Shown: in pieces, positions 1-64,000 of the stretch
Position numbering within the stretch: the first letter of the stretch is position 1
Layout of the letters: every line of letters begins with the position of its first letter
From: Plasmodiophora brassicae
Taxonomy: Eukaryota
Direction: 5' to 3'
Length of the DNA stretch: 64,000 bases
NCBI GenBank assembly: GCA_036867785.1
Contig: CP145417.1
Location: 496,001-560,000, forward strand
Position numbers and translations under genes: made by a program
The notes under the pieces: generated by a model
The model's input: the letters and a program-made list of their open reading frames with translations, nothing else
Databases searched by the model: none
Told to the model about the DNA's origin: nothing

Positions 1-1
1 A

Positions 2-1231
2 ATGAAAGTCGAAACGAGTAAGGGCTGTTGAGGTGTACTCGAGGGTGCCCGTTTCCAAACGTTCCTGTAGGGAGCGTTCGCCAAGTTTCGTCAGTGCCTG
101 TTCCAGCTCCTGTACCCGAACCTGTAGAACCAGCTGCAAGAAGCCCTATTGCTGTCAAGCAAGAACAGGGACCTATTGTCAGCGAAGAGCAGGAACCCAT
201 TGTCAGCGAAGAGCAGGAACCTGTTTTCCAGGAAAATCAAGACCCTCCTGCACCTGTAGCGGTCAGACAAGAGCTTTCTGTAACGACGTCGGGTCATGTT
301 GAGGACAGGATGGAAGAGGACCATTTTACAGCGATACCTACCGAAACAGCTCCGTATGTTGACATCATGTTATTTAGCCGTCTGAAAGGATGCTCATCAT
401 TGCTGGGCAGGCCATCTTGCATATCGGTCGCTTTTGTTTGCCACTCGAATCTCAACCGAAGTATGGAAGCGCATCATGTGTGCCGCCTTGCCGACCCGTT
501 TGGGAACCAAGGAGCGACTCTGTTTAGCTTCGGAGCCGTTCGTTGCACGCCGATAAATCTGGAAAGCTTTCACTGACAAGTGCACGTAGGGTGGGCGGGT
601 GAATCTTCCTGTGCCTGTGGCATCCGCAGCCATGTCTTTCGAGTTCGGATCAGCAACATACTTAGACATGTTCAACTACCTTTCCACCTCTGACAACGAA
701 GAGTTTTACCGCAAGATGGGCGTTCTTGACATGCTCCAACGAAACATGGGTGTGAAGGAAATGCCAGAACGGTATGTTTGGCTACTCAGTATTTGTCTGG
801 GTCCTACTCAGTTTCCCGTTCAGCTGGCAACTTGAAGGTCGACACTTCGATCTGATTGTCTCGTTTGAGCTACGAATATTCGGTAAGTGAAAATTGTTCG
901 CAAAGCATTGCCCATGGGCTGACTGCGTATCTATCACCCAGATATCATCCTTGAGGATCTTGATCAGCGCTCCCCGAAGCAGGGCCGCGTGGCCCACATC
1001 ATTAACATCGAGACAGTGGACAACTTCGCCGCGGCCAAGGTTGGCGGTGAGCACGCCTTGAAGCTTCTAGCTATGGTACGCTTTTGAGGCGTCGAAGACT
1101 CCATCGTTCCCGTTCCTAACACCGCGCATCTCTAGGTCCAGCAGTCATCCGATTGGGAGAACGATCTTCCTTCAATCCTCACTGAGCTCGAATCGTCGGC
1201 ATCCATCCAGCACGCGGTCATGTTCTATTAA
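2..1231 (+). CDS. SSU72: Ssu72-like RNA polymerase II CTD phosphatase with Pro/Glu-rich N-terminal extension (multi-exon; may start upstream of window)
   Basis: Catalytic motif VCHSNLNRSMEAH. Splicing short GT-AG introns (18-70, 354-410, 538-589, ~772-823, ~883-941, ~1076-1135) gives GGRVNLP, MGVLDMLQRN..VKEMPERWQ, FDLIVSFELRIF and ends VMFY* at 1231. Confidence 0.85.
163..234 (+). repeat. Coding 24-bp tandem repeat, about 3 copies (EQGPIVSE/EQEPIVSE/EQEPVFQE)
   Basis: gaacagggacctattgtcagcgaa / gagcaggaacccattgtcagcgaa / gagcaggaacctgttttccaggaa. Confidence 0.8.
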
Positions 1232-1481
1232 AGCTCTAGATTGTATCGCAGCAGCTGTTGGTCTGCTCCAAGTACCGTGAATTCAGCGACAGTTAACAAC
1301 TGCGGCTGTCAGGGCCTGCCAAACCGCCCCGTATCAAAGCAGAAGTGGTGATGCGGTGTGCGCCTTGCTGCAGTGTCCGCCCGCGGTCGTCAGATCGTGA
1401 ATTTGCAAAATCCTTTTGCGGGTGGGTGCCGATCGATTTGGCGCGGGAGACCCCGCGACTTTCCCGACTGGCAGAGCCGCC

Positions 1482-3689
1482 ATGACGACAGCGCTGTTAA
1501 TTGGCGTCGTCGGGTCGGGCCCTGCTCCCGACCTGTCGGGTGCGTCGCGAGGGATTTCCGCTCTCGTGGGGCAAGCAGGGCCGGACGTCGCCTGCTCGTA
1601 TATATTCTGGCCCGCTGCGACTCTGCGGCGTCGCCGCTCGAAACCGGTCGCCCTTGATGCTGCTGCCGAGATCGGCGAAACAATCTGCTCTGCATGGCCT
1701 GCGGCGAATTCGTCCAAATCGTCTCTGCTCGAGTTGCTCGCAGCTTTGCCTGACCTCATATCTGCACATGCGGTCGCCGTTGTTATTGGCGATGCGCCCC
1801 GTACGACATTGACGACGGCATGTTCTCGCGCGTTACGCGTTCTCTTGCTGGGCCTAAAGCAAACGCGTCTCATTTGGCTTGACACGGCCGGCGATCCTCC
1901 GAAATCTGGGACGGTCGCTTTCGGCAGGGCGCTTGCGAGAGCGGGTGCCGCCTTGATCGTTCCGGGGCAACTGAAAACCCATTTGCGCTCGTTCCGGGTG
2001 TCAACTATGCCGCTGCTGCCGCCGACGACCCAGACGATTGTCAAGGCTGCCCTGGTCTGGCCTGGGTCACCTGCCGTTAGCGTTGCCGCGTTCAACATTA
2101 AAGGCCGTCTCACTGCGACCAGCACGTTCGGCCTTGGAGAATGTCGTCGCGCGTTGTTGCTCGATATGGACGAGGCGCTGGACGCGCCTGCATCCTGGAT
2201 CTTCTTACGCAAGGCACATGCAGGCCTCGCTTGCGCGACTCGAGACAACCGCGTTGCCCTGATTCAGACTTGCGGTGGTGAGCACGCTCTACTGTTCCCC
2301 ATCACGAATGCAATGTTCTGCGTATTCCGAATTGGACATGAAACCCTGTCGCGACTTCGCCAGTGTATACGTGAAGTGCCTCTGACTGATGATGGAGTTG
2401 AAGCTGTCGTCGAACCTCTTGACATCTGGGGTCACCCGTCTCCTTCTCAGGGTGATGAACGCACTGAGTTCCATGGGGAGCTCATCAGCGGACCCGTTCG
2501 AGAGTGGGATGCCCAGGTGAAATTGGACTGGGAAACACTTGACTCAGGCCAGGACCCTGTGGCTGAACGCTTACAGGCACTTCGCGATCTTCATAAGCGA
2601 AAAATGGCCGGCGATCCTGTCGATTCTGTTGCTGACGTCACAAATGCCGATGTCGCTGTTGATAATCCATTGCAGTCGTGGACTAAAGACATTCTAGATG
2701 GGACCATCGACATGGCTGATGCCTCAAGGACGCTGAAAGCTGTCGAACGCTCGTTCCAGTCTACACGAGGCATCGACCGACAAGCCTGTCGACAGATCGT
2801 GCTCCAATCCCTTTACCGAATTCTCGACGGGTCATGCAGCGGGACGGATCGACTTCAGTTCCTGAAGCTCCAAATCATCTGCGACTTCGAGGTCGCCAGG
2901 CTCACGGAATCACCTGATCCGATGGTCGCTGTTACCGGCCTGAAGCGTAGGGCCGCCATGCTCGCGGTCCTACTGTCAGATGCCCCGCACGATTCTCTGC
3001 GAACGTTCCTTGGCCAAGTCATCTATAAGCAGTACGGAGCGCTGTTCCCACTTACGCTCCTGGACATCTACGAAGACCTCGACGTTCGGCCCCCGACATT
3101 GCTGGGAGCGCCAGTGTCTGAGGACGACTCCATTCCTTCAACGCTCCGTGTTTCAACGCCTCGTCTTGACTCTCTCGAAGACGAGTTCGTACCAACTGCC
3201 GAGTTCCGTTTGTCATCGCCACGCCGACGGAGCTCAGTTGATGATGGGTCCACGCTACTTGACATGATCTCCAACGAGGGGTCGCTCAAGCGGCGCCGAA
3301 CCATCAGTGGTCACATTGCGAGCCTCAGCCGGGCCGATAGTCAAGTTCGGTGGAGTCGGTCGTTTACCGATCGAGAAAGCAAGCGCCGCAGATCAGAGGG
3401 GCGCTCTCAGCATCGTGACAACAGTGACTTGTCGCAGCAGCGAACCCATGTGTTGGTCGAAGCATCACCTTCGCGAATGGAGGCCGGCGGTCTGTTCTCC
3501 CCGCGAAGGACAGCGGTCCTGTCTTCACTGGGATTGTCTGTTACTGAATCGCCGCAGGTTGCATCTTCGTCCCGTTCGCTGCACAATCTGACGTCACCAA
3601 GGAGACGATCCTCAATGAGCGCCTGCCCCACAGTTCATCGTGTGTTGAGGTTTGACGACGACGATGACACTGTGATTCCACCGCGATAG
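1482..3689 (+). CDS. Treslin/TICRR/Sld3-like DNA replication initiation factor
   Basis: Intronless ORF, likely ATG at 1482. LKLQIICDFE and FLGQVIYKQYGALFPLTLLDIYEDL resemble the Sld3-Treslin domain. Disordered tail has VLVEASP and VTESP CDK-type sites. Confidence 0.6.
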   Translation: MTTALLIGVVGSGPAPDLSGASRGISALVGQAGPDVACSYIFWPAATLRRRRSKPVALDAAAEIGETICSAWPAANSSKSSLLELLAALPDLISAHAVAVVIGDAPRTTLTTACSRALRVLLLGLKQTRLIWLDTAGDPPKSGTVAFGRALARAGAALIVPGQLKTHLRSFRVSTMPLLPPTTQTIVKAALVWPGSPAVSVAAFNIKGRLTATSTFGLGECRRALLLDMDEALDAPASWIFLRKAHAGLACATRDNRVALIQTCGGEHALLFPITNAMFCVFRIGHETLSRLRQCIREVPLTDDGVEAVVEPLDIWGHPSPSQGDERTEFHGELISGPVREWDAQVKLDWETLDSGQDPVAERLQALRDLHKRKMAGDPVDSVADVTNADVAVDNPLQSWTKDILDGTIDMADASRTLKAVERSFQSTRGIDRQACRQIVLQSLYRILDGSCSGTDRLQFLKLQIICDFEVARLTESPDPMVAVTGLKRRAAMLAVLLSDAPHDSLRTFLGQVIYKQYGALFPLTLLDIYEDLDVRPPTLLGAPVSEDDSIPSTLRVSTPRLDSLEDEFVPTAEFRLSSPRRRSSVDDGSTLLDMISNEGSLKRRRTISGHIASLSRADSQVRWSRSFTDRESKRRRSEGRSQHRDNSDLSQQRTHVLVEASPSRMEAGGLFSPRRTAVLSSLGLSVTESPQVASSSRSLHNLTSPRRRSSMSACPTVHRVLRFDDDDDTVIPPR

Positions 3690-3765
3690 CGTACGCAACG
3701 ACAAGCAAGCAACGTACAATACAGTTAATATATTCCGTTACGTCTTGGTCGACCAACGTAGGGTT

Positions 3766-4083
3766 TCAAACCGGGTTCTTCCTCGGACCGTCGTATTCCA
3801 TGCGGTAAGAAAAACGTCGCCGAATCCAACATCCCAACATGACCGACGGCATCACAGTCGCGGTGAAGAATCTATATGTATCCCAATCATGACTCGAACG
3901 CAGCCAACACGCAGGCAATAGCCTGGCGATGACGTTAACGTCACCGACGGCTGCGGCCTCAAGGAATTGGGGCACGACACTAACACTGGTCGCGCCAATG
4001 ACGAGAAAACCTCGACAACTATTGGCCCAACCGAATCTCATGCCGGCATGCTCTCTACCAATGACGGCTAGGCGCAACACCAT
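3766..4083 (-). CDS. Small hypothetical membrane protein, probably spliced
   Basis: ATG-initiated ORF with two hydrophobic segments and plausible short introns; no recognised family. Confidence 0.3.
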   Translation of the reverse strand: MVLRLAVIGREHAGMRFGWANSCRGFLVIGATSVSVVPQFLEAAAVGDVNVIARLLPACWLRSSHDWDTYRFFTATVMPSVMLGCWIRRRFSYRMEYDGPRKNPV

Positions 4084-4338
4084 CGGTAGCCAAGGGAAAC
4101 CTTAGCTGGAGTGCCCATTGGTTGCCAACTCACTGGACTGCAACGTTCGATCCTTCACGGTACAAGATATCGAAGGCAATCGCATGTCATCGCAGCCGAC
4201 CGCCGTCGAAATCCCTGACCTCGAAACCCGAACACAAGCAACGCATCAATGCGGTGCGCCTGGCCTTGGGATCTCCTCGGTGTGGGCGGCAGCCCGCACG
4301 GAGTCCGCAAGGCATTTTAGGGCTCTGTCCCATATAGT

Positions 4339-5826
4339 TTATCTGTCGCGATGATTGCCCATCGCAGAAGCTGCATTGGCAAGCGCTTGCAGTGTTTTCG
4401 TCGCGACGGCAGTGTAACACGACGCAGGAACTTGCGTCGTGAGTAACAGGTGCAGAGTCGAATTGTCTGAACCCGTCAGGGAATACGCAACGGTGCCATC
4501 CTGCATGCGTTAGGGTGCGACGAGTCGGTTCAGTCGGAACGGACTGCTGCCGTACCTGTGATATCGAGATCATCTCAGGAACACGGATGTGCGGTCCAAC
4601 GTTGCTATTGTGTAGCTCACTTTCCGACGCGAAGTTGGACTGCATCTGCAGCAACGTCGCCTGATGTGAGCCGTTCAGACTTCTGTCGGGCCCAGTCCAC
4701 GTGGCGACGCGTTTGCCCTCGTGAACAAACATAAACCTGGCATGATTTTGTCAGAGTGCTGATATTAGATCGACACTTATTCGATACGCTTTGATTCCCG
4801 GGTCAAGGGTGGGGTGTTCGGTGAGATCAACCTTCACGCCGGACGCGGCTCCCGTGGCACGCTCCACGTTTGCATCTTGAGGCATCACAATGACCAGGCG
4901 ATGTATTTCCCCGACAGGTGCCACTGTAAGCCGTGTTGCGGATACCTGATCGTGTATGGCTTCAGTGCCGTCCTCGTCCATCCACTATGGACGTTACCGG
5001 CAAGGTCGGTTGTTGCGGATCGGGCACGAACACGTCCGTGTCAGCCAGTACTGACGAATCCAGACATGACGCCAACTGGATCAGACTCCAGGCATCTTGA
5101 GGGCGCATAGCCCACCAAGACGGCGTGCATTGTGCAACTGAGCCGTCAACATCAATGATCGCCGCCCGCCCACCCGGAATCCCTTCAACCGCTTTCGCAA
5201 GCACCTAATCCATTCCCATAATGGATACATAGCCCGAGGTGGGCATAAGACGCAAGCCGACCTGGTCGAATGCCGTTGGTGGTGGACGAAGATCGATACG
5301 AGGCAGACCCAGCATGGCAACGGAAGGTGCCCCGTCGACGATCACCTTCGACAGAACCGGGACGACCTTCTATCGGATCATGCGGTGCTATGAGCTTGCG
5401 AGACGGGCGCGACGTCATGCATCCACTGTCACCTTGGCCCTGTGCCTCGTTTGCTGTGTGGTCAGCCCGGCTGCCCACCCGGGCCCATTCATGGTATCCA
5501 GCAGCGATGATACCGATCGTAACAGGCTTTCCGCCAACTTCTGCGGCAGGCCTGATGTCGCTGCGAACATCACCTGTAGAGGACGTCGTCAGTTGAACGG
5601 TCATCGCCCGGCATATCGATCCTCTGACAATGTCGCCTGATTTCGCATATGAAATCAGGGCGGTGTCCGTTTCAATGTGGGTGATGTCGGCCCCGGCCAC
5701 GCCCGCTGACGTTTGTAGAGCGCTCAGGACGCCTTCGACCGCGAACGATGTCTCGACACCGTCGCTGGACGCTTGGCAGAGAGGCAGCCCACCGCTGGAG
5801 AGCAACGAGACCCAGGCGCACACCAT
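4339..5826 (-). CDS. FUZ: Fuzzy-like tri-longin protein (CPLANE/ciliogenesis), multi-exon
   Basis: N-terminal VSLLSSGGLPL..FAVEGVLSAL, middle VAQCTPSWWAM and C-terminal LHLLLTTQVPASCYTAVATKTLQAL resemble the corresponding Fuzzy segments. Stop at 4339. Confidence 0.65.
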
Positions 5827-5865
5827 CGACGTCAACGAGGCCGCTCCCCGACTGTCTGTCCTCTC

Positions 5866-7078
5866 ATGGCGACAACAGGACGCGCGGTGACCGCCGCCGT
5901 CGTCCTTGTTCTCGTGTCGATGATGATCGTCCAGAACGCCGTCCTGTTCCGGTCGTGTGGCAGTACCTCATGGTTCAACGAGTCACCGGAGCCAGGTCCT
6001 CGTGCCGCCCTGCTCAGGACCGACCGCGGCACCCAGCGATACGTCCTCCTCTGTGTCGACTCGACGCCTCGATACATGTTCTGGTTGCCGTTCACCGCCA
6101 TCACCTGGCTGACCAGGCAGAAGTTCATCCCAGTGTTCGTTCGCCCAGACGGACTCCCCCGCCGACGGCATCTGACGCATTGCAGAATCTTTATAATCTA
6201 CAACGATGACCAGGGCCTGGCAACGCACGTGGAGATCGTCAGGCGCTGCCTGCGGTCGCTGGGTGTCGATCACGTATTCCTGGTGAGGTCGGACAGATCA
6301 GATCAGACGCGAATGACGCAGCACGCGCGCCTGTACGCTGCCATGCTGCCCTTGTTCCACAGCTCGGACTGGATCGTCACCAGTGATGCCGACCTGCTGC
6401 CGGTCGCTATCGGCAATGGCGACTACTACGCCGCCAACGGGTCGCAGGCGATCTGGCTGACCGACCTGGCAGAGTTCGACTTTTACGACGACATCCACGG
6501 GCACGTCTTCAAGCAGTGGCCCTTGTGCAACATCGGGATGACAGCGGCCGCCTGGCGACGGGTCATGTAAGTCCCAGCTGAACAGCGCACGTATGCCTCT
6601 GTATGTCAACTTGTACAGGCGGTACTCGCCTGTCGCGTCAGCGGACGACTTCCTCGCCATTGTGCCGCAAGTCATTGTTGAGGATCTAATGACAATGATG
6701 GGGTACCGAGGCAAGGTCGGGCACGTGGCCGGCGCGGAAGATTCCTGGTTCTGGGACCAGCAGATGTTCAGCCTGCGTTTGCATGCGGCCGTGGCATCAG
6801 GGTGCATTATCTGGGAGCGGGATGTGGCCGTGACGAAGCGGACGAACGCGAACCGAATCGACAGGATCGGGTGGCCATCTGAGCCACTGACCGCACGGGA
6901 AATCGACACCAAGTTCGACGCGCACCTGCCCCGGATCCCAGATCAGGCACCGACCTATGTGGACCTGTTCGCCAGGACCGAATGGTTGCTCGTCCATGTC
7001 CTGAACGACGACGAACCAGCCCTATCCACGCTGAGAACATTCACAGAACAATTCCAGGACGCAACCGCATCACCGTAA
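5866..7078 (+). CDS. Type II membrane protein, putative GT-A glycosyltransferase-like
   Basis: N-terminal TM AVTAAVVLVLVSMMIV; motifs QHARLYAA and IVTSDADLLP (DxD), W..DQ near the C-terminus; short introns. Confidence 0.55.
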
Positions 7079-7384
7079 ACGCTACGGATTGGCCTGAACG
7101 AAACCCCATTGGTAACAGGGGCCGTTCGCAAACGTTGTGAGTCTCAGGGAGCTTCCCCGGAGTAGGAAGGCGACGACGCACGGCCAGTCGTGCCGGGGCG
7201 CAAAAATGGTCCCGCCGGTCACGTCCAGCGACGACGCGGCGTTGTTTTGGACGAACAAATGAGAGGCTCAGATCGTTGAAGTCCGCAGGCGGACGAGAGA
7301 CCACGTCGAAAGGGGTAACGCCATTGGCGACAGGCAGGCACCGCGGCAGCCCGACCGCTGACTGGACCGGATACCATCAGCGGC

Positions 7385-10300
7385 ATGGCCAGCGTCTTGG
7401 ATGCGCTCAACGGGCGCTGCATGTTCATCACCGGGTCCACCGGGTTCGTCGGCAAGGTCTTCCTCGAGAAACTCCTCAGATGCGTCCCTGGGTACGGGCG
7501 AGCACTCTAGTGTGGGGTGGTGCCCGTTTTAATATCCCTGTACAGGATCCGCACGATCTACCTGCTGGTTCGACCTGGCAAAGGATGCTCAGCAAAGCAA
7601 CGGTTCCGGAACGAGGTCCTGTCGTCTCATGTGTTTTCCAGGCTTCGTAGCGAGATTGGCGATGCCGAATTCGAACGCCTTGCCGATGAGAAGCTCGTCG
7701 TCGTTTCTGGCGACCTGACTCAAAAGTGCTTGGGTAACGTAAAGCGGTTGTCAGCATCGCCATCCGTTCATGACTGAGGGTGTTCGATCATCCAGGTATA
7801 TCCGAGGCTGAACTTGCCGAACTGAGGGAGCGGCTCAACGTAATCTATCATGTCGCCGCATCTATCGAGTTCAACTTGCGCCTGGACATGGCCGCTGAGA
7901 TGAACGTGTACGGCACAATGCGCGTCTTCGACCTGGCGGATTCGTGTGCGCATCTGGAGGCCGTCATCCACATATCCACTGCCTACACGAATTGCACACA
8001 GAGCGGTGTCGTTCAAGAGGTCCTGTATCCTTGCTCGTTCGACATACCAGCCATGCTGGCAACGATTTCGCGGCTGAGCAACCGTGAGCTCCAGAAGGTC
8101 ACTGTCGATGGCCTGATCGGGGACTGGCCAAACACGTACACGTTTACCAAGTTCATTGCCGAGCATATGATTGCTAAGCGTTGCAAAGGCGCGCGCTACG
8201 CCACAGCTATCGTCCGCCCGACAATTATAGCAGGGGCCTGGCTTGAACCCTTCCCGGGATGGGTCGATGTCATCTCTGCTGCTGGTGCCATCTTCGTAAC
8301 GGTCGGTTTGGGCCTCGTCACCGCTCTTCCAGGTGTGCCGTCTATCAAATGGGGTCCGCTGGATTTGTGTCTGACTGTGTTTCTAGGCAAGGCGACTCAT
8401 ATCGGCGACGTCGTTCCAGTTGATTTCGTTGTGAACGGCATGCTCGTCGCTCTTCCTGGGGCTCTGTCGCACCCCGACCGATTCTTCATTTGCCAAGTCG
8501 CTGCGTCTTCCATCAAGCCTTGGCGATGGCAGAACGCCATCGATTGTGTACGTGTAATGGGGCGTCCTGCGAGTAGTTATCAGTACTGATGTCTCGAGTA
8601 CAGCTGCCTGCGTTCTGGATGTCGCACCCTTCGGCGCACACCATCGGCCCTGTCAAGTTTTCAATGGTTTCGAACCCGACATTGTACGACATGCACATGT
8701 TGGCCAGATATGCTCTGCCATCTGCAATCCTGAATGCTGTGGCCCTGGTCGGCACTGCTGCCCAGAAACGGAAAGCGGCACAGTTTCAGAAGGTGATCGT
8801 GAAGGTCAACGCCCTTGTTGATGCGTTCCGCTATTTCACCGAACGTGAATGGCAATTCGAATTCAAGAACCTGGTCCCAGTTGCCGCCTCACTCCCGCCT
8901 GAAGAACAACGTGTGTTCTGGCTGGACATCAGCGAACTCGACTACACGCAGTTCATGCGAAGTTTCTCGTCAGCGCTCTACGTTTCTTGTTGATGTTTCT
9001 GCTTGAAGCCTCTGACACGTACCATAGGTATGGCCTAATTCGCTTTGTCCTCAAGGAAGACCTGATTGACCTTGGTAACCCTTTGGTTACAAAGACCGTC
9101 TGCCTGCATGAGACGACAGCACCGGAACCTGGAATCTTGTCCAGAATCATGCCTGGTGTCGCATGGTCCAGGCAACAAATTCGTCGGAACGGATCGGTCG
9201 ATGGCCCTACGTTGGGCCAAATGAAAGCGTCTGTGCTGGCGTCTCCGAGGATTCAGGACATCTTGGCGAAACAGGTGGAGCGTCAGCAAGAGAGGTCGAT
9301 GGAGGACGCGATGCAGCACGCCGCATCTATGCTCGAGGTTATGATCGGTGAAACGAAGCCGAGTGTGATTACTGGCATGGCGGTCACTATTCGTCGACTC
9401 TTGAAACGTCTGTACAGCAGTGTACTCGTTAACCAAGAGGGTGTGGATGGCGTCAAGCAGGCGTTATCGTCACGCGCAGGCGAAATCCCACTCATCTACG
9501 TGCCAACCCATCGATCGTACATGGACTTCCTTCTCGTGTCCTACATATGCTTTGTCTATAACCTGCCAGTTCCCTATATTGCTGCCGGAAACGACTTCTT
9601 GGACGTTGCCGTTGTCAACTGGCTGTTTCGTCATTCTGGCGCTTTCTTCATTCGTCGATCATTCGCCGGCGATGTACTGTACAAGGCATTGTTTGAGGAG
9701 TATATTCGGCAGCTTCTTTGCATGGGTACAGTCTCAGTCCAGGTTTGAGCGATTTTGTACTCTGACATCAGTATGCAGGCAAGTCTATTGAGTTTTACAT
9801 TGAAGGTGGGCGCAGTCGCAGTGGCAAGATGCTTCAGCCGCGTCTCGGTATTCTTCAATCAGTCGTACAAACTGTTCTCAATGGGGACGTCCGCGATGCC
9901 CTTGTTGTACCGATATCGATCAACTACGAGAAGACCTTGGAAGCGTCTGCGTTCTCCAACGAACTCCATGGGAACTCCAAAATCAAGGAGACGTTGAGGA
10001 ATCTGGTGGGCGCGACTTCTTCGGTCCTGACTTCTAAGTACGCTACGCTCAAATACTGTGTCGTGTTATGCAGCAAGCTCATACGTCTGCGGTATCTGTA
10101 GGTTTGGTCGGGTTTCCATTCGCATCGGCGAACCTCAATCCATTGTCGAGTTCGCTAATGGTCGCAAGTGCGTGCGTACCGTGAATCGGGCATTAGCGTA
10201 CAGCGTCAGCTTTACGCTTCAGTCTTTGTGCGAGATCATGCCGACACATATGGTCGCGACCCTCCTGCTCATGTTCCGGAGAGGCATTTCTCGGGCGCAG

Positions 10301-11442
10301 CTCGTCTCAAAGCTTGACTGGCTACGCCGTGAAATTCTGACACGTGGCGGTCGTGTCATCCTGTTCGAGACGCAGAAGCTCGACTGGATCGTTGCTCAAT
10401 CCCTGGAATTGCTTCGCGATGTTGTTGAGGAAAAACGTCAGAACTTCTTCGAAGCCAAGATTTGGCAACCAGGTTGGTCACATTATCCCTCAATGCATAT
10501 AGCTGAGTGTAGGTTTATTCTAACGGGGGGCGTTTCGTTCTCACAGGAGACTACCCAAATCTGTTACTTCTGGGGCATTACCGAAACAAGCTCTTCCACG
10601 TCTTTTTCCGGGAGTCCATTTGGGCATGCGCTCTCCACTCCATTGGGCTGGATAACGCTGATGGCGTTAGTCGCGATGCATTGTTTGACTCCACTGCGTT
10701 CCTGTTTAAGCTCCTGAAACGGGAAGTACTTAATGGACCGGATCCCGACGGTGCTGAAGACTTCGAGTCCAGCTTCCAGGAAATGATCAGCAGAGGCGTA
10801 TTCACTCTACTTCCGAATGGCCACGTTGAGATCGCTTCCGAATCCATGTTTTCCTTCCTCTGCGCATTGTGCTGGCCGTTCATCGACAGTTACTATGCCA
10901 CTGGATTGCTGCTGCACACGCTGGAAGGCCCTGTCGAAGAAAGCCAGGTCTTGCATCGTACGCAATGGCTGGCGACGACACTGTACCATGAGTCTATCAT
11001 CTGTTTCTACGAGAGCTGTTCCAGCGACACGCTTCGGAACGCGTTGACGACGTTCCAGGAGGAGTTTGGCGTGGCTTGTCGCACAAAGCAAGTTTTCGCT
11101 GATGGCCAGTCATCAAAAGGCGCGCGAGCGAAACCGGCAGCGTCGACCACCCAATCGACTCCTGTGATCAAGACCGAAATCAGCCTGACATCCAAGTTTC
11201 AGGTACGTATCGCTTGATGCGTTTCTATTCATGAAGGTGCTTATGTTATGGGTTCTAACGCAGGATGGTGAGCTTCTGCAACAGCTTATTCACCGTATCG
11301 ATCTGGTTCGCAAGCGTCCTCCTGTCACCAGGTCGGTTTATCGTTCCGAGGTATTCCTAACGCCATCTTTAACTCATTGAGGTCCAGGTCATCACTACGA
11401 CGAGCCATGATCGCTGAAATCCCTCTACTTGCCAAGCTATGA
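7385..11442 (+). CDS. Bifunctional fatty acyl-CoA reductase / glycerone-phosphate O-acyltransferase (FARAT), peroxisomal
   Basis: FAR motifs ITGSTGFVGKV, HISTAY, WPNTYTFTK, RPTII. Acyltransferase motifs PTHRSYMDF, GAFFIRR, IEGGRSRSG. C-terminus PLLAKL* (PTS1). Many short introns. Confidence 0.85.
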
Positions 11443-11508
11443 TCCATATACGATTGCATATATCATCCGCGCCAAGGCGCGTGAAAACAGCCGTTTGTCT
11501 GCTTGAGA

Positions 11509-12260
11509 ATGAGGAATATGTTATAGGTTCGCCTGCCCACGTCTAGGGCTGGGTTCGCTGTCTCAACGTCCCAGGTTGTCGTGTTTTCGGATGAACGGCT
11601 CGACTTTCAGGTCGTCCTGGAAGATCACCATGTGGTCTGGCGGGAGCAGTTCAGCGTGTATATCCATGACACTCTGGTGGAATGAACAGCCGGGGCGTAC
11701 CTTCATCGGGAGCACCGGATTTCACCACGTCTCGATCTGTTATGCTCATTGTTACCTGTAACATCGCGACTCTCTTCGTTGTCACCAAGCACGCTTACAA
11801 AAGACGATGGCAGCAACTACGATGATGAACGTGTATACCACCTGGAATCCCACGTACTGTGCAAGCCACCGTCAAAATCACACTGGCTCACAACGCTCAA
11901 TGTGGCTGGGGACCAACAGAAATCAGGTAGTACTGTGTGATATCCTGGCATAAAGTGACCTGGTCAGCAGGTGCCGTCTGCACAACGGTTAGAATGCTGT
12001 ACGGCATGTCGTCTACATTGCACACCTACCGAACAATACATGTCGATTGTGTCGTATGAGGCGACTACGAACACGATCGACACGATGATCGACAGGAGCA
12101 GGTATAAGATGAACCGTCTTAGGGTGGTCCGGTCTAATTTGTTGGCTCCATAGAACCCTGTTCAGCACTGATGCGCTCAGCGGCTTGCACAAATTGGTCA
12201 AATTCGCCCACGAGACCTTCCAGCGCGAATACGACGCCCAGAACGCCCTGCGCCAGTGAT
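11509..12260 (+). CDS. Hypothetical spliced protein
   Basis: Exon-like segments separated by GT..AG gaps, ending FQREYDAQNALRQ*; exon structure and start uncertain. Confidence 0.3.
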
Positions 12261-12624
12261 ATGATTCCTCTGCGCACTCAATGTCGTCGAACCGGACGTC
12301 ATCCAGCGGATATCCATACATACCTGCCCGACAGGCTGATGATCAGCGATCCAACCTACCAGGTGCATGAGCACATTCAGTTCCTGGATCGCGATCGTCG
12401 ACGGTTGTCCATACAAGGTATGTCATGCAGAACAGTTTCAGGCATCTGCGAATGTGCGATTTCAGCCGGGTAAAAGAACGATTCCTAGGTCTTCCTACAG
12501 GCTGCTTGGGAGCGGTGCCGATAGCACCGAGGACGACGTGATATTCCGGTCCCGATCCATGGCCTTGACCGGAGCGCGTGCCTGCTTGTGACGCATCATT
12601 AACGACAGCAAGCTCAGTTTCGTC

Positions 12625-13530
12625 ATGTACCAAGAGCTAACCCAGGCGTTCAACGAACCGCTGAACCGCAGTGACAATGACGATAATGGAGTGGGGGTAG
12701 AGATCACCGACCGCCTGAGGCCAGATCCAGAGCAGGCCGCGCGCGCCCCTCTGGAACCCGACCGTCATTCCGTGCAACGTTTCCAAACTCTCCTCATGCA
12801 CGCCGCTTCCATGATGATCGTAAGACGTCACCGGGCGCGTTTCGCTACTCATTCTCAGTGGTGTGATGTGATCAGGTGTCCTCCAGCATCGTTGTCCTGT
12901 TAACGATGCTGCACATGGGTGTCCCCAAGCTGGGAGCCATGCCGATGTCAGTTGCTGTCGCGGCCCTGATTGCACTGGCGACCATCGCGTTGGCCAGCAC
13001 GATGCTGATCTACAAGAACCGGCTAAACAACTTGGACGCGTACCTGACCGGTTTGCTTATCTTCGCGGTCATCATGGGCTCGTGTACCATTGTTATGATC
13101 CTGCAGCCGGACGCTCGTGGATTCCTGGACAAATGGGCGCAGACGCGTCCGTGCATAGATGGATCGTTCGTCTGCACGCGTGCATGCTGACGATTGCGAC
13201 AGGCTCCGATGAGAAGGCGTCCATAGCAATGGCGCTGGGGCTGGACCGAAAGGACACGGCCAGAGCGGGGGCAGCTGTTGCTTATGAGAACGTGTTGATC
13301 GCGAAAGAGCTCTCCTTGTTTATTTGTCTCGTGTTCCTGACGCAGGTTCGGGATGCCGTTGCGCGAGGCGCGTCTCAGATGTGGTCTGAAGTTCGCTCTT
13401 TACATAGGCTTTGGGTGTGTATGCTGTCGTGAACCTCCTCAATCTCACCGAGGAACCGACGTTGAACAGGAGGCCCTCACAGGCTCTGGCAACTATGATG
13501 CGATCTCTGCGAGACGCCGGCCTTCTGTGA
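12625..13530 (+). CDS. Four-TM tetraspanin-like membrane protein
   Basis: Three clustered TM segments, a loop, then a fourth TM (LFICLVFLTQ|ALGVYAVV after intron 13346-13407). Confidence 0.45.
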
Positions 13531-13786
13531 CCCCAATCAGACCTGAAGTGTCACCAATATACAGGACAGGAGATGCCTTCGAAGTGCTTGGCACTCGGGG
13601 GACGTTGTATTCGCTGTCTTTAGCATCCAGCCGGTTCGAGTTGAACATAACGAATAACGTTTACCTGAAGGGATTAATCTGGTGATTAGCCGGGCAGCCT
13701 TCCGACCTCTTCGCTCAAACTGATGGTCTGTGTTGCCAAAGTCGTAATTACTATTGTAAGTAGCCGCCTGTTAAACGTCGACCGCG

Positions 13787-14638
13787 ATGGTACACCCGTG
13801 GTACCTGCTGTTCAAAGCGAACCCGATGGTCTGCTCGCAGCAGACGCTCGTATACTTCCGGGTCATTGCTGCCGTCTTCTTGACGGGCAACGTGGCCTGG
13901 GCGGTCTCAGGGCTCTTTCCTGCGTGGGGCGATCAGGCGATCTCGATCGGCCATCCGCGGTACGTCTACCTGACGAATCTGTCATCCATCCTCGACATGT
14001 TATTCTTCCTGTGTGCCGCCCCCGTTACGTTCCTGCAGTGGCGTCATCCCAAGAAGAGCCCCGCCCCAACCGGCGTCCAGCGTGTCATCCACATGCTATA
14101 TGAATTGTTGGTTATCGCGAAACCCCGAATGGGCTGTCTCTGACCGGTTCCGAATTTTAGGGCGTTGACCGTATCCACGCTGGTCATGCTCATGTTCTGG
14201 ACGGCTGTGTTCCCCAAGTCGTCGAAGTTCCTCAAGAAGCATGGCCTGGAGATGACACCAGGCATGTGGTACAAGAACATTGCCGACCACTTGATATTCA
14301 CGGTCCTGATGGGGCTCGATTTCGCGTTCTCGGGAGCGACCATGTATCCACCCCATTTCTTGTTCATCGTCATCAGCGTGCTGGTCTACGCGTGCGTCAA
14401 CTGCATATCCCGATTCCTGCACGGCACCGCCGTCTACCCCGACATCAACTTCGAGAACGCGTACACGTACGTCCTGCTCGGCGCGTCACTCGCCCTTCTC
14501 CTCTTCCTGTACTATATCTTCTACACCGTCGGCCTCAGCAAGCCGACCCCGAAGTCGATTGCTGACAACGAGGCCCAGCAGCGCGACCCAGAGCCAGCCG
14601 ACATCGAACAACGCACGCCAGGCGCCGAGCAGGCTTGA
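13787..14638 (+). CDS. FAR-17a/AIG1-like (rolling stone-like) multi-pass membrane protein
   Basis: YLTNLS, FWTAV, DH and terminal VYP..F motifs; about 6 TM; one intron near 14100-14160. Confidence 0.6.
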
Positions 14639-14885
14639 CCGCACATTTGGTATATGTATCTACTACCTATACACAATCCTTGTGGGTGCGTCATCGACAT
14701 CGAATCGTTCATGAGCGTCCGGGTCGGGTCGGGACGGGAAACAGCGTCGTGATGTATTTTTGCGCCAGCTTGGACTGCATTCTGTGCGTTCATGAATTCA
14801 GGGGGCCGTGGTGTTGGCGTGTTGCACGCTGCAGTGCAGTGCAGCTCCAACTCAGGTCATTTGCATTTTGCTGTCGGGGTTTGGG

Positions 14886-16584
14886 ATGGTCTCACTGATG
14901 TCGCGGTTCGGCCCGCTGGAGGAGCTGCTGTCCGCGCCGATCCAGGATGCCATGTCGGGTCGGAAGGCGATCGTTCTGTCGGCGGCTACGTCGGTCAGGC
15001 AGGCCGTGGCGACGCTGGCGGAGAACAGGATCCTGTCGGCGCCTGTAGTTGAATCGGAGGGGGCCGTCCGCGGATTCGTGGACTACATGGACATCGTGGC
15101 GTACATGAGTGCCACTGGGGATATTGAGAAGCGCTTTACTGATCGCGTTGATGCAGTTGCAGGTGAATGGGTTGTATGGTCTCCGTACATGTAGAACCTA
15201 TCTGACTCCCCATTGCTCAGGACAGTCGAAGCTCAACCCGTACGTGTGTGGTTAGGTGGTTCCCGTTGTGTGGAGTGATAATTGTCTGTGAACTTGTAGG
15301 TATTTGCACCTACTGGGTACCACTCCGATCAAGACCGTTGTGGAGATCTTCTCTTCAGGAATCCACCGCTGCGCCGTTTTTGACCGGGAAGCCCAAGTGT
15401 CAGGAATGGTCTCACAATCTGATATCGTGCGTTATATTGCCAAACACATCCATGAACCGCACTTGCAAGCATATGCGAACGCTACGGTAGCTCATGCTGG
15501 ATGGGGAAATCGCCCGGTAAGTGGTCACGCCTGTTTCGCCGCCACAACTGCCAACAGGATTGCGGTTAATCAGGTCACATCAGTTCGCGAAGGCGAATCC
15601 GTTAAGAATGTGATCATGTTAATGCATGAGCGCGGCGTTTCCGCTGTTGCAATTGTTTCGCGCACAGGGACGCTTGTGGGGAACTTTTGTCTGTCTGACA
15701 TGCGAGGGATACACGAGCATAATTTCGAGCGAAAGCTTAATACCTGTGTTGTCGACTACCTTCAAGGTATAACGCGCGTCGATGTTCCAATGACACCTTT
15801 GCTAATGCAACGTCGTACAGCTGAAAGCCCAGACTCTTTGCGTGCAGCATGCACGACTTTGAAGAGCACAGTCGGCGATGTTATTCGCGCACTTGCAACT
15901 GAGCGCCTGCATCGTTTGTGGTAGGTTCTGGATAGCTGTCCCTGACGACCCAGGCCTAAAGCAGTATTTGAAAGGATCGTTGAACAAGACCACCCAATTG
16001 GAGTCGTCACTTTGACCGACGTCATGACTTCTTTAGTCCGATTCGGCCCTGGGTTTAGTCATGTTGGTCGCGATTTGCCGATTCCCGGCTCACTAACGGT
16101 CTGTCCGCATCGTACGTATGCGCGTTCGCTTGCTGATTGCGGCAGGTTGACATTCTTGGCTGCCATGGAATCCATGGGTCGTGGCTAACGAAACCATATG
16201 TCGTTGCACTGATTCCCGGTCAACTTCGCGCTCAATTTGTGACACCTGTTGCTGAGGAGAGCCATGAGCCGCGCTGGCCATCTCATCCTTTCAAAATACC
16301 GATTGACAAGAGCAATGCTCGAGACAGCCTTGTCTTTCTTGTCAAATCCCAAAGGTTCATCGGCGCCGATGACGACCTGGGATACCTGGCAGGTCGGCGA
16401 ACGCTACCAGCTAGGACGCATCCTAATTTTGAGTACAGTTTCGTTCGACTGGGTGCTGTCGGGATTCGGTGCTGGCCCTGGCTGCACTAAGATTGATGAT
16501 TGGTTCGCTCTTAAACCTCGGTCCGCCGGCGAGGCCGATTGTGGCCAGCTGCGACTTTCAATGGTGTATGAACCCACAGCCTAG
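14886..16584 (+). CDS. CBS-domain protein (four CBS) with C-terminal C2 domain
   Basis: CBS motifs ILSAPVV..GFVDYMDI, IHRCAV..GMVSQSDI, VSAVAIV..GNFCLSDM, LHRLW..GVVTLTDV. Intron 16099-16145 joins in frame to C2 (GSLT|VDILGCHG..PYV..PRW..DDDLG..WFAL..GQLRLSM). Confidence 0.75.
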
Positions 16585-18638
16585 GGTTGGTCGGCGTAAA
16601 CAACATTGCTTGAGGTCTCTAACTATTAAAGGTATGAGAACGATAGACGATGACGCGGTTGCGGATATTCGACGATTGGCATGTACGCGAAGGGCTCAGA
16701 ATTCTAAACAGGCGTAGTTCCTCGCAGAATACCATTTCGCTGTTAGAACTCGACGGTACTCTCGCCTGACGACATGGTCATCGTGTGTGCGCCTTGACCA
16801 AACTTGTCGCGCGCTTCCTCGCGTCTCGGACGTCGCATTGACGCCGTTGACGGCCGCTGCGGTTGAGACGGTGCTGGGACCGCGTAACTGCTGGGTCCAG
16901 ACATCTGATCGAAATTCAAACTTCACATTCATGATCTGCGTCTGGTAGCAGGTAGGCATGGACGTACGCTCATGTCAAGCGACGCAGGTGAATAATATTG
17001 CAGAGATGGAGAGGGTACGTGCACAGCTATTGGCACTTGATAAGGGTTCGTGTACAGAGGCTGTGCAGTGGACACCGCTGGGTCGTGTCTCCAGCGCTTC
17101 AAGCAGCACGCTATGATTATCGCAAGGATCAGTCCTGCAGCACATCCTCCGAGCGCCACCATGGTGATCGACAACGGCAGCGACCAGCTCTCAGATCCGG
17201 ACGACACGCCTGCTCCCGTGCGGGCTGGGGCTGACGTGGGTCTCACATTGACCATCGTTCTTGCAGTGTTCGAAGCAGTCGCCAGTCTGGAAACGCTGGT
17301 ACTGATTGCGAAGTTGCCTGTCGACAGTGTGGATTTCCGGGACGATGTTTTACGTCGCCCAGCTTGATGTGATGCGGTAGATCTCCACAACGGATTTGTC
17401 TCCACGAGGCGCATGCTGGTCGTCGCAGTTCTCTTCCCACGACGAATTGTAACTGACGACATTTTCGCACTGGAGTATGCTGATCCTTTGCACTGGACAA
17501 CGACGGCGAGCCATTTGCGAACGCCAGGTGCCGGGTCCGGTGCGAACGTCGTGTCGTCGGCCGTTACGCTGCATGACGTTCTGTTTAAGCATAGCTGCCC
17601 AACGATGGCCAGGCTGGTATTTGCGTGCACGGGTCCAATCATGAACAGAGGGAAATCGCCCTGCGGTGTCCCGTACGATGCGAACAGGATGCGCGCGATC
17701 CTGGACCCGCCCACAGGGCACGATACGCTCAACGTGCCGTTCGTAGCGGGCGTCGATTCCGGAACAGTTGGCGAATTCGGCAACCATTCATAGGCGAACC
17801 CTCCGGCCAAGTTCGAGTCGGCCTGGTACGACGGCTGTCCGCTCCTGAACGACATGGACAGGGGCGCTGTCGCAGATTTGATCTGGTTCAGCTCTGCCGC
17901 GCCTAGCGCCCTGTCGTACAGCGTAACGTTATGCAGGACGGCCAGAGCGGTCTGGATTCGGAAGTCGGTGCTGAACACGGCAGACTGGTTTAGCGGAAGC
18001 GACTGCCCGTTCGTATTGCCAGGCAGTAGCATCAAGTTGGTGGTGGAGTTCGTGGCGTAGTACAGATTGAGCTGATGAGCGGGTTTCGACACCGTGTTGT
18101 CGATGACAATGGCGAGGAACATCCAGTGGCCGAATCCAGCGGCCTGGACCGAGGCGGGCGTGATGGCGCCGTAGTTCGAGCCCGCCCAGCCCGTGCTGAC
18201 GTGCAGCCGGTTAGGCAGGGCGAGGTACACGGCCGGCAGTCGCGAATCGTCGCTGGGCGTCGTCACTGTACGCACGGTGAACAGGCTCAGGTAGGGCCAC
18301 CCGCCCTGGTTCAGGAGTTGGTTCCACGGGTCCAGGTAGACCCACATTGTGAACGTGAACGTCAGCGAGGCCGGTGACTCGGCGTATGGCGGTGGACTCG
18401 GCGCGATGAACGCGCGCCAGATAGGAAATTTTTTGTTGTTCCGCGGGACGACACCAGGTTCTCGTTCCGCGGGACGAATCCCGCTTGTCGTCCCGCGAAA
18501 TTAATCCTACTATTAATCAATGAGCGCGGAGTTGCCTGTACTCCTGAACGTGCAGTCCGCCACGGCCCACCCAGCTGCGGACCGCGCCGTCCGCAAACAG
18601 TGTGCGTCGTTGAGCGACCTGGTGTCAGGGTGACAGCA

Positions 18639-21600
18639 ATGGCTAATGACGATGAGATCGTCCACTGGTTTCTGGCGAACCGCATCTCGGCTGAACAGCT
18701 AGCGAGTTACCTCAGCGTTCAAGGCTCGGACGTTGATGTTCCGGAGATCGATACTTGCGAAACAGGCGATCCAAAGGACATCGACGTACAACAAGACAGC
18801 GTGCACCCGCCAACAGTCGAAGATCCCATTTTCCATTCCGATGATGGTGAAATGGGGGACGACCCGGATTATTCCGATGGCGACGCCACCTGGGTTCCGG
18901 CACCAGCCATGGCCTTCGACAGTCATGTCGAGTTGAAACTTTTTCTGGAAACCTACGCCAGGAAAACTGCCTGTCATGTCAGTAACTCTTCCATTCCGTT
19001 GTTCGGCGTCGAATGAAATTTGCCCTTCGTCTCAGATCAACGTCCAGTTCAAAGCTTTTGCAACAAAGGAACGCTCCGTCAAATTGTTTGGCCACGACGG
19101 TGCGTGGGCGCGAGGTCGGTCCCTCGTTGTAGTCGATAACCGTATTGATAACCCTAACTATAACCCTCAGGCCACGCATACTGCAATTTTAAGGAGCCAG
19201 GCAAGAAAAAAGATCGAACCATTCGAACAACTTGCACGCTCAGAATTCCTTTCACGTACGACGTAAAGCAACGCAAGTACGTCGTGAAGGACGCCAACTT
19301 TTGTCTCGACCACAACCACCCAGTGGAACTTCCGTCGAGTAATGGCGTTCGTGTCACCCATCAACGTGACCTGACCAAGGAACAAGCGTCCGCAATTCTT
19401 GCGCTGGGCAAATATTCCCTTCCGTTCCCAATGGTATATCGTTTTACGTTTGATCTGCGCAACTGGTTTTAATGACTGGAGTTTAGGTTGTTAAGATGCT
19501 TGCTGATCAGTTTCCTGATGTCACATTTGGAAGACCTTTATTGCATCGAATGCTGAGAACGGGAAAGCTGCGGGCTTTCGGAGGCGACCCAAATGCTATG
19601 AATCTTCTGGCAAAATTGGGAGAACACTATCGAGAGGAAGGAGGGGTGTTTGAATTCGATATTGACATCGATTGTCGCCTACAGAAAATTTGGTTGGCTC
19701 GTCCTCAAGGACTGCAGTTCGCGGCAATGTATAATGATGTCGTACAACTCGATGGTGGTGCCAAGATGAATGCTTACGGTTTCACGTTTCTTCCTGCAAC
19801 AGTCATTGACTGTTTGGGTATGTTTTCTGTACCCTGGTTTTCACCTCACCGAATAATATGTCGATAGGGAAGTCTTATATTGTTGGGGCTATGGCTGGGC
19901 CGTCGGCTGAGAACAAAGATGATGTTGTCAAGACTCTTAAGGTGTTCGGGTTGTGCCGCCCCGGTAGTGTTCTCATAGCAGACGAAGCTCTAGCATTTGG
20001 CGCCGCTGCAACACACTGTGGTATGCTGTACCACCAGTGCACCAAGCACTACCAAGCGAAAATCGTCACAGCCAGCGCTGGTACGATTGTGACTGGGGTC
20101 GTTTTCGATAATCTCATCATTGAAATTAATAGGACTTGGCCATAACGCCAAGACATTCGTTGCGAACGCAAACGCGCTTGTATACCATATCTTTGAGTCG
20201 GAACATGCATTTCTGGCGAAATGCTTGGAATATCGCTCATCGTTTGACGTGTACCCCAGAGCGGTCGCAGTCATTGATGACATCATTGGGAAACGGCGGC
20301 GTCTCTGCCGCACATTTACATGTACCGTGTTCACAGGTGCGCATTCGTCAAACCAACGTGCTGAAGGAACGATTAGCCGGAGCAGACGCGGTGTCAGCGC
20401 CTACCTGGAACGCGCCAATCTATTCGAGATGTTCAAGCATTTAGAGCAAATCCAGACCCAGCAAGAGGACGAGGCGTCCAGAGTGCTGTCCAACCTCATA
20501 CGCAACAACCGGGACGTAAGCGACTACGTCGAATCGATATTACGAAGCAACCAACTGGATTCGCGACTTCTGAGTGCCGTCGGTGAGCTGGATTCAGGTG
20601 GGCCTGTGACACTGCTGTTCTGGTGATATCTCACGCTTTTCTCAGGGGAGTATACGGTCGGGACCCAGGAACATCCTGAAAAACACGTTGTCACGTTGGA
20701 TGATTCGGTGTTCGGGGGTATTCCGTCGTGTACATGTACTGATTTCAGGTGCAATCTGGTGTTTCTACGTGGGGTTGCTTTTCTAATTTACCAGCGCTAG
20801 GTCCACCCTAATTCCGTGTAGCGGGATATGCGCTGTCTTCAGCCGCCTTGAGGACGACGTCTTCAGTGTATGCAACATCCATCGTCGGTGGTGGCTTCGG
20901 TTGCACCCGTTGTATGACAGCATCAGGAGAAATCTTCGGATCCCGGACGCACATCCAGTTGCTCGTGGTGCAACAGGACCGTTGTGCGCCGGTACCCGTA
21001 CTGGTATCCCCTCAGACGACAAGTCAGGCGAGCCATCCGTTTCATTTCACGATGATGACATCTACCACAAAATCGTATATCCTTCAAGGCCGAACATCCG
21101 GTATCGGATCCTGTCGGAAGCGTTTGCGCGTTTGGCTCTTGACGCTAAGTTGAACGAGCATTTGTACCGGCGTGCCATGTCGACGTTCACTTCGCTCCAA
21201 ACGGAATTTCAAATGTACCTTTCTGGTGCCCATCGTGGCCCTGAACCTAAGGTTGAGCGCTCTGTCGTCCTGCCACCGCTACGACGCGCAGCGAATCGCG
21301 GCAGGCGTCCCGATTCTGTGTCGCGCCTTTCCCGTCTTGATCGGCAACAACCTCCGAATGCAAGGCAACCAGCCAGGTGCCGTTTGTGTATGCAACATGG
21401 CGTTACCTCAACGGATCACCGCAGTGGCAAACGATGTCCATTCTTCAGCTCGAGCAATCAACCCAGCGTTTCTCGAGATTGTCGTCGAGGTATTTCGCGG
21501 CCTGTCTAATGTGGCGTTGTCCTCATTGAAATTGTTTCTGTTACAGAAGGTCCAGCTCGCGATCCCGATGGCATAGTGCCCGACGAGTGCGATTCCTTGG

Positions 21601-24600
21601 GGAACGACGAATACTTCGAACATGATCTGCTTGCTGAGGAGCCGTTTGACGACGATGATGACGTCTTCGAAGTGTTGGGCGAGGCACACCAAGTCGCCGA
21701 AGTTGGGTATCCCGAAGGTGTAGATGGAAACGCCGAACTTAACGAAGGCGATCTCTGTCGCGGTGCTTCTGCTCGTGAGTGCGGTTTACGTACACTCCTG
21801 ACTTGCGGCTCACTTCGTTGTCAGGTTTGTCGAACGCTTCAGAGCAAGTTCCGACTCCCATCGATCAATCGTTCGCAGGTGATAACGCATACGTCGTACA
21901 TACTAATGCTTCCAAAGTCCAACTGAATCCTGGTGGCTGGTGCAGATAGCGGAACCATTGCGACCTCGTCTTCATCGGTGAATCGGGTGTGGGCAACGAT
22001 TCAGGATCCGAAGTCATCGTTTGACCAAAGCCTGGACGCTATCCGATCGTTGTCTTACGTCGACCTGAGCAACCGTCTTCAACCGAAAGGGGTGGTGGCG
22101 AACGTGAACGCGCTGGACGATGCTCCGTTCTTGATGCCACGAGTGATTGTTGAGAAGTGTCTTTCAACTGAATATTCGTTTCCATGCGTTAAAATCACTG
22201 GCATAGGTGTTGTCACCAGGCAAGGCGATTGTATCCATGCAGTGCGTGTGTCTGACTGTAATGCTTCTAGGAAGCTGGTACAAACCATGCAAAGCGTTTT
22301 AGGGTACAAGGAAGATATTGTGGACCGCATGGACAAGGTATACAAGTGGTTGGGGGATGAGAAACAGTTCGTCATTGCGAATTATATGTTCGAGCCCCAA
22401 AACGTCGCTGAGATGCGGGAGGCCGTTACAGCAGACCTCTTCAACAAACCGTTCGGCGCAGATATTCGCCCGCATGTAAAGTCCAGGCACTTGTTCGCGC
22501 ATCTGGCTTGCGATGAGTGGTTATCGGATGAAGTCATGAATGGCGCCGTCGATCAATTCCTGGGGGAACAACTGGAAGCAAGAGCAGATACGCCAGGGTT
22601 TGTGCAACAGTTCGAATCTATCTGTTCGCTCTACCTATCTGTCCAAGCCGAAAGCGTTTCCGAACGTTTTGAGCAGGGCCGCCTCTACGAGAGCAGCATC
22701 CTTTTCCCTGTCAATGTCAGTAACCAATCTTGTACATGCCAACAGTCGGCACTGATATTTGTCTGTGGCAGATTGACAATGCTCACTGGTGTGGTATCGT
22801 CGCTGACCGTCCGAAACAGACTGTGTACCTCTACGACCCCATGATGCGGGACTCGTATCGTGCACAGCTGCTCCAGTTGTGGACCAAATTCGTCGTTCCA
22901 CGAATTCCTGATGGAAACGAGTTCACGATTGTGTTGGTGAAACCGTTCCCAAAGACGTACCCAACTGTTCATCCAGAGTACCAGTACTCAGATGATGCTG
23001 CTCAGATGCTGCTGCCACCCGGTCACATGATCATGACCGTACTCGACCCCGCAGCGGCCCTTGCTGTGACGATCCTGTCCAAATACATCAGTTCGTTATA
23101 TCACCAGGCGCCGACTCTTGCGACCGACCGCCCCCGTAGTGGGCAGCGGCGGCGTTAGCACAGAAGCTTCTTGCGCAAAGAGCCCCAAGCAAACGAACTC
23201 ACTTAATGGCAGGAGGTGGCCGCAGAGCGCCCGTTCGTCTACAGATGGAGGACGACGCCAGGACCAACTCCGACGCCGAGGCCAAGGAGCATGAATCGTC
23301 GACAGATGACGAAATCGATCGAGGGCTTCAGTCAACAAACCTGCACGGTAAGAGCCCGATCTTTATGCCTTTGAAACCGCCCATCCTACGTACCCTGAGC
23401 CTTACGGCCAAGGACGGAATTAACGATTTCCTCAAGAAATATAGGAAACACGTCGAGATCGTTAACGAGCGCCGACTGATCTACAAGGAGGATATTCATC
23501 CGCCAACGGTGAAGTCATGCATTACCGAGGACGTCCTCAGAGGGATGTCGAAATATCGCCTACGTCAACCCGCCAGCACGATCACGGATGGCGACATCAT
23601 GAGCTACTTGAGGTCAGTCCAACGCAGGGAGGCTGATGTCGAGAGTTCGACAGACATCAAGGCGCTTCTCACGAAGACAGTGGTCATGAACCTGTCAATC
23701 AAGAGTATTGAGGAACGTGTCACGTCTTTCTTCGCCAAGTTCGATGAGCTAATCGACGACTATGGGCTACAAGACACATACGCCAAAGGAACGAAAGGAA
23801 CCAAGCGCAAGATCAAGGTATTACGCGGAGGTATCCGTCCCACTGACCTTGCGGTTCTAGTCGAACGCGCGATCGAGTTCGGAGGGTGCAGGGACGCTGA
23901 GAAGGACGAGCTCAAATTCTTCGACCTCGTCGACCGTCTTGCCAAAGAGCAGGACAAACACTTCCGGCTGCAAGCTGAGAAGAAGAAGTCTCCAGCGCAG
24001 ACCATGTCCCCACCTGCAGGTAAGAAAGGTAAGGACGTTGTTGCTCCGAATAGGAATGGCGGCAAGCATCCGACAAATCCGATCGGACTGAAGACAGCTC
24101 AATCGTCCACATCGCAAACGAAAGACGAATCGAGGGACATCCCCGAGCACATCCGAAAACGTTTCGAAGGTAAGGATCCTCCAAAGGCAGGTTGCCTAAT
24201 CTGCAAGGAGCAGCACTGGGTCCAAGTGTGCCCGAAGGCAACTCAAGGAGAACGCAAAGCTGCCATTGAAAAGTTCCAGAAAGAGCGCAAAGAGAAGGAG
24301 GAGAGTAAGGGCAACGCAGACACGGCAAAGCGCATGGGCCCGCCGTCGCCGTCAACACCGTCCCCTATGAGACTTCGCTTCCAGAACTCGCTCGACCTTC
24401 CATTCGAAGCCGATAGTGGTGCGACGAAGACCGTCATTTCGCAATCGCAACTGCTACGGATTCAAGCCATCCAGCATGTCCCAGTCAAAGTGTTCGACCA
24501 TCCAACGGAGGCGAAACTTGCAACGATCGGGGCTACGACAACAATTGTCGCCACAGCGATCGTGGACATCACCATTGTCCCACCTTCGCATGGCAAACCT

Positions 24601-27600
24601 GCACATCTACGCGGGCGGGAAATCAACGTATGTCGCGAAGACCTATCTGATGACATTGTCCTTTTAGGAGCCCCGGAACTGGACGCGTTGGGTATCAATC
24701 CAGCTACACAACTGAAGGAGATGTTAATCGAGGCAAATGGTCCTATCATCATCGAAGCGGATCCGACCCCGGAACGTCACGCCCCAGGTGGTCAAGGGAT
24801 CACGATGAGAGCGGTAAGACACCCGGAGGTAAGTGGAACAACTCGCGATCATGAGCCCCAATTGGACACCAATGATCCGGGTGACGACTATGATGTCGAA
24901 ATCGGAGAACACTCCGATACAGACGTGGACAGGGCAATAGACCGGATGATACAACGTGCAACTGACTCCGGTTTCCCTAACGATCAAGTCCCGCGTCTAC
25001 GCACAACTGTCAATCGACACAAAGACATATGGCGAACGAAGCTTGGCCGTGATCCACCTGCGAAAGTAAGTCCACTGAAACTACACTTCAAAGCAGATGC
25101 TCGTCCTGTTCGTTGCCGAACACGAAGGTATACCCTCGAACATCAAAAATTCATGGATGATCACGTAGGAACCTTGGCGGAAAACGATTTTGTGTACCGC
25201 AATCCGCACAGCAGGTACGCGTCGCCGTGTCTGGTCGTCGACAAGAAGGACACGGAGGTTCGCGGCCATCGGCTGACCGTCGACATCAATGAAGCCGTCA
25301 ACAAACAGACCGAACGCATTGCATGGCCGATGCCTCACATCGACATCATCCTGACCTACCTACGTTCCGCGACCATCTTCATGCTGTTCGATGCCTTTAA
25401 AGGCTATTGGCAATTTCCGTTGCACCCTGATTCGCAGGAGGCCTGCTCGTTCATGACGCACATCGCCACGTTTACACCCAGGCGCATCATCCAGGGAATC
25501 GCTGATTGCGTGTTTGCGTTCCAGGCGGGAATGCAACAGGTGTTGGGGAAACTTCTATATATCTGCGCCCTACTCTGGATCGACGATATCCTCGGCTACG
25601 TATCTGGATTCGGAGCCTACATGGACACACTCGAATCTCTTCTCAACGCTTTCGACGAGTTTGGAGTTAAACTCAACCCTGATCGCTGCCAGTTATATCT
25701 CACTTCAGTGACATGGTGCGGTCGCGTTATATCCGCTGATGGAGTGTCGTTCGATCGCTCGTATCTCAACGCCTTGCACGATCTATCAACTCCTATCACG
25801 GCTGCTGATCTCCAACAGTTCCTCTCGGGCCTCAATTGGGTCCGTTCTGTTATCCCTCAATTCGCGGCACATGTTCATCCGCTACAGGATCTACTTCTGT
25901 CCGCTTCTCGTTCTGTCAGCAGTCTGAAGAAATCACACCTACGTCGAGTTCGTTTAGCCGACATCGGCTGGACCACTGACCATCTCACCAGTTTCAATTC
26001 TCTGAAGCATCGTCTATCGGAGGCCATGACGCTGGCGCACCCCAAGGACGAATGGATCATGTGTCTCTTTCCGGATGCGAGTGACCGTTTCTGGTCTGTT
26101 TTCCTGTCGCAGATCCCTCCGGAAGATATTGATCTCCCGTACGGTGAGCAACACCACGAACCTTTGTCGTTCATCTCGGGGACATTCCGTGGTTCTCAAT
26201 TGAAGTGGGCGACCATTGAGAAGGAGGCCTACGCCATCATTGAAGGCTGCTATCGCCTCAGACACTTCATCTCTATGTCAAAGCTGGCACTTCGAATCTT
26301 CACAGACCACCGTAATTTGGTTTTCATTCTGAACCCAGCCTCGGTTGCACGAATTAGTCGGACGACCGGCGATCGCTTGGAGCGCTGGCGACTTCAGATT
26401 ATCGACCTAGATTTTCACATTGAGCACATTGCTGGGGAGGACAACGTTTGGGCCGACCTCGCCACGCGGTGGGGCGTCGCCCTGCAACCACTCTCCTCAT
26501 TTTCCCCTCCATCGTTCCGTTCTATTCGTCATATGGCAATTAATCTTGACTTCGACGATTACAAGATGACCGATGAGTTTATCTGGCCGTCTGTCGACGA
26601 GATTAGTAACGCTCAGACCGACTACATTCGCCAACACGACCTATCTGCCGTTTCCGATATTCTCCAACTCGAAGGGGACATGTCTCTCCACCTTAGCCCG
26701 GAATCTGGCTGGCGTACTCCAGACAATCAACTCTGGGTACCATCACATGCACTGCAGCTACGCATCGCAGTGATTTCACATATGGGACTGTCTGGTCATC
26801 AACCTGCTGCATCGACTATTTCGAGCATCGCACAACTCTTCTGGTGGCCTGATCTGGATTCCTTTGTTCGTGCATTTGTGGACAAATGCTTACACTGCCT
26901 ACGCAACAAAGATTCGATGATTCCCCGACCTTTTGGCACGGCTATGCATGCGGACAAGCCCAATAAGGTCATCCACTATGACTTTCTGTTCTTATCCAAA
27001 CCTCGTCCAGGCGATTCTCATCAACTTCGTTATGTTCTGGTTCTGAAGGACGACGCCACGGCATTCGTCGAGTTAATTCCTTGTCAATTCGCGGATCACA
27101 GCGTTGTCGCCGAATCTCTTCTGGATTGGTTCAAACGTTTCGGCATTGTTTTCCAACATGTCTCTGACCGCGGCACACACTTCAAAAACGCGGTTATCGC
27201 CGAGCTTAATAGCCGGTTACACTGCAACCATCATTTCACAACTGCCTACACACCTTGGGCGAACGGCACGGTTGAGGTTGTCAACAAGCGGCTTCTCTTT
27301 CTGCTGAAGTCCCTCCTCTCCGAGCTAAATCTTCCATTCCAGGATTGGCCGTATGTCCTTCCGCTGATCAACATGACGGTAAATCACACTGTTCGATCAA
27401 GTGTGGGCTACGCGCCTGTCACGATGTTTACGGGTTTGCCACCCTCGACACCTATCTCGATTATCTTCAACAAACGCATCGACGCGGTTATCGACGTACC
27501 GTTGACCCCTGACCGTCTCAAGGAAATGACGACGGAACTTATCGATTCTCTCGAGGACATGCACAAAGCAGTGGCACGTACACGCACCCATCTACGTGAT

Positions 27601-28520
27601 CTCAAGCAACGCGCCCGGCGTCGCCGACGCAATGTTCGCGAGATCAACTTCACGACGGGCGACTATGTTCTCGTGGCCAACCATGGCAAGCACTCCAAGT
27701 CCGAGTACAACTGGACTGGACCTGCCCAGATTATCGACACCATCAACGACTGGGTGTATCGAGTTCGAGATCTCTTGACTGATCGTATCTCAGATGTACA
27801 CGCCCAGCGCTTAATGTTCTATGCAGATGCGCACTTGAATGTCACCTCTTCCCTGAAGCACAACATCGCGCTCACCGGCGTGGCTTACCAAGTCAACGCA
27901 GTCGAGGACATTCGAGTCAACTCTACGTCAGGTGACACTGAACTACTGATCAACTGGATCGGATTCGATGCCACCGACAATTCATGGGAACCTTACTCGG
28001 TCATGGCGGCCGATGTTCCTGATATCGTCAGGGCCTTCCTCGAACGACAAGCCGAAGGAGACCCGCTCTGCTCACGACTGTTAGCAGATTTCTAACACGG
28101 GGAGTGTTCATCCAGAGTACCAGTACTCAGATGATGCTGCTCAGATGCTGCTGCCACCCGGTCACATGATCATGACCGTACTCGACCCCGCAGCGGCCCT
28201 TGCTGTGACGATCCTGTCCAAATACATCAGTTCGTTATATCACCAGGCGCCGACTCTTGCGACCGACCGCCCCCGTAGTGGGCAGCGGCGGCGTTAGCAC
28301 ACCAACAGAGACGTCGCGCGCGAGCCTGGGGATGTTCGCTGACAGGCAACGTGACGGCCATAACTGCGGCGTCTATGTGTTGCATTATTTTCATTCTATG
28401 ATCCACCACAGCGTTTGTAGAGTCGACCCAGAGAACATGCCACTCATTCGTTTGTGGTACCTTCACAAACTATTGGGTCACGAGTTATATTTCCTTTCAG
28501 GAACGTTGCGGAAGATCTAA
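18639..28520 (+). CDS. MULE transposase (FAR1-type Zn ribbon, DDE, SWIM, Zn knuckle) spliced to a Ulp1/C48 peptidase
   Basis: C..HNHP, QLDGGAKMN, IADEA..CTKH, SNQRAEG, CTC..IPC, CRLC..H..C. Introns 21490-21546, 21775-21824 and ~21879-21945 keep frame into WLSDEVMN, FPVN|IDNAHW, YDP, PKT|QRDGHNCG. Confidence 0.75.
22966..28301 (+). mobile_element. Ty3/Gypsy chromodomain LTR retrotransposon 1, intact
   Basis: 197-bp LTRs 22966-23162 and 28105-28301 (TG..CA, identical by eye); 5-bp TSD CCAAC at 22961-22965 and 28302-28306; short purine tract ggggag before the 3' LTR. Confidence 0.95.
23206..28095 (+). CDS. Gag-Pol polyprotein (gag, CCHC, protease, RT, RNase H, integrase, chromodomain)
   Basis: 1629 aa single ORF: CLICKEQHWVQVC, DSGA, FDAFKGYWQ, LWIDD, DAS..EKE..TDH..D, HHCC, D..SDRG..NGTVE, W.GF..NSWEP. 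Confidence 0.95.
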   Translation: MAGGGRRAPVRLQMEDDARTNSDAEAKEHESSTDDEIDRGLQSTNLHGKSPIFMPLKPPILRTLSLTAKDGINDFLKKYRKHVEIVNERRLIYKEDIHPPTVKSCITEDVLRGMSKYRLRQPASTITDGDIMSYLRSVQRREADVESSTDIKALLTKTVVMNLSIKSIEERVTSFFAKFDELIDDYGLQDTYAKGTKGTKRKIKVLRGGIRPTDLAVLVERAIEFGGCRDAEKDELKFFDLVDRLAKEQDKHFRLQAEKKKSPAQTMSPPAGKKGKDVVAPNRNGGKHPTNPIGLKTAQSSTSQTKDESRDIPEHIRKRFEGKDPPKAGCLICKEQHWVQVCPKATQGERKAAIEKFQKERKEKEESKGNADTAKRMGPPSPSTPSPMRLRFQNSLDLPFEADSGATKTVISQSQLLRIQAIQHVPVKVFDHPTEAKLATIGATTTIVATAIVDITIVPPSHGKPAHLRGREINVCREDLSDDIVLLGAPELDALGINPATQLKEMLIEANGPIIIEADPTPERHAPGGQGITMRAVRHPEVSGTTRDHEPQLDTNDPGDDYDVEIGEHSDTDVDRAIDRMIQRATDSGFPNDQVPRLRTTVNRHKDIWRTKLGRDPPAKVSPLKLHFKADARPVRCRTRRYTLEHQKFMDDHVGTLAENDFVYRNPHSRYASPCLVVDKKDTEVRGHRLTVDINEAVNKQTERIAWPMPHIDIILTYLRSATIFMLFDAFKGYWQFPLHPDSQEACSFMTHIATFTPRRIIQGIADCVFAFQAGMQQVLGKLLYICALLWIDDILGYVSGFGAYMDTLESLLNAFDEFGVKLNPDRCQLYLTSVTWCGRVISADGVSFDRSYLNALHDLSTPITAADLQQFLSGLNWVRSVIPQFAAHVHPLQDLLLSASRSVSSLKKSHLRRVRLADIGWTTDHLTSFNSLKHRLSEAMTLAHPKDEWIMCLFPDASDRFWSVFLSQIPPEDIDLPYGEQHHEPLSFISGTFRGSQLKWATIEKEAYAIIEGCYRLRHFISMSKLALRIFTDHRNLVFILNPASVARISRTTGDRLERWRLQIIDLDFHIEHIAGEDNVWADLATRWGVALQPLSSFSPPSFRSIRHMAINLDFDDYKMTDEFIWPSVDEISNAQTDYIRQHDLSAVSDILQLEGDMSLHLSPESGWRTPDNQLWVPSHALQLRIAVISHMGLSGHQPAASTISSIAQLFWWPDLDSFVRAFVDKCLHCLRNKDSMIPRPFGTAMHADKPNKVIHYDFLFLSKPRPGDSHQLRYVLVLKDDATAFVELIPCQFADHSVVAESLLDWFKRFGIVFQHVSDRGTHFKNAVIAELNSRLHCNHHFTTAYTPWANGTVEVVNKRLLFLLKSLLSELNLPFQDWPYVLPLINMTVNHTVRSSVGYAPVTMFTGLPPSTPISIIFNKRIDAVIDVPLTPDRLKEMTTELIDSLEDMHKAVARTRTHLRDLKQRARRRRRNVREINFTTGDYVLVANHGKHSKSEYNWTGPAQIIDTINDWVYRVRDLLTDRISDVHAQRLMFYADAHLNVTSSLKHNIALTGVAYQVNAVEDIRVNSTSGDTELLINWIGFDATDNSWEPYSVMAADVPDIVRAFLERQAEGDPLCSRLLADF

Positions 28521-29952
28521 TACAACCTGGTTCTCTTCTCCACCAATAATGCAATATATGGGATCGCGTTGTGGTATAGAACAGCATCGTGAGGTGACTT
28601 GATGCACGAACTCCGGTTTCCGTGCGCGGTCAACGTCGGTCCAGCGCCCGCGCCTGACCGGTGACGAATGCTGACGAACGTAGGAAGAGACGACCGTGAC
28701 CCGAAAATCGAGCACCCTAAGCGTGATCGGCGGGATACAATCCGACGACCTTAACGCGCATTTGCCGCACACACCGTTCATAGCCATAGAGCAGCAACGT
28801 GAGGCGATCTGTGATGCACGGACACGGCTGGAGGCAAATCCGTGCTCATTGATTAATAGTAGGATTAATTGCGCGGGACGACAAGCGGGATTCGTCCCGC
28901 GGAACGAGAACCTGGTGTCGTCCCGCGGAACGCAAAAAGACGTCCCGCGCCAGATTCGGGTCCGACTTGCAACCGTCCACTGGGAGGCGTCCGCAGGCAC
29001 TAACAACAACGATAGCATGGCCATCGACGCAAACATGCATAGAAGCCGCATAATAAGTGTACCGGTTGGGATCGTCACTACGTGTGTGTACACGAGTGTG
29101 AGGTTGACCCATCACATTTTCTTCCAGGAGCAGTGTATCGTTGACTGTCGTTGCTCGGGGCGTGGCATAGCTAGTACAGGTTGACTTCGTGGTCGGCTGC
29201 GTTGTCAACGGCAAACGAAGTCTCGACAGTGCTTCACCCGGAAATCATATCGGACATCCCGCATCCTCTTGTCGGATCATGGCGACCGAGCCGTCACGCC
29301 CCGGGCGCTCCCGACACCAAAGCAGTGATCTCTTATACTAAAACGGTAAAGCGTGTGCCCATACAAATCCTACGTGTCAGCGGGTGGGCAAACATCTACC
29401 TATTCTGGGTGACAAACCATGCATGCCATAATGACAAACATTTGCCATGGTAAAGGTGTGTGAAGAACTACCTGACAACGCTGGTGCACGACAGTGTGCG
29501 ATGGCTACCGATCACTCGGTGTATCGGATAGACATGAGAATGCTGACTGAGGACCAGGGCGTGGCTAGTGAAGGCCTTGATCTCGTAACGTGGCTTGGTG
29601 CCGGAAGGTGGCCCGGTGCCGGAAGGTGAGTGTCGTGAGTCATGGTGGTGGAGATGACTCATGACAGCCTGAACCGATTGCGTCACAGTCCATCACACTG
29701 CAAGCGGTTCGCACGCTCAACAGATCACCCATGGCCCATGGGCGTTGATGACGGACCTGCCGAAGACTACGTTGGATGTATGGTCGAACGATGTACTCAT
29801 TGTCAGGCGCGAAAGTTTCCAATGAGAGTATCACTTGCTGTGGCCGTTACCGGCACATCACTTTGCCACCGTTGCCGACATTCCTGACGACCTACAGCAA
29901 TTATTCGTACGACACAACCTGACTTCCTATAACCGTGAGCTTGCGTTGCTAT

Positions 29953-32900
29953 TGTGACGTCCCAACGGTGATGGTATATCAGCCGTGTAGTATAATCGTC
30001 TGTGTCCCCGACCTGCAGCTCCCACGGACGCCGTGCGGACTCCGTGCGCACTCCGTGCATGTCCGTCATTCTTAGGGCGGCCTAGCCGGATCACAGCTAT
30101 TCTTGTCTTATAGCTTGGAGCCGGCACATTCCCCTCCTTCAAAGAAATGCTCCTCCTTGCAGGTGTCTTCAGTGGTGGTGTATCCTAATCATGTCTTCTC
30201 CTTAATATAGTCTAATTAACATAATTAAGTCTCAATCTTCGTAGAACACAGTTTTGGCTTCTGTCGTCACATGGCCGTCGGCATTAAAATAACCCAGCGC
30301 GCATCCGGGAAAAAAGCATGACTAGCCTACTGGACTCCTTCCGCCTTAAGTAACTCCTTAACCTCATCAGCAAGGTGATGTTTCTCCTTCCTCATCCTGG
30401 CGGCATGGGCCTTCACCAGCTTCGGTACATCCATCGCCAACCTGCAGATTGGCTCCCATGAATCCTCCGCTTCAGAGAAACCCTTCCATCCGATCAACAA
30501 TTCCAATTCCCCTGTCTCCGGACTGTGCCTGCAGTCCTTGAAGACTTCAATGGCGAAACGCTCATTGTCATAATCCATCTGTCGCTTCAGTTCCTCAGTG
30601 GCATTCACTTTGCCATGTTCATAGAGGCGAACGCGGTCCCCGTGAACGGTTCGAGTGTCCGTCTCATTGAACATATTCCTCACCTCGTAGGTGCAGTTCT
30701 CGTGGCTATCAGTTATTTGATATAGGCCCCGCCACTTCATAAAGAGCTTCTTGCCCGGAACCTTACCCGGTTCAGGCAATCCGATGAGTACATAGTCACC
30801 GATCTGAAAGTTCGGTGCAGTTGCTCGTCGGTACGCGTCGCTCCTCTTCCTGTGTACGGCTCGGATTTTCTTCGATTGCTGCACTGCTCCCTTGTGCATT
30901 TCATTCAGCGACGTCTGCAATTGCATGACTAGCTCCTGAATATGCTCCTTTGAGAGTGTAGCTTCCCCATACTTCTCATCCCCTGGCCTCTTGAACACTT
31001 GCTTCAGCGGGTTGTCTGGTGGACGTCCCATCATCACTGTCACTGGCGCATTCCCGTTGGTACGCGCCTGCGACCTGTGATTGATCGTGTGTTCAATGTT
31101 GTGGTTCAACCATGGCCAATCGTATTTGTCCCACTGCAATTCAGACAGAAGTGCTCTGACTAGTTGCAAGTAGTTCCTGTTGATCACCTCAATTGATCCA
31201 TTACTGTAATGCCCATAGGCAACAGTCGGGTGATGAGCAAATCCACATCGACGCGCCAGTTCCTTCACAACGTTTGCCAGAAAGCAAGACGCCATGTCTG
31301 ACACCATCAACTCAAACGTTCCGAAGATAGCCCTCCATTCGAGCAGTGCCTCTACAGTGGTTTCCGCATTGGGTGTATGGTCAGGAGTAATCTTGACCAT
31401 GCCAGACAGATCATCCCTGATTATCAGGTTCCATTGCAGATCATGTCTTCCGCCCTTCTGAGCCGCCATCATGTATAGCCAATCCAAGTGAATCACCTGA
31501 TTCGGCCTAACACCATGAACAGCTGTTCCCAATGGCCTGGGAATCCTAACCCCGCCCCTTGTCGGTAGACAGTTCAAACACGCGTTGCAGAACGTCCTCA
31601 TGTCCTCATCGCAGTGTGCCCAATGGCAGAACTCCCCCAACTTCCTCAACGAGGCCTTCAGTCCTAGATGCCCACTGTTTCCGCCCGCATGAGCAATAGC
31701 GCATAGCTGCAGCTTCAGCTCGTTGCATTCGTCTGGTATGATCACCTGTCCCTTCCCTGTGACGAAGAGATCATCACCATTCTTCGGTCGTTTCGTTCCT
31801 CTGAGCCATTTCCTCTGAGCCTTACGGATTTCGTCCACGGTCGGCCATTGGAATTCCTTCCTTTGTAACGGCCGTACCCGATATCCGTCCTCAATTTGAA
31901 GCGTTATCCTCCTGATCGTGCGTACCTCTAGGTGCTGGTCATCAGGCCCACCGTCCGGTGCACCCCACCGCGTCATAAGATCCGACCACACATTGTCCTC
32001 CCCCGCAATGTGTTCAATGACGTAGTTGACCCTCTGTATGTCCAGTGCCCATCGTTGCAGTTTCTGCGCCGTTGGCTTTGACACGTCCGTTGGTGAGAAT
32101 ATCCTCACGAGATTCCTATGATCGGTAAACAAACGAAACTGCTCGTTGGTTGTAACGAGATAGTCCAGTTTGTCAATCCCATCCTTGATCGCGAACCCTT
32201 CCTTCTCCACCGTGGACCAGTTCCGCTCTGGGCCCGCGAACTTGTGTCCGACGAAACCCAGCGGTTCATGTCGCTGCCCATGCACTGGTTTACCCAAGTC
32301 CTCAGGCGGAATCTGTGTGACTACCGCCGCGCTGTTAACCTCATTTGCATCTGAGAATAGGCATTGGATCCGGTCCTTTCGCGGGTACGCTAGTTGGACC
32401 GTGTCCGCCACTGCCATCTTCAGTTTCTCGAATGCCAGCGCATGTTCGGGTGACCATCCATATTTGCACAATCGCACCCTCCTGGCAATGGCTTTCGTCC
32501 TGCCAGGTTGGTCCTTCATTGCATCCTCGTATATCCTCTGTAACAGGTGTACCTTCCTGTTGTACTCAGGGATGGACCTACTCATCCACTGAGTTGCCAT
32601 AAGGAATTGTTGCAAGTCCCTTGCCGTTCTCGGCTGTGGTATCGCCATTAAAGCCTCAATCCTAGCAGGATCGTGCCTTACCCCTTCTGGCGTGAATATC
32701 CTTCCACAGAACCGAACCTCTGTTGTGAAGAGCTCACACTTCTCCACGTTGAACTTGATGCTGTGCCGTTCGGCTAGCATCAGAGTCCGTTCCAACGTTC
32801 GGAACCAATCATCCTCCCTTTGGGCATGCCCCATTAGATCATCGATCCATATGATTAGTTTGTGGAACATAAGTTCCCCGAACACCTCAAACATCCTCCC

Positions 32901-35217
32901 TTGATACTGAGGGGCGGAGTTCATTCCCCCCTGCATCGACCTCGTTGGCTTATACACCCCCTTATCTGTCATGAAGGAGAAGATCTCCTGACACGCTTCA
33001 TCCAGCGGCATCATCCAGAAGCCTTTGAACGCGTCTAGCTTAAACCAGAACCTCGAGCCTGCCAGGTTCCTCAGTATCGCCTCCTGATGTGGCATAGGCC
33101 ACGCCACGGCGACACATTTGGCATTAACAGCTCTGAGATCAACACAGAACCGCTTTCCGCCCCCTGGCTTCGTCACCACCACCACCGGTGAAGCCCACTT
33201 CGCGTTGTAGTTTTCAACGACTAGGCCATACTTCTTCAATTGGGCGACGAATTCCTCCATGAAAGCACTGTCCTCCATACTGTACTTTCTGGCTCGGCAC
33301 CTGTAAGGTTCCGCATCCGGTTTCAGCTCCGTGACAAATGGTGTAACCCTGGCTGGACCATCAGGTCCAATGCTCATACGCCAAACGTCCCTATATCTTC
33401 TGACGAGTTTCCGAAGCGATTTCCCCATCGCTTGCGGTAGGCCATTCCTCAATGCGCGCTCGACCATCCCGTCCATCTCCCTTTCCAGGGAGTCTGTGGA
33501 ATCGGTTCCGATCCTCACATCCTCTGTTTCCTCTTCCTCCCCTTCCCAGAGAGGTGGCATCTCGTTTGCCATATTGTGCACTTCATCCATGACGTCATTC
33601 CCCTTCTTCGGCGTGCTCTTAATGAGTACGTCCAGGGCCTTCTTTGGGTGGATACCCAAGTCGTCCAACAGCCTCTCCCCTAGGATTATTTCCTTTTCAG
33701 GAATGTCCCATACAAGGCATCGGCGCCGGCGAGTGATCAGTTCGCCTGCCGTCGTCGTCAGTCCCAGATCCAGTATCATCACATGGTAGGCTGTGTGCTT
33801 CGTTTCTCGGTCTACCAGACAGAACGTTTCCGGCTTCTGGAGGTTCTCCATTGTTAACAATGGGTCCCGCTCCATTAGCTCGCGCGCTATGGTCAATGGC
33901 ATCAGAACGTCAACCGATGTCGCTCCACTGTCCAGAACCCCAACGTAGTCTTCCTCATGTCCGTTTACACGAACGACTACTTGGTCCCCTGTCCTCTGCG
34001 CCCCCTCCGACACTCTTCCTACCACTGGAAGCCATGGGTACTCTGACAAGTCGTCATCTTTATCAGATTTGGCCTTACGGGGTCCATCCCTTCCCGTTGG
34101 CCCCTTGCGGCGATCCTTCAGCAGGTCTGCGACCTGCTTCTTGGTAGGCTTCTTCGGGCAACGAAACGCTGGATGTCCAACCTCGTCACAGTTGAAACAT
34201 CGCAGGTCCTTCCGGTGTCGTTTCGTGTCCCGGCCTCCATCGCCTCCTTCATCCGTCTGCGCCCCTCGCTTCTTTGGGGTGGGTTTGACCTTTCCCTTCC
34301 CCTTGCCATCCTCACGTCCCGGCTCCATGTACAACATCGTCTCCTCATACGATGCAGCCCGTTCCTTCAGCACCCGATAGAATTCCAAAGGGTCCTTCTG
34401 GAGATCGGTCTGGCGCTTCATGACGAGGGTCCGCATGAGCGCTTGTAAACCGGATGGGCGCACAGCACCCAGTAGGTACTTGACCAGGTTCTTCCGTCCC
34501 TCGCGGGACGTGAAGAGGTCCTGCCACCCGTTGCGCGCGACCAATTCCTCGTACTGCTGCACGAGGTTCACGACCCTTGCCGCTGGTGTGGTGATGGTCA
34601 GCTTCATCGCCAGCTTCCGCATCTCCCGGTCGATGTTCGCGTCCGTCGAGCGATCCTGCTCCAGATGCCTCTTCATCCAGTCCATCAGGTCGCTCTCCGT
34701 CACCCCCTCGGCGTCCTTGCCGAGTTCCCACTTGCAGATCGCCCTGAGCAGACCGGGGTCGATCATACTCCTCACTGACCGCGGGATCTGGCCCTTGGCG
34801 TTCGGATCGTCCCGGAAGTGATTCCGATACGTCTTCAGCTCGGCCATGAACGTCGTGACGGCCTTGCGGTCCATGCTTTTCAAGGTCGGCGCCTTGTTCA
34901 TCTGCAGGACGATCGTTGAGCCTTGCACGCTCTGTCCTTGTTGTCGATCATCGACGTCATCTTCCAGCAGCATCTCCTGCGCGGTGGCCACCATCGCGTC
35001 CTTCTTTGAAACCTTCCCCGAAAGGATGTTCAAGAGATCTCTGTGACGTCCCAACGGTGATGGTATATCAGCCGTGTAGTATAATCGTCTGTGTCCCCGA
35101 CCTGCAGCTCCCACGGACGCCGTGCGGACTCCGTGCGCACTCCGTGCATGTCCGTCATTCTTAGGGCGGCCTAGCCGGATCACAGCTATTCTTGTCTTAT
35201 AGCTTGGAGCCGGCACA
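29953..35217 (-). mobile_element. Ty3/Gypsy chromodomain LTR retrotransposon 2, intact
   Basis: 176-bp LTRs 29953-30128 and 35042-35217 (identical by eye); 4-bp TSD CTAT at 29949-29952 and 35218-35221; PPT gaaggaggggaa at 30140-30129. Confidence 0.95.
30327..34994 (-). CDS. Gag-Pol polyprotein with chromodomain
   Basis: Likely ATG 34994. CFNCDEVGHPAFRC, LDSGA, LDAFKGFW, IWIDD, RNase H, HHCC integrase D..SD..NGSIE, WKGF..DSWEP. Confidence 0.93.
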   Translation of the reverse strand: MVATAQEMLLEDDVDDRQQGQSVQGSTIVLQMNKAPTLKSMDRKAVTTFMAELKTYRNHFRDDPNAKGQIPRSVRSMIDPGLLRAICKWELGKDAEGVTESDLMDWMKRHLEQDRSTDANIDREMRKLAMKLTITTPAARVVNLVQQYEELVARNGWQDLFTSREGRKNLVKYLLGAVRPSGLQALMRTLVMKRQTDLQKDPLEFYRVLKERAASYEETMLYMEPGREDGKGKGKVKPTPKKRGAQTDEGGDGGRDTKRHRKDLRCFNCDEVGHPAFRCPKKPTKKQVADLLKDRRKGPTGRDGPRKAKSDKDDDLSEYPWLPVVGRVSEGAQRTGDQVVVRVNGHEEDYVGVLDSGATSVDVLMPLTIARELMERDPLLTMENLQKPETFCLVDRETKHTAYHVMILDLGLTTTAGELITRRRRCLVWDIPEKEIILGERLLDDLGIHPKKALDVLIKSTPKKGNDVMDEVHNMANEMPPLWEGEEEETEDVRIGTDSTDSLEREMDGMVERALRNGLPQAMGKSLRKLVRRYRDVWRMSIGPDGPARVTPFVTELKPDAEPYRCRARKYSMEDSAFMEEFVAQLKKYGLVVENYNAKWASPVVVVTKPGGGKRFCVDLRAVNAKCVAVAWPMPHQEAILRNLAGSRFWFKLDAFKGFWMMPLDEACQEIFSFMTDKGVYKPTRSMQGGMNSAPQYQGRMFEVFGELMFHKLIIWIDDLMGHAQREDDWFRTLERTLMLAERHSIKFNVEKCELFTTEVRFCGRIFTPEGVRHDPARIEALMAIPQPRTARDLQQFLMATQWMSRSIPEYNRKVHLLQRIYEDAMKDQPGRTKAIARRVRLCKYGWSPEHALAFEKLKMAVADTVQLAYPRKDRIQCLFSDANEVNSAAVVTQIPPEDLGKPVHGQRHEPLGFVGHKFAGPERNWSTVEKEGFAIKDGIDKLDYLVTTNEQFRLFTDHRNLVRIFSPTDVSKPTAQKLQRWALDIQRVNYVIEHIAGEDNVWSDLMTRWGAPDGGPDDQHLEVRTIRRITLQIEDGYRVRPLQRKEFQWPTVDEIRKAQRKWLRGTKRPKNGDDLFVTGKGQVIIPDECNELKLQLCAIAHAGGNSGHLGLKASLRKLGEFCHWAHCDEDMRTFCNACLNCLPTRGGVRIPRPLGTAVHGVRPNQVIHLDWLYMMAAQKGGRHDLQWNLIIRDDLSGMVKITPDHTPNAETTVEALLEWRAIFGTFELMVSDMASCFLANVVKELARRCGFAHHPTVAYGHYSNGSIEVINRNYLQLVRALLSELQWDKYDWPWLNHNIEHTINHRSQARTNGNAPVTVMMGRPPDNPLKQVFKRPGDEKYGEATLSKEHIQELVMQLQTSLNEMHKGAVQQSKKIRAVHRKRSDAYRRATAPNFQIGDYVLIGLPEPGKVPGKKLFMKWRGLYQITDSHENCTYEVRNMFNETDTRTVHGDRVRLYEHGKVNATEELKRQMDYDNERFAIEVFKDCRHSPETGELELLIGWKGFSEAEDSWEPICRLAMDVPKLVKAHAARMRKEKHHLADEVKELLKAEGVQ

Positions 35218-35221
35218 CTAT

Positions 35222-35690
35222 GTCGTGACCATTCCGTCCAAATTCCCGTGCCAGGCCGCCCAGCTGTCTCAACTGCTGCAGTCCGTACGTTGAAGCAAAC
35301 ATGTCGCTCCCTGATAACCATTTCAAGCATTTCGACCAGGGGTCTGATTCCTGGTACAGCGGTCAAGTTACAACCTGGTCGAAATGCTTGAAATGGTTAT
35401 CAGGGAGCGACATGTTTGCTTCAACGGACTGCAGCAGTTGAGACATGTACAGCTGGGCGGCCTGGCACGGGAATTTGGACGGAATGGTCACGCCATAGCA
35501 GCGCCAGCTCACGGTTATAGGAAGTCAGGTTGCGTCGTACGAATAATTGCTGTAGGTCGTCAGGAATGTCGGCAACGGTTCGACCCCTGGTCGAAATGCT
35601 TGAAATGGTTGTCAAGGAGCGACATCCCTTTTATCATGTTTGCTTCAACGGACTGCAGCAGTTGAGACAGCTGGGCGGCCTGGCACGGGA
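35222..35690. repeat. Foldback inverted duplication inside the Helitron remnant
   Basis: 29869-29952 plus 35222-35340 is inverted at 35374-35578 around a ~33 nt loop; a third copy of one segment lies at 35582-35690. Confidence 0.85.
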
Positions 35691-37329
35691 TGTTGCCCTG
35701 GAGTTCAGTTCGAACGCCGGCGTTGTACGCAGGTTTCGCAGGGGCGTACGTACAATGGGGCCAGCAGTACCAGCGAGGCCGCAATGGTAATACCGATCAT
35801 GGACATCGGCCAACGCTATGCGCATGTTATCCAGCTTCGACAGTCTGATCTGCCGGCATCATCGCATGACCGGCATCTCCGTATACCGGACTGGTTCAGA
35901 CCCCATCATCTCCGTATACTGGACTGGACAGACCCCTTTTTGGACCCATGGCAGGTTCTTCCCGCTGCTCCACTGGCCGCGTACGCGGCCCGCGCCGTCA
36001 TAACCATGGACTGAGGCGTTCACTATCTGTCCATGCTGTACAGGTCAGCTGTGGATGCTGCTGTTGCCCCCCCCCCCCCCCCCCTGAGCCAATCCATTAA
36101 CGAAAATCGAGCTGAGATTAAGAGATGATATCCATTCGGCACAAGTGCAATATGCATTTCTATAATAAACGCTTAATTGTTAGGTTAAATGCATCAGGAC
36201 ACTGTTGCGACCTTGAGTTCGCAGTCCGTGGCGGAGTTCGTAGCTGACTGACCTATCTGGCTTTGCGGACATTCCGGACATTCTCACGGTGTTGCCGTGG
36301 CAGTTCACGGACTACTAAATTCATTCTGTTATTGTCCTGCCATTGTCCACGTGTCCCTGTTTCAATTTGCATGGTGCATATGTGACGAATGGATATCATT
36401 TCTTAATTTTCTATACCATATGATTGTGACGAATGAACATATTTTCGGAATATCGATGGCGACGCCCCTCGCCACCTAAAAACTGGATCCCCTCGCCCCC
36501 TGTAATTACCCTGTTCCTGCCGTTAGAGCACGACTTGAACATACGTCACTCTGCTGCCGCACGAACCGGACGAGTTACACACGCATTCCCGCAGTCTAGA
36601 CTGACTGTACCTCACATCCGCGAATGGAAAGTCACGCTCGCATTCTAATAGGTTCATGTGGGCTGGTGTGTCAGCAATACCAAGGTGCGGGAATACAGTT
36701 GGATTGTCATCCCGGACGACGATACATGGTTGTTGTCGTGCCAGTCCCCCGGCCTCCCATGTGTGCCTTTGTATCATATGTACAGCATAGCAGCACCTAT
36801 GATGTTGTTCACGGTCATCACCCCCTGTCATGGCACGGCCGCCGAGACCGCCGATCACTTGCCGGACATGCGCAGTTCCCGTCAGACCAGTCGTGTGCTT
36901 CCAAGAATAGACCGCGGACTTCCGGAGCCCGTCGCGGACTCCGGAGACACAGTGGAGGGCGTGAGGCCAGACGGCCCGAAATAAAGAAGACTGACAATAG
37001 TCACCAGAGAGAGACAGTTGACGTCATAGACTGAGAGGCTATCAGCAGACAGCCAGAGAGCTCAGTTAGCTTCTCACCGGGAACGTCTCGAAGCTTGAAG
37101 GACGTCACAGCCTTCGACAACGTTCGGCGTTTCGGCACCACTGGCATCACGACACGTCGGTTGCATAGGCCTGTGCCAGAACGGCCAGCACAGCGGTTTA
37201 TGGATCGTCGAAAACCACACTGCTTATCGCAGGCAGGTCAACCGGTGCTGCCGGAAATCACTACAAACGTCGGAGGCGGTGGGTGCGGGAAAGCAGTACT
37301 GCAGATGGTAAACATCGGGGATGAGATAA

Positions 37330-39010
37330 ACTCAGCCGGATCCATCGACGTTTGCACGCTTCGGCGACGTGCTCTTCTGTTGTTCGCACTGGGCGTCCGC
37401 GCCCTGCGTCGAAGCGAGGTTGTCACGGTCGGTGGACACCAGCTTGCCCGCGTGGTCGTAGACGACGCTCAGCGGTCGCGCCCCGGGTCTCTGTAGGTGA
37501 GCGCGCACGTCATCGCCGTCGGCGACGTTGTGTACGGTCTCACCATCGCACAAGAAGTACTGCTTCGTCTGCGCGTAGCGACTCTCCTCGCTCAAACAGA
37601 TGGCCACGAGCTTGCGTTGCCCGGCGGCCTGCGATGGCAAGCTGATGGCGAGGCCGCACAGTTGCAGCAGAGTCTCGCCGAACAGGAACTTGACGGGGCA
37701 ATCCACCTGTCAAAGTCGCACAGCTCGGGTCACTTTGCCGTTGTCGATCGATGAAAGCGTAAGCTTACCCTCAGGGCGTTGCCGGAATGGTCGGCATCCG
37801 TCCAGTGCATTGCAATGACGACCGTCCTGGACCACCGGGACGCCAGGGAGCTGGTGTAGGCCTCTGCTCGAGTGTGTCGAGTTTTTGTGAGCAAGTCGAG
37901 CAGACTATGTCGTGCTCAGAGATGGGCAGTTTGCCCAGTAGGTCATTCACGGACACGGTCGTCGACGATGAGCGCCCGAACATGGACATCAAGTTGAACA
38001 GCGGTACCGTCTGACCGTGTTGTCGTTCGGTCTGCGACAACCCATTCACTGGACCGAAAATAAATTCATTCGCAATACAAAACTCCGCCTATTGCCGATG
38101 TACCCAGATATGATACATTGACGATATAGAACGATGTACCCTGTCTGCGCAGTCCAGTAGGTTGAAGCCATATATAACTGCATTCCGACTGCGCGGCGCA
38201 ATACATCCCCGACATGTAGATCTGTACTCAGGATGCACTGCGTAATACGTCGCAGGACATCCGATCGCTGACAGCTGTATCGACAATGTATGGGCTGAAT
38301 ACTTGTTCTGTATCCGACCACGATACATTGTGAGTACGAATGCCATTTTTCCAAGACTTCTGAAACGAATGGATTCGCGTACTGTATTCACATTTCACAG
38401 CTCAGAATTTTCGGTGACAATACCATCGTCCCTTGCCGCTCGACGGGAGCGTCATTGCCGTGCTAGATGCCGCCGGATCCAATTGCCGACGTGACGCGGC
38501 AAGTCGACCTTGGTGGAGAGCGTTACGTTGTCGAACATCGGGCACTGGAGTGCTATTTCACTTCGCAGCACTTCCAGGAAGCAAAACCATTCTTGCGGAA
38601 GGCCCTGTTGCAGCAGCAGACCGACACAGCGGTCAACGATTCCAACGTCCGCGTTGACAGCGATGCCGTGGTCGTCCATCATCAAGCTCGGATGATCGAC
38701 AAGGCACGCTTTCTGCCTCTTGACAGGGCTCTTGTTGCTTGTTGAGATGCCTGAGGCGAGCCGTCGATGCTTGAGCTCATTTTGGATGACTGTAACGCAT
38801 CCCAATTAGAAGCAAGGCCGACATGGCACGCTTAACCGAACTTACAGATTTTGATTTCTTCGAACGGAAACGTCTCAGCAACGGCCTGCTCGATCTGGTG
38901 TTCCTCCACAAGCCATTGCTGTACCCGTCTTGGCAACTCCTTTTTAGTAGACAAGGCCACAACATCTGCCAGCTTGTGGTCCAGGACCAACCTGACAACG
39001 GAACATGTCA
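37330..39010 (-). other. Unassigned spliced ORF fragments (one with CxxC)
   Basis: ORFs 37332-37706, 37771-38049, 38452-38805 and ~38830-39010 read as plausible exons; no family recognised. Confidence 0.25.
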
Positions 39011-40129
39011 AATTTGTTGCAAACGAGATATAGATTCTACATACTGCCTCAACGTTTCCTTGCACAAGAGAAATTGAACGCGCCCCGAGTCGTTTCTCTG
39101 GCGGACACCTTTGCCGAGAAATGACTGCAGGTGAGCCTGGATCAATAGACGGTCCAGTCTTTGCACTGCCGCTGCCGCCATTCCCATGTTTTTCCCTCAC
39201 TGCTAAAGGAAGACCATTCAAACGTATGATAGTGCGATCGTGTGTCGTCGGTGCAACCTTTCTTCCCGATCGGACACGGGTGGTGAAAAGACAGTTGATT
39301 CGGAGGAGACGCAGCCAGGCCGTCACGACGAGACTGCTTGTCTTCGTCTTCCAGGGACGCGATTGGCGAAGGCGGAACCCCGGCTGGCGCGGCTCGAACG
39401 CGACTTCGCGAACGTCCGCCTGCCGGCGAGAAGATGCGGGCGCCATCGACGTCGTACGGTAGTCCTTTCAAATAACGCGCCTCCGCGGCCTCCTCCGCCC
39501 TCGCGGATGTTGTCGGAGTCCGTGATCCACTCAATATTAGGGCGAACCTCAATATACCGCAGCACGCGCACGACATGGCAATGTTTTCGATGTTTAAAGA
39601 CACCATTTTCCGGCGCAACCCATGGCCGTGACGGTACGATGTGGTTGCCTGGGTGACTCACGTGCCGGCGTCTGCCCCGATGGGGCGGAGATCGATGGGT
39701 TCAGTCTCGTGACAGTACAGTGCTTCCCGGTGCAGGTCGAGCCTATGCGACGTGGCACTACGAGGCACCGCGTATCGATGTCACCCCCCAAACGCAACGT
39801 CCGCCACCGCGCGACCGCGTCCGATTCCAGTCGTCTGTGGCCGCCAACGAATTCGTCGCGCTCACCATGGGATCCACGAGTTCCCTCGCGCCGGGATTCG
39901 TTACCATCCGGGGATGGTAACCAGGTGCCGCTGCATCTCAACCGCGGAGGGTTGTCCCCACCCTATGACAGTGATGTCAGGGGAGCACCGTCACTTGACG
40001 ACAACCCGCAAGGGCGCCCCCCCGTTGGCGGTATACCGCGACACTCTGGAAGCGCGGCCCTACTAGTCTTCGTAATGATGAAGACGACGGCTGAACCCCG
40101 CTGGAAAGCACCGACGAGGACGGCAGGTG

Positions 40130-41180
40130 CTCCTCAGATAGCGTTGCAGTTTCGCCGCTGTCTGACAAAGCTCGAGATGCTGCCGCCCGTTTCGTTTTAC
40201 AATATCAGTAAGTTGATCGACTGGACTCTGCTCTCAGGCAGACAACTTATGGGAGCGTCACTGTAGGTGCCTTCCTTTAAGTCCACGTTCCCGATATATA
40301 GTGTCAAGTACGTCGGTCCAGGTCGCGGCTTTGTCTGGACTTCCCCTATAGAATGATGGATCGACAAGGGGGCAGCCAAGGAACATTTCCGCAAATTACC
40401 AGATAACGTCAGCTGCGGTGAGGCTGAGGTAATCAACGCATGCATCTAATTGGTCCCTTTGGCGATATGTCTGTTGATAGCCGTTACTCTCCTCAGGTGT
40501 GGCCGTAGTTCGGAATACTCCTGCAATCATGGGAATCCTCTCGTGTTTGGGCAAATGCGATATTCTGGCATGGATGTGGCGGCGAACATTATGTCGTTGG
40601 AATTCCCCGAACATCAGGCGAAACCCTTCATCTTATCACTGGACATTCGATGCTGGATCCATCAACCTTGTCACACAAGGACTGGCAAGCGTTCAAGGAA
40701 CATCCATGGGCTCTGCACTACCTGGAGGCATGCAGTAGGTTCGCTGAAACGACGGTCGCGCGAGTCGGTAACTATGACGAAGTGACAGGCGCTATCGACG
40801 TCTTTGACGAGTTCTGTCATGATAGTTACGGCTGCTGTCTACTTCCATCAAATGCCACAACCTTCCAAAGTGTGAAGTTCGGTACGATTGCTCTTTATAT
40901 TGCACCCACCTATAGTTACTAACGCATGCATCGTCCAGGACATGTAAGGTGGCAGGCGCGACATGGCCGTCATTCGACAACCGACAACGATTACGTTGCG
41001 GCATTCGTTGATACAAACGGGGACGTGCACTTAGGAGCAATCAACGAAGTACTTCGCATCGAGATGCCGCTGGCGCCGCCGCGTTTAGCGATACAATCGC
41101 TAACGCTTGAATTATTCCACTGCAGCGGTAAAGCACGGCGCCACCTGGTTGACTCCTTGATTCACCATTTGCTATGATTG
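40130..41180 (+). pseudogene. CACTA/En-Spm transposase C-terminal remnant
   Basis: CLTKLEMLPPVSFYNI resembles LEMIFPPSFFD; GP..WTSPIE resembles GPV..WMYPFER; later DNDYV..GAINEVL. Contains stops and frameshifts. Confidence 0.55.
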
Positions 41181-42755
41181 AGCAGATGGTTGGGACATGA
41201 TCTCGTGTCCGATTGCCGCCCCCCATTCCTGCGTCGTCACTCTAGACAAGGACCGTGTACTTGCTACGCATCGCCTGCAGGATAGCCCGATGTTCCCCAT
41301 CGTGCATGCTGTCCGTTGTAACGTTGCTCGGCCTAGTGCCTAGTCATCTGCCAGCGAGTCGGCGACGACGTCGTCAACGATAGCGAGGCCGCCTCAGCTG
41401 TTCCTTTTGTATGCCTTCTCTTGAGAGCAAACGCTATTCCCCTCGCGTTGGTGTCAACCAGCTACTGACTATAAACAATGTGGACATGTGCTACTAAAGC
41501 ATGTTAAAGACCATCCGGACTCTGCGATATGCTGTATTGGCAATGAATGCAATCAGATACACTGGCAATATGTTTGGCAGATATATCACCAATGTATCGA
41601 ACCTTGGAATACAGTGGCGATACAAGGCCTCGCGGATGTATCCGCGCTGAATCCATTTTCGGCCCAGTGAATTGCACCTCGTGCATTTGGAGACCAGGAC
41701 GTGATCGAAATGCAACAGATCTTCCATGATGGAGCGCCAGCCAGACCGACCAGGTCCGCATCGTCCGGCTTCCGGTCGACCATGACCCGGCATCCGGCGC
41801 GCTCGAACGCGTCGACGTCTGCGGAGCGCTCGTGGGTGTACACCCGCACTTCTAATAGCGATATCACGTGCTTGAAACGGTTGGACGAATCATTTGTACT
41901 TTTACTAACTTGTGCGGTTTGGACAGGTGACGGTGCTGGATCCTACGCCCCTGGCTCCAAGGATACACCCTGGCAGGCGCTCTGCGAAATCGTCCCGAAT
42001 AATGTCGTACTCGTGCGAGCTGTTATGGCACGGCCGCGACGGGGGTCGCGCAGCCGCGCAGTTTGAATAAACGTCCACGGCAACCGACGGCTTCGGCAGT
42101 CGGTTCACAGGCGGCAACATAAATTAGACGCGAATCTGGTCTGCATAATTCCGCGTGGCAACATGACAGGAGCGACCCTGTCAACTACGGTCCCTGGAGA
42201 CGACGCTGCCTGTTGGTGCCTGAATGCTCCCGGCCGTAGGCATCCCCTACCTTACCAACGTTCAATTGCAGCTCTCTAACTGTGTTGCCCAGGTACACGT
42301 CACAGGTGACCGTGCAAACACAGTCGTCCGCGTCCGCAACGTCTTTCTCTGACCGTCAGCCAATACACTGCCAGTTTCTTTTGGTGTTGCGCGTTTCGGT
42401 TCGTCGCGATGGAAGCCGAGGCACACTGCTCTCATCACACTTGCCGTCACGTATGGAGGACGGACGTCAACGCCAGTTGGAGAGGGTCGCCGTGTTGGAG
42501 CCAGCCCGACGGGACATCTGCGCGTGCGCGTCGACCTCGGTGCTGCGCACGCACGATGAGCGAATGAGGCCGTTCCTGGAGCGTCCGAGCGACATGTAAG
42601 TCATCCAGGGTTGCGTGATTTCGGGACCAGACCCGACTCCACGTCTTCCATAGTCCCGTCAGTTTGCGAGCCACGTACAACGCGCGTGTTCTCGGAGAGG
42701 CTGCTCGCTCCACGGACTTGGCCATTGCGCATTCCGCAACGCATCATCATCATCA

Positions 42756-45080
42756 ATGGCGTCATCGTCGTCGTCGGCACCGCTGTCGCCCTCCTCGTCA
42801 TCATGGCTCAACGAGTGTGCCGATGATCTAATGCGGGTCGTCGCCGCCTATCGTGAAAGCCCACGCGCCGACATGGACCAAACTTCGCTGTATTTTCAAG
42901 CGATAGCGGTTTTGCCCGCTGATCGGCGGTCCGAACAGCACGCCAACATGCTAATTCAGATGTACAACGACCGACTGCGGGCCGCTGCCGATATACCTGC
43001 CTTGCCACCGCAGTACCGTCGTGGTGATCTGGCAGCCGCTGCGTCCGACACCGCCGCCCACGAGTATAACAAGTTGAGGCCGTCCATGCAGCGCAATAAG
43101 TTCCCGTTGGCGTCCCTGTCTCGGGCATATTCCCTGTCGCAATTTGGCGTCGTCTCAGACTATGCGCTGCAGCAGCTGGTTCCCAACTTCAACCGTGACG
43201 CGTATGGGAGCATCGCCTGGCAGAACGAGGTCTCAGGAGACGGCGACACAATGATGGCGTTGCTGCCAGAAGAAGACTGGTTCCCATCGCGCATGGTCAA
43301 GCGGTCGCTCGACGTCAACAACGGTGGTGATATCATCAAGAATCAGTACGTCCGGTACTGTCGGGAGGTCGCCATCGGTGTCGTCGTCGAGTTTCAGCAA
43401 TCAACCCTGAGCGGCGAGCGCCAAGAGCTGCAGTTCCACTGCCGCTTATGGGACCGGCTCCTTAACGCATTGCTGCGTCCGCTGACCAAACCGCTGTTGA
43501 CGTCGGTGTTGGAGCTGTCTATGGCCGGCGTGATTGAGGGGTACTCCCCGCAGTTCGCTGACTACGCGTGCATGCTGGCTCCGGATAACAACGATGAGGA
43601 TCGTGTCGCCAGAGCACGGCAGCTGCCTCTGCTTCTGGTCGAGGTATCGTCGCACGCCGTCGGGAACGAAGAAGATCATAAGGATTTCCGCAAATTGCTC
43701 GTCATGATGGCGGTGACGCTGCTTGCACGCATCGGTTCTGTTCGACGTCGTCCTGTCGGCGAACGGAGCAGCTTGCGCCAGTTCGGGTTGCTTGTCGGCG
43801 CGTTCCAATTCCAGCCAGTTGTCATGATTCCGATTTTTGATAACGACCACGATGCGGGCCGTGTGTCGTTCGTTGCTCGCTGCGACCCGACCTGGCGATC
43901 GTTCGTACGGACGCCTTCGCATGAAGCAGTGCAGCTCCAGGGTGTCTACAGCGACATTGAGGCGCCGCAGTCGTTGGACCGTGACAATGAGGCGTTCCTC
44001 ACGGAGTTGGCGCATCGCGTCGCATCGGCCGCCGCTGCAGTCGCTCGCACAAGACCCCCTCCTGATCCGGCGCCGCAACAAGCCGACGTCCTGAACCGGC
44101 TCCGCTCTTTGTCCTCCTTTTGCGACGCCGTGCGTCGTCAGGCCAGTGTCTTCCACGCGATGCTGTCGCATGGCGACGTCGAGGACGTGTTTCCGTACCC
44201 GACTTCGTTTGGCCCCCCACCGTCATCGCGGCCATCCACGGCGAAGCGGCCGCATTCGCAGCGGACGCCGTCGAAACAATCATGGAGTCCGCGCACGAGT
44301 TCTTCTGGTCGTCCACCGCGCAAACGCGGACGCTCCGACGGACCAAGTCGTACTCGCCAAGCTGCGTCTGTCGCACTCGTCGATGACCTCGCCGTCAAAC
44401 ACAAGATGGGCAGCGCCGCCGAAGAGCCCGCGCTCATGCGGGACTCTCAGGGCGACGGCGTCGCACGCCTGTTCGGGTCCATCGTCTTGCCGCGCAGCAA
44501 CGGCGGCGGCGTTGTTCTTGTTGAAGAGCGCCTCGACGACGTCGATTTCGGGCAGTTGTCAGTTAACGACATCGGCTTGGTGCTTGTGCGCTTCTTTATC
44601 GACGGCTTGGCCGCACTCGGCACGTTATCTCGCGCCGGCATTGTCCACCGCGACATTAACCCGAACAACATCATGTACAGCGTCGCCGTGCAAGGTTGGC
44701 GGGTGACCGATTTCGATCTGGCGTGCCGTGTGGACGACCCGCAGACGGGCGTGGAGCTGCGACCCGGTGCCGGTACCCAAGGGTACATCGCGCCGGAAGC
44801 GCTGGACGCCGGCGTCTATTCGGCGGCCTCCGACATGTGGAGCCTGGGTCGCACAGCGGCATATTTCCTGTCCTGTGCTCAGGACGAGGTGTGGAGGCGC
44901 CCCGACGCTCCCCACAAGTTCGACGACGTTCTTTGCCACCTGGAGATGATAGCGCACAACATGTCGGCACCTGAGCCCGCCCAACGCGTCGTATCGCCGA
45001 GCGTCCACGAATTCCTGGTCGACTTTCACAATGAGTTCCAGCAGAATTCTGCGGACAACGGCTTCATTGCCAGGCGATGA
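42756..45080 (+). CDS. Intronless PD-(D/E)xK REase-like domain + protein kinase (Crinkler C-terminal-type architecture)
   Basis: FADY..LLLVEVS..DHKDFRKL, then kinase LAVK, HRDINPNN, DFD, GTQGYIAPE, SDMWSLG; 774 aa. Confidence 0.7.
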   Translation: MASSSSSAPLSPSSSSWLNECADDLMRVVAAYRESPRADMDQTSLYFQAIAVLPADRRSEQHANMLIQMYNDRLRAAADIPALPPQYRRGDLAAAASDTAAHEYNKLRPSMQRNKFPLASLSRAYSLSQFGVVSDYALQQLVPNFNRDAYGSIAWQNEVSGDGDTMMALLPEEDWFPSRMVKRSLDVNNGGDIIKNQYVRYCREVAIGVVVEFQQSTLSGERQELQFHCRLWDRLLNALLRPLTKPLLTSVLELSMAGVIEGYSPQFADYACMLAPDNNDEDRVARARQLPLLLVEVSSHAVGNEEDHKDFRKLLVMMAVTLLARIGSVRRRPVGERSSLRQFGLLVGAFQFQPVVMIPIFDNDHDAGRVSFVARCDPTWRSFVRTPSHEAVQLQGVYSDIEAPQSLDRDNEAFLTELAHRVASAAAAVARTRPPPDPAPQQADVLNRLRSLSSFCDAVRRQASVFHAMLSHGDVEDVFPYPTSFGPPPSSRPSTAKRPHSQRTPSKQSWSPRTSSSGRPPRKRGRSDGPSRTRQAASVALVDDLAVKHKMGSAAEEPALMRDSQGDGVARLFGSIVLPRSNGGGVVLVEERLDDVDFGQLSVNDIGLVLVRFFIDGLAALGTLSRAGIVHRDINPNNIMYSVAVQGWRVTDFDLACRVDDPQTGVELRPGAGTQGYIAPEALDAGVYSAASDMWSLGRTAAYFLSCAQDEVWRRPDAPHKFDDVLCHLEMIAHNMSAPEPAQRVVSPSVHEFLVDFHNEFQQNSADNGFIARR

Positions 45081-46207
45081 GTCTCCTCGGTCACCCGCAC
45101 ACCATCGCTTGTCGTCATCGCCAGGGCACCACTCTCTCGGGCTTTTCAGTTCGATACAACAATCCGTCTTCCCGTCCGGTCGCATTTCACGCAGGACAAG
45201 GGCCCCTTGTGGGCTACCACTACCTGACTTCGTGGATCGATCGTGTGACGGTAGTGACTCTCTGCTTTGTGCACTGTGAGGCACGCCGAAACGTCCGAGC
45301 AAGAAGCAGGGCGCGGCTGCAAAGAGCATCCATGGGTTTAAAAATTAGAGTGGAGCATTTTACAGCCTCTAGAGTGTTGATTTAAACCTGCTCGGCGGTG
45401 AGTACAGAGATGGGCCGATTTGCTGGCGACGGTGAAGGAGTGGTTGGTGATCCGACTTGCGCGTTCGGTTGCGCGAGGCCCCCATGAAAGACATCGGCGA
45501 CGGATTCGACTAGCGTGTGTTGGATATCCGATCGCATTGCCAAAGCCTCGAGTGTGTACCGCACGGCCAGGGCCTGCGCTAGCGTCATTTTCTCGACAAT
45601 GAACAGGACCGCAGCTAACTGCACGACTTTCGCCTCGGTGGGGCGCACCGGCGCAAACACGTTGAAGCGCTTGTCTGCAAACGCCAGGCCGGCGAACGAC
45701 GTCGGTGCAATACCGTGCGGCGGGCGATCAGCGCCAGCATCGTCCGGCGAACCGCTGCCGTATAGCATTTGATGTGCGTGAAGGCTGGCGGCGGGCGGAG
45801 ACGCAGGCATCTTTGTCAACCGGTGACCGGCCTCGCTGATGATCGGATGACGCAGCTCAGGGAACATGTACGGCGGACGGCGTTCGACCAACGATCGTGT
45901 CGAAGCGTCTTTCCGCATAATCCAACTTTTGTTACAATTGTCGTCTGGATGGGCTGAAACCATCTGTATGCTCCTCGCGTCGTGTTCTATTCGAATCTGT
46001 TGGTCAGACCTCCCTGCGTGCAATATTTAAAAAGATATTGCAGTTTGTATTTGCGACACGATTGCGTCGAAAACTCCGAAGCCATAAAGGGTTAATCTTT
46101 CGATGTTTTACAAATCGCGGTATTTTTGTGAAACAGAGGGAGTACGTAGCAACCGGCCATTCGACGGGCTCACGACAACGGCCACTTCAGCGGGGTCGTT
46201 CGCCATG

Positions 46208-47419
46208 TACTTACGGTGGAAACAAATATTTGCATCACTCGGAAGAAATACTTGGATCACGAGGAAGAAATTGTTGCATCAACAGGAAGAAACAAGTGGG
46301 TCACGCGGAAAAAAATGTTTGCATCATCCCGAAGAAATATGTGGATCAACGGTCAAAAATTAATGGATCACGGGGAGCCGCCGTTAGCGGGCGACGACGA
46401 GGCGGCCACCTCAGCATCGAACGCTGCAGCGCAGCAACGTAGCTCGAGAGGTACACCTGCATGTTAGTACCAACATTTGGAAGTTGGCTTACAGGATCCA
46501 TCGTCTGCAGCTCGGTGCGGCCGTCCGGCGAAGAACCCAGAAAGCATCCCGCGGCTGGATCCAACCATCGCGTGTGATCCACGAGTCGCAGACATCCGGT
46601 TCACCCCAGCGGTTTCCGGTACCCTAAACGCTGCCAATCAGCGACGACTTGATGAACAACGACGAATTGCTCGAGAGAAAAGCCGGCAACATGCATTGCA
46701 ACAATTTCAGCAACTCCAGTGTGTAGCTGATCACGTTCGCGCGGTCGCCAACAGGAAAATCGAACGCTACAGGTTGATATCGGAACGCGAACGAGCATTT
46801 GCTGAAGAGTTGTCCCAGTGGCAAGTTAAACTGATAGCGGGTGACGGTTCATATTGGGAAGGCGACTATGAAGCGATGTCTACTGGATGAGGTGAACCGC
46901 ATATCAATTGACGATATTCGGCGAACGTACGACCATATGAGGGAGTTCCTCGCGTACTGTAAGGATAGACGACCCGTCTTCACGCAGAAGCTCTACGAGT
47001 CGGCGCATCACGGAGATGAAGCGCGCACGTGCCCAGCCCTCTCTGTCGATGTCGAGGATCTGCTGAACAGTTACTTGCCGCAGTTCTATGACGAGTTTAC
47101 TCCAGCTGGCTGTCAGCATTTGCGCGAAGTGTTCGGTTGTTCGCGCTTGACGAAGGAGTTTGTCGAGAAGTTCTGCGACGGTCAGGTTCATGCAACGCAG
47201 TTAGAAGAAGATGCTGCTCACGAAGGTGTTCCGAATGATCCAAAGTCACCATTCACTGAAAGGCCCACGTTATCGCCATGACGGAAAAAATAAATGGATC
47301 ATGATCCACACGTTTTTTCCGCTTGATCCACTTGTTTCTTCCTGTTGATGCAACTATTTTTTCCTCGTGATCCAAATATTTCTTCCGAGTGATGCAAATA
47401 TTTGTTTCCACCGTAAGTA
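46208..47419. mobile_element. Non-autonomous TIR element (Tc1/mariner-like ends, TA flanks) with ~22-bp subterminal repeats
   Basis: TACTTACGGTGGAAACAAATATTTGCATCA at 46208 is inverted at 47419; repeat GGAAGAAAnAnnTG(G/C)ATCA occurs about 7 times on the left and 5-6 times on the right. Confidence 0.8.
46363..47281 (+). CDS. Hypothetical cargo gene inside the TIR element (coiled-coil, no DDE motif)
   Basis: ATG in the last left repeat, intron ~46451-46492, ORFs 46477-46890 and 46841-47281; second junction uncertain. Confidence 0.45.
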
Positions 47420-47557
47420 GCAACATATGACTGTACAAACGGCAAAATTTGCACCGCGTCAACTGGGAACTGTTACCACATTTGGACCGCGTCAACTGGA
47501 AAGTGTCACCAGACATCAGCGCCACCAATATGACCCGGACCTACACCACGTTTAAAC

Positions 47558-48628
47558 ATGGCTGGCAAGCGGGCCTCAGGCAAAGATTGTATGGAAACTC
47601 GAGACATTACTGGAAAACGCCTACGAACAGACGGATCTGCGTCGTCCACTTCCTCTGCCGTTTCACCGCTCCTGACGACGTTGAAACATGCCAAGGCAAT
47701 GTCATCCGCGACATCCGCCAGGACGACACTGACCTCCAGGGACGCCGCCATGCTTTGACGTGTGTCGCCCATGAATCCCACAACAGCTTGGAGAATAATG
47801 GGATGTTCCAACATTTTCCCTAATTCGTTTCCGTGCTCATCCGTCCAAAGCATGGCGGCGTCCCTGGAGGTCAGTGTCGTCCTGGCGGATGTCGCGGATG
47901 GCATTGCCTTGACTGTGAAAAGAACGCCAATTGGTGGCAGCTTGCAGCTGCTCGCCATAGAGTGTGAAACCGGCCTGATGCAGGGTACACTGCACACGAT
48001 TGCGAATTTGAACGGGTATCGGTGATGTAGGGTCGCCCCATACTGATAGCGCTATCGTTCTCTGTGTCAGTACAATACCGATATCTGCGTTATCGGCATC
48101 GTAAGGCGAGACGGCATTGTCGTGGAGCGTGTTCAAGACGTCAGATAAATGTTCCGGATTCTGGGCCTCATCGATATCCAGGTCCGCACTGGACGTGCAT
48201 TTGGTCCTGAGAATGGACGGATGAGCACGGAAACGAAGGGAAGGCGTTGGAACATATCCCATTCTTCTCCAAGGTGCTGTGGGATCCATGGGCGACACAC
48301 GTCATTCATCAGGACCAAATGCACGCCCAGTGCGGACCTGGATATCGATGAGGCCCAGAATCCGGAACATTTATCTGACGTCTTGAACACGCTCCACGAC
48401 AATGCCGTCTCGCCTTACGATGCCGATAACGCAGATATCGGTATTGTACTGACACAGAGAACGATAGCGCTATCAGTATGGGGCGACCCTACATCACCGA
48501 TACCCGTCCAAATTGGCAATCGTGTACAATGTACCCTGCATCAGGGTTTCACACGCTATGGTGAGCAGCTACAAGCTGCCACCAATTTTTTGACAGTCAT
48601 TAGCAATCATTCGCTTGATGTTGAATAA
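47558..48628 (+). pseudogene. RPA-like OB-fold gene scrambled by an internal inverted duplication
   Basis: Reassembled reading MAGKR..DAAML WTDEHG..PIILQAVVGFMGD..SFIRTK..TIALSVWGD..VQIGNRVQ..FTRYGEQL resembles an RPA70-type OB fold; segment order A B' A' C' B C. Confidence 0.5.
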
Positions 48629-48897
48629 ATAACACACACATGTTTGCTACAGCTTCATTCGAAGGGTGACTCATGGTAGGGGCCCCGGCCCCCTACTCGG
48701 TCAGCTAGCTATAAGTTCGGTGCTATGGTGCATGGAGAGCCGTCGTCGACGATGACACACCTCGTGGCATCATTCCTGCCGGACCAAAGAAAGGGGGGCC
48801 CGCTGCTGTCCTAGGGTACGTAGGCGTTTGCATCCAATGGCAACTCAATAAAATCCTACGCGTTCGTAATCCCTCATTGGTGTATCGCTGCCCGCTG

Positions 48898-50685
48898 CTA
48901 GTCGTCGACGGTGCTTTCGCCCGACGACATGGTCATCGTGTGCGCTCCTTGGCCGAACTTGTCGCGCGCTTCCTCTCGTCTCGATCGTCGCATGGACGCG
49001 GTCGCAGGTCGTTGTGGCAACGAGTGTGCGGGCGCCGTGTAACCGCTACTGGGCCCAGGCGTTCCCTGTTGGCAATCCTGAGTACGCCATCGTGGTCCGG
49101 CCCCGTCGGCAACACGGTGCGCACTTACGATCATGCTAAGCGACGCGGGTGTGAAGTACAGCGCAGACGCAGAAGGAACGTGCAGGGCGATGGGCATCGG
49201 GTGAGGGTTCGTGTACAGAGCCTGCGGATTGGACGCCGCCGGTTCCCGTTTCCGGCGCCTCATGCAACACGCGATGACGATCGCCAGGATCAGCCCTGCG
49301 GCACATCCACCGAGCGCCACGATGATTGCCGACGACGGCAGCAACCAGCTCCCAGCCCCCGACGAAGCGGTTCCTCCTGTGGGCGCAGGCCCTGGTCGTG
49401 GTCCCCGGCCAAGAGCGGTTGTCGATGGAGCCACCCGTCGCGAGACCCTGCTGGTACTGACCGGGGCATTGTTTGTCGTCGGAACGGGTTTCCTGCTCGA
49501 CGCTGCTTTCCTGCCCGCCTGTTGTGTTGGCACGATCGCCTGTCTTGTTCCGGGTCGTGTGCCCGACCGCATCACGGCTGTGGTCGCTCGGCGACTGGTG
49601 GTCCTTGGATCAGGCGTACTGCGACGACGTGTCTTCGGCGACGTCGTGGTGGTGGTGGAAGTCAGCGTCTGGTTGCACTGCACAACGACGGCGAGCCATT
49701 TGCGAACGCCAGGTGCCGGATCGGGCGCGAAGGTCGTCCCGTTGGCCTGCAGCGTGCACGACGCTCTGCTTAAGCACCGCTGCTGAACAATGGCCAGGCT
49801 GGCGGTGGCGTGCACGGTGCCGACGGTGAACGACGGGAAGTCGCCCTGCGGCGTCCCGTACGACGCGAACAGGACGCGCGTGACCCTGGAGCCGCTCACC
49901 GGGCACGACACGGTCAGCAGGCCGTTCGTCGCCGGGGCCGGTTCGGGGACATCGGGCGCATTCGGCAACCAATCGTAGGCGAACCCGCCGGCCAGGTTCC
50001 CGCTGACCCGCTGCGACGGTTGCCCACTGCTGAACGGCATGGGCGGCGGCGCTGTCGATGATCTCGTTACGTTCAGCTCTGCGACGCTCAGCGCCCGGTC
50101 GTACAGCGTCACGTTGTGCAGGACGACCAGGGCGGTCTGGATCGCGACGTCGGTGCTGAACACGGCGGACGGCCTCAGGGGCAGCGCCTGCCCGTTCGTA
50201 TTGCCCGGCAGCAGCGTTAGGGCGGCGGTGGCGTTCGCCGCATAGTACAGGGCGAGTTCCTGGGCGGCCGTGTTGTCGATGACGACGGCCAGGAACATCC
50301 ACTGGCCGAATCCAGCGGCCTGGACGGCGGCGGGCGTGATGGCGCCGTAGTTCGAGCCCGCCCAGTTCGTGCTGACGTGCAGGCGGTTGGGCAGGACGAG
50401 GTACACGGCCGGCAGTCGCGAATCGTCGCTGGGCGTCGTCGGCGTACGCACGTTGAACAGACTGAGGTAGGCCGACGCGCTCGGGCTCAGCAGCTGGTTC
50501 CACGGGTCCAGGTAGACCCACATTGTGAACGTGAACGCCGACGTCGGCGACTGGGCGTACGGGGGCGCGCCCGGCGCGACGAACCCGCGCCACGTGCGCG
50601 TCCGGTTCACCATCGTCCAGCGGCCGGCCCCGGCAGCCATCACCGACAGGAACGCGATCGACACGCACAGGCAGAGCGGCGACAT
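48898..50685 (-). CDS. LamG + SUEL lectin type I membrane protein, copy B
   Basis: Signal peptide; FTFTMWVY..GQWMFLAV..LYDRALS (LamG/ConA-like); FASYGTPQG..DPAPGVRKWLAV (SUEL); T/R-rich stalk; TM; cytoplasmic tail. Confidence 0.85.
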   Translation of the reverse strand: MSPLCLCVSIAFLSVMAAGAGRWTMVNRTRTWRGFVAPGAPPYAQSPTSAFTFTMWVYLDPWNQLLSPSASAYLSLFNVRTPTTPSDDSRLPAVYLVLPNRLHVSTNWAGSNYGAITPAAVQAAGFGQWMFLAVVIDNTAAQELALYYAANATAALTLLPGNTNGQALPLRPSAVFSTDVAIQTALVVLHNVTLYDRALSVAELNVTRSSTAPPPMPFSSGQPSQRVSGNLAGGFAYDWLPNAPDVPEPAPATNGLLTVSCPVSGSRVTRVLFASYGTPQGDFPSFTVGTVHATASLAIVQQRCLSRASCTLQANGTTFAPDPAPGVRKWLAVVVQCNQTLTSTTTTTSPKTRRRSTPDPRTTSRRATTAVMRSGTRPGTRQAIVPTQQAGRKAASSRKPVPTTNNAPVSTSRVSRRVAPSTTALGRGPRPGPAPTGGTASSGAGSWLLPSSAIIVALGGCAAGLILAIVIACCMRRRKREPAASNPQALYTNPHPMPIALHVPSASALYFTPASLSMIVSAHRVADGAGPRWRTQDCQQGTPGPSSGYTAPAHSLPQRPATASMRRSRREEARDKFGQGAHTMTMSSGESTVDD

Positions 50686-50774
50686 AACCGTGTGCGTGTG
50701 TATGTGTACCGGTTGCGATCGTCGTGGTTAACGGCGGGCACCGGTCTGCTGGACGCGTGCGCGTGTCGCCCGAC

Positions 50775-52591
50775 CTACAACTCGACGCTGCTCTCGTCCG
50801 ACGTCGTCGTCGTCGTGTACGCGCCCTGGTCGAACTTGTCGCGCGCCTGCTCCCGTCTCGATCGCCGCGCCGACGTCCACCGCGCTGTCGGATTCGGGGC
50901 CGTCGCCGCCGAGTGACGTCCTGACCCTGTCGTCCCCTGTCGAACGTGTCAGGCGGGTGCCGCTTGCGGGTTCGACAACGCGGACGTACGCTGGCGTCCA
51001 GCGATGCGGCCGGGAAGTAGCGCGGGTAGGGCACAGCAGGGGACGACGGCGCCTGCATGACGATGGGCCATTGCGGCTGCCGGCCCAGGTACGCGGCGAC
51101 CGGCATCGTCATGCGCTGCTGCCGGCGACACTTCAGGGCGTACGCGACGGTGATCGCCAGGAGCAGCACGGCGACGCACGCCAGGAACACCGCCACCGTC
51201 GTCGGTTTCGACAGCGGCCAGCCGCCCGTGTCGGAGGCGGTACCGGCGGGTCCCCCTGATGGCGGCACCGGCATCGCTCGGGGCCCCATACCGGCCACCG
51301 ACGTCGCCGCAACGCTCAAGTGAGGCACAGGTCGCGAGCCACGTCTGACGGCGCCGCCCGTTGCAGGACCGCTCGCCACCCGTGCGAGCGCCCTCGTCGT
51401 CGACCTCACCAGGAACGTCAGGGTCGGCTGCTTTGTTCCACGTTGCCGACTGGACACCCTCGCTCGCCGGGACGACGGGTTCGTCCTAGGGGTGGCCGGC
51501 GGCGGGATCGTCGTGTGCCGACGAATGCTGGTCGGCGACATCGCCCTTCTGGTTGTCGCCCGCCCATTGCACTGGACGACAACGGCGAACCACTTGCGAA
51601 CGTCGGGTGCGGGGTCGGGCGCGAACGTCGTATCGTTGGCCTGCAGCGTGCACGACGTTCTGCTTAAGCACCGCTGCTGAACGACGGCCAGGCTGGCGTT
51701 CGCGTGCACGGGCCCGATCGTGAACGACGGGAAGTCCCCTTGTGGCGTCCCGTACGACGCGAACAGGACGCGCGTGATCCTCGTGCCGCTCACAGGGCAC
51801 AGCACGGTCAGCAGGCCGTTCGTGGCGGGCGCCGGCTCGGGGAACAGCGGCGAGTTGGACACCCATTCGTAGACGAACCCGCCGGCCAGGTTCCCGCTGG
51901 CCTGGTACGACGACTGCCCGCTCGTGAACGGCATCGGCGGCGGCGCCGTCGTCGACTTGACCTGGTCCAGCGCCGGCGCGCTCAGCGCCCGGTCGTACAG
52001 CGTCACGTTGTGCAGGACGACCAGGGCGGTCTGGATCTGAAAGTCGGTGCTGAACACGGCGGACGTCCTCAGGGGCAGCGCCTGCCCGTTCGTGTTGCCC
52101 GGCAGCAGCGTCAGGGCGGTGGTGGCGTTCGCCGCGTAGTACAGGGCGACTTGCTGGGCGGCCGTGTTGTCGATGACGACGGCCAGGAACATCCACTGGC
52201 CGAGCCAGGCGGCCTGGACGGAGGCGGGCGTGATGGCGCCGTAGCTGTCGCCCGCCCAGTTCGTGCTGACGTGCAGGCTGGCGGGCAGGCAGACGTAGAC
52301 GGCCGGCAGACGCGAATAGTCGTTCGCCGCTGTCGACCGCACGGTGAACAGGCTCAGGTAGGGCCACCCGCCCTGGTTCAGGCGCTGGTTCCACGGGTCC
52401 AGGTACGCCCACATCGTGAACGTGAACGCCGGCGACGCCGGCGACTCGGCATAGGGCGGCGGGCCCGGCGCGATGAACGCGCGCCACATTCGCGTCCGGT
52501 TCACGATCGTCCAGTGGCCGGCGCCGGCAGGTGCCGACAGCAACGACAACAACGGGATCGCCGCCCAGACGGACACCCATAGGCGCGACAT
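50775..52591 (-). CDS. LamG + SUEL lectin type I membrane protein, copy C
   Basis: Starts MSRLWVSV at 52591; same domains; intron in the tail; ends REQARDKF..SSVEL* at 50775. Confidence 0.85.
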
Positions 52592-52713
52592 GATGTGGCG
52601 TACTACGATCGGGTACGTTGTAGGGCCACTATTGGTGCGGTTCCTTGGTGGACGACGGGGTGCTTGCACAATACGACGTGTGTAGGTTATCGGTGACGAA
52701 CAGACCGACGCCG

Positions 52714-54519
52714 CTAGTCGTCCGAGTAGGTGCCCGCGTCTGTCGTGGACGTGTATGTGTCTTGATGGACGTTGTCGTGCGCTTCCTCCCGTCGTGGTCG
52801 CCCCAGCGTCGCCGTCCCGGTTGGCGGCGAATTCTGGTACGGCGCCGACGCTGGTGGCAAGTAGTACCGGTTGCTCGCCTCGACCGACGCCTGTGTTGGC
52901 ACGTTGCTCAGATCGCGCCCGCCGTCTCCAACGAATTCGCAACGTACGGTGCCTTCAAAGGCGGCCGTCGGGAAGTACTGTGCAGGTGCAGATGCCGCAT
53001 GCATGAGCACGGGGAACGCCGCTTGGGGGATCGTGGGCTGGGACAGCGCGCGCGCTGTTGACCGCTTCCGTTGCCGACGCGTCAGCCACCACGCCGCGAT
53101 CATCCCCAGGGACACGCCTGCAAGGCACCCGGCGAGCGCCGCAGTCGTTGTCGAGTCCGACAGCGGTCGGGTAGGACTCGGCGACGCCGAGGGACTGGCT
53201 GTCTCCCCGGGTGCAGGCCCTGGGCCTGGTCCCAACGTCGTCCGGGTCGTCGCCTGGACCTGCGAAGGGGCCTTCACCAGTGAGGTGGCCGGTGTCGCCC
53301 CGGGCGAAGGCGCCGCCGGCCCTGATCCCAGGCTGCGACCTGTGGTCGTCGGGGCTCTCGATGTGGGAGGACGTACCACCAGCGACGTCGGCGGGAACCC
53401 TGGGGTCAACTTCCTCGACGGCAGGTTGATCGTCACGCGCCGCCTGGTGGTTGACGCCGACGTCTTGGTCGTCGACGATGACATCCGATTGCACTGAGCG
53501 ACGACGGCGAGCCATTTGCGGACGCCAGGTGCTGGGGCGGGGGCGAACGTCGTATCGTTGGCCTGCACGGTACAGGAGGGCTTGTCGAGGCACAGCCGCT
53601 GGACGACGGCCAGGCTGGTGTTGGCGTGCACGAGGCCGATCGTGAACGACGGGAAGTCCCCTTGTGGCGTCCCGTACGATGCGAACAGGATACGCGCGAT
53701 ACGCGCCCCAGTGCCCGCCGGGCACGACACGTTTAACAGGCCGTTCGTGGCCGGCGCCGCCTCGGCGACACTGGCCGAATTCGGCAACCATTCGTAGACG
53801 AACCCGCCGGCCCGGCTCCCGCTGGCCTGGTACGACAACTGCCCGCTCGTGAACGCCATGGGCGGCGGCGCCGTCGACGACTTGACCTGGTCCAGCTCTG
53901 CTGCGCTCAGCGCCCGGTCGTACAGCGTCACGTTGTGCAGGACGGCCAGCGCGGTCTGGATTATGGGATCGGTCGTGAACACGGCGGACTGATCGAGAGG
54001 TAATGGCTTCCTGTTCGTGCTGGCAGGTAGTAGCGCCAGGCTGGCCGTTGGGCTCGTCGCATAGTATAGGTTGAGCGGCTGGGTGGAGGCTGTGTTGTTA
54101 ACGGTGACGGCCAGGAACGCCCACTGGCCGAACAGGACTGCCTCGGTGTTGGGCGGCGTGACGGCCCCGTAGAGCTGGTTGCTACCGCCGGCGTGCCAGC
54201 CCGTGCTGATGTGCAGCACGTTCGGGAACATGACGTACAGCGCCGGCAGTCGAATAAACACGTCGCCCGCTGTCGTAGACACAGTGAACAGGCTCAGGAA
54301 CCCGTACCCGCCATGGTTCAACAGCTTGTTCCACGGGTCCAGGTACGCCCACATCGTGAACGTCAACGCCGGCGACGCCGGCGACTGGGCATAGGGCGGC
54401 GGGCCCGGCGCGACGAACCCGCGCCAGATGCGCAACCGGCCCAGGATCGTCCAGCGGCCGGCGCCCGCAGATGGGGACAGCAGCAGAGCCGCGAGCAGAC
54501 ACGCCCACAGCCGAGACAT
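52714..54519 (-). CDS. LamG + SUEL lectin type I membrane protein, copy D
   Basis: Same architecture; most divergent LamG loops. Confidence 0.85.
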   Translation of the reverse strand: MSRLWACLLAALLLSPSAGAGRWTILGRLRIWRGFVAPGPPPYAQSPASPALTFTMWAYLDPWNKLLNHGGYGFLSLFTVSTTAGDVFIRLPALYVMFPNVLHISTGWHAGGSNQLYGAVTPPNTEAVLFGQWAFLAVTVNNTASTQPLNLYYATSPTASLALLPASTNRKPLPLDQSAVFTTDPIIQTALAVLHNVTLYDRALSAAELDQVKSSTAPPPMAFTSGQLSYQASGSRAGGFVYEWLPNSASVAEAAPATNGLLNVSCPAGTGARIARILFASYGTPQGDFPSFTIGLVHANTSLAVVQRLCLDKPSCTVQANDTTFAPAPAPGVRKWLAVVAQCNRMSSSTTKTSASTTRRRVTINLPSRKLTPGFPPTSLVVRPPTSRAPTTTGRSLGSGPAAPSPGATPATSLVKAPSQVQATTRTTLGPGPGPAPGETASPSASPSPTRPLSDSTTTAALAGCLAGVSLGMIAAWWLTRRQRKRSTARALSQPTIPQAAFPVLMHAASAPAQYFPTAAFEGTVRCEFVGDGGRDLSNVPTQASVEASNRYYLPPASAPYQNSPPTGTATLGRPRREEAHDNVHQDTYTSTTDAGTYSDD

Positions 54520-54965
54520 ACCCAGTGCGTACCTCGCGATCCGACCACTGAATCGTACCCGTCACTGGAGGATCCATCGGCGACGGCTGCAGTCATGCCA
54601 TGTCCTGGACGACGTGACGCACCGTCTGGTTCATGTTCTGCAGAGCGTTCCGGGGCACCTCCTGACTTGGGCCCAGCGCACGAACCCGGCTGCAGCTTCG
54701 GACAGGGCGAGACGGGGAACAACGGCGCGGGATACACGCAGTCACAGAGCGGGCGACGGTGTCACCGGCTGGTTGTGGGTTCCCGGTTCCCACCACCTGC
54801 GACGTACGTACCAACGGCATGAGCGTGGAACAACAACAACCGCGAATGCCGTCGGGCGGCGCGTGAACGTACCATGCGGACCGGGCACGACAGATATCGT
54901 GCCAGGATCGAACCCGGGCAGCGTAGCGTACACGGTATCGAATCGTTCCCCAGCATCGCGACGTG

Positions 54966-57900
54966 ATGGCATCCGCCGTTAACGTGCTAGCGATTATCGC
55001 GGCCGCGTTGCTGGCGTCCGGCGACCACCTGCCCGGGCACCACGATGCGTCCCTGTGGCCCAGCTACGTGGACGGTACGGTGCACACCAGGATGATCCTC
55101 CTGCAGTCCGCCGTGATCGACACGAACCACGCCGACCCTGTCGCGGTCGAATCAGCCCCCGCCTACGCCATGCACTACGTCGTGCAGGTCGCCGCCCCTG
55201 TCGCAGTCGACGTCAAGCAGGCTCTCGAGCAGGCCGTCGGCCACCCGCTGCACCGGTACATCCCGCACAACGCCTTCATCGTCTACACCGACCGGGCCGG
55301 CCTGGTCCGCGTCCAGTCCATCCCGCAGGTCGTCTGGATCGGCGAATGGCGTCCTGCCTACAAATCGTCATCGTCGTCGTCGTCGCCGTCGTCCGGGTTC
55401 GAGGCCCTGTCCGACACCAACCTGGACGATTCCGAGGTGCTGGCCTTGCTGCCCCGGGACGTCCCTGCCGAATGCAACGTCGATGCGGCGAACACGGCCG
55501 GTGCGTCCTGGGCGGCCCAGGCACCCGCAACCGTCGGCCTGACGTTCCAGACGAACGCTCACGCCGCCTGCCGCGTCCGAATCTTCGCCATCCATCCGGC
55601 CGATGCGCCGCAGGCATCGCCGACCAAGGCGCAAATCGACTCGTTGATCGCCTGGTTGGCGTCGTTGCCCAACGTCCTCACGGTCGGTGGTGTCTGGGCG
55701 CCCAGCGGATGATGCATGACCTGATGCGCAGCGATCAATGACAGGTGAGCCGACGCGAGCGCTTCCAGTTGCACAACTACTTCGGGAAGTCGCTGCTGCA
55801 GAACGACGACATGTACGGCGACGACGACAACAACCTGCTGATGAGTCGGCGGAACATACGCGGGCAGGGCCAGATCCTGGGCGTCAGCGACACGGGCATC
55901 AGCGAGGCGAACTGTTTCTTCCACGACCCCGACGTCCCGCTGGTGTACACCCGGATCGTGGGCAGCACGAACCCTTGGAACCTGACGGCCGGGCGGCATC
56001 GGAAGATCGCCCAGTACGCGTATGGCACCGAGGGCGACACCGTCGACGCCAGCGGCCATGGGACGCACGTGTCCGGCACGCTGGCCGGGAAGATCGTCAA
56101 CGACATGCCCTGGTCGTCGTACAACGGCGGCGCGCACGAAGCGCGTCTGGCGTTCTTCGACATCGAGACGGGCGGGGACGTCTCGTTGCCGGTCAGCCTG
56201 CAGGCCGACTACTTCCCCTATTCGTACGCGCTGGGCGGGCGCGTCAACTCGAACAGCTGGGGGTCGGCGACCTCGTCCGACTACGGGCAGTACACGGTCA
56301 CCTGCCAGGACGTCGACGAGTTCGTCTGGCGCCACCCGGACATGCTGGTCGTGTTCGCCGCCGGCAACGAAGGCGAGTTTGGCCCCGGGACGGTCACGCC
56401 GCCCGCGACCGCCAAGAACGTGATCGGCGTCGGCGCCAGCGTCTCGTCACCGTTCATGTTCACGAAGACGTACTGCCTGAACGGGTTGGAGCCGTCGTCC
56501 GAAGAGTGCCAGGTGACTGGCACCTGGGGCGACAACACGCAAGACGACCTGGTACGCGGACGGGGATCTCTCCTTCGCGTTGTTCGACGCCAGCGCTGAC
56601 GCGCTGTCGCAGGCCGAGTTCTCGTCGCTGGGGCCGACGAGCGACGGGCGCTTCAAACCCGACCTGGTGGCGGACGGCCTGCAACTCATTAGCGCGGGTC
56701 GTGGGGCGTGCAACCAGTCGGTGACGAACGACCTCCTCATCGATCAGGGCACGTCGATGGCCACGCCGTTGGTCGCTGGCCACATGGGTACGCCCCTCCC
56801 CTGGTTGCGGCACTCGTCATCATCAACCGTCTGACCTCCTGCTCTCGCAGTGCTCGCTAGGCAGTACCTGCTCGAGGGGTACATGCCGTCCGGCACGAAG
56901 ACGGCCGCCGACGGGTTCTCGCCGTCTGCCGCGCTGCTGAAGGCGATCGCCATCGGCGGGTCGTTCCCGATCCAGTCGATCCGATCGATCCAGAACAATT
57001 ACCTGGTGCAGGAGAGCGCGGGGACGCCGCCGGACAACCAGCAAGGGTTCGGGCGCGTGCGGCTGAACCGCGTCCTGTACTTCGCCGATGAGGACAGCAC
57101 GGCCCACGTCACGTTCATGCCGCGTGGGCCGAACCGGGCCGACCCGGTCCTGTCGCACAGCAACCACACCCACACGTACACGTTCTGCGTCTCGTACCTG
57201 TACACGTTGTGGCCACCGCGTTTCACGCTGGTATGGACCGACGCGCCACAAATCGCGGGCACGTCCCCGACCATCATCCAGGACCTGGACCTGACCGTCA
57301 CGCTCAGCACGTCGCCAGCCGCAACGATTTACGGTACGTTGGCGACCGTCGACGGCGGAAGTGGGCGACAACGCCGTCTAACGTGCTGGGCAGCGAATGG
57401 CGGCAGTGGGTACGACCGGGTGAACACGGTCGAGAGGGTCGTGCTGGATAGCAACGTCCAGCCGGGCGTGGAGATCACGGTGACGGTGTCGGGCGCGAAC
57501 CTGCCGGTGCAGATGCCGGGGTACCCTTCGTCGACGCAGCCGTACGCGCTGGTGGCCACCGGGCGAATCGTGCAGACGACGTGCGCGCAGGAGTTCCCTG
57601 GCGGCGTGATCCCTCCCGGCCGGCTGGTCGATCAGAGTCTGATCGAGCAGCAGAAGATCGCGGCGCAGCACAGCCCGCCGCCGTTGCCGAACACGTTCCT
57701 GGGCCATCTGAAAGCGCTCGACTTCAGCGATATACGCGTGACGCTCGTTGTCGTCGGCGTGGGCCTGTTCCTGCTCGGGATCATCGCCTGCTTGTATTGC
57801 GCGATCGCATACGATGATTCGTGTTGCGGGACCAGGAGCCCTGGCGGCGGCGACGGCGACGCTGGGTCCGCCATTGATGAGTACCGGATGGCGGACGGCC

Positions 57901-58121
57901 AGCGCCCGGTGGTGCACCTTGGCAACCCGGGCAGCAAACGACAAATCGCCGGGTACGAGTCGGCGAGCCTGGGATCGGGTCCACCTGCAGGGCATGCCCG
58001 ACAGCTGTCGTCTGGCGTGTCAATCCCGGCTCAGCGTCATAATCCAGCAGCGAGCCCGCTGCCGCATCCCGGTGCACCACCTGGAGCGTCCGGCGCCGCG
58101 TCCAACAGGCCTGCATGGTGA
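54966..58121 (+). CDS. Membrane-anchored subtilisin (S8, KP-43/TagC-like)
   Basis: Signal peptide and propeptide; catalytic VSDTG, GHGTHV, AAGNEG, GTSMATP; QGFGRV, LVWTD, NTVERV, QPYALV; C-terminal TM; about 4 introns. Confidence 0.88.
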
Positions 58122-58341
58122 CCGTGCACCCCGACTCGTTAACCGGGAGTGCCGGTTCTGGACGTTCCCGAGTCTGCCCACTCGAGCTATCACTAAAGCC
58201 GCTTCCGTAGTCGGATCCTGACGCCGACGTCTGACCCAGACAGTGCCCATGTCTTATTATGTGAAAGTGTGCGGCAAGGCATCGGGACGATGTTCGAGAT
58301 AACGTATTCGTTTATTCGGACAATGATATGGTAGAGAGCAG

Positions 58342-61291
58342 CTACAATCGTCGGGCGGCGCGAACAACAGCAACGACAAGGACGTCGACGAGCACCATGG
58401 CAACCGTGTCGAAGACCAGCTTGGGTGCTGCGAACCAGACCAGAGTCAGTGCCGGGCGCTTCACACACATGATGCAACTGAACGATCGTACCGAAAATGT
58501 CCCATACCATGAGATGTCGACGCTGTATCAAGGTGTTGAGGGTCGACAAGCCGGCACGGACAGCATTCAGGAACATCATGCAGATGGCGGGACGCTCGAA
58601 AGCGTACCCAAGGTGTCGGGAATCGCGCTTATGTAACCGCGGCGACGATGCCTCATCTAGGTCTGGACATAACAGCGCAAGGCCAATAATGCACACGAGG
58701 TACATGCCGAACGTGTTCAACGCCAGCAGCGCCCCAGATCGGTAGAACTCGAACGTTTCGAATCCGACAAAAGCGGCGGAGACTTGAAGCGAGCCAAACG
58801 CGTTCGTATGACCCGTCGCAAAGTACACGCGCACGCTCAGGAACCACATAAACGTGGTTTCGGGGATACCCGTCCACCCCCGAGAACCTATTCGCTTGCG
58901 ACGTGCCTCGAGCAGCCCAATGATTGAATACGCTGCCGCGTAGACAGAAGGAGAGCGGGCGCCCTGGACAAGCAGCAGTGGGCCGGTCAATGCCCCCAGA
59001 AGCAATGAAATCGACGTATCCCGGTTAGTCTTCACACCAAATTTAGACGAGCTGGTTACCGATAACGCTACAAATGCAGACGTCACGTAGACGTAATTCG
59101 GCAAGTAATGGAAAGACGCATGCGAGTCCAGCGTCGTAGAGACGTCCTTGTACCAGTACACTCCAATTACGACCAGAATGGAAGCGAGCCAGACGGTAAG
59201 CAGAACGCGCATGACTGGTTGGTTAAGCTTGGATATCTGGGCCACCATGAAGGCAGCAAGTACGACCAGCCCAGCATACGTCTGAAAGAGCTGCGACGGT
59301 GAGAAGAACTCATCAGAGAGCAACGCACCGGGTCCAAACGACTCTCCTTCACCCATGATTCGAAGCAGAATAGCGATTGCCAGTGCACTCAGCACACTGA
59401 TGAAGCCATCAACACCTGGCAATCTCAAGTCAAACAGACCCAGGAGGAGTGCCATGGATACGGCAAAGTAGCGAACCGCGAGCCCGTCCTGTGAGATCAA
59501 ACTGCTTGTGAAGAGACCTTCCATATAGCACCCGATGATGAACAGCGTTCCCGCCACTGGGATTGACGGGAACACGAAATCGCGCCTGGCGGACACGAAA
59601 GCATCGTAGATGACTCGAAGAAGCGCACCTATGCAGGCAGACGATGCGATGGAGGACAGCGCCGACAGGCCAACCACAATGTGAGTGATGGGCGACAGCA
59701 TTACGACGCTGGCCAGAACTGATTTTGCCATTCCAGGCGCGGATAGAACAGGTTCGAACCCAACATAGCAGGTGGCTGCGAGAGCAGTCAGAATGGTCAG
59801 GAACAGGCCATGGGCCATGAATTCCAGGTTGAAGACGGTCCATTTCTCGCGACACAGTTCTCCAGATCGTAACAGGACCTTCTCGTACCGGGAAACGATA
59901 TCTTCCAGTACCACATTCCGGCGGCCTGCGTCTTCGAGGGTCGCATCCAAGTACTGCCCATCGACAGCGAGGAATTCAGACGTTAGATGTTGCATCGATT
60001 CCGTCTCGAACACATCCGACTCGGTGGAATACTCGTGCAGATACCGTTGGACCTGCCAGGCGTTCGTGCGCAATGCGTGAACCCGCTGGGCCAGGTCGCC
60101 ATTCAACCCGAACATGTCACTAATGACCATTCCCAGGTTGGCGTACGGAATGGGCGTTCCCATCAGCAGCGAGACCGTCGGTACCAGGTCGACCTGCTTG
60201 ATCGACGGATGAATCGGGTGCCGGAGACCAGTGCTTCGCGGAAAGATGGCCCGTTTGCTGTAGACGAACAGCGCCGCGTTGGCCTCCTTCGCGGTTGTCC
60301 CGCCGTGGTTGCCATCGGACGTCATGCCGTGATCCCCGAACACGAACAATATGGTATCGTTGTCAAGTGCTCCAACAAGGTCGTCAAGGACGCCGTCGAG
60401 CTGGGTCAGCTTGTCCTTCATCGTCGGATGATTGGCGTAGAATCGATGTCCAATGTGGTCGACACCCAAGAAATGCGCAATCAGTAGGTCGAAGGCCCCA
60501 GCGTCAACTTCTGGACGCAGGTGGGCAATGACGCCATCATCGACAGTATGCAGGTCCTAACATATACAGCTCTGTGTAAGAGCGCCGCCATTGCCGAACT
60601 GGTTATCGTCGCCATATACCTTAACATTGAACGACGGGTACGGATACGCTTTGTGGAACGTGTTCGGGAACAGGTTGATCCACGTGTCATCGCCCATCAT
60701 GACCAGATGCAGGCCTGACTTTCGGAACTGATGGACAATGTTGTCCTCCCGAATGGCATTGCTGTCGAAATTGCTGCTGAAATCAATGAAGGTCGGCATA
60801 CCGCCAGTAACTAGCGCCTTCAGCCTCTGCATGGTGGTTGTCGGTGGGTCCGCCTCAAATACGTACAGCCTGCCATGTTCTGGACTCGTGGAGCTGATTC
60901 GTTCGAAGAGCTTCAAACGGTTCCGGAAATTGAGGTGCTCGTCGTGGTCGAGATCCTGATCGTAATGCGCGAAATCGAACCGGAGGGCGTCCACGACGAC
61001 CAGAACCGCCTTCCGGAACCGCCTCTGCATCCAGCAGCCATTCCCATCCCATTCCGGCACAACAGACGGCGACCCGGCCGCATGCCATCGCTCCAACCGC
61101 CTGGAATAGTCGCCACTGAGGTCGTGGACAGCGGCGAACTCCCGGACGGCGTCGTACGCCGTCGGCGACGCGTCGCATTCGCTCCGGCGCGGGAGCTCGA
61201 TTCGCGTCAGCATGAAGCCGACCATGAAGACGTACACGGACACGATATGGGCCACGAGCAAGCATGCCATGAACAGCTGCGCGCCCGACAT
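58342..61291 (-). CDS. PIGO: GPI ethanolamine phosphate transferase 3 (PIGO/GPI13)
   Basis: GFMLTR, VVDALRFDF, ADPPTTTMQRLKALVTG, GDDTW, HFLGVDHIGH, GDHGM, QVDLVPT, ATGH, RRHLMVWDIF|APK. Confidence 0.92.
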
Positions 61292-61670
61292 TTTGCAACT
61301 GAAACAATCGCAGCACAGCGCGGCACTGCAGGACGACGAGCACGTCAAGACTCAAGACCTACACCTACAGACGTGGGCAAAAAATAGATTCAGACCGACC
61401 AAGGCATTATTCCTCATGAGGTCGCGTCTGTCGAACCGCCGTTGCATTGCCCGATGACTGCGGCGCAGGCCCCGGAATGTAGCTTCGCTGTCCAACGATT
61501 CCCAGACGGTTCTGGGAAGAACCCCCCGACCGTCACGAATGCTCGCGGGCTCTGCGTGTGGTGGCTAAACGAGGTCATGGCCCTGCGCAATTTGCGTTGA
61601 CCTACCAGGGCGGTTCTCACACCGGGCAGACCAGACTGTCGTACGATACTAGGTCCAGGAGCGTCGGAGC

Positions 61671-63372
61671 ATGACGCGTTCGCGGTCGCAGGACGGCAGC
61701 GACTACGACGAACCACACGCCTGTGAACTGTCCAGGGTCACCGATTACGATGACGCCATGCGGCTGGAGAAGGCCGGCCCCTCCGACATGCTGTGGTCGG
61801 CGCATGGCCTGTTCGTCGAGAACTCCGTCTGGAATGTGCGGTGGAAGACGCTGGTCATCACTCTCGTTCTCATCGAGGCGATCCGCGTGCCGTACCTGCG
61901 CGTGTTCCACCCGGCGTACGACACGACGTTCGGCGACGCGTTCATCAACGCCGTCTTCATCATCGACGTGTTCGTCCAGTTCAACACGGCCGTCATCGGT
62001 GGCGATGGCCAATGGGTGAAGTCGCGTCGGGAAATCGCTGTGCGGTACGCGCGATCATGGCTAATGGTCGACCTGATTTCGGCGCTTCCGCTGGACCTCA
62101 TGTTCGCCGCTGCCGTCCACCTCCGGATCGTGAAGATCCTTCGTCTGGCGCAGCTACTTCGCGTGCTGCGCCTGTCCCGCTTCTGCAAGACGATGCAGGA
62201 GAAACTGGCCATGCGCACGTCGGCCTATCGCGTCATTCGGTTCGTTGTGTTCCTGTGCATATCCGCGCATTGGTCGGCGTGTATCCTCTGGGCCATCGAG
62301 CGCAACTCGCCTGAGCATGTCCGATGGCTCGACCGTGTCGGCCTGACGGGTACAAGGGTTTCCGGTTCGGCGATCTTCGTTGCCTGCCTCCAGTGGTCGT
62401 TGTCGACCTTGTTCCCGATCGGATATGGCGACCTCGTGGCGACGTTGTACATACCCACACAGATCTATGCGATCGCCTGCATGGCGATCGGGGCGGGCGT
62501 GTTCACGTTCATCATCACGCGATTCCATGGGCTGATTCGCGATGCCGAACATATCGAACGGACATCGTTCCAGCTCACTATGGAGCGCCTGACGCATGTC
62601 GCTGAGGTGGCACGCCTGCCGGAAGACCTGCTCGCCGACCTACACGTGTTCATGCAGTACAACCGACGAGCGGCTGCTTCTGAGGCGTTTCACGAGCGAA
62701 CTCTGCTCGACGAGCTGTCTCGTTCGCTTCGTGCCGAGGTGTGTACTGGTTGCTGGCGAATCAATTGCATGTTTCTTACTGGGGTGACAGGTGACTCGGC
62801 ATACCATCAGCAATTTCGAAGCATCCGATGCGTTCTTGGTGGACTGTGTGCTGGCGATGACGACGCTATGCTTGCCACCGCGCGAGGTGATGTACGACAT
62901 GGGCCGTAATGCGCTCTGGTTGATCATCGACGGCGAACTGGTACACGACGGCGAGCTTCTTCGTCAGGGCGACCACTTTGGCCAGTTGTCCTGGCAGGCA
63001 TCGAAGAGACAGACCGTAACTAGGACCAGGACGTGGTGCCACCTGTCTGTTCTCTCCAAAGCGTCACTGCTTGACGTCTTGAGAAAGTACGAGGGCATGC
63101 TGGATTCCACTGGCTTGCAGATCGCCGATCACGTGGAGCCCGACCTGACGGCTGGTGTCGTCACGAAAATCGTTCCCCGTTTGTCGCTCCGGCAAGCGCG
63201 GGCGTTGTTGGTCATAACGGAATCTCTGCGAAATCGTCTCCGTGCGCAAGACGTCCTGATCGAACGGGTCGACGAAGCGTTTGGCGCTCACATTGGGGCG
63301 AGAACACCGTCGCGATCTCAGGGCGACAGTGACGAAGACGAATCGTATAGGATACGACGCTTGTCAGGTTAA
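61671..63372 (+). CDS. Voltage-gated cyclic-nucleotide-binding-domain cation channel (EAG/HCN/CNG-like)
   Basis: S4 LRIVKILRLAQLLRVLRLSR, HWSAC, pore PIGYGD, C-linker, CNBD GDHFGQ..CHLSVL; intron 62740-62790. Confidence 0.85.
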
Positions 63373-63474
63373 GCTTGTCTGCGCACAGAATAAATATCAA
63401 TCGTAACCCTACTACAGCAATCTTGCCTGGAATCTTACCCGTCGAGATATGACGACGGAAGGCGTAGACGTCGC

Positions 63475-63959
63475 ATGGAGTTCTGCAACGATGCTGAAGG
63501 CGAGATCCCGGCTGGTCTGGGAACGGGCGGGCATTAGTACTAAGAGCCGTTGCCTAGGGGATTGTCGATAGCTTCCTTAGGCGGCCGCCTGTTTCGTCCG
63601 GCGACGTCCGCGCGGCATGTTTCTCGAGCATACTGGCGCGCCTTCCGCCATCCAAGATCGGAATGCCGCCGTCGCCTCAGCAGCAGGACGCCGCCGCCCG
63701 TTTTCGCGCTTTCAACGACATGGTCAATCGAATCCGGAAAGGCCAACCCATATCCGGCCACCTGCCCCACCAGTCATCACCGGCGAAAATCGTCCTTCTC
63801 CCTATACGGCAGCGGACCCCAACGCTGAACCGCACGCGCAGCGAGCCATCGGTCGCCGCGGGCACCCTGCGACAACGACCGCTGCCGACAAAATCACTGC
63901 TCAAAACTGCTGCCCTACTGAATGCGGGCAGATACCCTTTCCAGCCCAGCCGGAAATGA
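63475..63959 (+). CDS. Hypothetical small protein
   Basis: ATG 63475, possible short intron, ORF to 63959; no homology recognised. Confidence 0.25.
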
Positions 63960-64000
63960 AGTTGCGGCATGACATTAACTGGCTCACTGGCCACGGCAGA

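Follow-up and report, generated by a model that had tools for sequence, protein, structure and literature searches.

The start of reverse transcription is a defining step for every LTR retroelement. To our knowledge, only two ways of starting it have been established experimentally, namely priming by a host tRNA and, in Tf1, priming by the transcript itself, whose 5' end folds back. The precedent for RNA self-priming is the Tf1/sushi group (PMC10085805). A palindrome in place of the primer-binding site (PBS) has been reported as the "Conserved Hairpin Site" of the fungal GalEa Copia elements (2017, BMC Genomics 18:410, PMC5445492), with no mechanism given for it. Outside subscription-only papers, our literature searches yielded the GalEa paper and a paper on bivalve TRIM elements that cites it, and no description of a palindromic site at the PBS position in Ty3/gypsy elements or in Plasmodiophora. 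The preliminary description of the locus considered here had called its priming mode possibly undescribed; this wording was too strong, since the GalEa palindrome, which likewise stands in place of a PBS and takes in the terminal A of the LTR, was published in 2017 (PMC5445492).

Two Ty3/gypsy elements and their LTR/leader junctions

Two intact elements, Gypsy 1 (E1, plus strand) and Gypsy 2 (E2, minus strand), lie within the window, i.e. the whole 64-kb stretch of Plasmodiophora DNA that was analysed. Gypsy 1 is flanked by a directly read 5-bp target-site duplication, CCAAC, whose left and right copies (22961–22965 and 28302–28306) consist of the same five bases, and its 5' LTR (22966–23162, 197 nt, TGT...ACA) is 100% identical to the 3' LTR (28105–28301; family D8). 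A single gag-pol ORF of 1629 aa (23206–28095) encodes RT, RNase H, the zinc and core domains of integrase and a weak chromodomain, and between it and the 3' LTR lies a short, purine-rich putative polypurine tract, CACGGGGAG (28096–28104), assigned from its position. Gypsy 2, read on the minus strand, is built in the same order, with a 5' LTR of 176 nt (35042–35217), a single gag-pol ORF (30327–34994, first ATG at 34994), a polypurine tract GAAGGAGGGGAA (30129–30140, minus-strand reading) and a 3' LTR (29953–30128) which is 100% identical to the 5' copy (family D10); both LTRs are flanked by the 4-bp target duplication CTAT (29949–29952 and 35218–35221). The two polyproteins share 30% identity and the LTRs are unrelated. 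In the Gypsy 1 polyprotein the Pfam domains RVT_1, RT_RNaseH, Integrase_H2C2 and rve follow each other in the Ty3/gypsy order, and the same order is found in Gypsy 2, where, however, rve does not rise above the threshold. The TG...CA LTRs, the target duplications CCAAC and CTAT and the order RT – RNase H – integrase place both elements in Ty3/gypsy. At the C-terminus of both polyproteins Pfam Chromo scores 23.5 and 20.1 bits, under the curated cut-off of 25.1, and PF00385 is present in the precomputed annotation of many relatives.

The 5' LTR of Gypsy 1 ends in ..GCACA and is followed by GAAGCTTCTTGCGC. The perfect 10-bp palindrome AGAAGCTTCT (23162–23171, plus strand) begins with the final base of the LTR, as the preliminary description had claimed, and the gag-pol ATG stands 34 nt downstream of it. 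The same description had assigned to Gypsy 2 a different palindrome at the same position, and this is indeed what the minus-strand junction contains: ..GTCACA is followed by GAGATCTCTTGAAC, and the palindrome AGAGATCTCT (35033–35042, minus strand), whose base 1 (35042) is the final LTR base, stands in the same register as that of Gypsy 1. The two elements have in common the position of the palindrome and not its sequence, and the two differences between AGAAGCTTCT and AGAGATCTCT are symmetric and compensating. Directly 3' of the palindrome T-G is found in both elements, and in Gypsy 1 the pairing of C23161 with G23173 would be possible across a 1-nt bulge. Perfect 10-bp palindromes number 92 in the 64-kb window, or about 1.4 per kb, and thus the chance of finding one at a given fixed position is about 1 in 1000. 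The predicted homodimer duplexes have energies of -14.5 kcal/mol (Gypsy 1) and -15.6 kcal/mol (Gypsy 2). Direct reading of the 20 nt 3' of either window LTR revealed no TGG, in agreement with the earlier statement that a TGG-initiated PBS is lacking.

An empty-site joint linking 22960 to 28302, with five letters fitting both sides, occurs in contigs of three of the four sequencing runs; the contigs of these three runs, which do not have Gypsy 1 at the site, still hold its internal sequence, and the Gypsy 1 LTR ends carry several other flanks in run contigs. In all four runs the contigs are interrupted some 30 nt within the LTR boundaries. The identical LTRs, the empty site in three of four runs and the other flanks together show that an element with this site has moved recently. 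Since Gypsy 1 is a polymorphic insertion, the palindrome design is probably functional.

The junction palindrome among related elements

An early metagenome scan with an alignment of the two proteins (gag-derived patterns) found no relative, and the relatives considered here come from a scan of environmental DNA with a 30-protein alignment, which yielded 80 loci. A palindrome was located at the LTR/leader junction of 31 elements, i.e. E1, E2 and 29 of the 80 metagenome loci, and these junctions contain 20 different perfect palindromes of 10–20 bp; the best tblastn segments of the palindrome-bearing loci have 24–36% identity to the Gypsy 1 polyprotein. The figure of 31/31 and the pair counts are circular because many of the metagenome junctions were located using the palindrome itself. 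The 135 Watson-Crick pairs among 135 inner pairs around the dyad were rejected as evidence, being the outcome of selecting perfect palindromes. The independent figures are two. In all six elements whose LTR end could be set from two LTR copies lying in different flanking DNA (E1, E2, L016, L033, L035 and L079), the palindrome starts at the last base of the LTR, give or take 1 nt. In an automatic test of 19 leaders defined by ORFs of at least 1000 aa, 12 had a CA-anchored palindrome of at least 10 bp in the 300 nt preceding the ATG. Anchored palindromes numbered 13 in 4,977 nt of leader versus 87 in 318,547 nt elsewhere, with 1.36 expected (Poisson P = 2.5e-9). Six of the seven misses were traced to problems of ORF definition (E2, L026, L030, L033, L035 and L073), the seventh being L032. 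Three further loci (L002, L036 and L045) have a candidate palindrome that is offset or has no CA anchor.

The composition of the palindromes ranges from all-AT to GC-rich, and the predicted homodimer duplexes range from -6.0 to -20.2 kcal/mol, the weakest being those of two AT-only 10-mers (-6.0 and -6.4 kcal/mol). The C...G pair that can close the site over a 1-nt bulge is not universal, being present at 13 of 27 distinct sites counted by eye. An association of the W-I-D-D RT motif with the palindrome was considered and rejected: in the 11 palindrome elements whose motif was captured by the pattern, which missed the other 20, the first residue is W in six, Y in four and F in one.

The preliminary description had proposed to see whether relatives keep a palindrome as its sequence changes, and the 20 different palindromes of the 31 elements demonstrate that they do. 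This behaviour argues for a pairing function and against a tRNA. Priming at the site by a host tRNA, a tRNA fragment or another small RNA, the symmetry being incidental, would nevertheless be the usual assumption for an LTR element, and some Copia elements, e.g. FunCo1, use internal regions of tRNAs (PMC5445492). A tRNA primer, however, would fix the sequence of the site, as it does in metazoan GalEa (same source), while the 20 sequences found at this one position share only their symmetry, and no TGG adjoins the LTRs of E1 and E2. ARAGORN found no tRNA gene in the 64-kb window and none in 50 metagenome loci. Beside the defined LTR ends of the loci no clear TGG-type PBS was seen, the 48 loci without a resolved junction having not been systematically scanned. 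We find priming by such an RNA scarcely credible.

A pairing partner within the LTR is expected under the classic Tf1/sushi mode, in which the first bases of the transcript, lying inside the LTR, fold back on the post-LTR site; the present elements resemble Tf1/sushi in being of the Ty3/gypsy type, with a putative chromodomain and apparently no tRNA site. The preliminary description had seen no convincing complement of the site in the LTR of Gypsy 1, and the energies bear this out for both window elements, which do no better than shuffled sequences: -13.4 versus -13.6 +/- 2.2 kcal/mol for E1 and -10.0 versus -12.2 +/- 2.4 kcal/mol for E2. Among 22 elements, with about 200 nt upstream searched, the longest perfect LTR complement is 4–9 nt and similar to controls (mean z +0.43). 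An LTR complement is thus lacking in 22 of 22 elements and in the shuffle comparisons of E1 and E2, which speaks against the classic Tf1 mode and makes it very unlikely here.

The symmetry could alternatively be a signal at the DNA level, either bound by a dimeric protein, which might be integrase, Gag or a factor of the host, or forming a cruciform where the LTR ends. Perfect palindromes without G-U pairs are typical of DNA sites, and restriction-type hexamers occur within many of our palindromes; the lack of G-U pairs, however, is partly due to the fact that only perfect palindromes were chosen. A protein site would be expected to keep its sequence and not the symmetry alone, and the observed range of length, from 10 to 20 bp, and of composition does not fit it. 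In our opinion a DNA-level signal is highly improbable.

The palindrome might also pair in cis with a downstream copy (CHSeq2), as in GalEa, with initiation occurring e.g. by snap-back after a cut. The GalEa site is the same kind of 10-bp palindrome with the final LTR A and has a partner 12–41 bp downstream (PMC5445492). Good downstream complements exist in E2, where one control window out of 45 was as good, and in L076, where two out of 75 were, and the 20-bp palindromes alone fold into 8-bp hairpins. On the other hand, a single 10-nt palindrome yields just a 3-bp hairpin, and the downstream complement is not general: of 28 elements, seven were set aside for too few controls, and the 21 testable ones gave a mean z of +0.18 (Wilcoxon p = 0.41). 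Because a downstream partner is not general, the GCAGGAG complement near the E1 and E2 start codons is regarded as unproven. The gag ATG, moreover, lies only 8–12 nt 3' of the palindrome in four elements (L013, L016, L018 and L060), a spacing that speaks against the downstream hairpin and leaves no room for another primer site between the palindrome and the ATG. Taken together, these data make the cis hairpin improbable.

The palindrome as a candidate primer-binding site

What is established here is where the site lies, that it is kept as a palindrome while its sequence varies, that the other conceivable partners for pairing are lacking, and that Gypsy 1 has been mobile in recent times. We regard it as an even call whether the palindrome is the equivalent of a PBS, acting by self-pairing in a large chromovirus-like Ty3/gypsy clade that has abandoned the tRNA. 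Its location fits this role because a PBS has to lie at the U5 end for the second strand transfer. If it does act so, self-priming between two genomic RNAs is probably how it works; dimer formation, cleavage, priming and the rewriting of the site are the parts of the scheme that we infer.

According to this scheme, the junction of one genomic RNA would pair with the same sequence on a second, co-packaged RNA, although the longest palindromes may instead snap back on themselves; pairing of two genomic RNAs through the palindrome, followed by cleavage to give the primer, had been suggested as an example in the preliminary description. The RT/RNase H of the element would then nick one of the paired strands at the 3' border of the duplex, in a manner comparable to the action of Tf1 RT on its own RNA-RNA duplex, and the new 3' OH would be extended into U5-R to give minus-strand strong-stop DNA. 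The plus-strand strong-stop DNA would subsequently copy the retained palindromic primer and, since the site is self-complementary, this copying would restore an identical site, which the second strand transfer could then use. Each round would thereby rewrite the site symmetrically, and such rewriting would explain why the site is always perfect yet different between lineages. Two features of the scheme weigh against it: a symmetric duplex offers no obvious means of cutting one RNA only, and the second transfer requires at least one uncut template. The weak duplexes predicted for the two AT-only 10-mers also count against it.

A further objection is that a self-complementary leader could serve dimerisation or packaging alone. 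The palindrome would then be only a signal of this kind, like a retroviral dimerisation initiation site, and the minus strand would be primed by something else. Retroviral dimerisation initiation sites are self-complementary leader sequences, placed in MMTV in an apical loop (PMC8096270), the predicted homodimers of our sites are stable, and any pairing function would fit the covariation. The palindrome lies, however, exactly at the U5 end, where the second-strand transfer needs a PBS; the ATG is 8–12 nt away in the four elements named above, among the elements compared nothing conserved and nothing tRNA-like was found downstream of the palindrome, and neither window LTR is adjoined by a TGG site. 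Single-sequence folds gave no consistent leader stem-loop enclosing the palindrome, and no separate PBS was seen. In MMTV, PBS-internal palindromes are dispensable for dimerisation (PMC8096270), which means that location at the PBS does not in itself imply a dimerisation role. We consider a function in dimerisation or packaging alone unlikely, while giving it some weight.

Returning to the palindrome as a self-pairing PBS, we see a somewhat less than even chance that it represents a general, host-independent "palindrome priming", comprising RNA pairing, an RNase H nick and symmetric rewriting, which has arisen or been kept both in a broad protist Ty3/gypsy clade, active Plasmodiophora elements among them, and in the fungal GalEa Copia elements. 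A third design, once a curiosity of fungal Copia elements, proves to be the norm in a Ty3/gypsy clade that is both deep and widespread. With a recently moved member in this clade, the question of the primer can be put in concrete terms and tested on a defined RNA with a defined enzyme. Annotation pipelines that demand a tRNA-complementary PBS will call such intact and probably active elements PBS-less. If the self-rewriting is true, the junction would in addition offer a clear example from nature of evolution that is concerted and symmetric because the mode of replication drives it.

Comparison with known systems

The closest likeness is to GalEa. According to its description (PMC5445492), GalEa has no tRNA PBS and carries a 10-bp palindrome that takes in the final LTR A, (A)CTGATCAGT or (A)CTAATTAGT; its authors, who detected no complement in the LTR, suggest that the palindrome replaces the PBS. 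GalEa, however, belongs to the Copia superfamily, whereas the window elements are Ty3/gypsy by their RT-RNase H-integrase order. Two dominant sequences cover 85% of the GalEa families, in contrast to the 20 palindromes of 10–20 bp found here, and the GalEa site requires CHSeq2 at 12–41 bp downstream, with which it forms a hairpin with an A/A mismatch, while our elements have no general partner. As far as the same source goes, the GalEa hosts are Pezizomycotina; the hosts here are Plasmodiophora and environmental eukaryotes.

The chromodomain-bearing Tf1/sushi elements share with ours, whose chromodomain is putative, a Ty3/gypsy organisation and a single ORF, and their tRNA-independent PBS is placed, like our candidate site, right after the CA of the 5' LTR; the Tf1/sushi primer-template is an RNA-RNA duplex of about 11 bp within a "pretzel" structure, in which the Tf1 PBS pairs with the beginning of its own mRNA, in the LTR, with two flanking duplexes in addition (PMC10085805). 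The Tf1 PBS is described as non-palindromic, whereas the site described here is its own complement and has none in the LTR.

Retroviral dimerisation sites, e.g. those of MMTV and HIV-1, are 6-nt loop palindromes and are separate from, and additional to, the tRNA PBS. Our sites, in contrast, are 10–20 nt long, extend across the U5 end and occupy the expected PBS position. The resemblance, exemplified by the MMTV SL4 loop (PMC8096270), consists in a short, perfectly self-complementary 5'-leader sequence able to join two genomic RNAs. Like the canonical tRNA PBS, finally, the palindrome adjoins the 5' LTR and precedes gag; it differs from that PBS in having no TGG and in a sequence that varies among relatives.

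The two gypsy elements and the gene at the insertion site

The window contains two intact LTR retrotransposons of the Ty3/gypsy type, Gypsy 1 on the plus strand and Gypsy 2 on the minus strand. The LTRs of Gypsy 1 (22966-23162 and 28105-28301; 197 nt, 100% identical) enclose a single gag-pol ORF (23206-28095), and a 5-bp target duplication, CCAAC, can be read at its flanks. Gypsy 2 has LTRs of 176 nt (29953-30128 and 35042-35217), also 100% identical, a 4-bp duplication, CTAT, at the flanks, the polypurine tract GAAGGAGGGGAA and an ORF at 30327-34994. The polyproteins are 30% identical (486/1623); Pfam recognises in both the gypsy domain order of reverse transcriptase (RT), RNase H and integrase, and a weak C-terminal chromodomain match below its cut-off. 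In the protein search, Gypsy 1 is best matched by a sequence that NCBI labels Plasmodiophora brassicae (100% over the region searched); the further named relatives belong to oomycetes, and the majority of relatives come from metagenomes. The RT active-site motif is W-I-D-D and not the usual Y-x-D-D in Gypsy 1 (25564-25575), at the homologous position of Gypsy 2 and in many relatives, its W being at least 90% conserved in a 30-protein alignment.

Gypsy 1 interrupts a gene (21774-22960 and 28302-28846) whose ORF at 21933-22844 has no Pfam match. When contigs of four sequencing runs were compared with window positions 21500-36500, this neighbouring gene showed 50-67-nt GT..AG skips, from which we infer that the contigs, whose listed kind is itself a guess, derive from spliced RNA. 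The empty site is seen in contigs of X7, X1 and X5, which connect position 22960 directly with 28302 and in which the five bases of the target duplication match either side; in the fourth run, X13, a contig continues out of the gene and into the 5' LTR. All four runs contain internal sequence of Gypsy 1, whose LTR ends also occur with several other flanks. Gypsy 1 is therefore a polymorphic, recent insertion with copies elsewhere. The run contigs break off at the edges of the LTRs and are uninformative on the start of transcription.

The window also holds a repeated gene family, with one copy near 17 kb (16738-18475) and three tandem copies near 49-54 kb (48893-54482) at a spacing of about 1.9 kb. 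Its products have a lectin domain of the SUEL type; of three copies scanned, two additionally match a concanavalin-A-like domain.

Palindromes at the LTR-leader junction

At the boundary of 5' LTR and leader, where a tRNA primer-binding site (PBS) is expected, Gypsy 1 reads ..GCACA and then GAAGCTTCTTGCGC. The last LTR base is the first base of a perfect palindrome, AGAAGCTTCT (23162-23171). Read on the minus strand, Gypsy 2 has ..GTCACA followed by GAGATCTCTTGAAC, and its palindrome, AGAGATCTCT (35033-35042), occupies the same register. Two compensating pairs, at positions 4/7 and 5/6, distinguish the palindromes of the two elements. T-G follows directly in both elements, and direct reading finds no TGG after either palindrome. 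Perfect 10-bp palindromes number 92 per 64 kb in the window, so that one at a given base is about a 1-in-1000 event. No LTR complement to the junction site exceeds the shuffled-LTR level in either element. The preliminary description had reported a palindrome including the last LTR base, no TGG, no LTR complement and a different palindrome in Gypsy 2, and is confirmed on every point.

A metagenome scan with the 30-protein alignment yielded 80 loci with related elements, 12 of them with terminal repeats. In loci whose two LTR copies have different downstream sequence, the end of the LTR can be placed without reference to the palindrome. Such junctions read ..GTCACA (L035), ..GATCACA (L079) and ..CTACA (L016), each followed by ATAACGTTATT, and ..CTCACA followed by ATATTAATAT in L033, where the repeat extends one A more, which may be the last LTR base. 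Counting Gypsy 1 and Gypsy 2, all six elements with independently fixed ends have a perfect palindrome (10-12 bp) that begins at the last LTR base or at most 1 nt off.

Further junctions came from the sequence preceding intact gag-pol ORFs, from that preceding gag genes identified by homology, and from intervals running from a polypurine tract with adjoining TG to the following gag. The total reached 20 different palindromes of 10-20 bp in 31 elements (the two in the window and 29 of the 80 loci), among them AAAGAATTCTTT, AGTGAATTCACT, AGTGACGTCACT, AATATCGATATT, ATCGCGCGAT, AATAATTAATTATT, ACAATAATTTAAATTATTGT and GCAGTGCGGCCGCACTGC; the count leaves out 48 loci, mostly short contigs, in which the junction was not located. 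In most palindromes the first base is the A of the terminal CA, and in three (five elements) the symmetry extends to ACA or GCA. In three further loci (L002, L036, L045), outside the 31, the palindrome is offset or has no CA anchor. A T instead of C stands before the terminal A in three elements, with C-T-A (L009, L014) or T-A (L063) before the core. A non-systematic look noticed no clear TGG site beside a defined LTR end in any locus.

The LTR apparently ends in TA at L009:4139-4166, L014:6985-7012 and L063:3260-3287; in the first two the T before the terminal A has a pairing partner in an A downstream of the core, giving a 14-bp palindrome, and symmetry may here override the canonical CA end. 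The last 8-12 LTR bases often read CG-N(2-4)-(C/T)ACA (the U5 ends of Gypsy 1, Gypsy 2, L016, L035, L053, L060, L073 and L079; for example GACGTCACA, GACGCTACA and GTACGATCACA), which, as a sequence pattern, may be the integrase recognition end. The palindrome does not track the W-I-D-D motif, an association that we rejected since palindromes also occur in elements with Y or F there.

Enrichment over chance was assessed automatically, with the junction not located via the palindrome, in the 19 leaders having at least 60 nt upstream of an ORF of at least 1000 aa with an ATG. Perfect palindromes of at least 10 bp occur in the loci at 1.24 per kb (387 in 312,222 nt), and the background of CA-anchored ones is 0.27 per kb. 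Of the 19 leaders, 12 had a CA-anchored palindrome at most 300 nt from the ATG; 13 were found in 4,977 nt against 1.36 expected (P = 2.5e-9), one of which, unrelated, lies inside the LTR of Gypsy 1. Six of the seven misses trace to ORF definition: the open frame of Gypsy 2 extends into the LTR, and in L026, L030, L033, L035 and L073 the gag frame is separate or broken and a palindrome is present at the true junction. The seventh, L032, has no such explanation; downstream of its pol (3740-3960) lie tandem repeats of about 90 nt, with units containing TCCTGTCACTGAACTG...CAGTCATACAGG, and no recognisable LTR end. All 135 inner pairs are Watson-Crick and each position shows three or four types of pair, counts that are circular as a test because the sites were picked as perfect palindromes. 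The palindrome at the junction is real, and the evidence for it goes beyond what the first reading of the window could reveal.

Pairing partners and a possible priming mechanism

In the established scheme of LTR reverse transcription the second strand transfer requires identity directly after U5, and hence the palindrome must be the PBS equivalent. That symmetry is kept while the sequence changes suggests, at the level of sequence, that the site works by nucleic-acid pairing rather than by tRNA or protein binding; priming by a tRNA becomes barely credible for this reason, and a DNA-level site is very improbable, since a protein site would keep a sequence and not only a symmetry.

A Tf1-type partner in the LTR is absent from the roughly 200 nt upstream that were searched: in 22 elements for which 120 nt or more of upstream sequence are available, the longest perfect complement measures 4-9 nt, comparable to that of control windows (mean z +0.43). 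Without this defining complement classic Tf1 self-priming is highly unlikely. A downstream partner of the GalEa type is not general (mean z +0.18, p = 0.41; 21 testable elements); the complement stands out only in Gypsy 2, where 1 of 45 controls equals it, and in L076, where 2 of 75 do. No conserved sequence was found downstream of the palindrome, and the gag ATG follows it by 8-12 nt in L013, L016, L018 and L060. With no other partner, pairing of the palindrome with itself remains. Predicted homodimer duplexes have -6.0 to -20.2 kcal/mol; a role in dimerisation or packaging only is an unlikely reading of the site. Folding into an own hairpin is predicted only for the 12-20-bp palindromes, and a hairpin acting in cis seems more doubtful still.

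Two local pairings may be recorded beside these. In both window elements the palindrome's right half, together with the TG that follows, has a complement in the sequence GCAGGAG(G/A) close to the gag start codon (23167-23174 with 23209-23216 in Gypsy 1; 35029-35036 with about 34975-34983 on the minus strand in Gypsy 2), over about 8 bp including G-U pairs; in Gypsy 2 one of 45 control windows does as well, and such a complement is not general among relatives. Counted by eye, 13 of 27 distinct junction sites (window 23161-23173 and 35031-35043, and 11 sites among the loci) allow a pair between the C preceding the palindrome and a G beyond it, one unpaired base further on, which is above the 25% expected for a G though not universal.

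The likeliest reading, to which we give about even odds, is self-pairing of two genomic RNAs. The RNAs would pair via the junction palindrome, RNase H would cut at its 3' edge to give the primer, and copying of the retained primer would regenerate the site. Tf1 cuts its RNA-RNA duplex and retains the primer on the cDNA, and the proposed cut would be analogous. Such a cycle would transfer a change in one half of the palindrome to the other, which would explain both why the palindromes are perfect yet diverse and why the symmetry takes in the LTR's terminal A (or CA). Of the tRNA-independent priming through paired RNAs envisaged in the preliminary description, palindromic pairing gains support from the diverse perfect palindromes, and the cut and the primer are proposed steps.

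Relation to known systems

The suggestion that such a priming mode might be undescribed holds in part. In literature outside subscription journals we found no description of a palindromic site at the PBS position in Ty3/gypsy elements or in Plasmodiophora, but the closest published case, the Conserved Hairpin Site known from GalEa Copia elements of fungi, came earlier; its authors state that it fits no described model (PMC5445492). The only other paper found with that term concerns bivalve TRIMs (PMC6934838). The Tf1 self-priming structure is described in PMC10085805, and the defining feature of Tf1/sushi self-priming is lacking in our elements. Compared with GalEa, a copia group, the elements described here belong to the gypsy superfamily, have no general downstream partner, and carry palindromes that are diverse and of varied length.
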